A stretch of DNA of 49,385 nucleotides from Deltaproteobacteria bacterium (GTDB taxonomy: Bacteria; Myxococcota_A; UBA9160; SMWR01): NCBI GenBank assembly GCA_004356735.1, contig SMWR01000072.1, positions 1-49,385 on the forward strand, read 5' to 3'. A model generated the notes under the pieces. It did not search any database. It saw only the letters and a list, made by a program, of their open reading frames with translations, and had not been told where the DNA came from. Below are positions 1 to 49,385 of this stretch, one piece after another. The translations under genes and the position numbers were made by a program. Numbering within the stretch: the first letter of the stretch is position 1; every line of letters starts with the position of its first letter.

Positions 1-884
1 CGCCGCTCGCTCGAACGCTCATCGTCGATCCGAGCCTGCTCGTGCTCGAGCAACCGCGAGCGCAGGATCTTCATCGCGCGTGCCTTGTTCTTGTGCTGCG
101 ATTTCTCGTCCTGGCACTGGACGACGACACCGGTCGGGAGGTGCGTGACTCGCACCGCCGAGTCCGTGGTGTTCACGCTCTGACCCCCCGGGCCCGACGA
201 ACGGTACACGTCGACCCGTATATCCTTCGGCTCGATCTTCAGGTCGACCTCTTCGGCTTCGGGCAGTATCGCCACCGTCACCGTCGAAGTGTGGATACGC
301 CCCTGGGATTCGGTCGCCGGTACGCGCTGCACGCGGTGCACCCCGCGCTCGTGCTTCAAGCGGCTGAACACCCGGTCACCCGTGATACTGACGACCAGCT
401 CCTTGAAGCCACCGCCGTCGGTCTCCGACATGGAGAGCTCTTCTATCTTCCAGCCTTGCTTTTCCGCATAGCGCGAATACATCCGAAACAGATCAGCCGC
501 GAATAGCGCTGCCTCGTCGCCGCCCGTACCCGCCCGGATTTCCACGATCACGTTCTTGTCGTCGTTCGGATCGCGCGGCACCAGCAATACTCGAAACTCC
601 TGCTCGAGCGTCGCCCGGCGCGCAGTCAGCTCGTCGAGCTCGCTCCGTGCCAGCTCCGACACTTCCGGATCTGGATCGTCGAGCATCGCCTTGGCCTCCG
701 CGATCTCCTCGACCACCTTCCGATAGGTGACCCCGGTCTCGACCACCGGCCGGATCGCCGCCAGCTCCCGGCCAACCTCGGCGAAGGCCTTGCGATCCCT
801 GGCCAGGTCCGGATCGGACAGCTGCTGCTCGAGCTGCGACGCCCGCTCCTCGAACACGCCAATCTTTTCGAGCAGATCCGACAT
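1..884 (-). CDS. prfA: peptide chain release factor 1, C-terminal end cut by window start
   Basis: Minus-strand translation from ATG (revcomp of 882-884) reads [27 protein letters not shown]... It contains the RF1-specific PAT tripeptide ([14 protein letters not shown]) and the GGQ motif [23 protein letters not shown] (around 150-200). It runs off base 1, so it is missing from the ORF track. An alternative in-frame ATG lies at 932. Confidence 0.9.
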
Positions 885-1043
885 CAGCAGACCCAGCGGA
901 GGCGACAGGGGCGGCGCTGCCGTCCCGCCCATCCCGACGAAAGAAGATCATTGGGGGTCTAGACAGGTTAGCGAACAGCCCCGCCGGTCCGGATGACCTC
1001 CGAGGTAGGGGCCGGCCCCGGCCCCGGGCAGCGGAACTCGCGC

Positions 1044-2603
1044 CTAGGAGTTCATCGACTCCAGGAACTCTTCGTTGCTGTCCGTGGCCTTGATCTTCTC
1101 GAGGAGGAACTCCATCGAGTCGACGGGCGAGAGCGGCTGCAAGACCTTCCGGAGGATGTACATCCGGTTGAGCGTCGATTCGGACAGCAGCAACTCCTCG
1201 CGGCGGGTTGCCGACCGAGTGATGTCGATTGCCGGATAGGTGCGCCGGTCGGAAAGCTTGCGGTCGAGTACCAGCTCGCTGTTGCCGGTGCCTTTGAACT
1301 CCTCGAAGATCACTTCGTCCATGCGCGAGCCCGTGTCGATGAGGGCCGTGCCCACGATCGTAAGGCTGCCGCCCTCCTCGATGTTGCGCGCTGCGCCGAA
1401 GAAGCGCTTCGGCTTCTGGAGTGCGTTCGAGTCGACTCCACCCGACAGGATCTTGCCCGAATGCGGCACGACGGTATTGTGGGCCCGGGCCAGACGTGTG
1501 ATCGAGTCGAGCAGGATCACCACGTCGCGCTTGTGCTCCACCAGCCGGCGCGCCTTCTCGATCACCATGTCGGCGACCTGGACGTGACGCGTGGCCGGTT
1601 CGTCGAACGTGGACGAGATCACTTCAGCCTTCACGTTGCGCCGCATGTCGGTCACTTCTTCAGGCCGCTCGTCGATCAGCAAGACGATCAGCACCACCTC
1701 GGGGTGGTTCTCGGCGATGGCATTGGCGATGTTCTTCAGGATCATCGTCTTGCCCGCCTTCGGCGGCGACGTGATCAGCGCACGCTGACCCTGTCCGAGG
1801 GGCGCGATCAGATCGATGATGCGCCCGGTGACACCGCCCTTCTTGGTCTCGAGATTGAACCGTTTCTCGGGATAGAGGGGGGTCAGATTGTCGAACAAGA
1901 TCTTGTGGCGCCCGGCCTCGGGCGCCTCGAAATTGATCGAGCCCACCTTGAGCAGGGCGAAGTAGCGCTCGCCTTCCTTGGGCGGCCGGATCTGGCCCTT
2001 GACCGTGTCGCCCGTGCGAAGGCCGAAGCGCCGGATCTGCGACGGTGAGACATACACGTCATCGGGACCGGCCAGGTAGTTCTGGTCCGGCGCCCGCAGG
2101 AACCCGAAGCCATCCGACAAGGTCTCGAGCACGCCCTCGGCGTAGATCTTGCCCTCGTTGACCGTGTGGGCCTTGAGGATCTTGAAGATCAGGTCCTGTT
2201 TCCGGAGTCCACTGGCGTTCTCGACGTTCAGGGTCTCCGCCAGACTCGTCAGATCCTGCATGGACTTGATCTTGATCTCCTCGACGTACATCCGATCGCC
2301 GGTGTCTTCCTCGTTGTCGATCATCTCCGATTCCAGCAGATCATCGTCCGGATACTCCGATGAACGCGAGTTCCGCGGTTCGTGCGCCCCGTTTCCGCCC
2401 CGGGGCCGGCGCCCCCGGCCGCGCCCGCGGCGACCTCCCTGATTGAAGTTCGGATCATTCGGACGATGGTCGGACACGGATGGTTCTCTCTTGTTCCGAA
2501 GGGTTGGGTTGTCGCGAAAAACGGGGATTCGGTTCGTCGGTGGGAAGATGTCTGCGCGGGGGTGGCGGACACGGGTGCCGGGCTGCGGTCGCGCGGCCCC
2601 CAA
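1044..2603 (-). CDS. rho: transcription termination factor Rho with about 100-aa Arg/Gly-rich N-terminal extension
   Basis: From [42 protein letters not shown] onward this is a full-length Rho (RNA-binding domain, Walker [17 protein letters not shown]). 2603 is the longest TTG start. Alternative starts are GTG 2477 (AGAGAGAA upstream), ATG 2324 and ATG 2291. Confidence 0.93.
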
Positions 2604-2826
2604 GGAGTCCGAGGGATGTGACGCTAGCCTCTCGTTCGGATGTCCGGCCCTGGAAATTGACCAAAAGCTGGAAGTTGACCGAAAACGCTCGGATCGCCTG
2701 CTCTAGGAGATCCGTTTCATCTATTTGGGGAGCTGGCCGGTAGACGGCTTCTGAAGCGGCGAGAAGTTCACCGGTAGATGGGCGAAAAAGAAGTCTTGGC
2801 GAGGCTAAAGCCAGGGCACAGCGGTG

Positions 2827-3531
2827 TCAAGCCTGGATATCCGTCTTCCGCTCCGATCCCACCGCTGGGTTTCGAGCCGCGATGAAATGCACCAGCCGCC
2901 CGGCGCGTTTGCCATCGCGGCGGTAGGAATGAAACCGCTCGGAATCACACCGGGTGCAGGCCGCAGCCGCTTGCCCCACCGCGTCCTCTGGAACGCCCAG
3001 ATCGAGCAGTGCCTCGCGAACCAAGCCTCCCAGATCGATCCGGTCGCGGCCCGGACGGGTGGGCACCGCTCGGCGGAACAGGCCGAAGCGCTCGCCAAAC
3101 AGCCGCTGGAGTGGTTCGAGGACAGGCGCGTCGACCTCGTAGCAACAGGGACCGATGTGGGGCCCGATCGCGGCCCGGATGGACCCGGGTGAGCAGTCCG
3201 CGAGTCGAAGCAGCGCCTCCACCCCGGCCTGGACCACACCGGCGGCCAGCCCGCGCCAGCCGGCGTGGATGGCGGCGACGGCGGCGCCGTCGCTCGTGGT
3301 CATCAGGATCGGAACACAGTCGGCTGTGATGACGGCCACCGGCTGTCGTGACTCGGCACAGACGATGACATCTGCGTCGGGCGGCTCCCTGCGGCCGCGA
3401 CAATCCGCGGCCGAGACCACGACGGAACCGTGGACCTGGCGGGGCTGGAGAAGTCCGGCGGGACCCTCGAAGCCTCGAACTCCGAAGCCATGCGCCACGC
3501 CGGACAGCAGCGGGTCCTCGAGCGGATTCAT
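2827..3531 (-). CDS. pgeF: peptidoglycan editing factor PgeF / YfiH (DUF152, polyphenol-oxidase-like) family protein
   Basis: MNPLEDPLLSGVAHGFGVRG...ADCVPILM...AIHAGWRG...IGPCCYEV...CTRCDSERFHSYRRDG are the family signatures. ATG 3531 overlaps the rluD stop (ATGA). The longer ORF to 3855 is out-of-frame overlap with rluD. The rluD-yfiH pairing is the same as in E. coli. Confidence 0.88.
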   Translation of the reverse strand: MNPLEDPLLSGVAHGFGVRGFEGPAGLLQPRQVHGSVVVSAADCRGRREPPDADVIVCAESRQPVAVITADCVPILMTTSDGAAVAAIHAGWRGLAAGVVQAGVEALLRLADCSPGSIRAAIGPHIGPCCYEVDAPVLEPLQRLFGERFGLFRRAVPTRPGRDRIDLGGLVREALLDLGVPEDAVGQAAAACTRCDSERFHSYRRDGKRAGRLVHFIAARNPAVGSERKTDIQA

Positions 3532-4496
3532 GTCCCGGCCTCCCGGCAGCGGAGCTCGTCGAGCAGGCTCTCGAGGTCTTCGGGCAACGGCGCCTCGAAG
3601 CGCAGGCTCTCCGCACCGACCGGATGCTCGAAACCGAGCACCGACGCGTGGAGGGCCGGTCTCTCGAGAGCCGCATCGGCTGGCCGGCGGTGAGCCCGAA
3701 GCCCGATCCGGCGTGCGCGCCCGTAGACCGGGTCGCCCGCGATGGGCAGCCCGACGGAAGCCAGGTGGACGCGGATCTGATGGGTTCGCCCCGTCTCTGG
3801 AAGCACGAGCAGCCAGCTGCGGTCGCTCTTCGGGAAGCGTTCCAACACTCGCCAAGCCGTGTGGGCTTCGCGGCCATTGTTCACCTTCGTGCTCATGCGC
3901 TTCCGGTCACGCGGATGCCGTCCGATGGCGAGGTCCACCCGGCCTTCGTTCGCAGCGGGCAGCCCACGGATCAGGGCCCGATACTGGCGCTCGATCGTGT
4001 GATCGTGGAATTGCGCCGCCAGCGACCGATGGGCCGCATCGTGCTTCGCCGCCACCATCACGCCCGACGTGCCGCGGTCAAGGCGATGGACGATGCCGGG
4101 ACGCAACACCCCGCCGACACCGGCGAGGTCGCCGCAATGGTGGAGCAGCGCATTCACCAGGGTTCCGCCCGGATGACCCGGCGCCGGATGGACTACCAGG
4201 CCAGCCGGCTTGTCGATCACGATCAGGTGCTCGTCCTCGTACAGCACGACCAACGGGATGGCTTCGGGCTCGAGCGGAGACGGCAGCAGCTCGGGTGGAT
4301 CGGCCTCGATCCGGTCTCCCTCTGCCACCTTCTGGCTGGCGCGACACGAAGCCCCGGCCAGACGTACCCGGCCCTGGTCGATCCAGCGGCGCGCCTGGGA
4401 ACGCGAGATCCCGGCCAGGGCGGCCAAGGTCGTGTCGAGGCGTTCGCCGGCATCGTCCTCACCGGCCATCCAATGCTTCTCGGTGGACGCCGCCAC
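3528..4496 (-). CDS. rluD: 23S rRNA pseudouridine synthase, RluA/RluD family
   Basis: S4-like N-terminus (ERLDTTLAAL..SRSQARRWIDQGRVRLAG) and catalytic HRLDRGTSGVMV motif. GTG start at 4496; alternative ATG at 4469. Confidence 0.9.
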   Translation of the reverse strand: MAASTEKHWMAGEDDAGERLDTTLAALAGISRSQARRWIDQGRVRLAGASCRASQKVAEGDRIEADPPELLPSPLEPEAIPLVVLYEDEHLIVIDKPAGLVVHPAPGHPGGTLVNALLHHCGDLAGVGGVLRPGIVHRLDRGTSGVMVAAKHDAAHRSLAAQFHDHTIERQYRALIRGLPAANEGRVDLAIGRHPRDRKRMSTKVNNGREAHTAWRVLERFPKSDRSWLLVLPETGRTHQIRVHLASVGLPIAGDPVYGRARRIGLRAHRRPADAALERPALHASVLGFEHPVGAESLRFEAPLPEDLESLLDELRCREAGT

Positions 4497-4502
4497 CCGT
4501 TG

Positions 4503-5150
4503 TCAGCCGCCCTTCGAGAACCGGCGTTGCGGCTCGGGCCCGCTCGAGTCGAAGCGACGCATATAGCTCTCGACCGCCCGGCGGGAGTCGAGGCCGAGGC
4601 ACGACGCATAGGCCGTCACGAAGCCGCGTACGTAGACCCGGGCCGGCAGGTCCTCGAAGCGCTCCTCCTCGATGAAGCGCAGGTAGACGGGGTTGACCTT
4701 GGTGGCGCGACCGACATCGTCGATCTCGATTCCCAGGCGCACCCGGGTACGGCGCAAGCGCGCGCCGTCGAACTCGCCCTCCTCCTCGTCGACGTCACCC
4801 AGGTCCTCGAGAGTCTCGACGGGCTGCTGCAGGGAGCGCGCCTCGGGCACCTCGACTTCGCCAGCCGAAGGCGCGACGGTGGAAATGGCACCGGATTCGT
4901 CCGACCACCACGCCTGCAGCGACTCGTCATAGGCGCGGCGCGTGTCATCGTCCGAGAGCACCCGGTAGGCGGTCTCGACGCGCTCCCGGATCATCTCGGC
5001 ATCGCCATCCTCGAAGATGGAGTAGCCCGCCAGCGCCTCGTCGGCGTAGGTCGCCATCGATAGCTGATAGGCCCGCTTGATCTCGGCAGCGTCGCTCGCG
5101 CGCGGCACCTCCAGGATCTCGTAGTGGTTCTGTTCGGAGAGGGACTTCAT
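4503..5150 (-). CDS. J-domain-like (no HPD) plus RodZ-type helix-turn-helix protein
   Basis: The N-terminus NHYEILEVPRASDAAEIKRAYQLSMATYADEAL resembles a DnaJ J-domain, but the HPD tripeptide is absent. The C-terminus LRRTRVRLGIEIDDVGRATKVNPVYLRFIEEERFEDLPARVYVRGFVTAYASCLGLD matches the RodZ N-terminal HTH pattern. The ATG overlaps the stop of the upstream ATPase gene (ATGA at 5147-5150). Confidence 0.7.
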   Translation of the reverse strand: MKSLSEQNHYEILEVPRASDAAEIKRAYQLSMATYADEALAGYSIFEDGDAEMIRERVETAYRVLSDDDTRRAYDESLQAWWSDESGAISTVAPSAGEVEVPEARSLQQPVETLEDLGDVDEEEGEFDGARLRRTRVRLGIEIDDVGRATKVNPVYLRFIEEERFEDLPARVYVRGFVTAYASCLGLDSRRAVESYMRRFDSSGPEPQRRFSKGG

Positions 5151-6148
5151 CGCCTGGCGCCTCCACGGTCGCTGGGCGGGGCCTGGGTTCTGGCGGCCAG
5201 CTTGCGTGCCATGCGACCGATGTACACCGCGGCGTCACAGCTCGGATCGAGGTCCACCAGCGGCCGGCGGTCGCGCACGGAGCGACGGACACGGTCGTCG
5301 TGGTTCACGTAGCCGAGATACTCGGCCTCGATGCCGAAGTAGCGCCGGCACACGCTGCGGATCGAAAATCCGAGCTTCACGTCGTCGGCGCTGCGCACCT
5401 CGTTGATCAGCAGCCGCGGCCGGAAGGCGCGCATGGTGTCGACGAAGCGGCGACCCTCGGCCGAGTCGAGGGCTTGGATCTCCTTCATCAGGTCGAGCGG
5501 CGTGCGGATGCCGCGCTCGTTGCGTTCGTCCATGGCCATGGTGATCACGCGCCGAACGTCGTGGGATGCCATGGCCAGGCGCAGGCGCCGGTAGAAGGCG
5601 GCACGGATGAACGAGTAGGCATTCTCGACCGAGGTCGGCTCAGGCGCGATCACCACGATGCCCTCCTCGCCGACCATGAAATAGTCCATCACCGCCGGAT
5701 GCGTGCCGGCGCCCAGGTCCAGCAGCACGATGTCGGCATCCAGCCGCTGCAGGTCGCGCATGAGTTGTACGCGGCGGCCGTGGCCGGGCTGAGGCGTGGC
5801 GAGATTCCCACGAGTTGCCGCGATGATCCGCAGGTTCCGGATCGGCGTATCGAGCAGCAGCTTGGCGATGTCCTCTTCGCGGTGGGCGACGTAGTCGGCC
5901 AGGCTGACGCGCGGCTGCTGGATTCCCACGCAGGTATGGAGGTTTGCGCCTTCGAGGTCGCCGTCGACGGCGACCACGCGGTAGCCCATCCGAGCCAGGC
6001 AGGTGGCGAGGTTGGTCACGAGGAAGGTCTTGCCGACCCCACCCTTGCCCCCTCCTACGGGAATCAAGCGCGGACTGCTGCGGACGGCAGCGGCGCGCGG
6101 CGGTCCCGCCCCGGGAAGGCTCGTGGTTCCCCCGAGCTTCGCGCTCAT
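5147..6148 (-). CDS. MinD/ParA/FlhG-family P-loop ATPase
   Basis: Deviant Walker A VGGGKGGVGKT, VAVDGDLEGANL, Walker B DIVLLDLGAG. ATG at 6148 preceded by a G-rich SD. Confidence 0.85.
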   Translation of the reverse strand: MSAKLGGTTSLPGAGPPRAAAVRSSPRLIPVGGGKGGVGKTFLVTNLATCLARMGYRVVAVDGDLEGANLHTCVGIQQPRVSLADYVAHREEDIAKLLLDTPIRNLRIIAATRGNLATPQPGHGRRVQLMRDLQRLDADIVLLDLGAGTHPAVMDYFMVGEEGIVVIAPEPTSVENAYSFIRAAFYRRLRLAMASHDVRRVITMAMDERNERGIRTPLDLMKEIQALDSAEGRRFVDTMRAFRPRLLINEVRSADDVKLGFSIRSVCRRYFGIEAEYLGYVNHDDRVRRSVRDRRPLVDLDPSCDAAVYIGRMARKLAARTQAPPSDRGGARR

Positions 6149-6199
6149 GATCCCCCCGTTTGTTGACCGGGCGTTCGGCCTTCCGGGCCGTACCCGCCC

Positions 6200-6796
6200 C
6201 TACCCGGCCGTCGCAATTCGTTGACTCGAGTCGACGTGCCCCAGGAAGGGCCGCCATTCTTCATAGCGCCCGTGCTGCGGCACCGCGAGGTTCACCAGAG
6301 GGGTCCAACGCGGGCGAACCGGCTTCCGATTCAATCGAAGCCTGGCCTGCATCGGCGTGCGCCCTCCCTTGCGCCGATTGCAGTCCACACAGCTACATAC
6401 CACGTTCTCCCACGACGTCTTGCCACCGAGTGCTCGAGGCACGACGTGGTCGAGATTCAGTTGAGATCGCGGCGGCTGTGAACCGCAATACTGACACGTG
6501 AACTTGTCTCGCGCGAAGATGTTGATGCGGCTGAAGCGCACGTGTCGCCTCGGAATCTTGTCGTATGCGAGCAGCACGATGACACGTGGGATCCGAATCG
6601 GACCGCTGCTCGTGCCGAGCGACGGCCCGAGTCCGTCGGCGGGAAATCTGCGCCATTGGTGGAAGTCGAATGACTGGTAGTCAGTGTGAACGGCACGGGC
6701 AATTTCCTGGTAGAGCATCGAGAACGCCCGGCGCACCGACGTGATGTGGATCGGTAGATAGGAACGATTCAGGACCAGGACGTTCGAGTCGAGCAT
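6200..6796 (-). CDS. HNH endonuclease family protein
   Basis: FTCQYCGSQPPRSQLNLDHVVPRALGGKTSWENVVCSCVDCNRRKGGRTP is an HNH/zinc-knuckle motif. ATG 6796 (MLDSNVLVLNRSYLPI) is preferred; the longest start is 6841. Confidence 0.8.
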   Translation of the reverse strand: MLDSNVLVLNRSYLPIHITSVRRAFSMLYQEIARAVHTDYQSFDFHQWRRFPADGLGPSLGTSSGPIRIPRVIVLLAYDKIPRRHVRFSRINIFARDKFTCQYCGSQPPRSQLNLDHVVPRALGGKTSWENVVCSCVDCNRRKGGRTPMQARLRLNRKPVRPRWTPLVNLAVPQHGRYEEWRPFLGHVDSSQRIATAG

Positions 6797-6865
6797 GCGT
6801 CGGACGAACAGCGTAACCCACCGGGCCTTGCGTTCAATCAAACGACGGTTCAGGTGATGCCCGAC

Positions 6866-8266
6866 TCAGTCGGAAGCGACAGAGAGCGCGCGTTTGATCG
6901 CAGCCTCGAGCTCGATCTCGTCCTCGTCGAGAAGCGTGCGGACGTCGAGTAGCAGCTCGTCGTCGTGGATGCGCGCGAGCACGGGCACCGGGGCTTGGCG
7001 CAGGCGTTCCGCCAGCCGCTGCGCGCCGCCTTCGGCGCGCACCGCGACGGCAACGCCCGGTAGCTCGAAGCCGGGTAGCGATCCCCCGCCGACCAGGCCA
7101 GGCTCGGCCAGGCAGCGGAACGACGCCCTGGCACCCACCGCCTTCTCCAGCCGCTCGGCCAGACGCTGGGCGCGTCGTTCGAGCCGCTCCAGCGGTGCGG
7201 TCAGCAGGGCGAGAACGGGGATGTCGCGCTCGGCGCGGCCGTCCAGGTAGGCGTTCAGGGTCCAGTCGAGGGCGGCCAGGCCGAGCTTGTCCAGTCGAAG
7301 TGCGCGAGCCAACGGATTGCGCCGCAGCGCGTCCACGAGATCGGTGCGCCCCAGCAAGATCCCCGCCTGAGGTCCTCCGAGCAGCTTGTCGCCGGAGAAA
7401 CAGACCAGATCGGCACCTTGACGCAATCGGCCCGGGGCCCAGGCTTCGGCCGGAAGCCCCGGAATCTGCACCAGCGTTCCGCTCCCGAGATCCTCGACCA
7501 CGGGGAGTCCCCGGCGCCGCCCGAGTTCGGATAGCTCCGACAGACCGACTTCGGACACAAAGCCGCGCTGTTCGAAGTTGCTGCGGTGCACCTTCAGCAG
7601 CAGGGCGGTCTCGTCACCGATGGCCCGTTCGTAATCCGCGAGATGGGTGCGATTGGTCGCCCCGACCTCGACCAGGACCACACCCGAGCGCTCCATGATC
7701 TCGGGCACCCGAAAGGAGCCGCCGATCTCCACCAGTTCGCCCCGGGAGACGACCACCTGACGCCCCAATGCCAACGTGTTGAGCACCAGGAGCACGGCCG
7801 CGGCGTTGTTGTTCACCGCGAAGGCGGCCTCGGCCCCCGAGAGCCGCGCGAGCTTGTCGGAGACCGCCGCCAAGCGGTCCCCGCGGCGCCCCGTCTCCAG
7901 GTCGAGCTCCAGATCTACGTAGCGGGAGGCCGCGGCCGCGACCGCCTCAGCCGCCCCGGGCGCCAGCGGCGCCCGGCCCAGGTTCGTGTGGAGAACGATG
8001 CCGGTGGCGTTGATGACCCGCTGGGGATGGGGTGCCAGCAAGCGCCAAGCGCGCCGCAGGGCCCGTTCCAGCAGCTGGGCCTCGGCTAGCGGGGGTCGAG
8101 ATGCATTGAGAACGTGTTCGCGTTCATGCTGGATCTCGATCCGGGCCGCCTCCACCGCTGTCCATTTCGGCAGCGTGGGCTCGTGCCGGCGCAGGCTTCG
8201 CGCCAGCCGCTCGACCGACGGAAGCTCCCTGCGGGGATCCGGCTTGACCTCGGACTGGGGTTTCAT
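6866..8266 (-). CDS. selA: L-seryl-tRNA(Sec) selenium transferase
   Basis: INATGIVLHTNLGRAPL, VNNNAAAVLL, VVSRGELVEIGGSFRVPEIM, LLKVHRSNF and CFSGDKLLGGPQAGILLG (PLP lysine) are SelA hallmarks. SD GAGGGA precedes the ATG. Confidence 0.9.
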   Translation of the reverse strand: MKPQSEVKPDPRRELPSVERLARSLRRHEPTLPKWTAVEAARIEIQHEREHVLNASRPPLAEAQLLERALRRAWRLLAPHPQRVINATGIVLHTNLGRAPLAPGAAEAVAAAASRYVDLELDLETGRRGDRLAAVSDKLARLSGAEAAFAVNNNAAAVLLVLNTLALGRQVVVSRGELVEIGGSFRVPEIMERSGVVLVEVGATNRTHLADYERAIGDETALLLKVHRSNFEQRGFVSEVGLSELSELGRRRGLPVVEDLGSGTLVQIPGLPAEAWAPGRLRQGADLVCFSGDKLLGGPQAGILLGRTDLVDALRRNPLARALRLDKLGLAALDWTLNAYLDGRAERDIPVLALLTAPLERLERRAQRLAERLEKAVGARASFRCLAEPGLVGGGSLPGFELPGVAVAVRAEGGAQRLAERLRQAPVPVLARIHDDELLLDVRTLLDEDEIELEAAIKRALSVASD

Positions 8267-8685
8267 ACTCTGTCCCTCAGTTTATTGGGTGTGGCTCCGA
8301 GAGGCCCGTCTCACGCGATTCGCAGGGAATGGAAGGAGATACGCCTGTCTGCGATCGCGATTTCCCGTGATGGGCCACGGGCCGATCCCACGCGGATCGA
8401 ACCGAAACAAACAAGAGCCGGGATACGATCGAACCGGACGGGCGGTGGGGTGCTCGGAGTTCGAAACGGATGCCCGGTATCACGGAACCGCACCGTAGAA
8501 GAAAAATCCTGTGCGAGTCAACGAATTGAACAGCTATTTCGGGGAAGTACAGAGTCTCCCCGTCCGTCCGGGCGGCGCGCGGCGCCTTCCGGATCCCAGA
8601 TGACCCCGCCACACGCAGGCCCCCGGGGCCGGCGCGCAACTCGAAGCCTTCCCGAAACGGCTCGCCAACGCCGGAGGCGAGAACT

Positions 8686-10614
8686 GTGGAGGATTCCCGT
8701 TCGGGGAAGTCGTCCCGATCCAGTGAAATCCTGATCAACGCGGCCGCGGGGGAAACCCGTGTCGCAATCTTGGAACAGGGCAACTTCACCGAACTGTACA
8801 TCGAACGCGACAGCGACCGCAGCGTGGCCGGAATGGTCGTACTGGGTCGGGTCACCCGGGTCCTGCCCGGCATGCAGGCGGCTTTCGTCGACATTGGCCT
8901 GGAGAAGGCGGCGTTCCTCTACGTCGGCGACTACCGGGACGAGGACGGCGACGACGACGGCGGCGGGGACGACGAGGCCAAGGCCCGTCGGGGGGGCCGA
9001 GGACGCGGTCGCGGGGGTCGCAACGGCCGCAATAGCGGCCGCCAGCCGCCCAAGATCGACACCCTCCTGAAGGAGGGCCAGGAGATCGTGGTCCAGGTCG
9101 CCAAGGATCCGATCGGCAGCAAGGGCGCCCGCATCACGTCCCATGTCTCGATTGCCGGCCGACATCTCGTCCTCACGCCCTGGGCACCCCGGGTCGGCGT
9201 CTCGCGCCGGATCGGCTCGGAACGCGAGCGGCGTCGGCTGCGCGACAGCGTCAATCGGATCCGCCCCAAGGATCTGGGCTTCATCATCCGGACAGCGGGC
9301 GAGGGAACGCGCGACGAAGACCTCGAAGCCGACATCCGCTACCTGACGGCCGTCTGGGACGACATCCAGATCCGCAAGGAACAGGTAACGGCTCCGGCGA
9401 CGCTCTACACGGAGCTGTCGCTGCCGATCCGCGTGATCCGCGACTTCGCCAACGCGAACACCAAGCGCATCGTGGTCGACGACGAAACGACCCACGAGGA
9501 AATGAAGAACTTCTGCACCCGTTTCCTGCCGGATCCCAAGCCGAAGCTCGAACACTACCGGAATACGCTCCCGATCTTCGACCACTTCAATGTCGAGGCC
9601 CAGATCGACGCCAACCTGGGCAAGAAAGTCTGGCTCAAGTCAGGCGGCTACCTGATCATCGACCAGAGCGAGGCGTTGACGGCCATCGACGTCAATACCG
9701 GCCGCTACGTCGGCAAGCAGAATCTCGAGGAGACGGTCCTCAAGACCAATCTCGAGGCCGTCAAGGAGGTGGTGGCCCAGCTCCGCTTCCGGAACATCGG
9801 CGGGCTGATCATCATCGACCTGATCGATATGGAGACGGCCGAAAACCGCGAGAAGGTCTACCGGGCGCTCCAGGATGCCCTGCGCTCCGACAAGTCGAAG
9901 ACCAACATCCTGAAGATCTCCGAGCTGGGACTGGTGGAGATGACCCGCAAGCGCACGCGGGAAAATCTCGTGCAACAGCTCTGCGAGCCCTGCAGCTACT
10001 GCGAGGGCCGTGGCTACGTCTTGTCGGCGGAGAGCGTGGCGTACAAGCTGCTACGCGAGATCCGCAAGGATCTGCCGCGCTTCTGTGGGCGACAGATCGC
10101 TGTGTCGGTAAGTCCCCAGGTGGGCGAAGTGCTGTTGGGCCGGGCGCGCAAGGCCATCGCCAGCCTCGGAGAAGAGCTGGGCCGGGCCATCGAAATCCAC
10201 ACCAAGACGGGACAGCACCAGGAGCAGTTCGAGGTAACGGCCCTGGACGAGGGACCGCCCTTGAAACTGGAGATTGCCTGGCTGGCGGACCGCTCCGCCT
10301 CGAAGGCCGAATCGATCGCGAAGGCCGAGGCCGAGGCTCCCGCTGGGGCGGCTGGAACAGCCGAAGACGAAGAGCCCGCCGCTGGAGACGGCGAGAACCT
10401 CGAGACCACCCCGTCCGAGACGGAAGCAGCCCTGGAGCCAGGGATCGAAACCAGCGAGCCGGAACCGGCGCAAGAGCCGGCGACGGTGGCGGACCCCCCC
10501 AGGGGGAGCGACTCCAAGGCCGAGATTGAAACCGCGGATCCTGCGCCCGCCGTCCTTGACTCGGATCCGGAAAATCCGATACTCCTGCGTTCCGAAAAGC
10601 CTGAGGAGTCTTGA
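8686..10614 (+). CDS. rng: ribonuclease E/G family protein with RGG insert in the S1 domain and an acidic C-terminal tail
   Basis: ILINAAAGETRVAILE...GRVTRVLPGMQAAFVDIG (S1 domain), then the catalytic core (AIDVNTG, GLIIIDLIDM, Zn-link CEPCSYCEGRG). GGAGG at 8673-8677 lies 8 nt before GTG 8686. Confidence 0.9.
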   Translation: MEDSRSGKSSRSSEILINAAAGETRVAILEQGNFTELYIERDSDRSVAGMVVLGRVTRVLPGMQAAFVDIGLEKAAFLYVGDYRDEDGDDDGGGDDEAKARRGGRGRGRGGRNGRNSGRQPPKIDTLLKEGQEIVVQVAKDPIGSKGARITSHVSIAGRHLVLTPWAPRVGVSRRIGSERERRRLRDSVNRIRPKDLGFIIRTAGEGTRDEDLEADIRYLTAVWDDIQIRKEQVTAPATLYTELSLPIRVIRDFANANTKRIVVDDETTHEEMKNFCTRFLPDPKPKLEHYRNTLPIFDHFNVEAQIDANLGKKVWLKSGGYLIIDQSEALTAIDVNTGRYVGKQNLEETVLKTNLEAVKEVVAQLRFRNIGGLIIIDLIDMETAENREKVYRALQDALRSDKSKTNILKISELGLVEMTRKRTRENLVQQLCEPCSYCEGRGYVLSAESVAYKLLREIRKDLPRFCGRQIAVSVSPQVGEVLLGRARKAIASLGEELGRAIEIHTKTGQHQEQFEVTALDEGPPLKLEIAWLADRSASKAESIAKAEAEAPAGAAGTAEDEEPAAGDGENLETTPSETEAALEPGIETSEPEPAQEPATVADPPRGSDSKAEIETADPAPAVLDSDPENPILLRSEKPEES

Positions 10615-10925
10615 TGTACGCCGTGATTCGGACAGGTGGAAAACAGGCCCGCGTGGCCCCCGGTGAGTCGATCCGGGTGGAGAAGCTCGAAGGCTCGGTG
10701 GGCGACAACGTGGAACTGGCAGAGGTCCTCCTGATCGGGGGCGAGGGCGAGGCGCGCATCGGCACTCCCCTGGTCGCTGGCGCCAAGGTGATCGGAACGA
10801 TTACGGCTCAGGGTCGGCACCCCAAAATCACGATCTTCAAGATGAAGCGGCGCAAGGGCTACCGCCGCAAGAACGGACACCGCCAAGCGTACACGGAAGT
10901 GCGCGTGGATCGCATCGAGGGCTGA
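10614..10925 (+). CDS. rplU: 50S ribosomal protein L21
   Basis: MYAVIRTGGKQARV...KRRKGYRRKNGHRQ. SD GAGGAG at 10603-10608. The ATG shares one base with the rng stop (TGATG). Confidence 0.95.
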   Translation: MYAVIRTGGKQARVAPGESIRVEKLEGSVGDNVELAEVLLIGGEGEARIGTPLVAGAKVIGTITAQGRHPKITIFKMKRRKGYRRKNGHRQAYTEVRVDRIEG

Positions 10926-10928
10926 ACG

Positions 10929-11183
10929 ATGTCACACAAGAAGGGGCAGGGCAGTTCGCGCAACGGGCGCGACAGCAACGGGCAGCGTCGTGGCGTGAAG
11001 GTCTTCGCTGGCCAGACCGTTTCGGCCGGCACCATCCTGGTGCGCCAGGTCGGCACCAAGATCCATCCGGGCAAGCACGTCGGACTCGGCAAGGACTTCA
11101 CGCTCTTCGCCCTGAAGGACGGCACCGTCCACTACGGCAAGACACGCGGACGCACCCTCGCCCGCGTCGAGATCCCGTCCTAG
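10929..11183 (+). CDS. rpmA: 50S ribosomal protein L27
   Basis: [44 protein letters not shown]. Confidence 0.95.
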
Positions 11184-11248
11184 CCTCACCGCCGGGAGCC
11201 CACCGTCGGGGACGTTGCCGCCCCGAGCGTTGTCGGGGTTCTGCCGGG

Positions 11249-11328
11249 GGCGTTGTCTTGGGGTTTGGTGTTTCTCCACGCGGAGACGTTGCGCAGATGC
11301 CCACAAACACCAAACCCCAAACAACGCC
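11249..11328 (+). repeat. long near-perfect hairpin (8 bp + 1 bulge + 16 bp stem, 31-nt loop) between rpmA and obg; member of a GT-rich inverted-repeat family
   Basis: Left arm GGCGTTGT-C-TTGGGGTTTGGTGTTT (11249-11273) pairs with AAACACCAAACCCCAAACAACGCC (11305-11328). Related half-copies GGGGACGTTG (11208-11217) and CGTTGTCGGGGTT (11228-11240) lie just upstream. Confidence 0.85.
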
Positions 11329-11355
11329 TTCTCTATCTTTCACTGCGTCCCCACC

Positions 11356-12414
11356 ATGAAACCCACCCACGCATTCATCGATGAGGTGACGATCTCCGCG
11401 ACCGCAGGCTGTGGCGGCGACGGGTGGGTTTCGCTCCATCGCGAGAAATTCGTTCCCCGTGGTGGTCCCGACGGTGGAGACGGTGGCCGCGGTGGCAACG
11501 TCATCCTGATCGCAGATCGGAATCTGGCAACACTCCTCGACCACAGAGTGAAGCGCGTCTACCAGGCCGAGCACGGCGTTGCCGGCGCCAGGCGGAACAT
11601 GACGGGCCGCGACGGTGCGGACATCGAGATCCGCGTCCCGATCGGGACCGCGATCATCGACCTCGAGAGCGACGAAGAACGCCTGATCGCGGATCTCACC
11701 GAGGACGGAAAGCGCTTCGTCGTGGCACGCGGAGGACGCGGCGGACGCGGCAATGCCCGCTTCGCGACCTCGACGCGACAGACACCCGAGTTCGCCGAGC
11801 CCGGGCGAAAGGGCGGGTCGCGCAAGCTCAAGCTGTCGCTGAAGCTGCTTGCCGACGTCGGCCTGGTCGGATTCCCGAACGCGGGAAAGTCGACGCTATT
11901 GCGCCGCATCTCGGCCGCCAAGCCGCGCGTCGCCGCCTATCCCTTCACGACGTTGATTCCCGCACTGGGCGTGGTCGAGTTCGACGAACGACGTCTGGTG
12001 GTGGCCGACCTCCCCGGACTCGTCGAAGGAGCCAGCAACGGCGCCGGCCTCGGAGATCGCTTCCTGCGTCACATCGAACGCACCCGGGTGTTGATCCATC
12101 TGCTCGACGGCAGCGCGGCAATCACCGAGGAGCGCGATCTGCTTGAAGGGTACGATACGATTCGTGCCGAGCTGGCCGCATACTCTCCTGCGTTGCTGGA
12201 ACGACCCGAGCTCGTCGCCATCAACAAAATAGATCTCTTCGCCGACCAGGATCTGATCGAGCCGGTGGTTCGTGCTCTGCGCGACCGGGGGTGCGAAGTC
12301 TTCCGGATTTCGGGCGCCACTGGCGAAGGACTCAAGGCCCTGTTGCGCGCGGCCGGGCGCGCACTCGATGCGACCGATGCCGACCAGACGACGGCGGCGG
12401 GGGCATCGACATGA
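11356..12414 (+). CDS. obg: GTPase Obg/CgtA
   Basis: MKPTHAFIDEVTISATAGCGGDGWVSLHREKFVPRGGPDGGDGGRGGNV (Obg fold) and G motifs GFPNAGKST, DLPGL, NKID. The upstream part of the track ORF (11215-11355) is noncoding repeat sequence. Confidence 0.93.
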   Translation: MKPTHAFIDEVTISATAGCGGDGWVSLHREKFVPRGGPDGGDGGRGGNVILIADRNLATLLDHRVKRVYQAEHGVAGARRNMTGRDGADIEIRVPIGTAIIDLESDEERLIADLTEDGKRFVVARGGRGGRGNARFATSTRQTPEFAEPGRKGGSRKLKLSLKLLADVGLVGFPNAGKSTLLRRISAAKPRVAAYPFTTLIPALGVVEFDERRLVVADLPGLVEGASNGAGLGDRFLRHIERTRVLIHLLDGSAAITEERDLLEGYDTIRAELAAYSPALLERPELVAINKIDLFADQDLIEPVVRALRDRGCEVFRISGATGEGLKALLRAAGRALDATDADQTTAAGAST

Positions 12415-13556
12415 GTTCCGAAAGCGCACGTCGCATAGCCGCCAAGGCGCGTCGCATCGTGGTCAAGATCGGGAGCGCCGTCCTCACCGACAACGGCAAC
12501 GTGCGCCCCCGTGTCTTTTCCGACATCGCCCGCCAGGTCTGTGCGTTGCGCGAGGAGGGACGCGAGATCGTCGTGGTATCTTCGGGCGCGATCGCCGTGG
12601 GGAGCGCCGAACTCGGCTGGGATCAACCCGGCAGGTCGATTCCCGAAAAACAGGCCGCCGCCGCCGTTGGCCAGATCAGCCTCGTCGACGCCTATCGCCG
12701 TCGCTTCGCAAGATTCGACCAACAGGTGGCCCAGGTGCTGTTGACCCGCGTCGGCCTCGAGGACCGCGAACAATTCCTCAATGCGCGCCACACACTCCAC
12801 AAGCTGCTCGAGCTCGGAGTCGTTCCGATCGTGAACGAGAACGATACGGTGGCCACCGACGAAATCCGCTTCGGCGACAACGACAACCTCTCGGCCACAG
12901 TGGTGAACCTCGTCGCGGCCGATCTGCTGGTGATCCTGACCGATGTGGACGGGCTCTACACCGAACCGCCCCGGAAGGGCCAACCCACGCCCGAGCTGAT
13001 CGAGTTGGTCGAGAAGATCACGCCGGAGATCGAGCGCGCGGCGCAAGGCTCGAGCAATGCCTTCGGACGCGGAGGGATGGCCACTAAGCTCGAAGCGGCC
13101 AAGGCGGCTATCCGGTGCGGTGCTCTGACGGTGTTCTGCAACGGCCGCAAGCGCGACGCCCTGCTACGGGTCGCGCGCGGTGATGCGTTCGGGACCCTCT
13201 TCCTGACGGGCAGCCGCCTGGCAAGTCGCAAGCATTGGCTGGCATTCACGACCCGCACTCGGGGCGAGCTCGTGATCGACGACGGCGCGGCGCGCGCGCT
13301 GCGCAACCGCGGCAAGAGCCTGCTCGCCGCGGGCATCACCGACGTGCGAGGACGCTTTGCCATCGGCGATCCCGTTTCGTGCGTGGACGGCCGGGGCCAG
13401 GAACTGGCCCGCGGGCTCGTCGCCTACGACGCCGGGGAGGTGCGACGCATCGTGGGGATTCCAGCCCGTGAGATCCTCCAGGTGCTAGGATATTCCAACG
13501 GCGACGAGGTGATTCACCGCGACGACCTCGTCCTGGTGCAGGAATCCTCCGAATGA
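12411..13556 (+). CDS. proB: glutamate 5-kinase (with C-terminal PUA domain)
   Basis: RIVVKIGSAVLT..., IVNENDTVATDEIRFGDNDNLSA, PUA-like ELVIDDGAARALRNRGKSLLAAGI. ATGA overlap with the obg stop. Confidence 0.93.
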   Translation: MSSESARRIAAKARRIVVKIGSAVLTDNGNVRPRVFSDIARQVCALREEGREIVVVSSGAIAVGSAELGWDQPGRSIPEKQAAAAVGQISLVDAYRRRFARFDQQVAQVLLTRVGLEDREQFLNARHTLHKLLELGVVPIVNENDTVATDEIRFGDNDNLSATVVNLVAADLLVILTDVDGLYTEPPRKGQPTPELIELVEKITPEIERAAQGSSNAFGRGGMATKLEAAKAAIRCGALTVFCNGRKRDALLRVARGDAFGTLFLTGSRLASRKHWLAFTTRTRGELVIDDGAARALRNRGKSLLAAGITDVRGRFAIGDPVSCVDGRGQELARGLVAYDAGEVRRIVGIPAREILQVLGYSNGDEVIHRDDLVLVQESSE

Positions 13557-14809
13557 GCCTCCAAGAACAGATCCACAGCATCGCCACCCGTGCTCGCACG
13601 GCTTCCGATCGCCTCGCCGAGCTCGGTGCGCGCGAGAAGGACGCCTGGCTGCTGCGCTGCGCCGACCGGCTCGAAGCCGAGCGCGAAGAAATCCTGCGCG
13701 AGAACGAGCGCGATCTGGAAGAGGCCCGCGTCAAGGGTGTCGCCGAACCACTGTTGAACCGGCTCGCGCTGTCCGAAGGCAAGTGGAACGACATGATCGC
13801 GGGATTGCGCGACGTGGCGAAGCTGCCCGATCCCGTGGGCGGCATCGAAGACAGCCGCTTGCGGCCCAACGGTCTGCGCGTCGGTCGGATGCGGATTCCG
13901 CTGGGCGTGATCGGGATGATCTACGAGTCGCGCCCGAATGTGACCGTCGATGCCGCCGCCCTGTGCATCAAGGCCGGCAACAGCGTGATTCTGCGCGGAG
14001 GCTCGGAGGCCATCCATTCGAACCTTGCGCTGGCCAGGGAGCTACGAGCGGCGGCCATCGAGACGGGTATCCCCGAAGACGCCATCTCGGTGGTTCCGGT
14101 GACGGACCGCAAGGCCATCGTGCACATGTTGAAGGAGTCGAGGAACATCGACCTGATCATCCCCCGGGGCGGCTCGGGACTGATCCGCATGGTGACCGAG
14201 AACTCGCAAATTCCCGTCATCTCCCACGACGCTGGCGTCTGCCACATCTTCATCGACGCGTCCGCAGACGCCGACATGGCACGCAGCATCGTGATCGATT
14301 CGAAGCTGCGACAGATGGCGGTCTGCAACGGTCTCGAGACCCTGCTCGTCCACCGGGACACCGCAGGCACGGTGATGCCCTCCGTGCTGAAGGCGCTTTA
14401 CGAAGAAGGAGTCGAGATACGCGGCGACGAGACCGTCTGCCAGATCTTTGGCGACGCCAAACCCGCGACCGACGAGGACTGGGCCAAGGAGTATCTGGCC
14501 CCCCTGCTGGCGGTGCGCGTGGTCGACGACATGGACGCCGCCATCGCCCACATCCGGCGCTGGGGAACGAACCACACCGAAGTGATCGTCACGGAGAGTG
14601 AGCGCAACGCCCAGGCCTTCCTGCGCCGCGTCAACTCGTCGACGGTGGGCGTGAATTGCTCCACGGCGTTCTCCGACGGCTACCGTCTGGGGCTGGGCGC
14701 CGAGATCGGCGTCTCGACCTCCAAGCTCCACGCCTATGGGCCCATGGGTCTCGAAGAGCTCACCACCCGCAAGTTCGTGCTCCAGGGCGACGGCCAGCTG
14801 CGCGAATGA
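13553..14809 (+). CDS. proA: glutamate-5-semialdehyde dehydrogenase (gamma-glutamyl phosphate reductase)
   Basis: GVIGMIYESRPNVTVDAAALCIKAGNSVILRGGSEA, CNGLETLLVHR, HTEVIVT. ATGA overlap with proB. Confidence 0.93.
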   Translation: MSLQEQIHSIATRARTASDRLAELGAREKDAWLLRCADRLEAEREEILRENERDLEEARVKGVAEPLLNRLALSEGKWNDMIAGLRDVAKLPDPVGGIEDSRLRPNGLRVGRMRIPLGVIGMIYESRPNVTVDAAALCIKAGNSVILRGGSEAIHSNLALARELRAAAIETGIPEDAISVVPVTDRKAIVHMLKESRNIDLIIPRGGSGLIRMVTENSQIPVISHDAGVCHIFIDASADADMARSIVIDSKLRQMAVCNGLETLLVHRDTAGTVMPSVLKALYEEGVEIRGDETVCQIFGDAKPATDEDWAKEYLAPLLAVRVVDDMDAAIAHIRRWGTNHTEVIVTESERNAQAFLRRVNSSTVGVNCSTAFSDGYRLGLGAEIGVSTSKLHAYGPMGLEELTTRKFVLQGDGQLRE

Positions 14810-15525
14810 CCGCTCGCGCACAGGCGCCCGGGACCCTCGCTGGAATCGACAGCGCCGAAGTGGGCGCCTCAACAACCGGCATCTTCGGCGGAACCTTCAA
14901 CCCCATCCACGTAGGACACCTGCGCTCGGCCGAGGAGGTGCTCGAAGTCCTGGGTCTCGAGCGCATGGTTTTCGTTCCCAGCAGCCAGCCGCCCCACAAG
15001 ACCGATCATCCCGACGACCGGGTCGCGCCGGCCGAGCTGCGCTTGGCCTGGACACGGGCCGCCACCGCCGGCAACCCGCGCTTCGAGGTCGACGCCCTGG
15101 AGATCGAGCGGGGCGGGCCCTCCTACTCGGTCGACACCCTGCGCCAGCTGAGCGCGCAGCTCGCACCGCAGCGGCCCGTCTTCGTGATCGGCCACGATGC
15201 CTTCATCGAGCTGGGGACATGGCGTGATCCCAAGACGATCCTGGCTCTGTCGAACCTCGCGGTCACCACCCGGCCCCCGCTGGCCCGCGGTTCGCTGGCG
15301 GACTGGCTTCCGCAGTGTGCAAAGAACGAAGTCGAGGTGGCGCCGGACGGCCTGTCAGCGCATCACCGGAGCTCGGAAACATGGATTCGCCTCGTCGAGA
15401 TCTCGGCCCTGGACGTCTCGGCTTCGGAGATCCGGCAACGCATCCGGGCCGGCCGATCGGTGCGCTACCTGCTGCCGGAGAGGGTGCACGACCAGGTGCT
15501 GGCCAGTGGCATCTACGATGAGTGA
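14806..15525 (+). CDS. nadD: nicotinate-nucleotide adenylyltransferase
   Basis: GIFGGTFNPIHVGHL motif, then ISASEIRQRIRAGRSVRYLLP. ATGA overlap with the proA stop. Confidence 0.9.
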   Translation: MTARAQAPGTLAGIDSAEVGASTTGIFGGTFNPIHVGHLRSAEEVLEVLGLERMVFVPSSQPPHKTDHPDDRVAPAELRLAWTRAATAGNPRFEVDALEIERGGPSYSVDTLRQLSAQLAPQRPVFVIGHDAFIELGTWRDPKTILALSNLAVTTRPPLARGSLADWLPQCAKNEVEVAPDGLSAHHRSSETWIRLVEISALDVSASEIRQRIRAGRSVRYLLPERVHDQVLASGIYDE

Positions 15526-15526
15526 C

Positions 15527-15901
15527 ATGACTTCCCAGGAAAAGGTTCGCATCGCCGCCCACGCGGCGCTCGCCAAATTCGCCGAGGACCCGGTCATCCT
15601 CGACGTCCGTGAAGTGGTCTCGTTCGCCGACTACCTGCTGATCGTTACCGGACAATCCAATCGCCAGGTAAAGGCCATCACCGACGGCATCGACGAGGCG
15701 GTGACCCGGCATGGCGAGAGACCGATCGGCACCGAGGGCTACCACGAGGGCCGCTGGATCCTGATGGACCTGAACGACGTGATCGTCCACGTCTTCCAGA
15801 AGGAGGTCCGACAGCGATACGATCTCGAGCGGCTGTGGAGCGACGCCGACGCAGTGGATCTCGGGCTCGACGAGTCTGGCGATCGTGAGGCGATCTCGTG
15901 A
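15527..15901 (+). CDS. rsfS: ribosome silencing factor RsfS (iojap)
   Basis: DPVILDVREVVSFADYLLIVTGQSNRQVKAI..WILMDLNDVIVHVFQKEVRQRYDLERLW. Alternative ATG at 15518. Confidence 0.9.
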   Translation: MTSQEKVRIAAHAALAKFAEDPVILDVREVVSFADYLLIVTGQSNRQVKAITDGIDEAVTRHGERPIGTEGYHEGRWILMDLNDVIVHVFQKEVRQRYDLERLWSDADAVDLGLDESGDREAIS

Positions 15902-17436
15902 GCGGCCCGCTGCTTCTGGTCGTGCTCGACGGCTTCGGCATCGGCGATGGCGGTGCGGCGGATTCCACCGCAGTCGCCCAGACGCCCTTTTTCGATCGCG
16001 CTCGACGCGACTATCCGATGGCCCAGCTGGAAACTTCGGGTGAAGCGGTCGGTCTGCCTCCGGGCCAGATGGGCAACTCCGAGGTCGGTCACATGACCAT
16101 CGGCGCGGGCCGTGTCATCGAACAAGACATGACCCGCGTCGCGCGCGCCCTCGAGAGCGGAGCGCTCGACACGAACTCCGCCGTGCAGCAGGCCCTGGCG
16201 GCCATCGAGAAGAGCGGCGGAACCCTCCACCTGATGGGCCTCGTCTCGGACGGCGGCGTGCACAGCGACCTGGCGCAGTTGCTGAAGATCCTCGAGTTCT
16301 GTGGCGAGCGCGGAGTGCATCCAGCCGTGCACGCCTTCCTCGACGGTCGCGATACGCCGCCCGACTCGGGCCGGAGCTACGTCCGCACGCTGGCGAGCGC
16401 GCTGGAAGCCGTGGGCGGACACGTCGCCACCGTGATCGGCCGCTACTACGCCATGGACCGGGACACGCGCTGGGAACGGATTGCCCGGGCCTATGAGGCC
16501 ATCGTGGCAGGCAGCGGCCAACACGCCCCTGACGCCGTCAGCGCCGTCGAACGGGCGTACGCCCGAAGGGAGAGCGACGAGTTCGTGAAGCCGACCGTGA
16601 TCGACGGGGGCGCTCCGCTGCGCGACGGCGATGCCGTGATCTTCTTCAACTTCCGTGCGGACCGCGCCCGGGAGCTCACCAACGCCATCACGAACGTCAA
16701 GCCCGAAGCGTTCAAAGGGCAGCTCGAGCGCTCGATACGGGTCGAGCCCGCCTGCTTCGTGTGCCTGACCGAGTATGACGCCGACTTCGGGCTGCCCGTC
16801 GCCTTCCCGCGCGAAATCTCCCGCAACAGCCTGGGCGAAATCCTCGCATCTCGCGATCTTTTGCAGCTGCGAATCGCCGAGACCGAGAAGTACGCCCACG
16901 TGACCTTCTTCTTCAACGGTGGCCTCGAGACCCCCTTCCGTGGCGAAGACCGCGTGTTGATTCCGTCGCCTCGGGACGTCGCCACCTATGATCACAAACC
17001 CGAAATGAGCGCCGTCGCCGTGACCGACACGCTGCTCGAGCGCATCGCCAACCGGGACTACGCCTTCATTCTGCTTAATTTCGCCAACCCGGACATGGTT
17101 GGCCACACGGGTGTGCTCGATGCAGCCGTGAAGGCCGTCGAGACGGTCGACCGTGGACTCGAGAAGATCTGCGAAGCCGTCCTCGATCGCGGCGGCGACG
17201 TGTTGGTCACGGCCGACCATGGCAACTGCGAGCTGATGGTCCAGCCTGGGACCGGCAAGCCCCACACGGCCCATACCACCAACCCCGTTCCCGTCTGGTG
17301 GATCACGGCCGATGCTCAGGGACACCGTCTCCGCAATGGAGGATTGTCTGACCTGGCCCCGACCGTGCTGGGGCTGATGGGCATCCCGATCCCCGAAGAG
17401 ATGACGGGCCGGTCGCTCATCCTGCCAAACGACTGA
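15898..17436 (+). CDS. gpmI: 2,3-bisphosphoglycerate-independent phosphoglycerate mutase
   Basis: LLLVVLDGFGIG, MGNSEVGHMTIGAGR, ADHGNCE. GTGA overlap with the rsfS stop. Confidence 0.93.
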   Translation: MSGPLLLVVLDGFGIGDGGAADSTAVAQTPFFDRARRDYPMAQLETSGEAVGLPPGQMGNSEVGHMTIGAGRVIEQDMTRVARALESGALDTNSAVQQALAAIEKSGGTLHLMGLVSDGGVHSDLAQLLKILEFCGERGVHPAVHAFLDGRDTPPDSGRSYVRTLASALEAVGGHVATVIGRYYAMDRDTRWERIARAYEAIVAGSGQHAPDAVSAVERAYARRESDEFVKPTVIDGGAPLRDGDAVIFFNFRADRARELTNAITNVKPEAFKGQLERSIRVEPACFVCLTEYDADFGLPVAFPREISRNSLGEILASRDLLQLRIAETEKYAHVTFFFNGGLETPFRGEDRVLIPSPRDVATYDHKPEMSAVAVTDTLLERIANRDYAFILLNFANPDMVGHTGVLDAAVKAVETVDRGLEKICEAVLDRGGDVLVTADHGNCELMVQPGTGKPHTAHTTNPVPVWWITADAQGHRLRNGGLSDLAPTVLGLMGIPIPEEMTGRSLILPND

Positions 17437-17471
17437 CCCGCTCGACAACACCGGTCCCGAACGGATGCTGC

Positions 17472-18257
17472 ATGAAGCAGTGGCTGCTCGAGCTGCGCGA
17501 GCTGATCCTGCCGACGGTCTGCGCGGGCTGTGGGAGGTCGGTCGAGCCCGCGACGGTCCTCTGTCCGCCTTGCGACGCGGCCCTGCCGCGGTTCGAGATT
17601 CCCGGGCCCACCCCGCCCGGACTCGACGCCTGCGTTGCGGCCGCCGAATATTCCGCGGCCACCGAGCTCTGGATTCGCCGCTTCAAGTATCCGAAGCCCG
17701 GCCTCGCCGGAATCGACACGGCTGCGGGAAGTGTCGTCCGCATGCTCGCGTGCGAGGCGGCAGCGCGTGCCCCGGGCGAACCGCCCGCTCTGGTGCTGCC
17801 GGTCCCGCTGCATCCCAGACGCCTTGCGGCCCGCGGTTTCAACCCGGCCGGCCTGCTGGCCCGGAGCGTGGCCAGAGCCGTGAGGATCCCGATGGATGCG
17901 CGCGCGCTGCGACGGATTCACGACACGCCGACCCAGACCGGGCTCGGTGCAGCGGATCGGCGCCGCAACGTTCGCGGTGCGTTTCGGGCGATGCGGTCGC
18001 TACCGCATGCGATCTGGCTCGTGGACGACGTGACCACCACCGGGAGCACGTTGTCCGAGATCGCTCGCGTCTGCCGCGCGGCCGGGGCGCGGCAGATCGT
18101 CGCTCTCTGCGCAGCAGCGACACCAGGCCCGAGGCAGGCGCCCGGGACGACGGCTGGCGTACAACAGGCGACATCCCCGTTGCCTGCTACGAACGGTTCC
18201 GAGAGGTCGTTTCGATCAGGACTTCACAGAGACGCTTCGGATCGACCGGCTTCTTGA
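17472..18257 (+). CDS. comF: ComF family protein (phosphoribosyltransferase domain)
   Basis: N-terminal CxxC..CxxC zinc motif (CAGCGRS..CPPCD), RGFNPA, PRTase motif WLVDDVTTTGSTL. The C-terminal ~45 aa overlaps the convergent gene by 71 nt, so the exact end is uncertain. Confidence 0.8.
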   Translation: MKQWLLELRELILPTVCAGCGRSVEPATVLCPPCDAALPRFEIPGPTPPGLDACVAAAEYSAATELWIRRFKYPKPGLAGIDTAAGSVVRMLACEAAARAPGEPPALVLPVPLHPRRLAARGFNPAGLLARSVARAVRIPMDARALRRIHDTPTQTGLGAADRRRNVRGAFRAMRSLPHAIWLVDDVTTTGSTLSEIARVCRAAGARQIVALCAAATPGPRQAPGTTAGVQQATSPLPATNGSERSFRSGLHRDASDRPAS

Positions 18258-19254
18258 AGATCACGCCTTCCAGGCCCTCGAGGCGACTGCGCTTGATCAC
18301 GTGATCCCGGTCGTAATGGAAGGCCGTCATCATCAGCACCGGCAGCTTCGGATGGCGCTGATGGATCGAGCGATACAGCTCATAACCGTCCATCTTGGGC
18401 ATCACGACGTCGGTGAGCACCACGTCGAACGGTGCGTTGTCGAGCTGTCGGAGACCCTCGACACCATCGCCTGCGGTTGAGACTTTGCAGCCCTCGATCT
18501 CCAGGACCTCCTTCATGGTGCGACAGATGCCCAGGTCGTCGTCCACTACCAGGATGCGTAGGCCTTCCAGACGATGATCCGACGCGGGCTCGTAATGGCG
18601 TCGCAGATCGATCATGCGCGACGGGCCCACGTACTGGATCGTCTCGTAGTGCTCGGTTTCCACCATCTGACCCAGGCGTTCGAGGATCTCGCTGATGCGT
18701 CCGATCTCTCGGCGCATGGCGTCGAGGCGCTCGGTCTCCACCGAGGAGTCGCTCTCGCCCGCCAGCCGGTTGATGTCACCCTCGAGTAGCTCGACCTGGT
18801 TGAGGATCACGGCCAGCGGGTTGTTGATTTCGTGGCTGACGCCGATCGCTACCTCACCGAGGGTGGCCAGCTGGTCCTTGCGCAGGATCTCGCGCAGGTC
18901 CTTGGCGAAGCCGATCGTACCATCTTCGCGTTCCTCATCGTCGGTGAGGATGGTTCCCGAAATCGCAACCGGAATTTCTTCACCCGTCTTGGAGAGGAAC
19001 GTGGTCAGGAAGGTCTCGACGATGCGCAAGCCGCCATATTCGGGACTGCGCATGGCGGCCATCACGCGCTTTGCCTCTTCGAGGCTGGGATAGAGCTGGG
19101 CCGAGTAGCGTCCGAGAATCTCATCCTGGGTGTAACCCAGGATCTTCGACGCCCCGTCGTTGTAGTACGAAACCATCCCCTTGCGGTCCGTGGCCACGAC
19201 GATGTCCGTGGACCGCGCGATCAGCTGCTCCAATCTCTCCTTCGTCAGCGCCAC
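18187..19254 (-). CDS. PAS - HisKA(DHp) - receiver protein lacking an HATPase_c domain
   Basis: PAS: IVVATDRKGMVSYYNDGASKILGY. H-box: LGEVAIGVSHEINNPLAVI. Receiver: RILVVDDDLGICR...VLTDVVMPKMDG...KKP. Only about 45 aa separate the DHp helices from the receiver. GTG start. Confidence 0.85.
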   Translation of the reverse strand: MALTKERLEQLIARSTDIVVATDRKGMVSYYNDGASKILGYTQDEILGRYSAQLYPSLEEAKRVMAAMRSPEYGGLRIVETFLTTFLSKTGEEIPVAISGTILTDDEEREDGTIGFAKDLREILRKDQLATLGEVAIGVSHEINNPLAVILNQVELLEGDINRLAGESDSSVETERLDAMRREIGRISEILERLGQMVETEHYETIQYVGPSRMIDLRRHYEPASDHRLEGLRILVVDDDLGICRTMKEVLEIEGCKVSTAGDGVEGLRQLDNAPFDVVLTDVVMPKMDGYELYRSIHQRHPKLPVLMMTAFHYDRDHVIKRSRLEGLEGVIFKKPVDPKRLCEVLIETTSRNRS

Positions 19255-19420
19255 GCCGAAAGCCTAGGACCGGCCCGAGCCGGCGGCAACCAACAACTCG
19301 CGACCGGGGTGTTGTTCGGTGTTTCTCAGCGGTGTAGTCCCACTGGCGTGACCGAAACAGCAGACGCCAAGCGACGTCCGCGCCGCCGGTTCCCACTGCC
19401 ACCGCCCACCGGTATCCCCC

Positions 19421-19446
19421 AAATGGGTGAGAACCCGGACTCACCC
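19421..19446 (-). terminator. candidate intrinsic terminator after the Grx-TrxR gene
   Basis: The minus strand reads GGGTGAG-TCCGGGTT-CTCACCC followed by ATTTGG. The stem is 7 bp and the U-tract is short, so this is weak. Confidence 0.3.
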
Positions 19447-19475
19447 GGGAGTGGGGTCCAGCAACTCTTCGGGTT

Positions 19476-20681
19476 TCACCCGATCTCCTGCTCGGCCAGC
19501 CAGCGCTCGGTGTCGATCGCAGCCATGCAGCCGGTGCCGGCGGCCGTGACTGCCTGGCGGTAGACGGGATCCATGGCATCGCCGCAGGCAAACACACCTT
19601 CGAGATTGGTCCGACTGGTTGACGGCTCCACTTTGATATATCCGAGGTCGTCGAGCTCGACCTGGCCGCGGAAGATCTCGGTATTGGGCTGGTGTCCAAT
19701 CGCCACGAAGACCGCCTCCAGCGGGATCTCGCGCGTCTGGTTCGTCTTCACGTCGCGCAGCCGAACGCCGGTCACGAACTCTTCACCCAGGATCTCGTCC
19801 ACCACCGAGTTCCAGGCCGGCTCGATCTTTTCATTGCCGAGCACCCGTTCCTGCATGATCTTCGAAGCCCGCAGCTCGTCGCGCCGGTGAACCAGAGTCA
19901 CTTTGGTCGCGAAGCGCGTCAGGAAAAGAGCCTCTTCCAAGGCGGTATCGCCGCCGCCGATCACGGCCATCGGCTTGTTGCGGAAAAGCGCCCCATCGCA
20001 GGTGGCGCAGGCCGAGACACCCTTGTTCAAGAGCCGGGTCTCGGAGTCGATGCCCAGCCACTTGGCCGATGCCCCGGTCGCCAGGATGACGGCATCCGCG
20101 GTGTAGGCCCGCTCGGCCGTTCGGATCTTGAACGGCCGTTCCGACAGGTCGACCTCGGTAGCGTCCTCCATCAGGACCTGGGCGCCGAAGCGCTCCGCCT
20201 GCTTCTGGAAGAGCTCCATCATCTCGGGACCGGTCACCCCCTCGGGAAAGCCCGGATAGTTCTCGACATCGGTGGTCAACATCAGCTGACCGCCGAACTG
20301 CAGGCCTGCGATCAGCAGCGGCGCCAGCTCCGCCCGGGCGGTGTAGAGCGCGGCCGTATAGCCGGCCGGTCCGCTCCCGATGATCACCACGCGTCGGTGT
20401 TCCGACTCCATTCGTGTTTCCACCTCCCGCTCGAGCAGCGCGTCCAGTTTCCCAGCGTCTTCCAGGGCCTTCAAGTCGTCGAAGCCGCCCACGTGCTCGC
20501 CCCCAATGAAGATCTGGGGAACGCTGCGACGCCCGCCGCTGCGCTCGACCATCTCTTCCAAGCGGGCGTACGAGGTTTCGACGTCGATCTCGGTCCAGTC
20601 CTGACCCTTCTGGGTCAACAGCCGCTTGGCCATATCGCAGTAGGGACACCATCCCTTGGAGTAGACGATGATCTCGGGCAC
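19476..20681 (-). CDS. trxB: glutaredoxin - thioredoxin reductase in-frame fusion
   Basis: Residues 1-85 form a complete GrxC-like domain (CPYC, TVPQIFIGGEHVGGFDDL). From residue 91, MESEHRRVVIIGSGPAGYTAA...CATCDG...GGGDTA..FACGD is a full low-Mr TrxR. GTG start. Confidence 0.88.
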   Translation of the reverse strand: MPEIIVYSKGWCPYCDMAKRLLTQKGQDWTEIDVETSYARLEEMVERSGGRRSVPQIFIGGEHVGGFDDLKALEDAGKLDALLEREVETRMESEHRRVVIIGSGPAGYTAALYTARAELAPLLIAGLQFGGQLMLTTDVENYPGFPEGVTGPEMMELFQKQAERFGAQVLMEDATEVDLSERPFKIRTAERAYTADAVILATGASAKWLGIDSETRLLNKGVSACATCDGALFRNKPMAVIGGGDTALEEALFLTRFATKVTLVHRRDELRASKIMQERVLGNEKIEPAWNSVVDEILGEEFVTGVRLRDVKTNQTREIPLEAVFVAIGHQPNTEIFRGQVELDDLGYIKVEPSTSRTNLEGVFACGDAMDPVYRQAVTAAGTGCMAAIDTERWLAEQEIG

Positions 20682-20822
20682 AGAAATGGGGTCTCCTCGA
20701 TTCGGTCTCAGAAGGCGAGCTTTTGAAGTTAGCGATTGGATGCCGCCCGAACCATCTGGATTCCTTGGGGAGGTTGTTGAATCTCACGCTGGAACGGGGG
20801 AGAACCGTCGCCGCGCGACAAA

Positions 20823-20839
20823 GGGGTGAGCGTTCAGCC
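20823..20839 (-). promoter_or_regulatory. copy 1 of the 17-nt palindromic motif (minus-strand reading GGCTGAACGCTCACCCC)
   Basis: 16/17 identical to 35726-35742. Lies between the stop of the 554-aa membrane protein gene and the Grx-TrxR start. Confidence 0.6.
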
Positions 20840-20844
20840 GCGAT

Positions 20845-22509
20845 TCAAAGCGGCTCGGTGATGGGAATGTCTTCCCAGAGCAGCTGGAGGAAGGTCCCGA
20901 TGAAGAACGACATGAACGTCATCACGAAGATGGCGGCCGGAAACGTATAGAAGGGTTCGAAGCCCACGATCCTCGGAAGCTGGCCGATGAATGGGGGCAT
21001 CACGTCCCGCAGGGCCTCCAAGGGGAGAGCCGTGTCGCCAGGCGACCAATTGCGCGAAGCCATCAATCCGCCCGTCAGGCCCGTGATGATCAGGCCGATC
21101 CCGAAGGCCTGCAGGACTCCCAGCAGGAAGATCTGACGAGCCCGGGCAAAGGCCAGGTCGACGTCGCCCAGGCGGCGCTGCACTTCGATGTAGATGTAGA
21201 GCAGGGTCACCATCCCGAGCAGGATCGAAACCGAGACCAGGATCACCCAGGACCGGTTGGAAAAGGCCCAGACTTCGTCGATGAAAAAGATCGGCAGGTA
21301 GCCGACGATGATGCCCGCCATGACGCGGGGCACCGATGTGTGGAAGAAAGTGAGATCGCGCTTCCAGCAGAAGCGATAGAGCAGGAACCACAGCACGGCG
21401 GCTCCAGCCACCAACAGCTCGGCCGAACACATCAGGTCGAAGAACTCGGGTGCCCGTTCATAGGCAACACTGGCCGCCAGGAACGGCGCCGACAGCACCG
21501 CCAAGGCGGCCAGATAGTTTCGGGTCTGGTGGCGCGACAGCACCCGATCGGGGTCCACCACGCCCCGCGCCATGTCGTCGCCGTGGTGGATCACCGCAGC
21601 CGCGTAGTCGATATCATACTGGCGCAAGAACCAGCGCCCCAGCTTTTGGAGCACGCGAAGACAGTCGCGGTTGCCCGGTCGACACAGGAACGGCGTCAGA
21701 TCCGCGGGGCGCAGCACCCGTTCCGACCCGGAGACGCCGACGGCACGACGCACCTCTGACTCGCGATCCTCAAAGGGCGAGTTCTCGATCTCGAAGACGT
21801 GATTGTCCTCGTCGAGACAGACATCCTCGAGCCAGCGATAGAAGGAGCGCTCGGCCAGCCGGATGAGCGACCGGTTGACCGCATCCTGATCGCCGCTCTC
21901 CATCGTGTAGAAGAAGCCGGCCTCGGAGAGATCGTCAGCCGGATCGACGGGGTCGATCGTGCCGCGGGTGTAGGCAGACAGGTACTCGGTCGAAACGCGC
22001 CGACGCACCAGCTCGTTCAGGCAGCGGAATACCAGTTTGCGCAGATGGAAGCCTGCCAGACGGATCCCGGGACGTTCGCGCACATCCCGGTCCCCCATGA
22101 AGCGGCTGAGGATCTGGCCGAGCAGCGCCACGTCTTCGTAGACCCGGGTGAGCGCCGTGTCCGCAATGCGCCCCTCGCTCTCCAGGCGGTTGAGCAATTG
22201 CTCGAGATAGCGGGGGATCCCGATGACGAGGCGCGCGATCAACACCTCGGAGTCACGGGCATTTGCCCGTGGCGAGAACAGGCCCGGCTTGCGGGACAGG
22301 TCATCGAGCTGCAGATAGAGCTCGGCCGGATCGTGGCGCTCCGCGTGAAACGAGAAGGTTTCAGGGAACATGCGAACGAAGCCGCTGCCCGAGTCACACT
22401 CGAAACGCACCTCGCGGGCATGAAAGGCGTAGGTGAAGCGAAACGTGAGCTGGAGCCTTTCGAGCCTCAGCTCCAGGCGCTCGAGACCGATCGTGGCAGG
22501 CTCCGCCAC
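20845..22509 (-). CDS. hypothetical protein: ~370-aa soluble N-terminal region plus 6 predicted TM helices
   Basis: Long ORF with coding-like composition. Hydrophobic stretches are NYLAALAVLSAPFLAASVAY, LLVAGAAVLWFLLY, VMAGIIVGYLPIFFI, WVILVSVSILLGMVTLLYIYI, IFLLGVLQAFGIGLIITGLTGGLM and AAIFVMTFMSFFIGTFLQLLW. I recognise no family motif. The GTG start lies 1 nt after the upstream stop. Confidence 0.75.
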   Translation of the reverse strand: MAEPATIGLERLELRLERLQLTFRFTYAFHAREVRFECDSGSGFVRMFPETFSFHAERHDPAELYLQLDDLSRKPGLFSPRANARDSEVLIARLVIGIPRYLEQLLNRLESEGRIADTALTRVYEDVALLGQILSRFMGDRDVRERPGIRLAGFHLRKLVFRCLNELVRRRVSTEYLSAYTRGTIDPVDPADDLSEAGFFYTMESGDQDAVNRSLIRLAERSFYRWLEDVCLDEDNHVFEIENSPFEDRESEVRRAVGVSGSERVLRPADLTPFLCRPGNRDCLRVLQKLGRWFLRQYDIDYAAAVIHHGDDMARGVVDPDRVLSRHQTRNYLAALAVLSAPFLAASVAYERAPEFFDLMCSAELLVAGAAVLWFLLYRFCWKRDLTFFHTSVPRVMAGIIVGYLPIFFIDEVWAFSNRSWVILVSVSILLGMVTLLYIYIEVQRRLGDVDLAFARARQIFLLGVLQAFGIGLIITGLTGGLMASRNWSPGDTALPLEALRDVMPPFIGQLPRIVGFEPFYTFPAAIFVMTFMSFFIGTFLQLLWEDIPITEPL

Positions 22510-22510
22510 G

Positions 22511-23659
22511 TCAGAGGACCGGCTGCTTGGGGTTCTCGCCGGACTCGTAGTACTCCTCGACCTTGCGGCCGAGCTCGCCCACGCGCCCTGGGATCTGGTC
22601 GGGGAGAGGCCAGCGCGCCAACGCCACGCGCATCCGGTCCTGGAGCAGCTGGGCGTCGGGGTAGTCCTCGCTCGCGAGCGCCTGATCGACGTCGAGCCAA
22701 CTGTCGATGGCCGTCACGGTTCGGGACAGGCGTTCTTTGAGGTGGCCGAGACCCGGCGAGTCGATGTGGAGGCCGCTCACTTCTTTGCCAAGGGCCTGGA
22801 GCTCGCGGCGCGCCTCTTCCAAGACCGGCCGCAGCGACCCGGTCGCCTCCATGACCTGGCTGACGACGTCGTCGAAGCGCCGGCGCAGCGGCTCATGGGA
22901 GATTTCGCGAAGCAGGACCACCCGGCCAATGGTTTCGCCCGACGGGTCCGCCAGGTTGTTCACCGCAATCCGCATCCGGTAGGACCGATCCGCCAGGGTG
23001 ATGTCCACTTCCTCGAAGCTGCTCGTCTCGTCGTCCGCCAGCTTGTAGATCGTGCCGGCCATCTCCGAGAGACCGTGGGCATCCAACACCGACTTCAGCA
23101 GCTCACCACGGAGATCACCTTCGAGTGCGAGATAGTCCCGCAAGGGTCGGTTCGCAGCTTGCACCACGCCGTGCGAATCGACTGCCAGGGCGCCGGTGTC
23201 GAGCTGGTCCATCACTGCTTCGAGGTATACGTTGGCGTGTTGGAGATCCTTCAGTAGCCGTTCGTTCTCGGTCGACAGCTCGTAGTGGTTGACCGCCTGT
23301 CGCATCAGCTGCTTCAGGTGGTCGTGCTCCCAGGGCTTGGTGATGTAGGCGTAGACGTGGCCATCGTTGATGGATTCGATGATGGCGTCCATGTCGGCGA
23401 AGCCAGTCAGGATCATGCGGACCGTCGCGGGATGGCGCCGGCAGACCTCGGTCAGAAACTCAACACCGCTCATGTTCGGCATGCGCTGGTCGGTGAGAAC
23501 CGCGGCAAACGGTGCCTGGTCATCCAACTGCTCGAGCGCACGACGAGCGTCCGTCGAGGTATGGACGTCGTACTCGTCTTGGAAGGTAAAGGTCATCGTC
23601 TCGAGGATGGCTTCCTCGTCGTCGACGATGAGAATGCGGGGACGGGAATCGTCTGCCAT
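22511..23659 (-). CDS. response-regulator receiver - PAS-like - helical C-terminal domain protein
   Basis: Receiver: RILIVDDEEAILE..VLTDQRMPNMSG..ITKPW. PAS-like: LDTGALAVDSHGVVQAANRPL..GRVVLLREIS. ATG 23659 shares one base with the upstream TAA (TAATG); alternative GTG at 23665. Confidence 0.85.
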   Translation of the reverse strand: MADDSRPRILIVDDEEAILETMTFTFQDEYDVHTSTDARRALEQLDDQAPFAAVLTDQRMPNMSGVEFLTEVCRRHPATVRMILTGFADMDAIIESINDGHVYAYITKPWEHDHLKQLMRQAVNHYELSTENERLLKDLQHANVYLEAVMDQLDTGALAVDSHGVVQAANRPLRDYLALEGDLRGELLKSVLDAHGLSEMAGTIYKLADDETSSFEEVDITLADRSYRMRIAVNNLADPSGETIGRVVLLREISHEPLRRRFDDVVSQVMEATGSLRPVLEEARRELQALGKEVSGLHIDSPGLGHLKERLSRTVTAIDSWLDVDQALASEDYPDAQLLQDRMRVALARWPLPDQIPGRVGELGRKVEEYYESGENPKQPVL

Positions 23660-24225
23660 TACCACCCGAAGTAGCTGCCGGACTTCCTCTTGGTTGATTC
23701 TTTCGCGATTCGCTTCTCGATTTCCGCGCGAATCCGCCGGCGGTCGGCATCCAAGCGCTTGCTGAGACGATCGCTCCCCGGCTTCGCCCAGGGACGCTGC
23801 TCGGTGGAGTCGCGCAGGGCACGGAACTTCCGGTAGCCCCAGAGCTCGTGCCTGAACTCGTCCTCGATGAACTTGACCATGATGGCATCGTCGAGGAAAC
23901 CCAGCCCGGGAATGTGATCGGGAATCAGGTCGTCCGGGTTCGAAAAGTAGGCGATTCCGGCGAGAACGTCGTTACGCACCTTCTTGGACGCCGCCCAGCC
24001 GTCGTCCTGGATGAGATCGGCCAGATCGGCCAACACGGAGATGGCGTCGGACACGAACTTGGGCGTCCTCTTGTTGGCGTGGACTTGCTTGACGATCGCC
24101 CGAGCGTCCCTGATGATCGTCACAGCGTCGAGGTCCTTGGCACCCCGCTTGGCCTTCCGGTAGATCGACCGGAAGTACTTGGCGTCCTCCTCATCCAACG
24201 TGAATGTGACCTTGAACTTGGACAT
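23659..24225 (-). CDS. DUF1232 (YkvA-like) domain protein, soluble variant
   Basis: DDLIPDHIPGLGFLDDAIMV matches the DUF1232 signature (DLIPDFIPviGylDD). No TM helix follows. Strong SD GAGGAGG 5 nt before the ATG. Confidence 0.7.
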   Translation of the reverse strand: MSKFKVTFTLDEEDAKYFRSIYRKAKRGAKDLDAVTIIRDARAIVKQVHANKRTPKFVSDAISVLADLADLIQDDGWAASKKVRNDVLAGIAYFSNPDDLIPDHIPGLGFLDDAIMVKFIEDEFRHELWGYRKFRALRDSTEQRPWAKPGSDRLSKRLDADRRRIRAEIEKRIAKESTKRKSGSYFGW

Positions 24226-24265
24226 GCTGCCTCCTCGACCGGGAATCCCGGAGCCGGCGACTGTA

Positions 24266-25615
24266 TCAATAGCGTGCGTAGTCGATCAAGCGATGCTTGG
24301 AACGGCCCCATTCGCCCTCCCAGCACGCCAGAACCACCTGCCCTGGACTCCGCCCGAGCTCGAGCTGCTCCAGGATCGGGTCGAGATAACCACACTCGTC
24401 GGGGTCCTTGCGGCCGGAATGGCCGATCCGCCGAAGCCCTCGCCCGGCGATGGCCACCAGCTCTCGTGCCAGCTCCAGAACCGGTTGGCCGCCGAATTCC
24501 GCGGCCAGTCCGCGGCGCGCCACGTCGGCCCGGGCCACGTCTCGCTGCTCGAAGGAGACGTCGGCCACCAGCTTCCAGGCCTCGGCCCTCGCATCGGCAT
24601 CGTAGAGAATGCCTTTCCAGAGGGCAGGAAGTGAGCAGGTCAGACCCGGCGGAACCGCGTCAGCGCCACGGACCTCGATGAAGCGCTTGAGGCGTACATC
24701 GGGAAAGAGCGTCGTCAGATGGCGATCGAAGTCGGCCAGGGTGGCGCGATTCCGGCCGTCGCCATCTTCCACGAAGCGACGGAAGGTCAGCCCATTTCCA
24801 GGCCGATAGGAATCGCCCCGTACGATGAAGAACATCGGAACGTCGAGGGCCCACTCGACATAGTCGCGGTAACCGAAGTCCCGCTCGAAGACGAATTCCA
24901 GCAATCCACAACGATCGGGATCGGTCTGCTCCCAGGCATGTAGCCGCTGCGATACGTAGCCGTTCGCCTTGCCACCTGACAGACTCGCGTTCGCGAAGAT
25001 GGCCGACACGATTGGCGACAGGCCCATGGCAGTCCGCAGCTTGTCGGCCATGTCCGCTTCGCTGGCGAAGTCGAAGTTGGCCTGCACCGTCGCCGTCGCA
25101 AACATCATCTCCAGCGACAGCGCGCCTCGTGTGGGCAGGTACTCACGCATGATCCGGTAGCGGGCCTTGGGCATCACGGGCAGCTCGGTCACTGGATGGA
25201 ACGGATGGATACCGAGGCCCAGCCAGACGATGCCGAGCGGTTCCGAAACCTGCCTCATCAGATCGAGATGCGTGTGGAACTCATCGCAGGTCTCGTGGAT
25301 CGTGCGAACCGGCGCTCCGGAAAGCTCGAACTGTCCGCCCGGCTCCAGTGTGATGCTGGCTTCGTCCTTGGTGAGGGCGATGACATTGCCCGCCTCGAGA
25401 ACCGGCTCCCAGTCCTCATGGCGCATGATCGACTCGAGCAGGGCCCCGATTCCACGCTCTCCCTCGAAACGGACGGGAGAGTAGTCGGCCTCGTGCAATC
25501 CGATCTTCTCATGCTCGGTACCGACACGCCAACGGTCCGCGGGCTTTTCGCCGGACCGGATGAAGTCCACCAGTTGCTCGGTCGATTCGACCGGCGCTTC
25601 GAGATCCAGACTCAT
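24266..25615 (-). CDS. gshA: glutamate--cysteine ligase, GCS2 (plant/alphaproteobacterial) type
   Basis: RVGTEHEKIGL, ITLEPGGQFELSGAP, MFATATVQANFDF and FPDVRLKRFIEVRGAD are typical of GSH1-type ligases. Confidence 0.88.
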   Translation of the reverse strand: MSLDLEAPVESTEQLVDFIRSGEKPADRWRVGTEHEKIGLHEADYSPVRFEGERGIGALLESIMRHEDWEPVLEAGNVIALTKDEASITLEPGGQFELSGAPVRTIHETCDEFHTHLDLMRQVSEPLGIVWLGLGIHPFHPVTELPVMPKARYRIMREYLPTRGALSLEMMFATATVQANFDFASEADMADKLRTAMGLSPIVSAIFANASLSGGKANGYVSQRLHAWEQTDPDRCGLLEFVFERDFGYRDYVEWALDVPMFFIVRGDSYRPGNGLTFRRFVEDGDGRNRATLADFDRHLTTLFPDVRLKRFIEVRGADAVPPGLTCSLPALWKGILYDADARAEAWKLVADVSFEQRDVARADVARRGLAAEFGGQPVLELARELVAIAGRGLRRIGHSGRKDPDECGYLDPILEQLELGRSPGQVVLACWEGEWGRSKHRLIDYARY

Positions 25616-26237
25616 CCACCACTCTCCGGCGCGCGCGCGGGATTCGACTCCGGGTACAGATTCAAATGGAACGGCAGAAACGAGCCGCCCACGACAACAT
25701 GGCGTGCGTATTCGCAGCGGGGCAGCACGCTCAGCAACAGCTTACCAATGTTTCCGACGCAACGGCCCGACGGAATCGGATCTGCTTCGTCGCGATGCTT
25801 CCGCCAGACGCGATCGAATCCGGGTCCGACGTCTCCTTGACCTTGCAGGGCGGGCGTCGCGCAAGTGGGCGGATCGTCAAATCCGGAGGAGAAAGCCAGG
25901 GAGAAGCAACCCTTGCGCAGCACGGCAGCACAACCCACGGATGCCCCCGTCTCCGGTAGAAACCGGCGCGCGGCCCGCCTCGACTCCGATCGACAGCTCA
26001 CAACCGATGGATGCCGCGCGGCGCGCCCGGTTTCGGGCCCCCGACGATGGCTTCCCAACCGACGAGCGGCTCGGGGGCGCCGCCGTCGACCGGCCGGCTC
26101 TCGACGCAAGCCTCGGGGGCATAGGCGGCCAAGGCCAAGCGGACGGCCTCGAGCCTGGGTCCGTAGGTCGTTCCGACGGCGATCCGCCGCACCGCAGCGA
26201 GCACGTCTGCGTCCGGATTCTCGGCGCCGGCCTTCAA
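25612..26237 (-). pseudogene. YjjX/DUF84-like inosine/xanthosine triphosphatase gene interrupted by two +1 frameshifts
   Basis: Three consecutive frames carry the family segments in order. Frame A (26237-26043): RIAVGTTYGPRLEAV..VDGGAPEPLVGWEAIVG. Frame C: GARNRARRAASIGCELSIGVEAG. Frame B: ASVGCAAVLRKG...SSGFDDPP...down to TGA 25612. The switches fall at C5 runs 26038-26042 and 25944-25948. The TTG start overlaps the upstream stop (TTGA), and the stop overlaps the gshA ATG (ATGA). Confidence 0.65.
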
Positions 26238-26677
26238 GGGCTGGCGGCTTCCTCGACGAACCGCTCAAGGAACTCTCCGAGCGCGGCCTCGAATTCGCTA
26301 CCCGCGTCCATCGGAAAGCTCTTGCACGGCCCCTCGACCTTGCCGACGTGGAAGGGCCCGACCAGGGTCACGTCACCGCGCTCCTTGGCGGTGATGACCG
26401 CCTTGTGACGCCCTCGCTGGAGGTTGAACTCCACGGCACGCAGGTGTTTATCGTCCACCCGAACGGGGCTCACTTCGATGCGCAGGTGCGGTGCGCCCGC
26501 ACTGGCAGCGGCTTCGTGGAAACGGTCGAGGGCCGTGGAAACCCGCCCGCGCAGTTCCTCGGCGAATTGACGAGCGCACGCGAGGCTCTCGGAATGGGAC
26601 GCTTCTCGATCGCCAAGCTTGCGACCGAGCTCGGCCAGGCGTGTTTCGAGTCCTGAGCTGGAGGGCGTGGAGGACAT
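26234..26677 (-). CDS. hypothetical protein (147 aa)
   Basis: ORF with balanced composition, coupled (TTGA) to the downstream gene. No motif recognised. Confidence 0.6.
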   Translation of the reverse strand: MSSTPSSSGLETRLAELGRKLGDREASHSESLACARQFAEELRGRVSTALDRFHEAAASAGAPHLRIEVSPVRVDDKHLRAVEFNLQRGRHKAVITAKERGDVTLVGPFHVGKVEGPCKSFPMDAGSEFEAALGEFLERFVEEAASP

Positions 26678-26760
26678 GGCTCGGGGCCGCTCTCCGTGGC
26701 GGAGCCGCTCTGCGAGCGGCTTGCAGTGCGCCGGGGCGGCGCGCGCTGCTGTTGCTGTAC

Positions 26761-28161
26761 TTACAGCGCCTCCTCGACTGCCAAGAGGATTCCGGCGCCG
26801 AGTTCGGCGAGGAGGACGTCGCGCTGGATGCGGAATTCCTCCTGGGATTCCCAGGGGACCGGGTCGCCGGCCGGGGCGTAGACCTGGGTCGGATTCACGT
26901 AGTGTCCGTTCTTCGAAATGCGGAAACAGACGTGGGGACCGGTCGCCAGGCCGGTCGAACCGACGAATCCGACGACCTGCTTCTGAGACACGATCTGGCC
27001 CACCTTGAGACCCTTCGCAAAGCGCGAGAGGTGAGCGTAGTACGAGACGTAGCCGTTGTTGTGGCGGACCTTGACCAGGTTGCCGAAGCCGCCGGCCCAG
27101 CCGCGGTAGGTCACCTTTCCGTCGGCCACGGACCAGAGTGGCGTCCCCCGCGGCGCCACGTAGTCGATGCCGTGATGAGGGCGCGTCAGCTTCAGGATCG
27201 GGTGCCGACGTGCCGACGTGAAGCTCGAGCTGATGCGGCTGTAACTCAGCGGCGCCTTGAGAAACTGACGCTGCACCGAGCTCCCGTCCGGGCGGTAGTA
27301 ACCGCCGCGGCCTTCGCTGGGCTCAAAGTAGAGGGCGCTGTAGTCGCCGGCCGAGCCCGAGTAGCGGGCGGCCAGGATCTTCCCCGGACCCACGTACACG
27401 GGTCCCTCGTCTTCATCCTGGATAAAAAGCCGCTCGTAGAGAATGTGGAACTCGTCGCCGCGCTCGACGCTACGGGAGAAGTCCACGTCCCAGGCGAAGA
27501 TTTCGGAGAAGTCACTGGCGAGCTGTCCCCTCTCGCCCAGTGCCACGACGGCTTCGTGAAGACTCGAGGAGACGATGCCGGCAATCCGGGAAACGCGCGC
27601 CTCGAGCTCGGCCTCCTCGCGAGCCGCCACCCACTCCCGGATCAGGATGCCGTCGAACTGCATCTTCTCGACCCTGCGCAGCACGTAGCGATCGATCTCG
27701 GAGATTTCGAAGCGGAATTCGAGGATCTCAGCATCGAGGTCGCGCACCAGGCGGTAGCGGTGTCCTGGCTGGGCCAGGCGGAAGTCGAAGAGCGGCCGCA
27801 GCTCGCGGGCGATCAATTGTACGATGTCGGGCGCGACCCCGGCATCAGCCAGCGCGCTGGCCAGGCTCTGGCCGGGCGCAAGCGTGCCACGCGTGATGTC
27901 CAGCAGGGACTCCGGCGGCGCTTCGGCGTAGCGTTCGGCCAGCTGCTCGGCCTCGGCCATGGCCAGCTCTTCTTCGACCGGACGCGGCTGCGGGGCCAGG
28001 AACTCGGGCACGAGCGAAGCGTAATCCTGACGCGCAGCCGTGATCACCCCAGCCGACACCACCAGGAACGCGGCGACCAGCAGGGTCAGGGTCGTATCGT
28101 GCTTGAGAATGCGCAGCGCCGCCCGGACCCCTTCCGAGCGCCGCTGCCTCCGTTGCTGCAT
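26761..28161 (-). CDS. M23 family metallopeptidase with N-terminal membrane anchor
   Basis: HHGIDYVAPRGTPLWSVADGKV..GFGNLVKVRHNNGYVSYYAHLS..GSTGLATGPHVCFRI are the M23 HxxxD / HxH motifs. TM segment TLTLLVAAFLVVSAGVITAA. ATG 28161 with GGGGGAA upstream; the longest start is 28254. Confidence 0.88.
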   Translation of the reverse strand: MQQRRQRRSEGVRAALRILKHDTTLTLLVAAFLVVSAGVITAARQDYASLVPEFLAPQPRPVEEELAMAEAEQLAERYAEAPPESLLDITRGTLAPGQSLASALADAGVAPDIVQLIARELRPLFDFRLAQPGHRYRLVRDLDAEILEFRFEISEIDRYVLRRVEKMQFDGILIREWVAAREEAELEARVSRIAGIVSSSLHEAVVALGERGQLASDFSEIFAWDVDFSRSVERGDEFHILYERLFIQDEDEGPVYVGPGKILAARYSGSAGDYSALYFEPSEGRGGYYRPDGSSVQRQFLKAPLSYSRISSSFTSARRHPILKLTRPHHGIDYVAPRGTPLWSVADGKVTYRGWAGGFGNLVKVRHNNGYVSYYAHLSRFAKGLKVGQIVSQKQVVGFVGSTGLATGPHVCFRISKNGHYVNPTQVYAPAGDPVPWESQEEFRIQRDVLLAELGAGILLAVEEAL

Positions 28162-28447
28162 GGGTTCCCCCGCTGCGCCTGGGACGCGCGGTATAGTTAG
28201 CTTTCGGCAGGCAGGTCCGCACGGTACAAGCCTTGGTGAGAAACACAATCGCACACCGGGGTTCCATCGGACCTCTCCCCGGGGGTAGAACCCGATCCCC
28301 GAATACGGCGCAACCTCTCGACTTCAGGGGGTTTTTCTTGCGATCAGGCAGCCCCGGAGTCGTCTGCCGACCTCGGCATGCGGCTCTTCTCGGAATTCTG
28401 GCCCTGGCGCTCGGGGGCTGCGCCTCGCCCGTGTCCGTCGGATCGAG

Positions 28448-28642
28448 ATGCAGACACGGATCGTGCCCGCGGTGGCCGACATGTACGCCGCCATGGCGCC
28501 GCTGGCCGATGCGGCCGACTCCCGCGGCTTCGCCGACCTGGAGCGCGAGTTCGACCGCGATCCGGATTTCCGCCGCCGCTTCCTCGAGCGCGGGATCCGC
28601 ACTCTCGTCGAGATCATCGACGCGTTCGACGAGTTGCGCTAG
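28448..28642 (+). CDS. small hypothetical protein (64 aa); may be the frame-shifted body of a lipoprotein
   Basis: Coding-like composition and G/C third positions (MQTRIVPAVADMYAAMAPLADAADSRGFADLEREFDRDPDFRRRFLERGIRTLVEIIDAFDELR). A lipobox-type signal peptide sits in another frame just upstream (see findings). Confidence 0.5.
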   Translation: MQTRIVPAVADMYAAMAPLADAADSRGFADLEREFDRDPDFRRRFLERGIRTLVEIIDAFDELR

Positions 28643-28667
28643 GCCGTCTGGCGCGATCGTATCTGCC

Positions 28668-30008
28668 TCAGTCCGGGAGCAGCTCCTGGATCGCCTTGTG
28701 GAGCGTTTCGAAGAGCGGCTCGACGTCCTCGACTTCGAGGCACGAAAAGGCGATCCGCAGGTCGGTCGGCGACGTGGCGATCAGTCCGATCCCGTATTCG
28801 TCGAGCAGGTGGACGCGCACCTTCTCGGCGTCGAGCCCGTCGAGCTTCACACACATGAAGTAGCCGCTGTTGAAGGGGTAGACCTCCCAGCTCTCCCGAT
28901 AGCGCGGCAGGTTGGCGACCTCGTACACCTTCTCGGCCCGGGCCCGCAGGATCTCCTGCTTCTGCTTGCGCTCGACGTCGACGCTGGCCGTGGCCAGCGC
29001 CTTCTCCACCAGGGTCTGGGAGAGCTGGGACACGTTCGAGATGCCGCTGCGGATGGCACCGCGGAGCTTGACGTCGAGCACGTCGCAGACCTCGTCGGCG
29101 GTCTCCGCGTTGCCGGGCCCGAAGGTGACGAAGCCACAGCGCAGGCCCCAGACGAAGAATTCCTTGGTGGCGCCGTCGAGCTTCACCGCGAGAAGGTTGG
29201 GATGCCGCCCGGTGAGCAGCGCGAACAGGCTCTCGGTCATCGACGGCTGGCCCAGGTGGTAGTAGAGCCCGAAATAGGCGTCGTCACAGAAAACGATCAG
29301 CTTGCCGCCGGCTGCGGCCGTGTGCAGCAGGGCGTCGACGATGGCGGCGCCCTCGGCGGGCGTGGGCACGTAGCCGGTCGGGTTGTTGGGGAAATTGAGG
29401 AGCACGGCCAGCTTGTCGCACGCGGACGCGTGCTCGGTCAACGCGCTCGCGAAGCCATCGGTGTTGAACCCACCCCCGCTGAAGAAGGGGTAGGTGACGA
29501 TCTTCGCGCCGAGCCGCACCTCGTAGCTCAGCCGGTAGTTGCCCCAGAGCTTGTCGGGCAGCAGGACCCGGTCGCCCTCGGAGAGGAAGAGCTCGCCCGC
29601 GAGCATCAGTCCGTGAGTGATGGCGCTCGTCACGATGGGCTGGCCGAAGGTCTTGCCTTCGAGCGATGGGTTCTCGGCCAGCAGCTTCTCGCGCCAACGC
29701 TCGCGGAGTGCGGGGCGGCCCGCCGGCGGTGCGTAGCCGAAGGCATCGGCAGGTTCGATGTCGACCAGATACTGGGCGATCGACGGCAGGTACATGGGGC
29801 CGCCCTTCTCGGTGGCGACACCGATCGTGGCGTTGATCCGGTGGCCCTTCTGCTTGGCCTCGGCCGACTGCGTCAGGATTCCCTTCGGAAAGTAGAGGCG
29901 ACGGCCCAGCGGCGAGAGCATGGACGCCACCTCGGGCGATGCCTGCTCGAGCCGCGCATTGAGTTCGCGGGCCAGCGGATTCAGGTTTTCGTCGGATGTG
30001 GGGGCCAT
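28668..30008 (-). CDS. PLP-dependent aminotransferase, class I/II
   Basis: NFPNNPTGYVPT, FCDDAYFGLYY and DGATKEFFVWGLRCG (PLP-lysine region). SD GGAG before ATG 30008. Confidence 0.85.
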   Translation of the reverse strand: MAPTSDENLNPLARELNARLEQASPEVASMLSPLGRRLYFPKGILTQSAEAKQKGHRINATIGVATEKGGPMYLPSIAQYLVDIEPADAFGYAPPAGRPALRERWREKLLAENPSLEGKTFGQPIVTSAITHGLMLAGELFLSEGDRVLLPDKLWGNYRLSYEVRLGAKIVTYPFFSGGGFNTDGFASALTEHASACDKLAVLLNFPNNPTGYVPTPAEGAAIVDALLHTAAAGGKLIVFCDDAYFGLYYHLGQPSMTESLFALLTGRHPNLLAVKLDGATKEFFVWGLRCGFVTFGPGNAETADEVCDVLDVKLRGAIRSGISNVSQLSQTLVEKALATASVDVERKQKQEILRARAEKVYEVANLPRYRESWEVYPFNSGYFMCVKLDGLDAEKVRVHLLDEYGIGLIATSPTDLRIAFSCLEVEDVEPLFETLHKAIQELLPD

Positions 30009-30073
30009 ATCGCGCTCCAGTCGGACGCGAGCCCGGCGCGGGTACGCCGGGCTTCGACGCAGAAGCTACCGAC

Positions 30074-30541
30074 TCAGAGACGCCGATGCAGCACGTCCAG
30101 GAAGTCCGCGTAGCCCAGCGCCCGCCAGAAGGCCTGACCCTCGACGTTGCCGGCCACCACCCGCACCTCGATGCGCTCGACCCCCTGCTCCCGCGCCCAG
30201 CCCGTGGCCGCCTCCACCAGCGCCCGGCCCCCTCCGCGCCGCCGCGCAGACGCCTCCACCATCAACTCGGCGATCTCGGCCCGACACCGTTCCTCGAGGA
30301 TCGGCGGCGCCCGGTCGACGCGCGCCCCGCAGAAGCCGAGCAGCTCGCCGCCCTCCTCCCACACGAACAGGACCGACTCCACGTCGTCCAGCTGCGCCTC
30401 GAGCGACTTTCGCAGCCCGCTGAACCCACCCCCCCGGATCTGGTAATGCGGATCCAGCCGTGCGTGATGCTCCAGCAGCTCGAGCCAGAGCGCAAGCAGA
30501 CCGTCGAGATCGCTCCGCGTCGCCTGCCGGACCGGTTTCAC
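30074..30541 (-). CDS. GNAT family N-acetyltransferase
   Basis: AELMVEASARRRGGGRALVEAATGWAREQG matches the acetyl-CoA binding motif A (Q/RxxGxG/A). GTGA overlap with the upstream stop. Confidence 0.85.
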   Translation of the reverse strand: MKPVRQATRSDLDGLLALWLELLEHHARLDPHYQIRGGGFSGLRKSLEAQLDDVESVLFVWEEGGELLGFCGARVDRAPPILEERCRAEIAELMVEASARRRGGGRALVEAATGWAREQGVERIEVRVVAGNVEGQAFWRALGYADFLDVLHRRL

Positions 30542-31653
30542 GGCGGGGATAGACCCTGGAGCCGATCCCGGATTGCATTGGGGATCTCCTCCTCGGGCAT
30601 GCCCGAGGCGAGCAGGGATACCACCTCCGCGGTTAGGGCATCGACCTGTGCAGCGTTCATCTTCAGGCCGCGAACGTCTATCTCTTGCTGGATGCCCTGC
30701 TTCACCCGCTGCGCCGTCAGCTTCTGCCGCACCAGCTGCGCGGCTTCGGCGCGGGACCTGCCTTGGAGGGCAACGTTGATCATGTCGGTGACGAGCTGCT
30801 CCTTCTCGTCGTCTTCGAGTCTGACAGCCGATTCCTTCAAGATGATGTCGAGCTGCTTCTTGGTCTCGTTGCGGACCACGCTGCTGCTGGCGACGCCCCG
30901 TCGGAAGCCGGCCTCCTGAATTTCCTTCTGGGAGCGCTTCTCGAGCTGGCCGACGGCGCCCGAGCGACGCATGATGAACCTGCCCTTGCGGCTGCCGTCG
31001 CGGTCGAAGCTTCCGCGCAGGACGCCGCCGCCCTCGTCGACCTTCGTCGTCTCCCAGCGGGTGGCGCCCTCCATGGTCTCGCTGAGCCCGGAGCCCATCA
31101 CGTCGAGCTGCTCGAAGCGGGGAAGGTCAAGCAGGCCCTGGATGCTCCAGTTCTCCTCGAAGGTAATGATCGAGGCCGAGCCCGGCCGGGCGCGGCCCGT
31201 CGATTTCCAGCCACCGGCGTCGGAGCCGCGCAGGGTCTTCTTCTTCTGTCCGCGGTTGTTGATCTTGAGACCGCTACTGATATTGGCGAGCTGGGCTTCG
31301 CTGGGCTCCCAGGCACCGAGCACCCGGGCCAGACCGGCCTGACGTCGTTCGAAGCGCCCCGACTCATTGCTGAAGACGACGATCGGATACTCGATCCAGC
31401 TGAGCCGACTGCCCTTCATTTCGAAGACCCAGACGCGGTCGCTCCAGCGCAGCTGATCGGGCCTGGACGTGTTGGCATCCGTGTAGTGGATCAGCACGTG
31501 CCAGGTTCCGACCAGATCCAGCGGGGCAATCGGGGCGATCTGGGCGGCGGCCCTTCCGGGGAGCAGGAGAGCGAGCAGCAGGAAGGGCGCGACGCGCCTC
31601 GAAACGATGCGGGTCGCTAGATGCTTCGTTCGATGTCGGGGAAGCTGCGCCAT
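30538..31653 (-). CDS. secreted hypothetical protein
   Basis: Signal peptide RRVAPFLLLALLLPGRAAAQ, followed by a beta-rich region and a Lys/Glu-rich helical C-terminus. ATG 31653 (alternative TTG 31668) overlaps the thyX 3' end. Confidence 0.65.
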   Translation of the reverse strand: MAQLPRHRTKHLATRIVSRRVAPFLLLALLLPGRAAAQIAPIAPLDLVGTWHVLIHYTDANTSRPDQLRWSDRVWVFEMKGSRLSWIEYPIVVFSNESGRFERRQAGLARVLGAWEPSEAQLANISSGLKINNRGQKKKTLRGSDAGGWKSTGRARPGSASIITFEENWSIQGLLDLPRFEQLDVMGSGLSETMEGATRWETTKVDEGGGVLRGSFDRDGSRKGRFIMRRSGAVGQLEKRSQKEIQEAGFRRGVASSSVVRNETKKQLDIILKESAVRLEDDEKEQLVTDMINVALQGRSRAEAAQLVRQKLTAQRVKQGIQQEIDVRGLKMNAAQVDALTAEVVSLLASGMPEEEIPNAIRDRLQGLSPP

Positions 31654-33152
31654 ACCGGCACTCCGCAAAAGTGCGAGCCTTCAGTGCAGCGGGGTCTCAC
31701 GAGACCCGAGCGGACAAAGCAGGGCGGGCCCACGTGTTCGACCAGCTTCGGGTGGATCTCGCGCACCTGTTCCACCTCTTCCATGGACGCCTGGAAGATC
31801 TCGCGTTGGGCGTTGAGACAGGTCCGCAGGGTCCACTTGTGGATCAGGTCGAGGAGCGTTCCCGACTCTTCGAAGCGCACGGCCAGGGCGTTGGGCAACA
31901 CGTAGAGGGCGAGTTCGGGCTCGACGCCCAGCCGCAGCAACCGGTCCCTCGCGGACCACGATGCCTCGACGGCCTCGACGAAAACGGCGTGGGCGCCGCG
32001 GTCGTTGCGGATCAGCTCGGGCTCGATCACGTCGACGTGGCCGGGCACCGTGCGCGACAGCAGCGGGCGCGAGCCGGGCACCGTGCGGTGACGCTGGTCT
32101 TGGGAGTCGGCCGTGTGGGACAACTTCTTGCGGAAGGTGAAGTGCGCGTGGGCCAGGGTGCGCATCAGGGGCGAATGGGTCGAGACGTTCAGCGTCTCGA
32201 GCAGATAGGGATTCTTCGCCGGGTCCAGGACCAGCTCGAGAGCCGCGTCGTCGTCGAGGTCGCTTCGACCGAGCACGTGGCGCACCGCCCCGGCGATCAC
32301 CTCGGGGCCACGGGCGCTCCAGTCGATGAGTCGCGCGCTCTTTCCTTCGAGGGACTTGTCGAATGCCTCACAGGCGGCGGAATCGCCCAGACCGGGCGGC
32401 GCCAAGCTGCGCTCTGGCGTCTGCTCGAGCGGGAGCGGCGCGTCGCCGACCCGCGAGAAGAAGTCCGGGTCCAGCCGCTCGACCTTCGCCACCATGCGGC
32501 CCACCACGTCGGCCGCCTCCTGGGGCGTGTCGCCAACGTTCATCATGCGCCGCAGTCGGTACAGAACCAGGCCCGAAATCGTGTAGACCATGGCCGTGTG
32601 ACACGCGATCGGGATCACGTAGCGCGCGGTCTCGATGGCCTTCTTTTCGGCCTCGCGCCGCACGTTCTTCCCGAACTCGACGTTCTGGCGATCCTTGAGA
32701 CGCCAGAGATCCGAAAGGATTTCGCCCGTCACGGGTTCGAGCCGCTGGGTCAGCTCGCGGTAGGCCGACCAGCCGTGCTCGAGGGCGGCCTCGAAGATCG
32801 CCCGGGCTTCAGCGTCGAGCCCCGGCGGAACATGGGCCGCGACCTGATCGAGCTTGACGTAGCGCTGACTCTGCTGCTCGGTGTTGTAGTAAGGGAATCC
32901 GTGCAAGAAGGTCCAGACGAGCTGGCGCGAGATTCCCGACAGGGCGAACTCGAAAGTGGCATGCTGAAACACCGTATGGTGTCCGCCCTTGAAGGTCAGC
33001 GGGCCGATGCGGGCGCGCTGTCCGTCGGTGATCTCGTCCGCATCGATGACGCGGGACGAATAGCAGGTCCGCGCAGCAGAAATCGCATCGTCATACGGAC
33101 GATCGAACCAGTTGCGAAGTCGGACCTCCGGACCCGTGTCGACGACAGTCAC
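31617..33152 (-). CDS. thyX: FAD-dependent thymidylate synthase, tandem-domain (pseudo-dimeric) form
   Basis: First half: GGHHTVFQHATFEFALSGISRQLVW..EQQSQRYV, with the RHR motif degenerate. Second half: HFTFRKKLSHTADSQDQRHRTVPGSR, with RHR intact. GTG 33152 is preceded by GGAGGGGGAG at a 6-nt spacing; the track ORF extends further, to 33359. Confidence 0.8.
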   Translation of the reverse strand: MTVVDTGPEVRLRNWFDRPYDDAISAARTCYSSRVIDADEITDGQRARIGPLTFKGGHHTVFQHATFEFALSGISRQLVWTFLHGFPYYNTEQQSQRYVKLDQVAAHVPPGLDAEARAIFEAALEHGWSAYRELTQRLEPVTGEILSDLWRLKDRQNVEFGKNVRREAEKKAIETARYVIPIACHTAMVYTISGLVLYRLRRMMNVGDTPQEAADVVGRMVAKVERLDPDFFSRVGDAPLPLEQTPERSLAPPGLGDSAACEAFDKSLEGKSARLIDWSARGPEVIAGAVRHVLGRSDLDDDAALELVLDPAKNPYLLETLNVSTHSPLMRTLAHAHFTFRKKLSHTADSQDQRHRTVPGSRPLLSRTVPGHVDVIEPELIRNDRGAHAVFVEAVEASWSARDRLLRLGVEPELALYVLPNALAVRFEESGTLLDLIHKWTLRTCLNAQREIFQASMEEVEQVREIHPKLVEHVGPPCFVRSGLVRPRCTEGSHFCGVPVWRSFPDIERSI

Positions 33153-33328
33153 ACTCCCCCTCCGCAACCTACTCTGACAGACACTTCGACCCCCTTCAAC
33201 AATCATACGGGTGATGGGGGAAGGTTGCGGACGCGTCCCCGCCGGAGATCCGCCGGCCGCCAGGCGCCGCGGGCACTTCGGCCGCCAATCGGACCCGTCG
33301 CCCCGGCCGCACCGACCGGGGATCCGAT

Positions 33329-33372
33329 GGCAGACGCCGCCTGCCGGGCCGGCAGACACCGCCCGCCGGGCC
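33329..33372 (+). repeat. two tandem 22-bp repeats, candidate enhancer (UAS) for the downstream sigma-54 promoter
   Basis: GGCAGACGCCGCCTGCCGGGCC / GGCAGACACCGCCCGCCGGGCC (20/22 identical). Their junction forms the palindrome CTGCCGG-G-CCGGCAG (33341-33355). They lie 190-230 bp upstream of the -24 box. Confidence 0.5.
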
Positions 33373-33558
33373 GCGTGAGTGGAATGGAGTGGACGGGGCC
33401 GCGAGAAAGGGGTGCAATGGGCTTCTCAATAATCCCGTTGAGAGTGGAAACTTGCATTTTCACGGATCCGGCTGGCCGCCTTTCGCCTGAAGGACTGACC
33501 CTTTTCTTTCAAGGGCTTCGGGTGTGGAGTTGCGGCTTGGGCACGGGCGTCCTGCCGC

Positions 33559-33573
33559 TGGCACAGGGATTGC
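33559..33573 (+). promoter_or_regulatory. sigma-54 (RpoN) -24/-12 promoter
   Basis: TGGCAC-AGGGA-TTGC matches TGGCAC-N5-TTGC exactly. It lies 80 nt upstream of ATG 33653, in a 500-nt divergent intergenic region. Confidence 0.75.
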
Positions 33574-33652
33574 CGTAGCAGGCACTGGAGGCGTTCGCGC
33601 GGAGGCCGACGGAGGTTGTGGGTCGCAGCGCGGAACTGCCGGTTTCGAAGCC

Positions 33653-35695
33653 ATGACATCACTCTGGATCGTGCATCGCGAGCCCTACTTCCGGGCCGCC
33701 CTCGGGCGGCTGGCGGCGGCCTCCGGTTCGGTCCTCGAGGGCCCCCCGGGCGACGCTTGCTTCGACCCGGAACGGGCTCCCGAGGTGGTCGTGCTGGGTC
33801 TCTCGGGCGACCTGGAGAGCGAGCTCGAGTTCGCCCACCGCACCGCACCGCGAATGCGCCTGACGGGCTGGGTCGCGGTGGCCGAGCGGCACCGGCTCGA
33901 GTTCGCGAGGCAGCTCTTCGACACGCTGCCAGCGGAGTTCCTGATCTGGCCACCCCAAGCCACGGTGCTGCGCGATGCCATCCGGCGCGCGGCCCTGCGC
34001 GGCAGCGAATCGCCGCTGGCGCTCTCGATGCGACCCGAACGCGACGCCCTGAGTGAGCACTTCGCCCGCGCCTTCGCGGATCTCGAGATGCCCGGGCTGC
34101 TGCGGGCCATGGACCCGCGTCTGCTCCAGGTACCCCTGCTGATCCGGGGCGAGCCGGGCACCGGCCGCGAGACCCTGGCCCGCTACGTACACCGCTTCGG
34201 GCCCACCGCACGCGGTCCGCTGGTGCAGATCGTGAGCCGACGGGATTCGACGGCCTCTGGCCTGCTGGAGCGGATCGATGCAGCGCTTCGCGACCGCGCG
34301 ACCTCACGCATCACCACCTTCTGGCTGCAGGACGCGGACCAGCTCGACCCTGCGGTGCAATGCGAAGTCGCCGGATGGATCGCCTACGGACTACCCGCGG
34401 GGACGCCCCGAGCCAGCACCGTGCGTTGGATCGTGAGCAGCCAACCGGTGGGCCTGACGGTGGAGCTGCAGCGCTGCGCCGGCGGGCTCTCGATCGAAAT
34501 CCCGCCGCTGCGCGATCGTTCCCACGCCATCGCCCATCTCGCCAGCAGCACGGCGCTGGCCTGGTGTAGCAGCCGGGGCCTGCGGCCGCGCCGCATCGAC
34601 GAGTATGCGCTCTTCGAGCTGAGCGAGTATCCGTGGCCGGGCAATCTCGGCGAGCTCGAAGCCGTAATCGCGCAATCACTGGCCGCGACGGCGCGCGATC
34701 CCCTCAAGACCGAAGACCTGATCCTCGACGGCGAGCCCTTCGCCGCCGTCGACGCCGAGTCGCTGGGTAGCCTGCTCGATTCCGACGAGGCCAGCGACGA
34801 GGCCAGCGACGAAGCCACCCGCATCGCGGTCGTCGAGGCAGATGCCGCCGAAGCAGCGACCGATGAGCCCCCGGCGGAGCTGATCACCGAGATGGAGGAG
34901 GTCGCGATTCCGATCGAGGCGCTCGAGGGCAGCGCAGCCGCCCCCGAACCCGCAGGGGTGACGCAGGCCGCCCTGCCGGAGCTCGAGACCGTAATCGCCG
35001 AGCCGGCGACTCCCATCGGCGAAGCCTGGCTGAAGCGGCTCTCGGGAGCCATGAGTCACGAGGTGCGCAACCCGCTCACGGCCCTCCGCACCTTCACACA
35101 GCTCCTGCCCGAACGCCATGCCGACGAAGAATTCCGAGACCGTTTCGCTCAATACGCCGCCGAGGGTCTCGACAGAATCGAGGGAGTCCTGACCGGGCTC
35201 GACCGCTTGGCGGCGTTCCGAGAGCCAGAGCCGCGCCCCGTGGACGTGGGACGCATGCTCGAGGAGCTGCTCGACAAACGGCGGAACACGATCCACGAGC
35301 GACGCCTGCTGGTGCTCGAGGAGCTCGACCGCAGCTGGCCCGAGGCCATCGGCGATCCGGAGCAACTGCGGTTCGCGTTCGAATCGCTGCTCGACAAGGC
35401 CCTCGAGCTCGTCCCGGAGCGCGGCGACCTCTACATCGCATCGAAGCGCCACGAGTCGGGTCTGCGCTCGCAGCCGAGCGTTCGGATCCTGCTGCGCTAT
35501 CGCGGTCCCGAAGCTGGCGACGCAGCAGCCCAGATCACCGATCTCTCGCCGGCCGCGAACGCACTGGCATTCGCCATCGCCGAGCTGCTCGTGCAGGCAC
35601 AGCACGGCAGCTTCGCCCTCGACACCAGCGACCGCAACGAGACCCTGGTCGTGATCGACCTGCCCGCCGAAAGCGTGAAGACGGGGGCGGCCTAA
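33653..35695 (+). CDS. fusion protein: degenerate NtrC-like AAA+ (sigma-54 interaction) module plus HisKA with a degenerate ATP-binding domain
   Basis: AAA+ part: LLIRGEPGTGRE (Walker A Lys replaced by Arg), no GAFTGA loop, Walker B region TFWLQDADQL, but the signature YPWPGNLGELEAVI is kept. An acidic linker follows (SDEASDEASDEA). H-box: LSGAMSHEVRNPLTAL. CA region: LLDKALE (N-box Asn replaced by Lys), no DxGxG, and ANALAFAIAELLVQAQHG in place of GxGLGLaIv..iv..HgG. Confidence 0.8.
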   Translation: MTSLWIVHREPYFRAALGRLAAASGSVLEGPPGDACFDPERAPEVVVLGLSGDLESELEFAHRTAPRMRLTGWVAVAERHRLEFARQLFDTLPAEFLIWPPQATVLRDAIRRAALRGSESPLALSMRPERDALSEHFARAFADLEMPGLLRAMDPRLLQVPLLIRGEPGTGRETLARYVHRFGPTARGPLVQIVSRRDSTASGLLERIDAALRDRATSRITTFWLQDADQLDPAVQCEVAGWIAYGLPAGTPRASTVRWIVSSQPVGLTVELQRCAGGLSIEIPPLRDRSHAIAHLASSTALAWCSSRGLRPRRIDEYALFELSEYPWPGNLGELEAVIAQSLAATARDPLKTEDLILDGEPFAAVDAESLGSLLDSDEASDEASDEATRIAVVEADAAEAATDEPPAELITEMEEVAIPIEALEGSAAAPEPAGVTQAALPELETVIAEPATPIGEAWLKRLSGAMSHEVRNPLTALRTFTQLLPERHADEEFRDRFAQYAAEGLDRIEGVLTGLDRLAAFREPEPRPVDVGRMLEELLDKRRNTIHERRLLVLEELDRSWPEAIGDPEQLRFAFESLLDKALELVPERGDLYIASKRHESGLRSQPSVRILLRYRGPEAGDAAAQITDLSPAANALAFAIAELLVQAQHGSFALDTSDRNETLVVIDLPAESVKTGAA

Positions 35696-35725
35696 GGCCG
35701 GGGACGTTGTGGCGGGCGGGGAGCT

Positions 35726-35742
35726 GGGTGAACGCTCACCCC
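35726..35742 (+). promoter_or_regulatory. copy 2 of the 17-nt palindromic motif GGGTGAACGCTCACCCC
   Basis: Lies in the 127-nt spacer between the HK-fusion stop (35695) and the EBP start (35823), flanked by inverted GGGGACGTTG.. / ..CCAACGTCCCC arms (35700-35709 / 35782-35795). Confidence 0.6.
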
Positions 35743-35822
35743 GCTTGACGCTCCGTGGAACTTCCCCCGTTGTCGGGTAACACCACCAACGTCCCCACGC
35801 TGCGTTATCTTGACGGCTGCCC

Positions 35823-37199
<1,377 letters not shown>

Positions 37200-37229
37200 C
37201 CGGCCGATCCCGGACCCGCGTTCCCCCTC

Positions 37230-37285
37230 GTGCACCGGCGGTCATGCCGGTCCGCGCGTGCACCGGCGGTCACGCCGGCCCGGTC
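37230..37285 (+). repeat. two tandem 28-bp repeats, candidate enhancer (UAS) for the sigma-54 promoter at 37473
   Basis: GTGCACCGGCGGTCATGCCGGTCCGCGC / GTGCACCGGCGGTCACGCCGGCCCGGTC (24/28 identical). Each contains the inverted repeat CCGGC-N7-GCCGG. They lie 190-245 bp upstream of the -24 box. An AT-rich patch (about 37311-37350) lies between them and the promoter. Confidence 0.55.
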
Positions 37286-37472
37286 CGGGTGTTCCGATCG
37301 GAACAGGTCGGAAAAGTCAATTATTGCAGTGAGTTATCTTGAATTCTTGGATCCTCCGTACACATCGGAACAGCTGCCGCCTGTGTCGGCCACATCACGA
37401 GCCGTCGCCCAAACGTCCCAGACTCCTTGAATTTCAAGCGCTTGAGACGCTGCCTGCTGGTTTTCCTGCGGC

Positions 37473-37488
37473 TGGCACAGGCCTTGCT
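37473..37488 (+). promoter_or_regulatory. sigma-54 (RpoN) -24/-12 promoter
   Basis: TGGCAC-AGGCC-TTGCT is an exact TGGCAC-N5-TTGCW consensus. Its -12 element (37484-37488) ends 44 nt upstream of ATG 37532. Confidence 0.8.
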
Positions 37489-37531
37489 CTAGAGATCCGC
37501 GAAGCGGCGGGAAAAACCATCGAGGCACCCC

Positions 37532-38722
37532 ATGGCAGATCGAGACCGACGACCCACGATCCTGGTGGCCGACGACGAGCGCGGGCCGCGCGAGTCGCTG
37601 CGCATGATCCTGGAACCCACTCACAAAGTTCTCCAGGCCGAGAGCGGAGTGGAAGCGCTCGAGATCCTCCGCACCGAGTCCGTCGATCTGCTCACTCTCG
37701 ATCTCAACATGCCCGGCATGAAGGGCGAGGAAGTGATGCGCACGGTTCGGGCCGAGTATCCGAACGTCGAGATCATCGTGATCACGGGCTGCGGCACGGT
37801 CGAGAGTGCTGCGGAAGGCGTCCGCTACGGGATCTGCGATTACCTTCAGAAGCCATTCGACGTTGTGGCGGTAACGGCGGCCGTGATGCGCGCTCTGATA
37901 CGACGCCGTTCGCGTTCGCGGCTGACGAGCTTCCTGGAAGAACTCGGACAGGTGATGGGCCGCGACACCGACGTGCATCGGCTGCTGGGTGACGTGGAGA
38001 AGAGCCAGAAGCTCCGCGGTCGCCTGGCCGGACTCTTCAGCGAGAGCGGCGGGCCCGGCCCGGACGAAAAAGCCCAGAATGAGCGGGCGCGCAGCGTCGA
38101 GTTCCTCGAGGTTCTGGCCGAGACGATCGAGACCAAGGACCGCTTCATGCGCGGCCACGCCCGGCGCGTCGCCTTCTACGCAAGCCTGATGGCCGACCGC
38201 CTGAATCTCGGCGCCCAGGAGCGGGAAGAGGTCCGCATGGCGGCCTTCCTCCACGACCTGGGCAAGGTCGGTGTGCCAACTGACCTGCTGCTCTGTACAA
38301 CCGCGCTCACACCGGAAGAACGCACCATCGTTGAGGAGCATCCGATCATCGGCGCGCGACTCGTGAAGCCCCTCGACATCCCGACGTCGATCGGGCTGGC
38401 GATCCACCATCACCACGAATGGTGGGATGGCACGGGTTATCCCGATGGGCTGGCCGGCGAGGAGATCCCGCTGACGGCGCGGATCATCGGCGTCGTCGAC
38501 GCCTTCGACGCCATGAACTCGGACCGCCCCTATCGACGGGCGCTCGACCGGACGCTCGTGATCGCCGAGCTCGAACGTTGCGGCGGGACGCAGTTTGACC
38601 CGGTCCTCGCCAAGGAGTTCGTGGTGCTCCTGGAGACTGGCGTCTGCGATCTGGACCCGGCGCTGCTGGCGAACCTGGTCGGCGACACAGACCGCGCCCG
38701 TACGGCAACGACATCACAGTAG
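37532..38722 (+). CDS. response regulator with HD-GYP domain (RpfG-like c-di-GMP phosphodiesterase)
   Basis: Receiver: ILVADDERGPRE..LTLDLNMPGMKG..LQKPF. HD-GYP: RGHARRVA..FLHDLGKVGVP..EEHPIIG..IHHHHEWWDGTGYPDGL..DAFDAMNSDRPYR. Confidence 0.92.
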   Translation: MADRDRRPTILVADDERGPRESLRMILEPTHKVLQAESGVEALEILRTESVDLLTLDLNMPGMKGEEVMRTVRAEYPNVEIIVITGCGTVESAAEGVRYGICDYLQKPFDVVAVTAAVMRALIRRRSRSRLTSFLEELGQVMGRDTDVHRLLGDVEKSQKLRGRLAGLFSESGGPGPDEKAQNERARSVEFLEVLAETIETKDRFMRGHARRVAFYASLMADRLNLGAQEREEVRMAAFLHDLGKVGVPTDLLLCTTALTPEERTIVEEHPIIGARLVKPLDIPTSIGLAIHHHHEWWDGTGYPDGLAGEEIPLTARIIGVVDAFDAMNSDRPYRRALDRTLVIAELERCGGTQFDPVLAKEFVVLLETGVCDLDPALLANLVGDTDRARTATTSQ

Positions 38723-38742
38723 CCAGGGGGAGGAGCAAAGAC

Positions 38743-39129
38743 ATGGCAGCGAACACCGAACCTCTCGCCTTCTCGTTGGATGCAGTCCGACCGCAGCGCA
38801 TCCGGTGCGAGCCGCGTGCCGACACGGTCCGTATCGTTCACTACACACGCTTCCCGCGCATGGGCCCTGACTCGGCGTGGCGCGTCGGCTTCAGCCGCGA
38901 TCTGTCGGCCTATGGCCTCTGCATCGGCGCGGACGATCCGGAGGGACCGGGAAGCCTGCTGCGCGTGATCATCCGCGAGATCGACGGCCGTGCGACGCGA
39001 CCCAGCATCGTCCGGGTGGCCTGGTGCGCCGAAGCCGGAGACGACCGCTACTGGATCGGGCTCGAGCAGCTCACGGTCGGCCCCACCGCGGCCCGGGAAA
39101 CAGGCAACGCAGTCGATGCTTCGCTTTGA
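38743..39129 (+). CDS. PilZ-domain-like protein (128 aa)
   Basis: RIRCEPR (RxxxR), then 29 residues later DLSAYG (DxSxxG), the two c-di-GMP-binding PilZ motifs at normal spacing. Strong SD GGGGGAGGAG 7 nt before the ATG. Starts 20 nt after the HD-GYP gene stop. Confidence 0.65.
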   Translation: MAANTEPLAFSLDAVRPQRIRCEPRADTVRIVHYTRFPRMGPDSAWRVGFSRDLSAYGLCIGADDPEGPGSLLRVIIREIDGRATRPSIVRVAWCAEAGDDRYWIGLEQLTVGPTAARETGNAVDASL

Positions 39130-39490
39130 CCAAGGGGGGCGTTCGAGGAGGTCCCGGGCAGGGAACACCTGGGGCCTCCTCGAAACCTTGACCCGAAGCG
39201 CCACGCTTTCACCCTGGGGAAACTGCGGCGGGCATCGAGCGACTGCTCGAGGCCTCCCGGTCCATCCCCTGGTCAGAACTCCCGAGCCGGCACAAGTGAG
39301 ATGAGAGGTTGGACAGTCCTGGGGTGATCGAAGGGGCCCCGCACCGCATCACGGGGCCTCTTCGACATCCTCGCCAACGCCTCATCGGTCGGGCGCCGGG
39401 ACCGGGGTTGAGGCCGAGTGCGTGCCGGCGGCGGCGCCTGATCGAACCCGATCGGGACTTCCAGAGTCTGATCGGAAGGACTCCTGGGGC

Positions 39491-39541
39491 GCAGCTGCGG
39501 GCGAGCCGGCCTCCAGCCGGCTCGCCCGCAGCTGCGTTTTT
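39491..39541 (+). terminator. strong Rho-independent terminator (20-bp perfect stem, 5-nt loop, T5 tail)
   Basis: GCAGCTGCGGGCGAGCCGGC-CTCCA-GCCGGCTCGCCCGCAGCTGC followed by G-TTTTT (39537-39541). Ends 20 nt upstream of the tatA/B ATG. Confidence 0.85.
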
Positions 39542-39560
39542 GGGGCTAATCTCTGCCTCG

Positions 39561-39860
39561 ATGTTTGGCATCGGGATGACGGAGCTGATGGTGATCCTCG
39601 TGATCGCCCTGCTGGTACTGGGGCCCAAGCGGCTGCCCGAGATGGCGCGGTCGCTCGGCAAGGGTCTCACCGAGTTCCGCCGTGCTTCCGGGGACTTGCG
39701 CCGGGAGTTCACGGCCGTTGCCGACCAAGCCCGGATCGACCCCGCGGACCTGAACTCGGACGAAGACACGGCCTCGAACGGGGACAGGCCGGCTGGCGAG
39801 ACGGCTGCCCCCGCGAAGACACCGGCGGAGACGGAGCCCCAGACTCCCAGCGATGGATGA
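39561..39860 (+). CDS. tatB: twin-arginine translocase TatA/TatB family subunit
   Basis: MFGIGMTELMVILVIALLVLGPKRLPEMARSLGKGL, then an amphipathic region and an acidic tail. The N-terminus looks more TatB-like (MF.IG..EL, GP.RLP). Overlaps the tatC start by 8 nt. Confidence 0.85.
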   Translation: MFGIGMTELMVILVIALLVLGPKRLPEMARSLGKGLTEFRRASGDLRREFTAVADQARIDPADLNSDEDTASNGDRPAGETAAPAKTPAETEPQTPSDG

Positions 39861-40614
39861 CGCCAAGCTCCCCCTGATCGACCACCTGGCGGAGCTGCGC
39901 GCCCGGATCTTCAAGGTCCTGATCGCGTGTGTCATCGGCACCGCCCTTGCGTGGAACTTCAAGGAAGACATCTTCGGCTTCCTGATGAAGCCCGCGGTTG
40001 CCGCGCTTGGCGATGAGGCGGGCAAGCTTCAAGCGATCGCGCCGACCGAGATCTTCTTCACCTACGTGAAGTGCGCGCTTCTCACGGGCGTGGTCTTCGC
40101 GCTGCCCGTGATCTTCTGGCAGGCCTGGTCGTTCGTGGCACCCGGTCTCTACCCGGGCGAAAAGCGCGCCGTGATGCCCTTCGTGCTCTGCTCGACCCTG
40201 CTCTTCGCCGGGGGCGCCGTTTTCGGCTACTCGATGGTGTTCCCGCTGATGTTCGACTTCCTGACCGGGTTCGACAGCGAGTTCGTGGTCTCCGCCTGGA
40301 CCATGCGCGAGGTCTTCGCGATCACGACGCGCCTCTTCCTGGCATTCGGCGTGGCCTTCGAGCTGCCGGTGCTCGTCTTCTTCCTGTCGGTGGCCGGGAT
40401 CGTCGACGCTCCGACGCTGTTTCGCGGCACGCCCTATGCCGTGCTGATCATCTTCGTCACCGCAGCGCTCCTGACACCGCCCGACTGGGTCAGCCAGGTC
40501 TTCCTGGCCGTGCCCATGATCGGACTCTATCTGCTCGGCGTGGGCGTGGCCTGGGCATTCGGCGGTAATCGCCGACGTGAGCGCGCAGAGGACGAAGCAA
40601 CCGAGCGCTCCTAG
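39853..40614 (+). CDS. tatC: twin-arginine translocase subunit TatC
   Basis: LIDHLAELRARIFKVLI..., six hydrophobic segments, LLTPPDWVSQ motif. Confidence 0.92.
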   Translation: MDDAKLPLIDHLAELRARIFKVLIACVIGTALAWNFKEDIFGFLMKPAVAALGDEAGKLQAIAPTEIFFTYVKCALLTGVVFALPVIFWQAWSFVAPGLYPGEKRAVMPFVLCSTLLFAGGAVFGYSMVFPLMFDFLTGFDSEFVVSAWTMREVFAITTRLFLAFGVAFELPVLVFFLSVAGIVDAPTLFRGTPYAVLIIFVTAALLTPPDWVSQVFLAVPMIGLYLLGVGVAWAFGGNRRRERAEDEATERS

Positions 40615-40731
40615 TCCGTGCCCCGTCGCTCAACGCCCGAGTGGATGAGCCGGTCACTCCTTCCGCACTCGCAGCAGCTGTCGTCGGCCATCGTGAGGCT
40701 CTCCATCAGCGAAACCGTGAGCCCGTCGTCG

Positions 40732-41262
40732 TCACAACGACTCTTGCTCCGGGTGTGGATCGACGGTGAACAGATTCGTGCCGGCCTCAACGGTATCGCC
40801 TTCGGCGACGCTCACCTGCTTCACGACGCCGTCGATGGGAGACGGGATCTCGTTCTCCATCTTCATCGCCTCGACGATCATGACGCCCTCGCCCTCGGTC
40901 ACCTCGGCGCCCACCTCGACATTGATCTTCACGACCTTGCCCGGTATTTCGGCCTCGACGGTCTGGGGGCCGCTGGCCACGGTCTTGGCGGAACCGGCCA
41001 GTAGCCGGGTGCGCTCGTCCACCGATTCCAGGTGGAAGATGCGGCCACCCACCAGCACGTCAAAGCCGTGGGCCCCCTTCTCGTCGACCATGGCCTCGAA
41101 CTGCTGGCCGTCTTCGATGATCGAGTAGATGGTGAGTCCGCTCTTGACGACGTCCACGTGGACGGTCATGCCGTCGATGGTGACTTCGAACAGGCCCTCT
41201 CCGGTCTCGGTCAGGCCGATGCGAAGGGTTTCCCCCTGCTTCTCGGAGACCTCGTAGTTCAT
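40732..41262 (-). CDS. biotin carboxyl carrier (biotin/lipoyl attachment domain) protein of an acyl-CoA carboxylase
   Basis: C-terminal GEGVMIVEAMKMENEIPSPIDGVV (biotinyl-lysine motif EAMKM). ATGA overlap with the biotin carboxylase stop. Confidence 0.85.
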   Translation of the reverse strand: MNYEVSEKQGETLRIGLTETGEGLFEVTIDGMTVHVDVVKSGLTIYSIIEDGQQFEAMVDEKGAHGFDVLVGGRIFHLESVDERTRLLAGSAKTVASGPQTVEAEIPGKVVKINVEVGAEVTEGEGVMIVEAMKMENEIPSPIDGVVKQVSVAEGDTVEAGTNLFTVDPHPEQESL

Positions 41263-42791
41263 CGCAGGCTTCCCCGCAGCTGGGCGCGCCGGGCGAAGTC
41301 GGTCCACGGATCGCCGCCGCCGCCGCTCTTGGACTTTTGCGCCGTTGACGCCCGCCGCTTGTCCCGCTGGTAGGCCGCGATGGCGGCCAGCATGAAGGCC
41401 ACGCGCCGGGTCTCCGGGTCGTTTTGCGCCTGTAGCTCGTCGCCGCCCTTGCCGCCGTCCATGTGGTCGTCGATGAAGCCTGTGTCGTATTTGCCTTCCA
41501 GGAAGATCGGGTGACGCATCACCATCTGGTGGAAGGGGATCGACGTCTTGATGCCCTTGACCACGAACTCAGACAAGGCCCGCTTCAGGCGATCGATCGC
41601 TTCGGCCCGGTCGGAGCCCCAGGCGATGAGCTTGGCCACCATCGGGTCATAGTGCACGGTCACCGTCGCGCCGTGATGGACGCCCGAGTCGACACGGATG
41701 CCAATGCCACCGGCCGGTCGGTAGACGATGATCTCACCCGGCGACGGCACGAAGCCGTTGTCTGGGTCCTCGGCGTAGATGCGCGCCTCGATCGCGTGGC
41801 CCGTGATCTTCACGTCCTGCTGCTCGATGCCCAACGGATCGCCTGCGGCGACCCGGATCATGGCCTTCACGATGTCGATGCCCGTGATGGCCTCGGTGAT
41901 GGCGTGTTCGACCTGGATACGCGTATTCATCTCGAGGAAGTAGAAGTCGTCGTTCTTGTCGACCAGGAACTCACAGGTGCCGGCGCCCACGTAGCCCACA
42001 GACTGGACCGCGGTGACAGCGGCCTTGCCCATCCGTTCCCGAAGCTCGGGCGTGATTCCGTTGCCGGGCGCCTCTTCGATCACCTTCTGATGGCGACGCT
42101 GAATCGAGCACTCGCGCTCGAACAGGTGGATCGTGTTGCCGTGGGAGTCGGCCAGGATCTGGATCTCGATGTGGCGCGGCTGGTCGATGAACTTCTCGAC
42201 GTAGATCGAGTCGTTGCCGAACGAGGACCTGGCCTCACTGCGGGCCCGGGCGATCGACTGCTCCAGGTCGCCTTCTTCGCGCACCAGGCGCATGCCCTTG
42301 CCGCCACCGCCGGCACTGGCCTTTACCATCACCGGCAGACCGATCTCCTTGGAAAAAGCGATGGCCTCGGAATCCGAGAGCACCTGGGTCGTGCCGGGCA
42401 CGATCGGCACACCCGCCTTCTCCATGGTCTGGCGGGCCATCACCTTGTCGCCCATGGAGCGCATCACGTCTCCAGTGGGACCGATAAAGCCGATGCCTTC
42501 CTTCTCGCACAGATCGGCGAAGTCGCCGTTCTCGGCCAGGAAGCCGTAGCCCGGGTGGATGGCCTCAGCGCCGGACTGCTTGGCCAGATCGACCACGCGA
42601 TCCATCAGCAGGTAGCTGTCTCGCGCCGGCGGCGGGCCGACGTAATAGGCTTCGTTGGCGAAGCGGACGTGCAGGGCGTCCCGGTCGACATCTGAATAGA
42701 TCGCGACGGTCTCGATGCCCATCTCGCGACAGGCCCGGATCACCCGGACAGCGATCTCTCCGCGGTTGGCGATGAGAATTTTCTGGAACAT
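41259..42791 (-). CDS. accC: acetyl/propionyl-CoA carboxylase biotin carboxylase subunit
   Basis: [33 protein letters not shown]..., ATP-grasp GGGGKGMRLV, EMNTRIQVEH. About 60 aa of C-terminal extension relative to a classical AccC. Confidence 0.92.
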   Translation of the reverse strand: MFQKILIANRGEIAVRVIRACREMGIETVAIYSDVDRDALHVRFANEAYYVGPPPARDSYLLMDRVVDLAKQSGAEAIHPGYGFLAENGDFADLCEKEGIGFIGPTGDVMRSMGDKVMARQTMEKAGVPIVPGTTQVLSDSEAIAFSKEIGLPVMVKASAGGGGKGMRLVREEGDLEQSIARARSEARSSFGNDSIYVEKFIDQPRHIEIQILADSHGNTIHLFERECSIQRRHQKVIEEAPGNGITPELRERMGKAAVTAVQSVGYVGAGTCEFLVDKNDDFYFLEMNTRIQVEHAITEAITGIDIVKAMIRVAAGDPLGIEQQDVKITGHAIEARIYAEDPDNGFVPSPGEIIVYRPAGGIGIRVDSGVHHGATVTVHYDPMVAKLIAWGSDRAEAIDRLKRALSEFVVKGIKTSIPFHQMVMRHPIFLEGKYDTGFIDDHMDGGKGGDELQAQNDPETRRVAFMLAAIAAYQRDKRRASTAQKSKSGGGGDPWTDFARRAQLRGSLR

Positions 42792-44341
42792 CAGAGCGGA
42801 ATGTTGCCATGTTTCTTGGGAGGGTTGGCATCACGCTTCTTGCCGAGCATGTCGAGAGCCTGGATCACCTTGAGGCGTGTCTCCTCGGGCCGAATCACCT
42901 CATCGATGTAGCCCAGCTCGGCCGCCTTGTACGGGTTCGCAAAGTTCTCGCGGTAGTCCTCTGCGAGTTCCTTGTGTCGAGAATCCGGATCTTTGGCATT
43001 CTTCAGTTCGTTCCGGAACACGATCTTCACGGCACCGTCGGGTCCCATCACGGCCAGCTCTGCCGTCGGGTAGGCCAGGTTGATGTCGGCCCGGGTGTGC
43101 TTGCTGCTCATGACCACGTAGGCGCCGCCGTAGGCCTTGCGCGTGATGATCGTGATGCGCGGCACCGTGGACTCGCAGAAGGCATACAGCAGCTTCGCGC
43201 CGTGCTTGATGATTCCGCCGTGCTCCTGGTCGACACCGGGCAGGAAGCCGGGTACGTCGACGAAGGTAATGATTGGGATGTTGAAGGCATCGCAGAAGCG
43301 CACGAAGCGCGCTCCTTTCGTGGAGCACTTGATGTCGAGCACGCCGGCCCGATGTGCGGGCTGATTCGCCACGATGCCGACCGAGCGGCCTCCGAAGCGC
43401 GCGAAACCGATTACCAGGTTCTTGGCATGAAGTGGGGCGACCTCGAAAAAGTTGCTGTCGTCGACGACGAGCCGAAGCAGCTCCTTGATGTCGTAGGGCT
43501 TGTTCGGGTTGTCGGGCACCAAGGTCCGCAGCGCCGGATCCTGTCGGTCCGCCGGATCGTCGGTCTCGACGAAAGGCGGATCCTCCATGTTGTTCTGGGG
43601 GATGAATGAAAGCAGCCGCCGCGTGAGCTGGATGCATTCTTCTTCGCTGTCCGCGGCGAAGTCGGCCACCGAGCTCTTCGTCGCGTGGGTGAGGGCACCG
43701 CCGAGCTCCTCAGCCGTCACCTCCTCGTGGGTCACCGTCTTGATGACGTCGGGCCCCGTGATCATCATGTGGCTGGTGTTCTTCACCATCAGGATGAAGT
43801 CGGTCATGGCCGGGCTGTAGACGGCGCCCCCCGCGCACGGTCCCATGATGAGCGAAATCTGGGGGATCACACCGGACTGCAACACGTTGCGCAGGAACAC
43901 ATCGCCATAGCCACCGAGCGATGCCACGCCCTCCTGGATGCGAGCCCCGGCGCCATCGTTGAGCCCGATGACCGGGCCACCCGCCTTGGCCGCCAGGTCC
44001 ATCACCTTGCAGATCTTTTCGGCGAAGGCTCCCGACAGGCTGCCGCCAAAGACGGTGAAATCCTGGGCGAAGGCGAAGACCTGTCGGCCCTCGACCTTGC
44101 CGTAGCCGGTAATGACACCATCGCCCAGGATCTTCTGTTCGTCCATCTCGAAATCGGTGCAACGGTGGACGACGAACTTATCGATCTCGACGAAGCTGCC
44201 GGGGTCGAACAACAGCTCGACACGCTCGCGAGCCGTAAGCTTCCCCGCCGCATGCTGGCGCTCGATGCGCGCCTCGCCGCCGCCGAGCAGCGCCTTCGCG
44301 TTCATCTCTTCGAGCTTCTTGAGCCTCTCATCGATGGACAT
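42791..44341 (-). CDS. pccB: acyl-CoA carboxylase carboxyltransferase (beta) subunit, propionyl-CoA carboxylase type
   Basis: [33 protein letters not shown]-like, [57 protein letters not shown] 44341 with GAGGAA upstream. Confidence 0.9.
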
Positions 44342-44369
44342 GGGGGGATGTTCCTCGCGTTTCGAGGTT

Positions 44370-45656
44370 CTACATGTTGGAGAGGATGGCACTCGTCTTG
44401 CTCAGCTGGTGGCCGTATTCGACAATGTCGATCTTCCGGCGAGCGACACCCGAGTCCATCGCAGCCTGGGCGACTGCGGGAACCACGTAAGTCAGGAGCC
44501 TGGGATCAAACGGCTTCGGAATCAGGTAGTTGGGGCCAAGCTCGAAGTTCTCGTTGCCGTAGGCATCGCGCACGATCTGGGGAACGACCTTGCCCCGCTT
44601 GGCCAGCTCGGCGAGCGCCCGCGCACACGCAACCTTCATGGGCTCGTTGATCCTGCTAGCCTGGACATCGAGCGCGCCGCGGAAGATGAACGGGAAGCCC
44701 AGCACGTTGTTCACCTGGTTCGGGTAGTCCGAGCGCCCGGTGGCGACGATGGCGTCGTCGCGGACTTGGCGGACCTGGTCGGGCGTGATCTCGGGGTCCG
44801 GGTTCGCCATGGCGAAGATGATGGGTTTCGGCGCCATGCTGCGAACCATGTCGGCGGTCACCAGACCGGCCTGGGAGAGGCCGCAGAACACATCAGCGTT
44901 CTTGATCGCTTCGGCCAGGGTGCGAGCTGAAGTCTTGTGCTGGAACTCGGCCTTGTACTTGTTGATGGCCGCAGTGCGTCCTTCGTAGATCACGCCGTGG
45001 CTATCGCACAGGATCATGTTCTCGACCGGGACGCCCAGGCCGCGGTAGAAGCGGGCACAGCCGATGCCGGCGGCGCCGGCGCCCGAGAAGACGATCCGGA
45101 TCTCTTCGAGCTGCTTGCCCGTGATCTCCAGGGCGTTCAGCAGGGCGGCGCCGGAGATGATGGCGGTGCCGTGTTGATCGTCGTGAAAGACCGGGATGTC
45201 GAGGCTCTCGATCAGGCGTTCCTCGATCTCGAAGCACTCAGGGGAGCGGATGTCTTCCAGGTTGATCCCGCCGAACGTCGGCGCGATGCACTCGATGGTG
45301 CGGACGATCTCATCCACGTCCTGACTGTCGAGCTCGATGTCAAAGACATCGACGTCTGCGAAGCGCTTGAACAGAACGGCCTTGCCTTCCATCACCGGCT
45401 TGCCGGCCAAGGCGCCGATGTTGCCGAGGCCGAGCACGGCACTGCCGTTGCTGACCACGCACACCAGATTGCCCTTGATGGTGTAATCGTAGGCACGCGA
45501 CGGATCCTTGGCGATCTCGCGGCAGGGCTCCGCCACGCCGGGGGTATACGCCAGCGCGAGATCCTCCTGGGTCTCCGTGGGCTTGGTCGGCACGACCTTG
45601 AGCTTCCCCGGTCGGCCCTCACGGTGGTAGGCGAGGGCCTGCTCTCTGGTGATCAC
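44370..45656 (-). CDS. NAD(P)-dependent malic enzyme, short form (no phosphotransacetylase-like domain)
   Basis: [72 protein letters not shown]. Confidence 0.9.
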
Positions 45657-45815
45657 GGTCGGTCCTCTTCACGTCGGGGCCGCGATTGTCAGGGCGGCGT
45701 TGGCGAGCGGGGAAGTCTATCAGATCGCGCCACCCCTCGCCGCGTTGCAAAACCTTTGATTCCAACGGTTTGACCCAAGTCGCCCGCGCCCGCCACAGGC
45801 TGGCGCGATCGGCCA

Positions 45816-46955
45816 TCACCCCCGCAGAAGCTCGCGAGCGATCACGAGTCGTTGGATCTGATTGGTGCCCTCGTAGATCTGCATCAGCTTCGCATCCCGC
45901 ATCAGCTTCTCGACCGGATACTCCTTGGTGTAGCCGTTGCCCCCAAAGACCTGGACGGCATCGGTCGTCACCCGCATGGCCATGTCCGTGGCAAAACACT
46001 TGGCGATCGACGAATTCTTGGAGGCACGCAGGCCCCGGTCGACCATCCACGCGCTCTGCATCGTGAGCAGCCGTGCCGCTTCGATCTCCTTGGCCATGTC
46101 GGCCAGCATGAACTGAACCGCCTGGAATGCGGCGATGGGCTGCCCGAAGGCCTTGCGTTCGCGAGCGTAGGCGACCGATTCCTCCATGGCGCGCCGGGCG
46201 ATCCCGGTGGCAAGGGCCGCGATCGGGGGCCGCGTCCGATCGAGGCTGCGCATCGCCACCTTGAACCCTTCGCCCTCTGCACCGAGTCGTTGGGTCGCGG
46301 GTACGCGAACGCCGTCGAAATGGATGACACGCGTGTCACTGGCCCGTTGACCCATCTTGTCTTCCTTCTTCCCGTGGGAGATGCCAGCCGCATCGGCCGG
46401 GACGATGAAGGCGCAGATCCCCTCGTGGCGGGTCGAGGAATCGAGGCGGGCGAACACCGTGTAGAGGTCGGCTTCGCCACCGTTGGTGATCCACGCCTTG
46501 CTGCCGTTGAGCAGATAGTCGTCGCCAACCTTCTCAGCCCTGAGTTGCATGCCGGCCACGTCGGATCCCGCGTTGGCTTCCGAGAGGCAGAAGGCGATCA
46601 GGGTGAACTCGGACGCGCACGCCGACAGCCACTCCTTCTTCTGGGCCTCGTTGCCCGCGACGATGATCGGCGTCAGCCCGAGATCGTTGGCCATGATCGA
46701 TGTGCCGAAGCCCGCGCAACCCCAGGCAATCTCTTCGGTGACAATGCAGCTGTCCATGGAGGACAGGCCTCCCCCGCCGTACTCTTCGGGAATCGTCGTG
46801 CTCGAGAAGCCCAGCTTCCAGGCTTTCTGGATGATCTCTCGGGGAAACTCACCACTCTGGTCGTAGCTGGCGGCGACCGGTGCGATTTCTTCCTGTGCGA
46901 AGCGGCGCGCCGCTTCTTGCAGTGCGAGCTGCTCGTCGGTCAGTCCGAACTCCAT
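45816..46955 (-). CDS. acyl-CoA dehydrogenase (short/medium-chain type)
   Basis: [26 protein letters not shown].., [57 protein letters not shown]. Confidence 0.92.
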
Positions 46956-47053
46956 AGCTAACTCCGATTCATTTTTCGTCGAAACATCGACGAGTTGTGG
47001 AACCCAAGCACAGGCCTACCACGGGATCAAGCGGGGAGCCGCGAGCGGGGATC

Positions 47054-47070
47054 GGGTGAACGTTCACCCC
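47054..47070 (+). promoter_or_regulatory. copy 3 of the 17-nt palindromic motif GGGTGAACGTTCACCCC (16-bp perfect palindrome)
   Basis: About 100 nt upstream of the acyl-CoA dehydrogenase ATG (46955, minus strand). Sits inside a 32-bp segment bracketed by the 9-bp direct repeat GAGCCGCGA (47036-47044 and 47077-47085). Confidence 0.65.
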
Positions 47071-47111
47071 TCTGCCGAGCCGCGATTGCTTCGGGAGTTC
47101 GAGAAAAGGCC

Positions 47112-47195
47112 AGGACGTTGGCTGGGAGTGGGTGCTCCTGAACTGCCCAATCGCCGTCTCAGCGCCGAGGAACACCCAACCCCGGACAACGTCCC
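47112..47195. repeat. imperfect 27-nt inverted repeat (about 30-nt loop), same family as the rpmA-obg hairpin
   Basis: AGGACGTTGGCTGGGAGTGGGTGCTCC (47112-47138) against GGAACACCCAACCCCGGACAACGTCCC (47169-47195): 20 Watson-Crick pairs plus 1 wobble out of 27. The revcomp of the right arm, GGGACGTTGTCCGGGGTTGGGTGTTCC, aligns with 11250-11277 (CGTTGTC 7/7, then 15/19 with one 1-nt gap). Confidence 0.75.
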
Positions 47196-47199
47196 TCGA

Positions 47200-47988
47200 T
47201 CAGCTGGCGTAGCCGAGGCCGCGGGACAGGCGTCCGGCGGCATCGACCACGAGCGGTGAGGTTTCCTGGAGGAGGTCGTCCGCGCTGAGCCGGAACGCGG
47301 GGGCCGAGATCGACAGTGCGGCAACCACGCCACCCTCGCCATCGAAGACCGGAGCCGCGACACAGCAGAGCCCGTCTTCGCATTCTTCGAGGTCGTGGGC
47401 AAAGCCTCGGACCGCGACCGTACGCAGGTGCTCGAAGAACTTGTCGCGATCGTCGATCGTCGTGGCGGTACGCTTTTCCATGGGGCGGGTGGCAACCACC
47501 TCTCGGTCATACGCCTCGCGAACTTCTTCGGCTGCACAGCCTAGCAGTACCTTGCCGAGCGCCGTGCAGTGCACGGGCATGCGCCGACCGACGCGCAGAC
47601 CGGTCGTGATCAGCTGCTCGGACTGGGAGCCGTCGAGATGCACGACTTCATGGCCGCGCAGCACCGCCAGATGAGCCGTCTCACCGGACTTCGCCGCGAG
47701 CCCATCGAGAACGGGGCGGGCACGGCCCAGCAGCGAGCGGCTGCGCATGAAAGACCGCCCGAGCTCGAGCGCCTTCACACCCAGCCGGTAGCGCTCGTTG
47801 TCACTACTCTGCTCGATATATCCCTGCTGCTCCAACGTGGCGAGCAGGCGGAACACGTTGTTCTTGTGGAGCACGAGCCTACGAGAGAGTTCGGTGACGC
47901 CGAGCTCTTCCTCGTCGCTGAAGGCCTCAAGCAACCGCATCGCGTTGATCACGGTCTGGATGGCGTACTCGCCCTTGGGCTTTCTCAT
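47200..47988 (-). CDS. IclR family transcriptional regulator
   Basis: N-terminal wHTH IQTVINAMRLLEAFSDEEELGVTELSRRLVLHKNNVFRLLATLEQQGYIEQ and an IclR effector domain. ATG 47988; the track ORF extends to 48114. Confidence 0.9.
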   Translation of the reverse strand: MRKPKGEYAIQTVINAMRLLEAFSDEEELGVTELSRRLVLHKNNVFRLLATLEQQGYIEQSSDNERYRLGVKALELGRSFMRSRSLLGRARPVLDGLAAKSGETAHLAVLRGHEVVHLDGSQSEQLITTGLRVGRRMPVHCTALGKVLLGCAAEEVREAYDREVVATRPMEKRTATTIDDRDKFFEHLRTVAVRGFAHDLEECEDGLCCVAAPVFDGEGGVVAALSISAPAFRLSADDLLQETSPLVVDAAGRLSRGLGYAS

Positions 47989-48162
47989 CGGCTGGGTCTC
48001 CAACCCCTCAGTGATTGGACTGCAGGCGAGCACGAATGGCGGGGGGAGCCATCCGGCCCGGATGTTCCTGGCAGCAAGAGTTTGATCTGAAGGCCATGGG
48101 TCGGCCGGCCGCAACGGTAGCGCGATCGGCTGAAGACCGCGGCGGCTCGTCGGGAACCCATC

Positions 48163-48198
48163 CTAGATGACTTACCCGGATTAGATGACTTACCCGGA
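48163..48198. repeat. perfect 18-bp tandem duplication TAGATGACTTACCCGGAT x2
   Basis: 48163-48180 and 48181-48198 are identical. About 175 nt upstream of the IclR-regulator start. Confidence 0.9.
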
Positions 48199-48563
48199 TG
48201 CGACGCACTTCGTGTGCTCAAAGGCGTGTCCAAGCTTCCAATGGGACCGGTGAAGTCGACAGCTCTCGTCGAAGAAAAGGACCGCGGCCTATATCGCAGG
48301 GGCGCTGGCCCCTGTCAAGAAAACTTCACGACAACATCGAGACGCGCACGCTCCCGTCACCGGAATGTGCTTGCCGGAAGTGGTCGCACAGCAGCGACCA
48401 GCAACGAATTTTCGCTTTCGTCCCAACGGGGAGACTCGACGAAAAAAATCTCGTCCGGCGAGGGAAGCGCGGTCGCACCCTCCGGACAATCTCGATTCTC
48501 CGCGGTTTCTCGTCGGAGAAGCTTCATTCTACGTCACGCTGACGGACACCCAACCCGGGGAAT

Positions 48564-49076
48564 TCAGGGAACTTGCTTCTCTTTGGGAGCACGCTCCTCG
48601 CCTTCCGTTGCGAGCAGCTCGAGAACCAACAAGCCGACACCGATGACGATGAAGCTGTCGGCGAAGTTGAAGTCGGGCCAAGCGTAATTCTGCCACAGTC
48701 GGAAGTGAAGAAAGTCGACGACCTCACCGTGCACGACGCGATCGATGAGATTCCCGATCGCTCCCCCGAGGATGAAACCGAGTGCGAGCGCTGACAGACG
48801 ATCCCCGGGGGCGAGCTTCACGAAAAAGGAGAGGAGGATGCCGATGGCCACCAGGGCCACGCCGATGAAGAACGATAGCCGGAACGCCTCGGGTGCTGTC
48901 GCGAACAGACCGAAGGCCGCACCCGGATTGCGCACGTGTGTGAGGTAGAAAAACCCCTCGATCACCTCTCTCTTGGCGCCGTAGTGAAGCTGCGAGCTGA
49001 TCAGGAACTTGCTGACCTGATCGAGAATGAGACTGGCGAGAAAGGCGCCGAGACCGATGCGGAGCTTCGGCGTCAT
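48564..49076 (-). CDS. lspA: lipoprotein signal peptidase II
   Basis: LDQVSK, FYLTHVRNPGAAFG, GGAIGNLIDR, VVDFLHF..WPDFNFADS are LspA motifs. ATG 49076; the longest TTG start is 49088. Confidence 0.92.
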   Translation of the reverse strand: MTPKLRIGLGAFLASLILDQVSKFLISSQLHYGAKREVIEGFFYLTHVRNPGAAFGLFATAPEAFRLSFFIGVALVAIGILLSFFVKLAPGDRLSALALGFILGGAIGNLIDRVVHGEVVDFLHFRLWQNYAWPDFNFADSFIVIGVGLLVLELLATEGEERAPKEKQVP

Positions 49077-49145
49077 GGGATCGGGCAACCTATCACAGCG
49101 TTCCCGCAGGGGCTATCGGCGCTTGCGGGAACCGGGGTTGCGAAT

Positions 49146-49385
49146 TCAACGCAGCTCGGCGGCATCGAGATGCCCGTCTCCCCAGCTGTGGGGATCCAGC
49201 CGCCGTGCGCGATCGAGATGCAGCGCACCACTTCCGCCCTGGGCCATCAGTGCTGCACCGCGCAGTCCGCTCAGATGGGCCTCGACCCCCGGGGTGAGCG
49301 CCCCTTGTGCATCGAGCAGGGCCTCGGCCTGGTCGACATAGGCCAACGCACGATCCGGATCGCCTTCGTCGATCTCGTGCCGCGC
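49146..49385 (-). CDS. C-terminal fragment of a protein continuing beyond the window end (helical repeat/TPR-like, unassigned)
   Basis: Open frame from the window edge to TGA 49146 (..RALAYVDQAEALLDAQGALTPGVEAHLSGLRGAALMAQGG..). Only 79 codons are visible. Confidence 0.45.
   Translation of the reverse strand, partial: ARHEIDEGDPDRALAYVDQAEALLDAQGALTPGVEAHLSGLRGAALMAQGGSGALHLDRARRLDPHSWGDGHLDAAELR

Follow-up and report, generated by a model that had tools for sequence, protein, structure and literature searches.

A conserved fusion of a degenerate NtrC-type REC-AAA+ module to a pseudo-histidine kinase, encoded beside a sigma-54 activator in uncultured Myxococcota

Introduction

The pseudo-kinases RetS and DivL have the histidine kinase (HK) fold and signal by protein-protein contacts rather than by canonical autophosphorylation. 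Among systems that control enhancer-binding proteins (EBPs), the HK-like protein NifL inhibits NifA by binding the AAA+ domain of NifA, and HrpR and HrpS form obligate mixed rings. ChpT of Caulobacter, whose ATP lid is altered, does not autophosphorylate (PMC3433190). In PhyT/PhyP of Sphingomonas the ATPase domain is degenerated, and the protein was taken for a phosphatase before it was reinterpreted as a phosphotransferase; Spo0B of Bacillus is a further kinase-derived, ATP-blind dimeric His protein (PMC5898713). All three work on response-regulator receivers and have no autokinase activity (PMC3433190, PMC5898713). VpsR is presented as an NtrC-type REC-AAA+ protein without sigma-54 contact residues (PMC6158489), and Nla6S is listed next to an NtrC-like gene (Nla6) in Myxococcus (PMC3892784).

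The protein described here joins parts of both kinds, an NtrC-type REC-AAA+ module and an HK-like C-terminal half, in one polypeptide. We call the whole stretch of DNA that was analysed, 49,385 nucleotides long, the window.

Results

The gene lies on the plus strand, and its product has the domain order pseudo-receiver, degenerate EBP AAA+, acidic linker, DHp and pseudo-CA:

33653..35695, plus strand: gene for the 680-aa fusion protein (ORF, Pfam, homologues, AF2 pLDDT 84.9)
33653..34003, plus strand: pseudo-receiver, residues 1-117 (AF2, Foldseek to the REC+AAA+ of NtrC1, NtrX and NtrC4, column counts)
34022..34687, plus strand: degenerate NtrC-type AAA+ domain with lid, residues 124-345 (profile matches, Pfam lid and weak Sigma54 matches, alignment columns)
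34763..35002, plus strand: disordered acidic/Pro/Ala linker, residues 371-450 (AF2 pLDDT <50, TRF)
35021..35215, plus strand: DHp (HisKA) helical hairpin, residues 457-521 (Pfam HisKA, ZraS and KinB alignments)
35234..35665, plus strand: pseudo-CA, residues 528-671 (no HATPase_c, ZraS alignment, Foldseek to HK853, RetS, DivL and KinB)

The ORF is unbroken, with 19 and 4 stops in the other two forward frames. A longer version would begin at a GTG at 33524, but this codon lies 5' of the conserved sigma-54 promoter at 33559-33574, and ATG 33653 is therefore the likely start. AlphaFold models were confident (pLDDT 85 and 86). On the 680-aa product, Pfam recovered HisKA at 461-513 (E 1.5e-8), AAA_lid_14 at 287-356 and Sigma54_activat only as a stub at 159-193, with no match to HATPase_c, Response_reg or HTH_8. 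A preliminary description of this DNA had proposed a single polypeptide of degenerate NtrC-type REC-AAA+, DHp and degenerate CA; the ORF, Pfam and Foldseek all agree with it, and each motif that it quoted is found in the protein as described. The profile searches, chosen beforehand as the test of that description, recovered neither an ATP lid nor Walker motifs.

The same description had allowed that the ORF might be two genes joined by an indel, and we weighed the broader possibility that EBP and HK genes were fused through an indel within the repetitive acidic linker, or that the ORF is a non-functional remnant. The linker does contain a slippage-prone in-frame repeat (12 nt x 2.9 at 34783-34817, encoding SDEASDEASDEA; TRF), and in other phyla neighbouring EBP-then-HK gene pairs were merged by tblastn into apparent fusions. 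Against this, full-length single ORFs of the same order were found as 409 homologues in a word-indexed search, and about 371 representative clusters at 50% identity (counted at E<=1e-30) share the architecture, with many independent assemblies represented. As the fusion is conserved at full length in hundreds of homologues, it is not an indel artefact. Every folded domain is under purifying selection (dN/dS 0.15-0.30), invariant columns occur by the dozen in the family alignment, and the ORF has neither an EBP's HTH nor an HK's sensor part, which simple read-through would not give. An artefact or decaying pseudogene is refuted by homologue spread, invariant columns and dN/dS, and we give it a negligible probability.

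The claim that no described family fits held as far as it was tested: a check of Pfam and NCBIfam for a described family gave none above cut-off, and a full-text literature search found no paper describing the fusion protein. It is a signalling protein of uncultured Myxococcota that is conserved and had not been described before. Within the family, a sister clade is less degenerate than the clade of the window, and one divergent clade has lost both the His and the P-loop glycine. Column counts given below are for 121 homologues.

Residues 1-117 adopt the (beta-alpha)5 fold of a CheY-like receiver (AF2, Foldseek), with elements E4-7, H11-20, E28-30, E45-50, H55-67, E72-77, H79-88, E94-98 and H103-117, all at pLDDT >87. 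The receiver acidic pair (DD) is replaced by H8-R9, the phospho-Asp by G49 (Gly in 120/121 homologues) and the Lys-Pro by P100-P101. Foldseek matched the N-terminal half to the REC+AAA+ of NtrX, NtrC1, NtrC4, LuxO and VpsR in alignments spanning ~400 columns. Searched against the PDB, the family profile matched VpsR (2.5e-27), FlrC (1.4e-26), NtrC1 (2.6e-26) and PspF (1.6e-22), and homology of the AAA+ domain to the EBP central domain is thus present by profile and by Foldseek. The Pfam models Sigma54_activ_2 (25.8 bits) and Sigma54_activat (20.7 bits) both scored barely over cut-off.

The Walker A motif GEPGTGRE (34148-34171; RGEPGTGRE in the protein) has Arg for Lys in 120/121 homologues, the Lys being present only in the sister clade. 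In the Walker B region, TFWLQDADQL, the DE-equivalent positions (within FWLQDA) are Q226 and D227; across the family they are E/A/L followed by D/G/E. HMMER alignments against FlrC and VpsR place a deletion of ~11 residues exactly at the GAFTGA/L1 loop, and no GAFTGA-like string occurs in the fusion protein. IPPLRDR and YPWPGNLGELE are retained. The sensor II Arg is Gly in the window's protein, which corrects the preliminary description, and Arg in 97/121 relatives. At the C-terminal end of the module there is no HTH_8 match to a Fis-type HTH, and a DHp and CA-like fold stand in its place. The near-invariant GEPGTGR P-loop suggests that nucleotide binding may have been retained without hydrolysis.

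The linker that follows is rich in E, P and A, varies from 41 to 173 aa across the family and evolves at a dN/dS of 0.65. Beyond it, the DHp has the lowest dN/dS of the protein, 0.15. Its phospho-acceptor H469 (codon 35057-35059) lies in an NtrB-type H box, HEVRNPL (SHEVRNPLTAL), which also contains the ExxN phosphatase motif; H469 is kept in 117/121 homologues, E470 in 117/121 and N473 in 104/121. The family profile aligns with the entire DHp-CA of ZraS (E 3e-15), the NCBIfam AtoS model matches the DHp-CA half (1e-13), and Foldseek matched the C-terminal half to HK853, RetS, KinB and DivL. The pseudo-CA retains a Bergerat-like alpha/beta fold (dN/dS 0.21), in which, by the ZraS alignment and the family columns, the N-box Asn has become K/R/A (LLDKALE stands where the N box would be), the G1 Asp a hydrophobic residue and the G2 GxGLG the sequence xNaLxf. 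All CA residues for Mg-ATP are lost, and the protein would therefore not autophosphorylate in the canonical way. The CA-like domain has invariant polar residues of its own: D568, R611, R615, N636 and E663-T664.

These alignments are in line with most of what the preliminary description had said of the domains: an N-terminal region of receiver length without an acidic pocket, an AAA+ domain with Arg for the Walker A Lys, an altered Walker B region (TFWLQDADQL) and no GAFTGA loop, and an intact H box followed by a CA without the N-box Asn, G1 and G2. Its labels 'dead' and 'fossil' were overstated, because conservation is strong in every folded domain (dN/dS 0.15-0.30) and the P-loop GEPGTGR hardly varies.

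The same residues bear on whether the protein could be a non-canonical autokinase, in which ATP bound in a remodelled CA pocket or at the Arg-substituted AAA+ P-loop would lead to phosphorylation of H469. The P-loop G-E-P-G-T-G-R is nearly invariant, the invariant polar residues of the CA-like domain could make a different pocket, and the fusion protein is the only HK-like partner in the operon of the window. For the atypical myxobacterial kinase Nla6S (MXAN_4043), ATP is likewise said to bind in an atypical CA domain. However, the canonical Bergerat Mg-ATP ligands are absent across the family, a disordered linker of 41-173 residues lies between the P-loop and the His, and we know of no AAA+ domain that acts as phosphate donor to a DHp His. 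We consider autokinase activity improbable, and the P-loop as phosphate supplier for H469 very improbable at best.

The surroundings of the gene contain further elements and genes:

33444..33463, no strand assigned: dyad-like element GTGGAAACTTGCATTTTCAC, at the same relative position in at least 14 loci of both clades
33559..33574, plus strand: sigma-54 type -24/-12 promoter P1, TGGCACAGGGATTGCC, 80 nt upstream of the ATG
35823..37199, plus strand: complete NtrC-type enhancer-binding response regulator, the probable partner (Pfam Sigma54_activat E 1e-72, Response_reg, HTH_8)
37290..37305, no strand assigned: perfect dyad TGTTCCGATCGGAACA, with a half-site-like second copy ~75 bp downstream
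37473..37488, plus strand: second sigma-54 type promoter P2, TGGCACAGGCCTTGCT, a perfect match 44 nt upstream of the REC-HD-GYP gene
37532..38722, plus strand: REC-HD-GYP protein, putative c-di-GMP phosphodiesterase (Pfam HD_5 E 8e-40, Response_reg E 8e-24)
38743..39129, plus strand: small PilZ-like protein, putative c-di-GMP receptor (weak Pfam PilZ match, E 0.0026, below cut-off)

TGGCAC-N5-TTGC was found 31-100 nt 5' of the family gene in all 18 loci with upstream DNA, window included (16 perfect, two with one mismatch). Sigma-54 motif matches within the window alone occur at chance frequency, and we read P1 as a promoter because its position is conserved among loci, not because of the match in the window. 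Upstream of it, by ~100-150 nt from the -24 element, the dyad-like element has the family form GTGAAA-N4-6-TTTC[CA]C and also occurs in loci without an NtrC gene; it may be a UAS of the operon promoter, or else a regulatory site that serves the divergent thyX gene as well. A complete NtrC-type gene follows the family gene by 30-230 nt in 17 of 20 loci. In the window its product has the receiver residues DD/D53/T/K, the AAA+ motifs GESGTGKE and LFLDE, a GAFTDA loop and HTH_8. Both the conserved promoter position in 18 loci and the complete Pfam domains bear out the earlier placing of the fusion gene between a sigma-54 promoter and a functional NtrC-type gene.

Downstream of the NtrC gene, P2 has a counterpart in 10 loci. 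The dyad TGTTCCGATCGGAACA, judged by its sequence and position, is a probable enhancer (UAS) for P2: L002, L003, L005, L006, L086, L087 and L168 each have, at the corresponding position, a pair of GTTCS-N4-SGAAC dyads 68-80 bp apart, a single one is present in L004, L007 and L085, and the window has two matches where 0.43 are expected by chance. The REC-HD-GYP protein has an intact receiver, and its gene is present in about half of the family loci. Orthologues of the PilZ-like protein were found in L001, L002, L004, L007, L086, L087 and L168. No intact kinase is linked to the operon in the clade of the window, and none was found among the scanned ORFs of the 49-kb window.

The histidine and the NtrC gene tend to occur together. 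Where the NtrC gene is present, the His is kept in 15 loci and absent in two, and each of the three loci without it has another residue in place of the His (R in L084, E in L165, Q in L169). This association has a one-sided Fisher p of 0.009 with kinship ignored, and at most two independent loss events lie behind it. One protein, P0037 (QEVRNPL), lacks the His while NtrC is still present and ExxN kept, a state that resembles what is reported of phosphatase-only NtrB H139N mutants. In the NtrC-less loci the family gene persists with the sigma-54 promoter still in front. Given this persistence, and the clade without His and P-loop glycine, some conserved function needs neither phosphoryl chemistry nor the adjacent NtrC.

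Alternatively, the protein might be an anti-activator or decoy subunit, whose REC-AAA+ half would join the partner or another EBP and cap or poison its hexamer because the GAFTGA loop and ATPase activity are missing, while the DHp-pseudoCA would mainly dimerise and phosphoryl chemistry would be secondary or absent. The AAA+ fold, lid, PPLRER, WPGNLRELE and a linker helix typical of NtrC1-type inactive dimers are conserved. That the family outlives loss of the His, and in one clade a broken P-loop, points to a structural role, and sigma-54-dependent expression of its own gene would yield negative feedback. NifL and the HrpR/HrpS pair offer precedents. On the other hand, the most constrained region is the DHp rather than the AAA+, His and ExxN are kept where NtrC adjoins (with two exceptions), and the NtrC-less loci have no adjacent EBP to poison. 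Identity to the AAA+ of the partner is ~28%, and there is thus no sign of ring-interface co-evolution. We regard this reading as unlikely.

Two sister-clade loci, L172 and L173, encode an intact GAF-HisKA-HATPase_c kinase immediately 5' of the family gene. This kinase has kept the N and G2 boxes, and helix 1 of its DHp, LAHEIRNPLVAVKTFLQLLPERLDDEEFR, shares ~70% identity with the corresponding helix of the family protein. One NtrC gene is therefore flanked by a true kinase and a pseudo-kinase whose receiver-docking helices are nearly alike. The arrangement recasts the family protein as a non-kinase paralogue in a three-gene module; with an ordinary kinase encoded alongside, the family protein has no need of kinase activity of its own.

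In another reading, the protein would be a true histidine phosphotransferase in a multi-step phosphorelay. As a relay intermediate, H469 would take phosphate from the receiver of another protein and hand it to D53 of NtrC; candidate donors are a hybrid kinase, the REC-HD-GYP protein and a PAS-HisKA-REC protein at 18187..19254. The anatomy of DHp plus pseudo-CA is that of ChpT, Spo0B and PhyT, the locus has two intact receivers, the window has a second CA-less DHp-REC protein, and the sister clade has the intact upstream kinase. Yet that kinase is non-hybrid (no REC), so the His-Asp-His-Asp chain is incomplete. The family protein has no phospho-Asp in its receiver, there is no linked hybrid kinase, and about half of the loci are without the REC-HD-GYP gene; among loci, linkage of a donor receiver is not consistent, the downstream candidate being D53 of the adjacent NtrC. 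A relay role appears rather doubtful.

Discussion

From the observed anatomy, conservation, promoter and dyad positions, synteny and association of the His with the NtrC gene, we infer all biochemical activities and the direction of phosphate flow. The preliminary description had suggested a scaffold for phosphatase action or phosphotransfer, or an anti-activator. The comparative data favour an action of the protein on the NtrC receiver via its His-bearing DHp. We tentatively propose, as a reading that is quite possible though short of probable, that it is a dimeric pseudo-histidine kinase that would serve as the non-kinase partner of the adjacent NtrC-type sigma-54 activator, with phosphatase or phosphotransferase activity on the NtrC receiver. 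The C-terminal half would be an NtrB/ZraS-type transmitter in which the four-helix-bundle DHp, the phosphorylatable His and ExxN are still there, and this DHp may still dock the NtrC receiver. Most likely, the protein would dephosphorylate NtrC~P, acting as a dedicated phosphatase or a sink for phosphate; or else phosphate could pass through it between NtrC and a separate kinase or receiver, in the manner of ChpT, Spo0B and PhyT.

The N-terminal REC-AAA+ would no longer be phosphorylated, hydrolyse ATP, contact sigma-54 or bind DNA. As it retains the near-invariant P-loop (Lys to Arg), the lid and the sensor-II surface, it may be a regulatory input or docking module that binds nucleotide and does not hydrolyse it, possibly in contact with the AAA+ domain or receiver of the true activator as its pairing partner. 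Fusion protein and NtrC would be co-transcribed from the sigma-54 promoter, NtrC probably drives the second sigma-54 promoter for the c-di-GMP genes, and the fusion protein would thereby give feedback control over c-di-GMP gene output.

A further reading, which we hold to be unlikely, is that the fusion protein is a dimeric tethered decoy: its REC-AAA+ would mimic the off-state dimer of its NtrC partner, bind nucleotide without hydrolysis and co-assemble with the activator, so placing the ATP-blind DHp by the receiver. If so, the assembly, nucleotide and phosphorylation states of a sigma-54 activator would be coupled in one hetero-complex, a mode of enhancer-binding protein control hitherto undescribed.

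How does the fusion protein compare with known systems? The pseudo-kinases RetS (Pseudomonas) and DivL (Caulobacter) are among its top structural matches, RetS with the highest identity (23-24%), but they have periplasmic or PAS sensors, are partnered with GacS and with DivK/CckA, respectively, and lack an AAA+ module or NtrC-type partner. NifL-NifA and HrpV/HrpS-HrpR are precedents for EBP control by direct contact, through an HK-like protein (NifL) and an extra AAA+ subunit (HrpR); NifL, however, has PAS domains and a nucleotide-binding GHKL domain without an AAA+ module, and HrpR and HrpS each have a GAFTGA loop and an HTH domain and are active EBPs.

For the N-terminal half, VpsR is the best profile match overall (E 2.5e-27) and NtrX the best structural match. 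VpsR, NtrX and TyrR-like proteins are atypical EBP homologues that have ceased to work with sigma-54, and in the fusion protein, as in them, the NtrC-type REC-AAA+ module is without the sigma-54 contact residues. Those proteins are DNA-binding regulators with a C-terminal HTH where the fusion protein has its DHp-pseudoCA; in the fusion protein the Walker A Lys, Walker B and receiver Asp are missing as well. For the DHp-CA half, NtrB, ZraS and AtoS are the best sequence matches and share the H box HE[IV][RK]NPL and operon pairing with an NtrC-type regulator, whereas the fusion protein lacks the N-box Asn, G1 Asp and G2 glycines as well as any PAS, GAF or transmembrane sensor.

With ChpT, Spo0B and PhyT the fusion protein shares a DHp hairpin with a reactive His followed by an ATP-blind CA-like domain. 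Neither ChpT nor Spo0B was among the PDB sequence matches at E<=0.01 or in the top 50 Foldseek matches. In contrast to these proteins, it has an NtrB/ZraS HisKA-type H box with ExxN, and its N-terminus is a whole degenerate REC-AAA+ where theirs is a short or membrane sensor segment. The resemblance is an analogy, of independent origin from a HisKA kinase.

A single open reading frame conserved in Myxococcota

The window has a G+C content of about 66%, and 33653..35695 (+) is a single open reading frame of 680 codons counted from its ATG, with stops abundant in both other forward frames. A GTG at 33524 could in principle serve as the start, but a -24/-12 element (33559-33574) whose position is kept across all related loci lies downstream of it, so the ATG at 33653 is the probable start. 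A word-indexed search returned 409 homologues of the encoded family protein. The best 120 of the 409 were all full length (620-805 aa), carried an identical Pfam signature and were 43-56% identical to it, except for the two closest at 99% and 87%. Searching 1.84 billion representatives exhaustively with a profile gave 371 clusters at E<=1e-30. Homologues with a named source came from Myxococcota, Myxococcales or 'Deltaproteobacteria' MAGs, and in the species-representative genome set true members occurred in only five species, all of them Myxococcota MAGs. Scanning metagenome contigs mostly caught ordinary enhancer-binding proteins (EBPs) through the YPWPGN pattern but gained four true loci. 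Apparent AAA+-histidine kinase fusions elsewhere (Rhizobiaceae, Desulfobaccales, NC10, Binatia, Vicinamibacterales and others) were genome-scan products of tblastn joining, which open reading frame inspection resolved into adjacent EBP and kinase genes.

Compared with an 86%-identical orthologue (locus L171) by the Nei-Gojobori method, the gene had an overall dN/dS of 0.30. Region by region, the pseudo-receiver had 0.26, the AAA+ domain 0.30, the DHp 0.15, the CA-like domain 0.21 and the linker 0.65; the receiver of the partner NtrC gave 0.30, a noisy value because it rests on few substitutions. The acidic linker contains an in-frame 12-nt x 2.9 repeat at 34783-34817, and across the family it is E/P/A-rich and 41-173 residues long; AlphaFold2 predicts disorder for it. 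The preliminary description had allowed that two genes might have been merged by an indel in this linker. Hundreds of full-length homologues from many assemblies, together with purifying selection, rule this out, and on the same grounds an artefact or a pseudogene is refuted, with a negligible chance of being correct. Rfam and tRNA scans of the window produced no matches.

Degenerate motifs on retained folds

AlphaFold2 modelled the family protein at a pLDDT of 84.9 from a 57-sequence alignment, and a separate model of residues 445-680 reached a pLDDT of 86 and a pTM of 0.82.

Domains of the family protein in the AlphaFold2 model
Residues 1-117: pseudo-receiver with a (beta-alpha)5 receiver fold
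Residues 124-345: AAA+ plus lid
Residues 371-450: disordered linker
Residues 457-521: DHp hairpin
Residues 528-671: alpha/beta CA-like domain

Pfam recognized HisKA at residues 461-513 (E 1.5e-8) and the EBP lid domain AAA_lid_14 at 287-356, gave only weak partial matches to Sigma54_activat, and detected no HATPase_c, Response_reg or HTH_8 in the protein. NCBIfam matches were likewise partial, to AtoS, CreC and PhoR in the C-terminal half and to NifA, PspF, NtrC and FlgR in the lid region, all far below family cut-offs; a curated family assignment was rejected, as the matches in both collections are generic and fall far short of equivalog cut-offs. In Foldseek searches the N-terminal ~400 residues resembled the receiver and AAA+ domains of NtrX, NtrC1 (inactive state), NtrC4, LuxO, VpsR and FleQ, and the C-terminal half resembled HK853, RetS, KinB, DivL, SrrB and CusS. 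Profile-sequence searches matched VpsR (2.5e-27), FlrC (1.4e-26) and NtrC1 (2.6e-26), and ZraS (3e-15) over the whole DHp-CA. BLASTP aligned the N-terminal half to the partner NtrC at 28% identity, with an unreliable mid-alignment, which gives no sign of a recent duplication of the partner.

Motif states were counted across 121 sequences of the family. On the receiver fold, the acidic pair is replaced by H8-R9 (111 and 115 of 121), the phospho-Asp by G49 (120/121) and the Lys-Pro by P100-P101, in keeping with the earlier failure to find an acidic pocket. Walker A reads G-E-P-G-T-G-R, with Arg in 120/121 and invariant glycines and Glu; the 'DE' positions of Walker B vary family-wide and are Q-D in the window's protein. 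HMMER alignments placed a deletion of ~11 residues at the L1/GAFTGA position of FlrC and VpsR and a second one, ~7 residues long, ahead of the R-finger region. Conservation is complete or almost complete for PPLRxR and YPWPGN-L-x-ELE, Y178 is invariant, and the sensor II Arg, found in 97/121, is Gly in the window's protein. The reported Walker A Lys-to-Arg change, missing GAFTGA loop and degenerate Walker B all hold. The description of the AAA+ module as dead stands for these motif losses and does not extend to decay of the P-loop, which is frozen in its Lys-to-Arg state. Such a substitution typically leaves nucleotide binding intact and abolishes hydrolysis, in AAA+ domains as in other P-loop proteins.

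The H box is intact, as first read, and of the NtrB/ZraS type (H469 in 117/121, E470 in 117, R472 in 121, N473 in 104 and P474 in 119), including the ExxN motif, which HisKA kinases use for phosphatase activity. Aligned to ZraS, the CA-like domain has K/R/A for the N-box Asn, a hydrophobic residue for the G1 Asp within a run R-V-L-L-R that includes two invariant arginines, and xENALEF for the G2 GTGLGL; the loss of the N-box Asn and the glycine boxes is thus borne out by the alignment and by the absent Pfam HATPase_c. A non-canonical autokinase, which would phosphorylate itself despite these changes, is compatible with the sequence but improbable, and nothing in the analysis speaks positively for it.

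A conserved locus with sigma-54 promoters

The window and 19 other family loci show a strongly conserved gene order: thyX-like gene (divergent), family gene, NtrC-type gene, REC-HD-GYP and/or PilZ gene, tatA-tatC.

Features of the locus in the window
31617..33359 (-): ThyX-type (Thy1) protein, long (511-580 aa), two matched stretches, divergent
33444-33463: dyad-like element GTGAAA-N4-6-TTTC[CA]C, upstream of P1 in the intergenic region with the thyX-family gene
33559-33574: P1, sigma-54 -24/-12 element, position conserved
35823..37199 (+): complete REC-AAA+-HTH NtrC-type activator (Pfam Sigma54_activat, E 1e-72)
37290-37305, and another at about 37365: dyad TGTTCC-N4-GGAACA, upstream of P2
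37473-37488: P2, sigma-54 promoter, perfect match
37532..38722: receiver fused to an HD-GYP domain (Pfam)
39300..40614 (+): tatA, tatC

All 18 loci with upstream DNA carry TGGCAC-N5-TTGC 31-100 nt upstream of the family gene, 16 of them perfectly. The GTGAAA-N4-6-TTTC[CA]C element, which resembles CRP/FNR sites or a UAS, recurs at a matching relative position in L001-L008, L084, L167-L170, L172 and L173; it persists in loci that have no NtrC gene, and may therefore be recognized by a protein other than the adjacent NtrC. After the NtrC gene, a second sigma-54 promoter was found in 10 loci, with one or two TGTTCC-N4-GGAACA dyads 100-190 nt upstream of it, those in pairs being 68-80 bp apart (pairs in L002, L003, L005, L006, L086, L087 and L168; single in L004, L007 and L085). 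These dyads and P2 have the classic enhancer layout for an NtrC-type activator. The stretch between dyads and promoter is A/T-rich and a possible IHF site.

The partner NtrC has canonical Walker A and B motifs, receiver residues and HTH; at about residues 217-222 it reads GAFTDA rather than the canonical GAFTGA. The ThyX-type protein, roughly double the length usual for ThyX, is conserved in almost every family locus (70-79% identity). Every related locus has tatA and tatC downstream of the signalling genes and in the same orientation, and where the NtrC, HD-GYP and PilZ genes are missing they come directly after the family gene, across a gap of 55-250 nt, with no other sigma-54 promoter in the locus; sigma-54-dependent Tat expression is a possibility in this lineage. 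Further away in the window, SelA (selenocysteine synthase) and a glutaredoxin-pyridine-nucleotide disulphide oxidoreductase fusion (6866..8266 (-) and 19476..20681 (-)) are unrelated to the family gene.

Loss of the histidine and of the linked kinase

Three loci have no NtrC gene, the mutually related L084 and L169 and L165 of a divergent clade, and none of them has the phospho-His, whose place is taken by R, Q and E, respectively. Where NtrC is present, the His is kept in 15 loci and absent in two (L168 Q, L170 T), giving a one-sided Fisher p of 0.009 that reflects at most two independent losses. The L168 protein reads Q-E-V-R-N-P-L, retaining ExxN without the His, which is the state of the classical phosphatase-only NtrB mutants.

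In a divergent clade (P0228, P0233, P0235 and others) the His is gone and the P-loop is broken (GxxGT[R/A/E]R), and the fold-defining and surface motifs, the chromosomal position and a sigma-54 promoter are retained. Part of the family function thus needs neither phosphoryl chemistry nor canonical nucleotide binding. This observation favours the main rival to the function proposed below, a rather unlikely anti-activator or decoy that would hetero-oligomerize with the activator through the AAA+ half; against this as the sole function speaks the DHp, which is under tighter constraint than any other domain.

Less degeneration is seen in a sister clade (P0260, P0264-P0275), whose receiver retains DD and KPF with the phospho-Asp position already Gly; in its AAA+ domain the Walker A Lys is present (GERGTGKS), Walker B reads 'EE' and the GAFTGA loop is missing. 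The HTH is absent, the H box is intact and the CA is already degenerate. In L172 and L173 the gene immediately upstream of the family gene encodes an intact kinase, and the NtrC gene comes next downstream.

Kinases upstream of the family gene
L172, 5544..7733; L173, 6172..7629: (HisKA_7TM-)GAF-HisKA-HATPase_c kinase

Their N box (NLLNNA) and G2 box (GTGLGL) are normal, and their DHp helix 1, LAHEIRNPLVAVKTFLQLLPERLDDEEFR, shares ~70% identity with its counterpart in the family protein. The predicted receiver-docking helix is thus nearly identical to that of a sister-clade NtrB-type kinase, and the family protein can be read as an ATP-blind paralogue of a real one. Kinase, pseudo-kinase and NtrC probably made up an ancestral three-gene module, from which the linked kinase has been lost in the window's clade; no HATPase_c protein was found among the ORFs scanned in the 49-kb window.

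The window also encodes a second CA-less, His-bearing DHp protein:
18187..19254 (-): 355 aa, PAS (6-122), HisKA (138-194, H box SHEINNPL), intact receiver (234-345)
A HATPase_c domain is absent and would not fit; the protein could be a phosphorelay component.

Proposed function and significance

We infer the function of the family protein entirely from these comparisons. Tentatively, and at a little under even chances, we favour a non-kinase partner of the NtrC-type activator, in which a DHp dimer would dock the NtrC receiver and strip its phosphate as a phosphatase or sink, or alternatively relay phosphate to it from a separate donor, and in which the N-terminal half, derived from an activator, would be an input or docking module able to bind nucleotide but not to hydrolyse it. 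A pure phosphorelay role appears improbable; no donor receiver was found consistently linked to the gene. The favoured docking role and the decoy reading are compatible, and a combination of the two is possible, if rather unlikely. Judged by the positions of the elements, P1 would drive the family gene and ntrC, and NtrC, acting at the dyads and P2, would switch on the HD-GYP and PilZ genes, perhaps with tatAC as well. The output of the module thus appears to be c-di-GMP signalling genes, so it may link sigma-54 with second-messenger control in marine and sediment Myxococcota. That the AAA+ domain itself binds c-di-GMP, as in FleQ and VpsR, is speculation raised by the VpsR top match and the HD-GYP and PilZ neighbours; no diagnostic c-di-GMP-binding motif was found in the family AAA+, and its post-Walker-A Arg is generic to EBPs.

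In two-component signalling and sigma-54 activation, kinase, receiver, AAA+ motor and DNA-binding domain are normally separate. Here evolution joined a whole activator, minus its DNA-binding domain, to a kinase core and disabled the chemistry in three of the four domains; across hundreds of lineages purifying selection has maintained the result beside a functional activator. As a dedicated phosphatase or phosphotransferase, the protein would give the small group of His proteins that derive from kinases and are blind to ATP an input module of a new kind; should it also pair with the AAA+ ring of the activator, this would be a new control mechanism for sigma-54 transcription. The graded series, from the sister clade (Walker A Lys, adjacent kinase) through the window's clade (Arg) to the clade without His and P-loop, offers natural variants for probing what each 'dead' domain still does.

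Comparison with known systems

Atypical kinases are known from myxobacteria, where Nla6S represents a family of them, and two pseudo-kinases, RetS and DivL, are among the structures closest to the C-terminal half of the family protein. The protein is homologous to EBPs, yet fails four of the five defining EBP features tested, and is homologous to receivers, yet fails the phospho-acceptor test, so it cannot be filed as either. The degenerate EBP homologues VpsR and NtrX keep the HTH and act on DNA, whereas the family protein has no HTH. PexR of Myxococcus proved to be a canonical EBP. His proteins that derive from kinases and are blind to ATP have precedents in ChpT, Spo0B and PhyT/PhyP (PMC3433190; PMC5898713). 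The mode of action proposed here would be like that of ChpT, Spo0B and PhyT, but these show no detectable homology to the family protein, which arose independently of them, from a HisKA kinase of the NtrB/ZraS type. Neither the curated models (Pfam, NCBIfam) nor a full-text search of the literature yielded a description of the four-domain architecture, which agrees with its first placement outside described families. The family protein is real, conserved and undescribed: each half is a known kind of degenerate signalling module, and the fusion, the graded degeneration and the pairing with an activator, and ancestrally with a kinase, are new.

Follow-up and report, generated by a model that had tools for sequence, protein, structure and literature searches.

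Predicted control of a REC-HD-GYP and PilZ operon by a sigma-54 promoter and conserved upstream dyads in an uncultured Myxococcota lineage

Which DNA elements connect an NtrC-type activator gene to the genes that directly follow it? This question is raised by a locus in a 49,385-nucleotide contig of a Deltaproteobacteria bacterium (the whole stretch of DNA analyzed is referred to here as the window). Domain analysis of the gene at 35823-37199 on the forward strand revealed an NtrC-type enhancer-binding protein (EBP) composed of REC, Sigma54_activat (Pfam, 1.3e-72), and HTH_8. Its Walker A motif (GESGTGK) and the motif ESELFGH are intact. The L1 loop reads GAFTDA, which is listed among the natural variants that are compatible with activation (PMC4641369), and the orthologous activators in two of the compared loci (L009 and L031) contain a GAFTGA loop. 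In the helix-turn-helix (HTH), the orthologous activators share the conserved helix TRRxLKLKMDR. From the comparison of orthologous loci, it is probable that a sigma-54-dependent two-gene operon, encoding a REC-HD-GYP and a PilZ-type protein, is controlled through conserved dyads by this activator encoded immediately upstream.

The promoter of the operon

A pattern scan revealed an exact match to the sigma-54 consensus TGGCAC-N5-TTGCT (TGGCACAGGCCTTGCT) at 37473-37488 on the forward strand, where it had been predicted. In this -24/-12 element (TGGCAC-AGGCC-TTGCT), the GG and GC doublets are exactly 10 bp apart, and the predicted transcription start is located at about 37498-37500. The leader contains the expected GAGG Shine-Dalgarno sequence at 37522-37525 (forward strand), 6 nt before the ATG of the HD-GYP gene at 37532. 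In the whole window, the exact pattern TGGCAC-N5-TTGCW was found twice, compared to 0.02 matches expected by chance. The second exact consensus, at 44387-44402, lies within coding sequence where two minus-strand genes meet. L001 and L003 do not keep its -24 half, and as a promoter it was judged to be a chance match.

Among the orthologous loci, all those with upstream DNA have [TC]GGCAC-N5-TTGC[TG] at the equivalent position. More than 20 orthologous loci, from Myxococcota metagenome-assembled genomes and from metagenome contigs, share the position and sequence of the promoter, even loci where the identity of the PilZ protein is only 44 to 59%. On the promoter strand of the whole 14-kb loci, other sites of this form were found only before the kinase-like gene described below. 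This conservation across distant orthologous loci indicates that the element at 37473-37488 is a genuine sigma-54 promoter. Because no rpoN gene is located within the window, we only infer sigma-54 itself.

The 28-bp repeats and the conserved upstream dyads

Regulator-linked dyads located roughly 80 to 250 bp upstream of the -24/-12 element were taken as the mark of an upstream activating sequence (UAS). The original prediction assigned this role to a tandem pair of GC-rich 28-bp repeats at 37230-37257 and 37258-37285 on the forward strand, each of them a short dyad that can form a hairpin. A repeat search confirmed that these repeats are present: the 21-nt core (GTGCACCGGCGGTCAYGCCGG) occurs in exactly two copies and nowhere else in the window (0.01 expected). 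They begin, as described, 31 nt past the last base of the activator stop codon (TGA, 37197-37199). Their dyad had been given as CCGGC-N7-GCCGG and their distance from the promoter as 190 to 245 bp; the spacer is in fact 6 nt, in the form (A)CCGGC-N6-GCCGG(T) (in copy 1, CCGGC at 37235-37239 and GCCGG at 37246-37250), and the distance is 188 to 243 bp. The assignment as UAS did not survive the comparison of loci, in which the repeats were absent or degraded in all relatives except one near-identical contig. The duplication was seen only in the window and in this 98%-identical contig (L035). A single copy with a destroyed dyad (CGTCCACCGCTAGTCACGCCGG) was detected in L011 and L012, in which the small PilZ protein is about 80% and the same intergenic region about 85% identical to the window. 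At the repeat position, other lineages have 0 to 6 nt and more distant loci 0 to 38 nt of unrelated sequence, and the distance from the activator stop codon to the first conserved element varies from 0 to 90 nt among loci. The 28-bp repeat is probably a recent duplication of a nonconserved, hairpin-forming spacer after the activator gene and probably not an enhancer.

A role of the repeats as an intrinsic terminator of the activator gene was also considered. Taken by itself, copy 1 gave a good fold (-16.6 kcal/mol; z = -3.1). For copy 2 and for the 93-nt region as a whole, folding was no better than for shuffled sequences (z = 0.7 and -0.4), no U-tract was found after the repeats, and hairpins past the activator stop codon are present in some lineages only. 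This role was rejected, with a weak possibility left.

Multiple alignment of the intergenic region revealed as its only conserved blocks the dyads of the form TGTTCC-N4-GGAACA, two C...TTG boxes, and the -24/-12 element. These dyads, which formally also fit the NifA-type pattern TGT-N10-ACA, correspond in linkage and distance to the UAS sought. UAS1, a perfect palindrome (TGTTCCGATCGGAACA) at 37290-37305, is the proposed binding site of an activator dimer. UAS2 (CGTACACATCGGAACA), at 37357-37372, combines a strong right half-site with a degenerate left half and scores 17 bits in the window, compared to 27.9 bits for UAS1; the second dyad is perfect in L007, L008, L024, and L032. The distance from UAS1 to the -24 element is 174 to 186 bp in all loci with upstream DNA, and that from UAS1 to UAS2 is 67 to 69 bp in all loci. 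Exact TGTTC-N6-GAACA is confined to this intergenic region in the window and nine loci (L001 to L009, about five distinct contigs). A position-weight-matrix scan of the window and 10 loci placed all matches of at least 13.9 bits in this region and detected only three weak matches (11 to 12.8 bits) elsewhere. Autoregulation was considered as well, and the matrix scan revealed no TGTTCC dyad near the sigma-54 promoter of the kinase-like gene. These results suggest that the TGTTCC-N4-GGAACA dyads, and not the 28-bp repeats, are the likely docking sites of the activator. The striking repeat would thus be evolutionary noise, and the conserved element is a modest palindrome beside it, which demonstrates that comparative footprinting can overturn an attractive single-sequence assignment. 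The choice of DNA for binding and reporter experiments is corrected by this result.

The region between the dyads and the promoter was compared with respect to bend sites. A 40-nt segment at 37312-37351 has a GC content of 0.30, the lowest in all 49 kb (window mean, 0.656). This AT-rich patch had been predicted at about 37311-37350 as the only one of the locus and as a bend between enhancer and promoter. The patch itself was found; it is not the only one, and it sits between the two conserved dyads, which does not agree with the predicted place of the bend. A second patch with a GC content of 0.375 is located at 33421-33467, upstream of the kinase-like gene. Two IHF-like boxes were detected on the forward strand. 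Box A (TTGCAGTGAGTTA; 37324-37336) has two mismatches to WATCAR-N4-TTR and lies within the AT-rich stretch 37297-37362, midway between the dyads. Its shuffle fraction is 0.62; in 11 of 15 loci, the best match lies on the same strand at an offset of -149 to -151, with individually weak matches. Box B (TTTCAAGCGCTTG; 37432-37444) has one mismatch, is centered at about -60 relative to the predicted transcription start, and has a shuffle fraction of 0.02. In 12 of 15 loci, its best match lies on the same strand at an offset of -40 to -42; the match is perfect in L001 and includes the conserved C and TTG columns of the multiple alignment. Across loci, the boxes show 0 to 3 mismatches. Because many of these matches are no better than those in shuffled sequence, only the fixed position and strand argue for a function as IHF boxes. 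The candidate boxes suggest that IHF may be involved, and the box at 37432-37444 would be the better candidate at the usual place.

The arrangement resembles that of NtrC-type sigma-54 promoters such as glnAp2 with NtrC and the target of Myxococcus xanthus NmpR, which likewise combine an EBP composed of REC, AAA+, and a Fis-type HTH with two dyad-symmetric upstream sites, a -24/-12 promoter, and a target operon beside the regulator gene. Enhancer sites of NtrC type are usually 10 to 30 bp apart. The center-to-center spacing of 67 to 69 bp, with an IHF-like box between the sites, is unusual for such enhancers. The NmpR sites, GCGCA-N5-TGCGC, are 14 to 15 bp apart (PMC11841059); the system described here differs in its site, TGTTCC-N4-GGAACA, and in the GAFTDA form of its L1 loop. 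A literature search for the dyad sequence returned eukaryotic C/EBP papers only.

Other explanations of this upstream region have to be weighed. A chance match at the promoter, with the genes read either from a sigma-70-type promoter that escaped recognition or by transcription continuing from the activator gene, appears exceedingly improbable. Exact matches can occur without function, as the coding and unconserved consensus at 44387 indicates, and no clear terminator follows the activator gene; however, the element is kept in more than 20 loci while the flanking intergenic sequence diverges, and no sigma-70-like promoter was detected in the promoter region. That the 28-bp repeats are the binding sites of the activator, with the AT-rich patch as an IHF bend between them and the promoter, is very improbable, although the repeats are real, dyad symmetric, unique in the window, and at a compatible distance. 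The restriction of the duplication to the window and its near-identical relative and the single broken copy in L011 and L012 speak against such a role, and so do the distant loci, which have unrelated sequence there yet keep both the promoter and an orthologous activator with a conserved DNA-binding helix.

The dyads might instead be bound by another transcription factor, or the promoter might be activated by an EBP encoded elsewhere, the neighboring gene being adjacent through shared ancestry. Synteny from thyX to tatC is conserved throughout, so that adjacency alone is weak evidence, and the sigma-54 promoter at 33559, which is without such a dyad, must use another input. This explanation is nevertheless decidedly improbable: NtrC-type sites typically show dyad symmetry and lie upstream of a sigma-54 promoter, as the dyads do here, and the recognition helix and the dyad site are conserved together. 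Furthermore, the activator, HD-GYP, and PilZ genes are all absent in L037, together with the dyads and the promoter, while the flanking kinase-like and tat genes remain; the sole sigma-54 site of L037 is located before its kinase-like gene. The joint absence of activator, upstream sites, promoter, and PilZ gene fits a single functional unit. The promoter and operon lie, as predicted, directly downstream of the activator gene. Binding of the activator to the dyads is accordingly the reading suggested by sequence conservation.

Products and limits of the operon

The first gene of the operon (37532-38722, forward strand) encodes a REC-HD-GYP response regulator with Pfam matches to Response_reg (8.2e-24) and HD_5/HD (HD_5, 8.3e-40), a probable cyclic-dinucleotide phosphodiesterase. 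Its motifs HDLGK (residue 241) and HHHHEWWDGTGYP (residue 292) are intact. The NCBIfam model for NosR-family REC c-di-GMP phosphodiesterases gave 203.7 bits, which is below its 400-bit cutoff. From these motifs, the protein probably degrades c-di-GMP.

The second gene (38743-39129, forward strand) follows after a 20-nt gap that contains a GGAGG ribosome-binding site at 38729-38733 (forward strand); domains, motifs, and spacing of the gene pair were found as predicted, and in L001 the two genes overlap. It encodes a single-domain PilZ-type protein of 128 amino acids with the motifs RCEPR (residues 21 to 25) and DLSAYG (residues 53 to 58). Residues R21, R25, D53, S55, and G58 are invariant in the PilZ alignment and kept in more than 20 orthologous loci. 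The predicted PilZ identity held at the family level: all 10 family members examined matched Pfam PilZ and no other family (best E value, 1.5e-6), and six of nine database homologs have a precomputed PF07238 match. The protein from the window itself scored 18.5 bits, below the Pfam PF07238 cutoff of 22.5 bits. When PDB sequences were searched with a profile of the PilZ alignment, only noise was obtained (E values of 0.56 and above), and a fold comparison was therefore used. The structural model, of moderate confidence (pLDDT 66 overall, 77 to 87 over most of residues 31 to 110, and 69 for block 51 to 60), has six strands. In the Foldseek comparison, solved PilZ domains, including Alg44, MotI/DgrA, BcsA, and PP4397, occupied all of ranks 1 to 13 and 23 of the 50 listed matches; ranks 1 to 13 had a probability of 1.00 and TM scores of 0.43 to 0.55, with E values from only about 3e-3. 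The 128-amino-acid protein is probably a c-di-GMP receptor, as its conserved motifs suggest. Where present, the PilZ gene is always located just upstream of tatA-tatC. The HD-GYP gene is missing in two lineages, and the PilZ protein is the constant output.

A 17-bp GC-rich stem-loop after a G-run at 39142-39184 (forward strand; -40.1 kcal/mol, z = -2.74) is the probable 3' end of the operon. It is found at the same position in other loci, with compensatory changes in six pairs, and is without a U-tract. An Rfam scan of the whole window at gathering thresholds gave no match.

The same REC-HD-GYP architecture, with HD and GYP motifs intact, is known from RpfG of Xanthomonas. RpfG interacts with PilZ adaptor proteins. 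This likeness makes a functional pairing with the single-domain PilZ protein plausible here, a partnership that we infer from gene order only; the gene pair differs from RpfG in being co-transcribed from a predicted sigma-54 promoter and in lacking an rpf/DSF context. In Desulfovibrio vulgaris, a histidine kinase, an HD-GYP response regulator, and a sigma-54 EBP are encoded in one operon, DVU2931-DVU2934 (PMC3333781), which likewise ties a two-component sigma-54 activator to a REC-HD-GYP protein in a deltaproteobacterial-type lineage. There, the kinase that acts on the EBP has the HD-GYP regulator, encoded in the same operon, as its second output, whereas here this regulator would be the transcriptional target of the EBP, and the adjacent "kinase" is without an ATP-binding domain. 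M. xanthus, of the same phylum, in which stand-alone PilZ proteins are common, has members of the same protein families, the HD-GYP enzyme PmxA and the PilZ proteins PlpA, PixA, and PixB (PMC8844925, PMC8316039). This likeness is at the family level, and pmxA is regulated by the CRP-like MrpC and not by a sigma-54 EBP (PMC8844925, PMC8316039). In literature combining HD-GYP, PilZ, and sigma-54, no description of the present arrangement was found.

The proposed circuit and the neighboring kinase-like gene

In the proposed circuit, the phosphorylated activator would bind as dimers to the two TGTTCC-N4-GGAACA dyads, centered about 200 and 133 bp upstream of the start. About 6.5 helical turns separate the dyads, and the AT-rich segment between them has an IHF-like box; a second such box lies at about -60. 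Through bending at these boxes, the assembled AAA+ ring would reach the sigma-54 holoenzyme at 37473-37488, and the promoter would be opened by the ATP hydrolysis of the activator. The transcript is predicted to start at about 37498, to include both genes with good ribosome-binding sites, and to end at the GC-rich stem-loop. Under the control of its own receiver domain, the HD-GYP protein would reduce the c-di-GMP level, and the PilZ protein would read c-di-GMP and signal to a partner. The elements, their conservation and fixed spacing, and their co-occurrence with the activator gene were observed directly, as were domain content and motif integrity. The circuit is of an ordinary, known kind and includes no new principle; it would be one more sigma-54 two-component link to c-di-GMP turnover and sensing. 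For an uncultured Myxococcota lineage, it provides a precise regulatory map of promoter, candidate binding and bend sites, operon limits, and probable regulator.

The receiver domains of the activator and the HD-GYP protein are 38% identical, and the helix alpha-1 motif G[VP]RESLRM[LI]L is common to both in all loci. A two-tier phosphorelay is thus possible, and both receivers may have a common phosphodonor. The gene located before the activator gene (33653-35695, forward strand) encodes a kinase-like protein with a pseudo-receiver, a degenerate EBP-type AAA+ domain (GEPGTGR), an AAA lid, HisKA, and a C-terminal domain. GEPGTGR is invariant in the 28 aligned homologs, at least 90% of which retain the H-box histidine. 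HATPase_c was not matched in this protein even at E values of up to 10, and its C-terminal domain is without ATP-binding motifs. Since it is without a recognizable ATP-binding domain, the phosphodonor is not assignable to this neighbor. None of the four proteins received an equivalog-level name from NCBIfam.

With respect to the output of the circuit, other readings were weighed. The operon might act on 3',3'-cGAMP or another dinucleotide, with a PmxA-like HD-GYP enzyme and the PilZ-type protein as a nonbinding adaptor. PmxA of M. xanthus is indeed more active on 3',3'-cGAMP than on c-di-GMP (PMC8844925). We regard this reading as unlikely, because the c-di-GMP-binding motifs RxxxR and DxSxxG are invariant in this PilZ family, which speaks for selection on ligand binding, and because co-transcription with a PilZ receptor points to c-di-GMP. 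It is quite unlikely that the cassette is instead a Myxococcota-specific signaling unit of which PilZ is the true output. Such a unit would consist of the activator, an IHF-bent split enhancer, the sigma-54 promoter, an optional HD-GYP gene, and PilZ. The neighbor, with its pseudo-receiver, AAA+ domain with an invariant Walker A Lys-to-Arg exchange, intact HisKA H-box, and no ATP-binding domain, would then be not a kinase but a phosphotransfer or anti-activator partner, which could join or dock on the AAA+ ring of the activator and could feed phosphate to both RESLRM-bearing receivers. If true, the unit would form a feed-forward loop with a fossil EBP, fused to a kinase core, at its center.

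The kinase-like gene has a sigma-54 -24/-12 element of its own (TGGCACAGGGATTGCC) at 33559-33574 on the forward strand, with one mismatch, about 80 nt upstream of the gene. An equivalent element was found before the orthologous kinase-like gene in L001, L006, L007, L008, and L009.

The sigma-54 promoter and its upstream dyads

Analysis of the gene content revealed that the window is ordinary chromosome, carrying rho, selA, RNase E/G, proB/proA-like genes, iPGM, thyX, tatA/tatC, acyl-CoA carboxylase, and malic enzyme. Locally, the genes run thyX (minus strand), a kinase-like gene (33653-35695), the gene for the activator, an enhancer-binding protein (EBP), the REC-HD-GYP and PilZ genes, tatA (from 39561), and tatC. 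The small PilZ protein has few but clear homologs (alignment A1). About 30 orthologous loci were pooled from exact-protein look-ups, a GTDB genome scan, and a metagenome scan. These loci are mostly labelled Myxococcales, Deltaproteobacteria, or Myxococcota, with PilZ identities to the window from 98% down to 44%, and the order from the kinase-like gene to tatC is kept among them.

Direct reading of the region revealed a sigma-54 -24/-12 element, TGGCACAGGCCTTGCT, at 37473-37488 (plus strand). Across the 49-kb window, TGGCAC-N5-TTGCW is matched exactly twice, compared to 0.02 expected from shuffles, and four times with one mismatch allowed (0.81 expected). The pattern [TC]GGCAC-N5-TTGC[TG] was present at the equivalent place in every locus including DNA upstream of the HD-GYP gene; across the whole 14-kb loci, other such sites on the same strand were found only 5' of the kinase-like gene. 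When 15 non-redundant intergenic regions were aligned, the element was among the few conserved blocks, and its surroundings showed no sigma-70-like promoter. The sigma-54 promoter of the original prediction was thus borne out by its exact consensus and its conserved position across the loci. A 13-nt inverted repeat (TTTTCCTGCGGCT and AGCGGCGGGAAAA, 37461-37473 and 37503-37515, 85% complementary) brackets the element and the predicted start; it was found in close relatives of the window and is absent from distant loci.

The second exact consensus, TGGCACTCGTCTTGCT at 44387-44402 (plus strand), was rejected as a promoter. It sits where two minus-strand genes, for a carboxyltransferase and a malic enzyme, meet, with no gene on the plus strand after it; as its -24 half is not conserved in loci L001 and L003, the match is probably due to chance.

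Two TGTTCC-N4-GGAACA dyads upstream of the promoter are the proposed activator sites. UAS1 (TGTTCCGATCGGAACA, 37290-37305) is a perfect 16-bp palindrome directly downstream of a tandem repeat, and UAS2 (CGTACACATCGGAACA, 37357-37372) is a second, half-conserved copy. Equivalent dyads were present in every locus, with UAS1 always preceding the -24 element by 174 to 186 bp (mostly 183 to 185 bp) and UAS2 67 to 69 bp downstream of UAS1. In the window and nine loci (L001-L009, about five distinct contigs), exact TGTTC-N6-GAACA occurred only in this intergenic region. When a matrix derived from the sites was applied to the window and 10 loci, scores of 13.9 bits or more were confined to this region, with three weak matches (11 to 12.8 bits) elsewhere. 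For the sites themselves such scoring is circular, and the informative result is the absence of other matches. The orthologous activators retain the C-terminal HTH helix WNQTRAAxQLxxTRRxLKLKMDR. Judged from these sequence comparisons, the link between regulator and operon via the promoter and the dyads appears to hold.

Tandem repeats and the AT-rich patch

The original prediction had assigned the activator binding sites to 28-nt tandem copies at 37230-37257 and 37258-37285, whose 21-nt core has no occurrence in the window beyond these two. The repeats and their dyads are real, but the dyad within each copy is (A)CCGGC-N6-GCCGG(T), with a spacer of N6 and not N7. The same two copies were found in L035 (PilZ 98% identical), and exactly one unit fewer in L011 and L012 (PilZ about 80% and intergenic DNA about 85% identical), where the remaining copy, CGTCCACCGCTAGTCACGCCGG, has its dyad destroyed. 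Across lineages, the stretch between the activator stop codon and the first conserved element measures 0, 4, 6, 14, 18, 19, 28, 35 to 38, 61, or 90 nt and is unrelated in sequence. The single copy in L011 and L012 and these variable spacers argue against the repeats as binding sites and point to a recent duplication within a variable spacer. A terminator role is weakly suggested: the RNA of copy 1 folds into a good hairpin (z = -3.1), the whole region folds no better than shuffles, and a U-tract sought there was absent.

The AT-rich patch proposed as a bend site is the GC minimum of the window (37312-37351, 40 nt, GC 0.30; window mean 0.656), but it lies between the two dyads and not between enhancer and promoter. 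Another AT-rich stretch (33421-33467, GC 0.375) is located upstream of the sigma-54 promoter of the kinase-like gene. The best match to the IHF pattern WATCAR-N4-TTR was determined in two zones in 15 loci. Between the dyads, 11 of the 15 loci had it on the same strand, at -149 to -151 from the -24 element (TTGCAGTGAGTTA, 37324-37336 in the window, two mismatches). Upstream of the promoter, 12 of 15 had it at -40 to -42 (in the window, TTTCAAGCGCTTG, 37432-37444, one mismatch, shuffle fraction 0.02; perfect in L001, AATCAGAAGCTTG). The matches are often weak singly. IHF involvement at these candidate boxes is plausible because their position and orientation are constant and the C and TTG columns are conserved in the intergenic alignment.

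The probable two-gene operon and its products

The gene content was as originally described (EBP, REC-HD-GYP, and a protein with RxxxR...DxSxxG motifs), as judged from domains and motifs. The activator (35823-37199, plus strand) comprises REC, Sigma54_activat, AAA lid, and HTH_8 domains with the motifs GESGTGK and ESELFGH. Its L1 loop is GAFTDA, one of the natural variants for which retained activity is expected (PMC4641369). Only the orthologs of L009 and L031, which are of the same lineage, have the canonical GAFTGA; these two also carry a collagen-like (PQG)n C-terminal tail after the HTH (L009, approximately 6150-6324), differing in length between contigs.

The REC-HD-GYP protein (37532-38722, plus strand; REC and HD_5/HD) has intact catalytic motifs, HDLGK and HHHHEWWDGTGYP. 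Its best NCBIfam match was a NosR-family REC c-di-GMP phosphodiesterase, below the model cut-off. In L011 (at about 1799), L012 (about 6686), and L026 (about 2179), the signature is HHEWWNGxGYP, with Asp replaced by Asn in HHExxDGxGYP, a change with a possible effect on metal binding or activity. PmxA of M. xanthus has a preference for cGAMP (PMC8844925). For the HD-GYP protein, the co-transcribed PilZ protein with its invariant c-di-GMP-binding motifs would favour c-di-GMP over 3',3'-cGAMP as the substrate.

The 128-aa PilZ-type protein (38743-39129, plus strand) carries RCEPR and DLSAYG and is preceded by a GGAGG ribosome-binding site. It scored 18.5 bits against Pfam PilZ (cut-off 22.5), and all ten family members matched PilZ and nothing else (best E-value 1.5e-6). 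R21, R25, D53, S55, and G58 are invariant in alignment A1, and the motifs are kept in more than 20 loci. The AlphaFold model has six strands (pLDDT 66 overall, 77 to 87 for most of the barrel, and 69 for residues 51 to 60). In a Foldseek search against the PDB, the top 13 matches were PilZ domains, as were 23 of the 50 listed, including Alg44, XCC PilZ, MotI/DgrA, BcsA, and PP4397.

The PilZ start lies 20 nt past the HD-GYP stop codon, and the two genes overlap in L001. Directly 3' of PilZ is a GC-rich stem-loop of 17 bp (39142-39184, plus strand; -40.1 kcal/mol, z = -2.7), which is preceded by a G-run, keeps its place in distant loci, and shows compensatory changes in six base pairs. The stem-loop with its invariant GGGGGG run spans 39136-39184 in the window, 8365-8432 in L001, 7372-7445 in L006, 6925-6990 in L009, 7360-7425 in L020, 3312-3378 in L027, and 603-675 in L018. 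It has neither a U-tract nor an Rfam match and could be a terminator, a stabiliser, or a tatA leader element. A canonical terminator with a T-run follows at 39490-39536, just before tatA. The 20-nt gap and the conserved stem-loop uphold the proposed operon, and the stem-loop together with the terminator makes a transcription unit of only the HD-GYP and PilZ genes most likely.

Besides the stem-loop, the window has two strong hairpins between PilZ and tatA (39328-39367 and 39490-39561, plus strand), the last with a 20-bp stem and T5, ending 25 nt from the tatA ATG (39561). In many loci, a conserved TGCTAnnnT box, extended -10-like, precedes the tatA start by 8 to 15 nt, a hint that the tatA mRNA has a very short leader or none.

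L009, L030, L031, and L038 lack the HD-GYP gene, and in them the same dyads and promoter lie directly 5' of PilZ. PilZ is thus the output that stays constant, with HD-GYP as a frequent companion. The cassette is modular in evolution: L038 (7001-12333) and the L009 lineage (L009, 4804-7322) carry EBP and PilZ without HD-GYP, and in L037 (2858-5933) tatA/tatC lie directly 3' of the kinase-like gene, with no activator, dyads, HD-GYP gene, or PilZ and no sigma-54 site other than the one 5' of the kinase-like gene.

The kinase-like neighbour and comparison with known systems

The kinase-like protein (33653-35695, plus strand) comprises a pseudo-receiver (LWIVHRE), a degenerate EBP-type AAA+ domain, an AAA lid, and HisKA with the H-box kept, followed by a conserved C-terminal domain. 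Its Walker A motif is GEPGTGR, with Lys replaced by Arg, invariant in 28 homologs. Its architecture resembles a fossil EBP joined to a kinase core. Autophosphorylation is unlikely because a search to E ≤ 10 gave no HATPase_c match and the N, G1, and G2 boxes are absent. The family comprises at least 390 clusters, whose taxon-bearing source names are all Myxococcota except one "bacterium"; members are often misnamed "NtrC family response regulator."

A separate sigma-54 promoter (TGGCACAGGGATTGCC, 33559-33574, plus strand) lies about 80 nt 5' of the kinase-like gene and is conserved in all loci, persisting in L037, where the EBP is absent. On this evidence it must answer to another activator, because no TGTTCC dyad was found near it. 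As to the two-tier phosphorelay originally proposed, the receiver domains of the activator and the HD-GYP protein are 38% identical, and in every locus both carry G[VP]RESLRM[LI]L in helix alpha-1 (RESLRL in both in L027), which is compatible with a shared phosphodonor.

Of the regulatory unit originally predicted, the promoter, the operon, and the regulator link stood, but the enhancer had to be reassigned and the bend site relocated. By analogy, the circuit would work like a standard NtrC-class enhancer/sigma-54 unit. A close methodological parallel is NmpR of M. xanthus, whose sites, GCGCA-N5-TGCGC spaced 14 to 15 bp apart (PMC11841059), are unlike those found here. In DVU2931-2934, a sigma-54 activator is clustered with a REC-HD-GYP regulator (PMC3333781); the HD-GYP protein of that cluster is a second regulator encoded alongside, whereas the one here would be the transcriptional target. 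A literature search found no description of this EBP/HD-GYP/PilZ arrangement. Its components are all from well-known families, and only two aspects are unusual: the wide spacing of the dyads around a central IHF-like box, and the neighbour that combines a pseudo-kinase with a pseudo-EBP.

Elsewhere in the window, a 355-aa PAS-HisKA-REC protein (18187-19254, minus strand) has its HisKA and REC domains only about 40 residues apart and so has no ATP-binding domain. The REC-PAS protein at 22511-23665 (minus strand) is also an atypical signalling protein.
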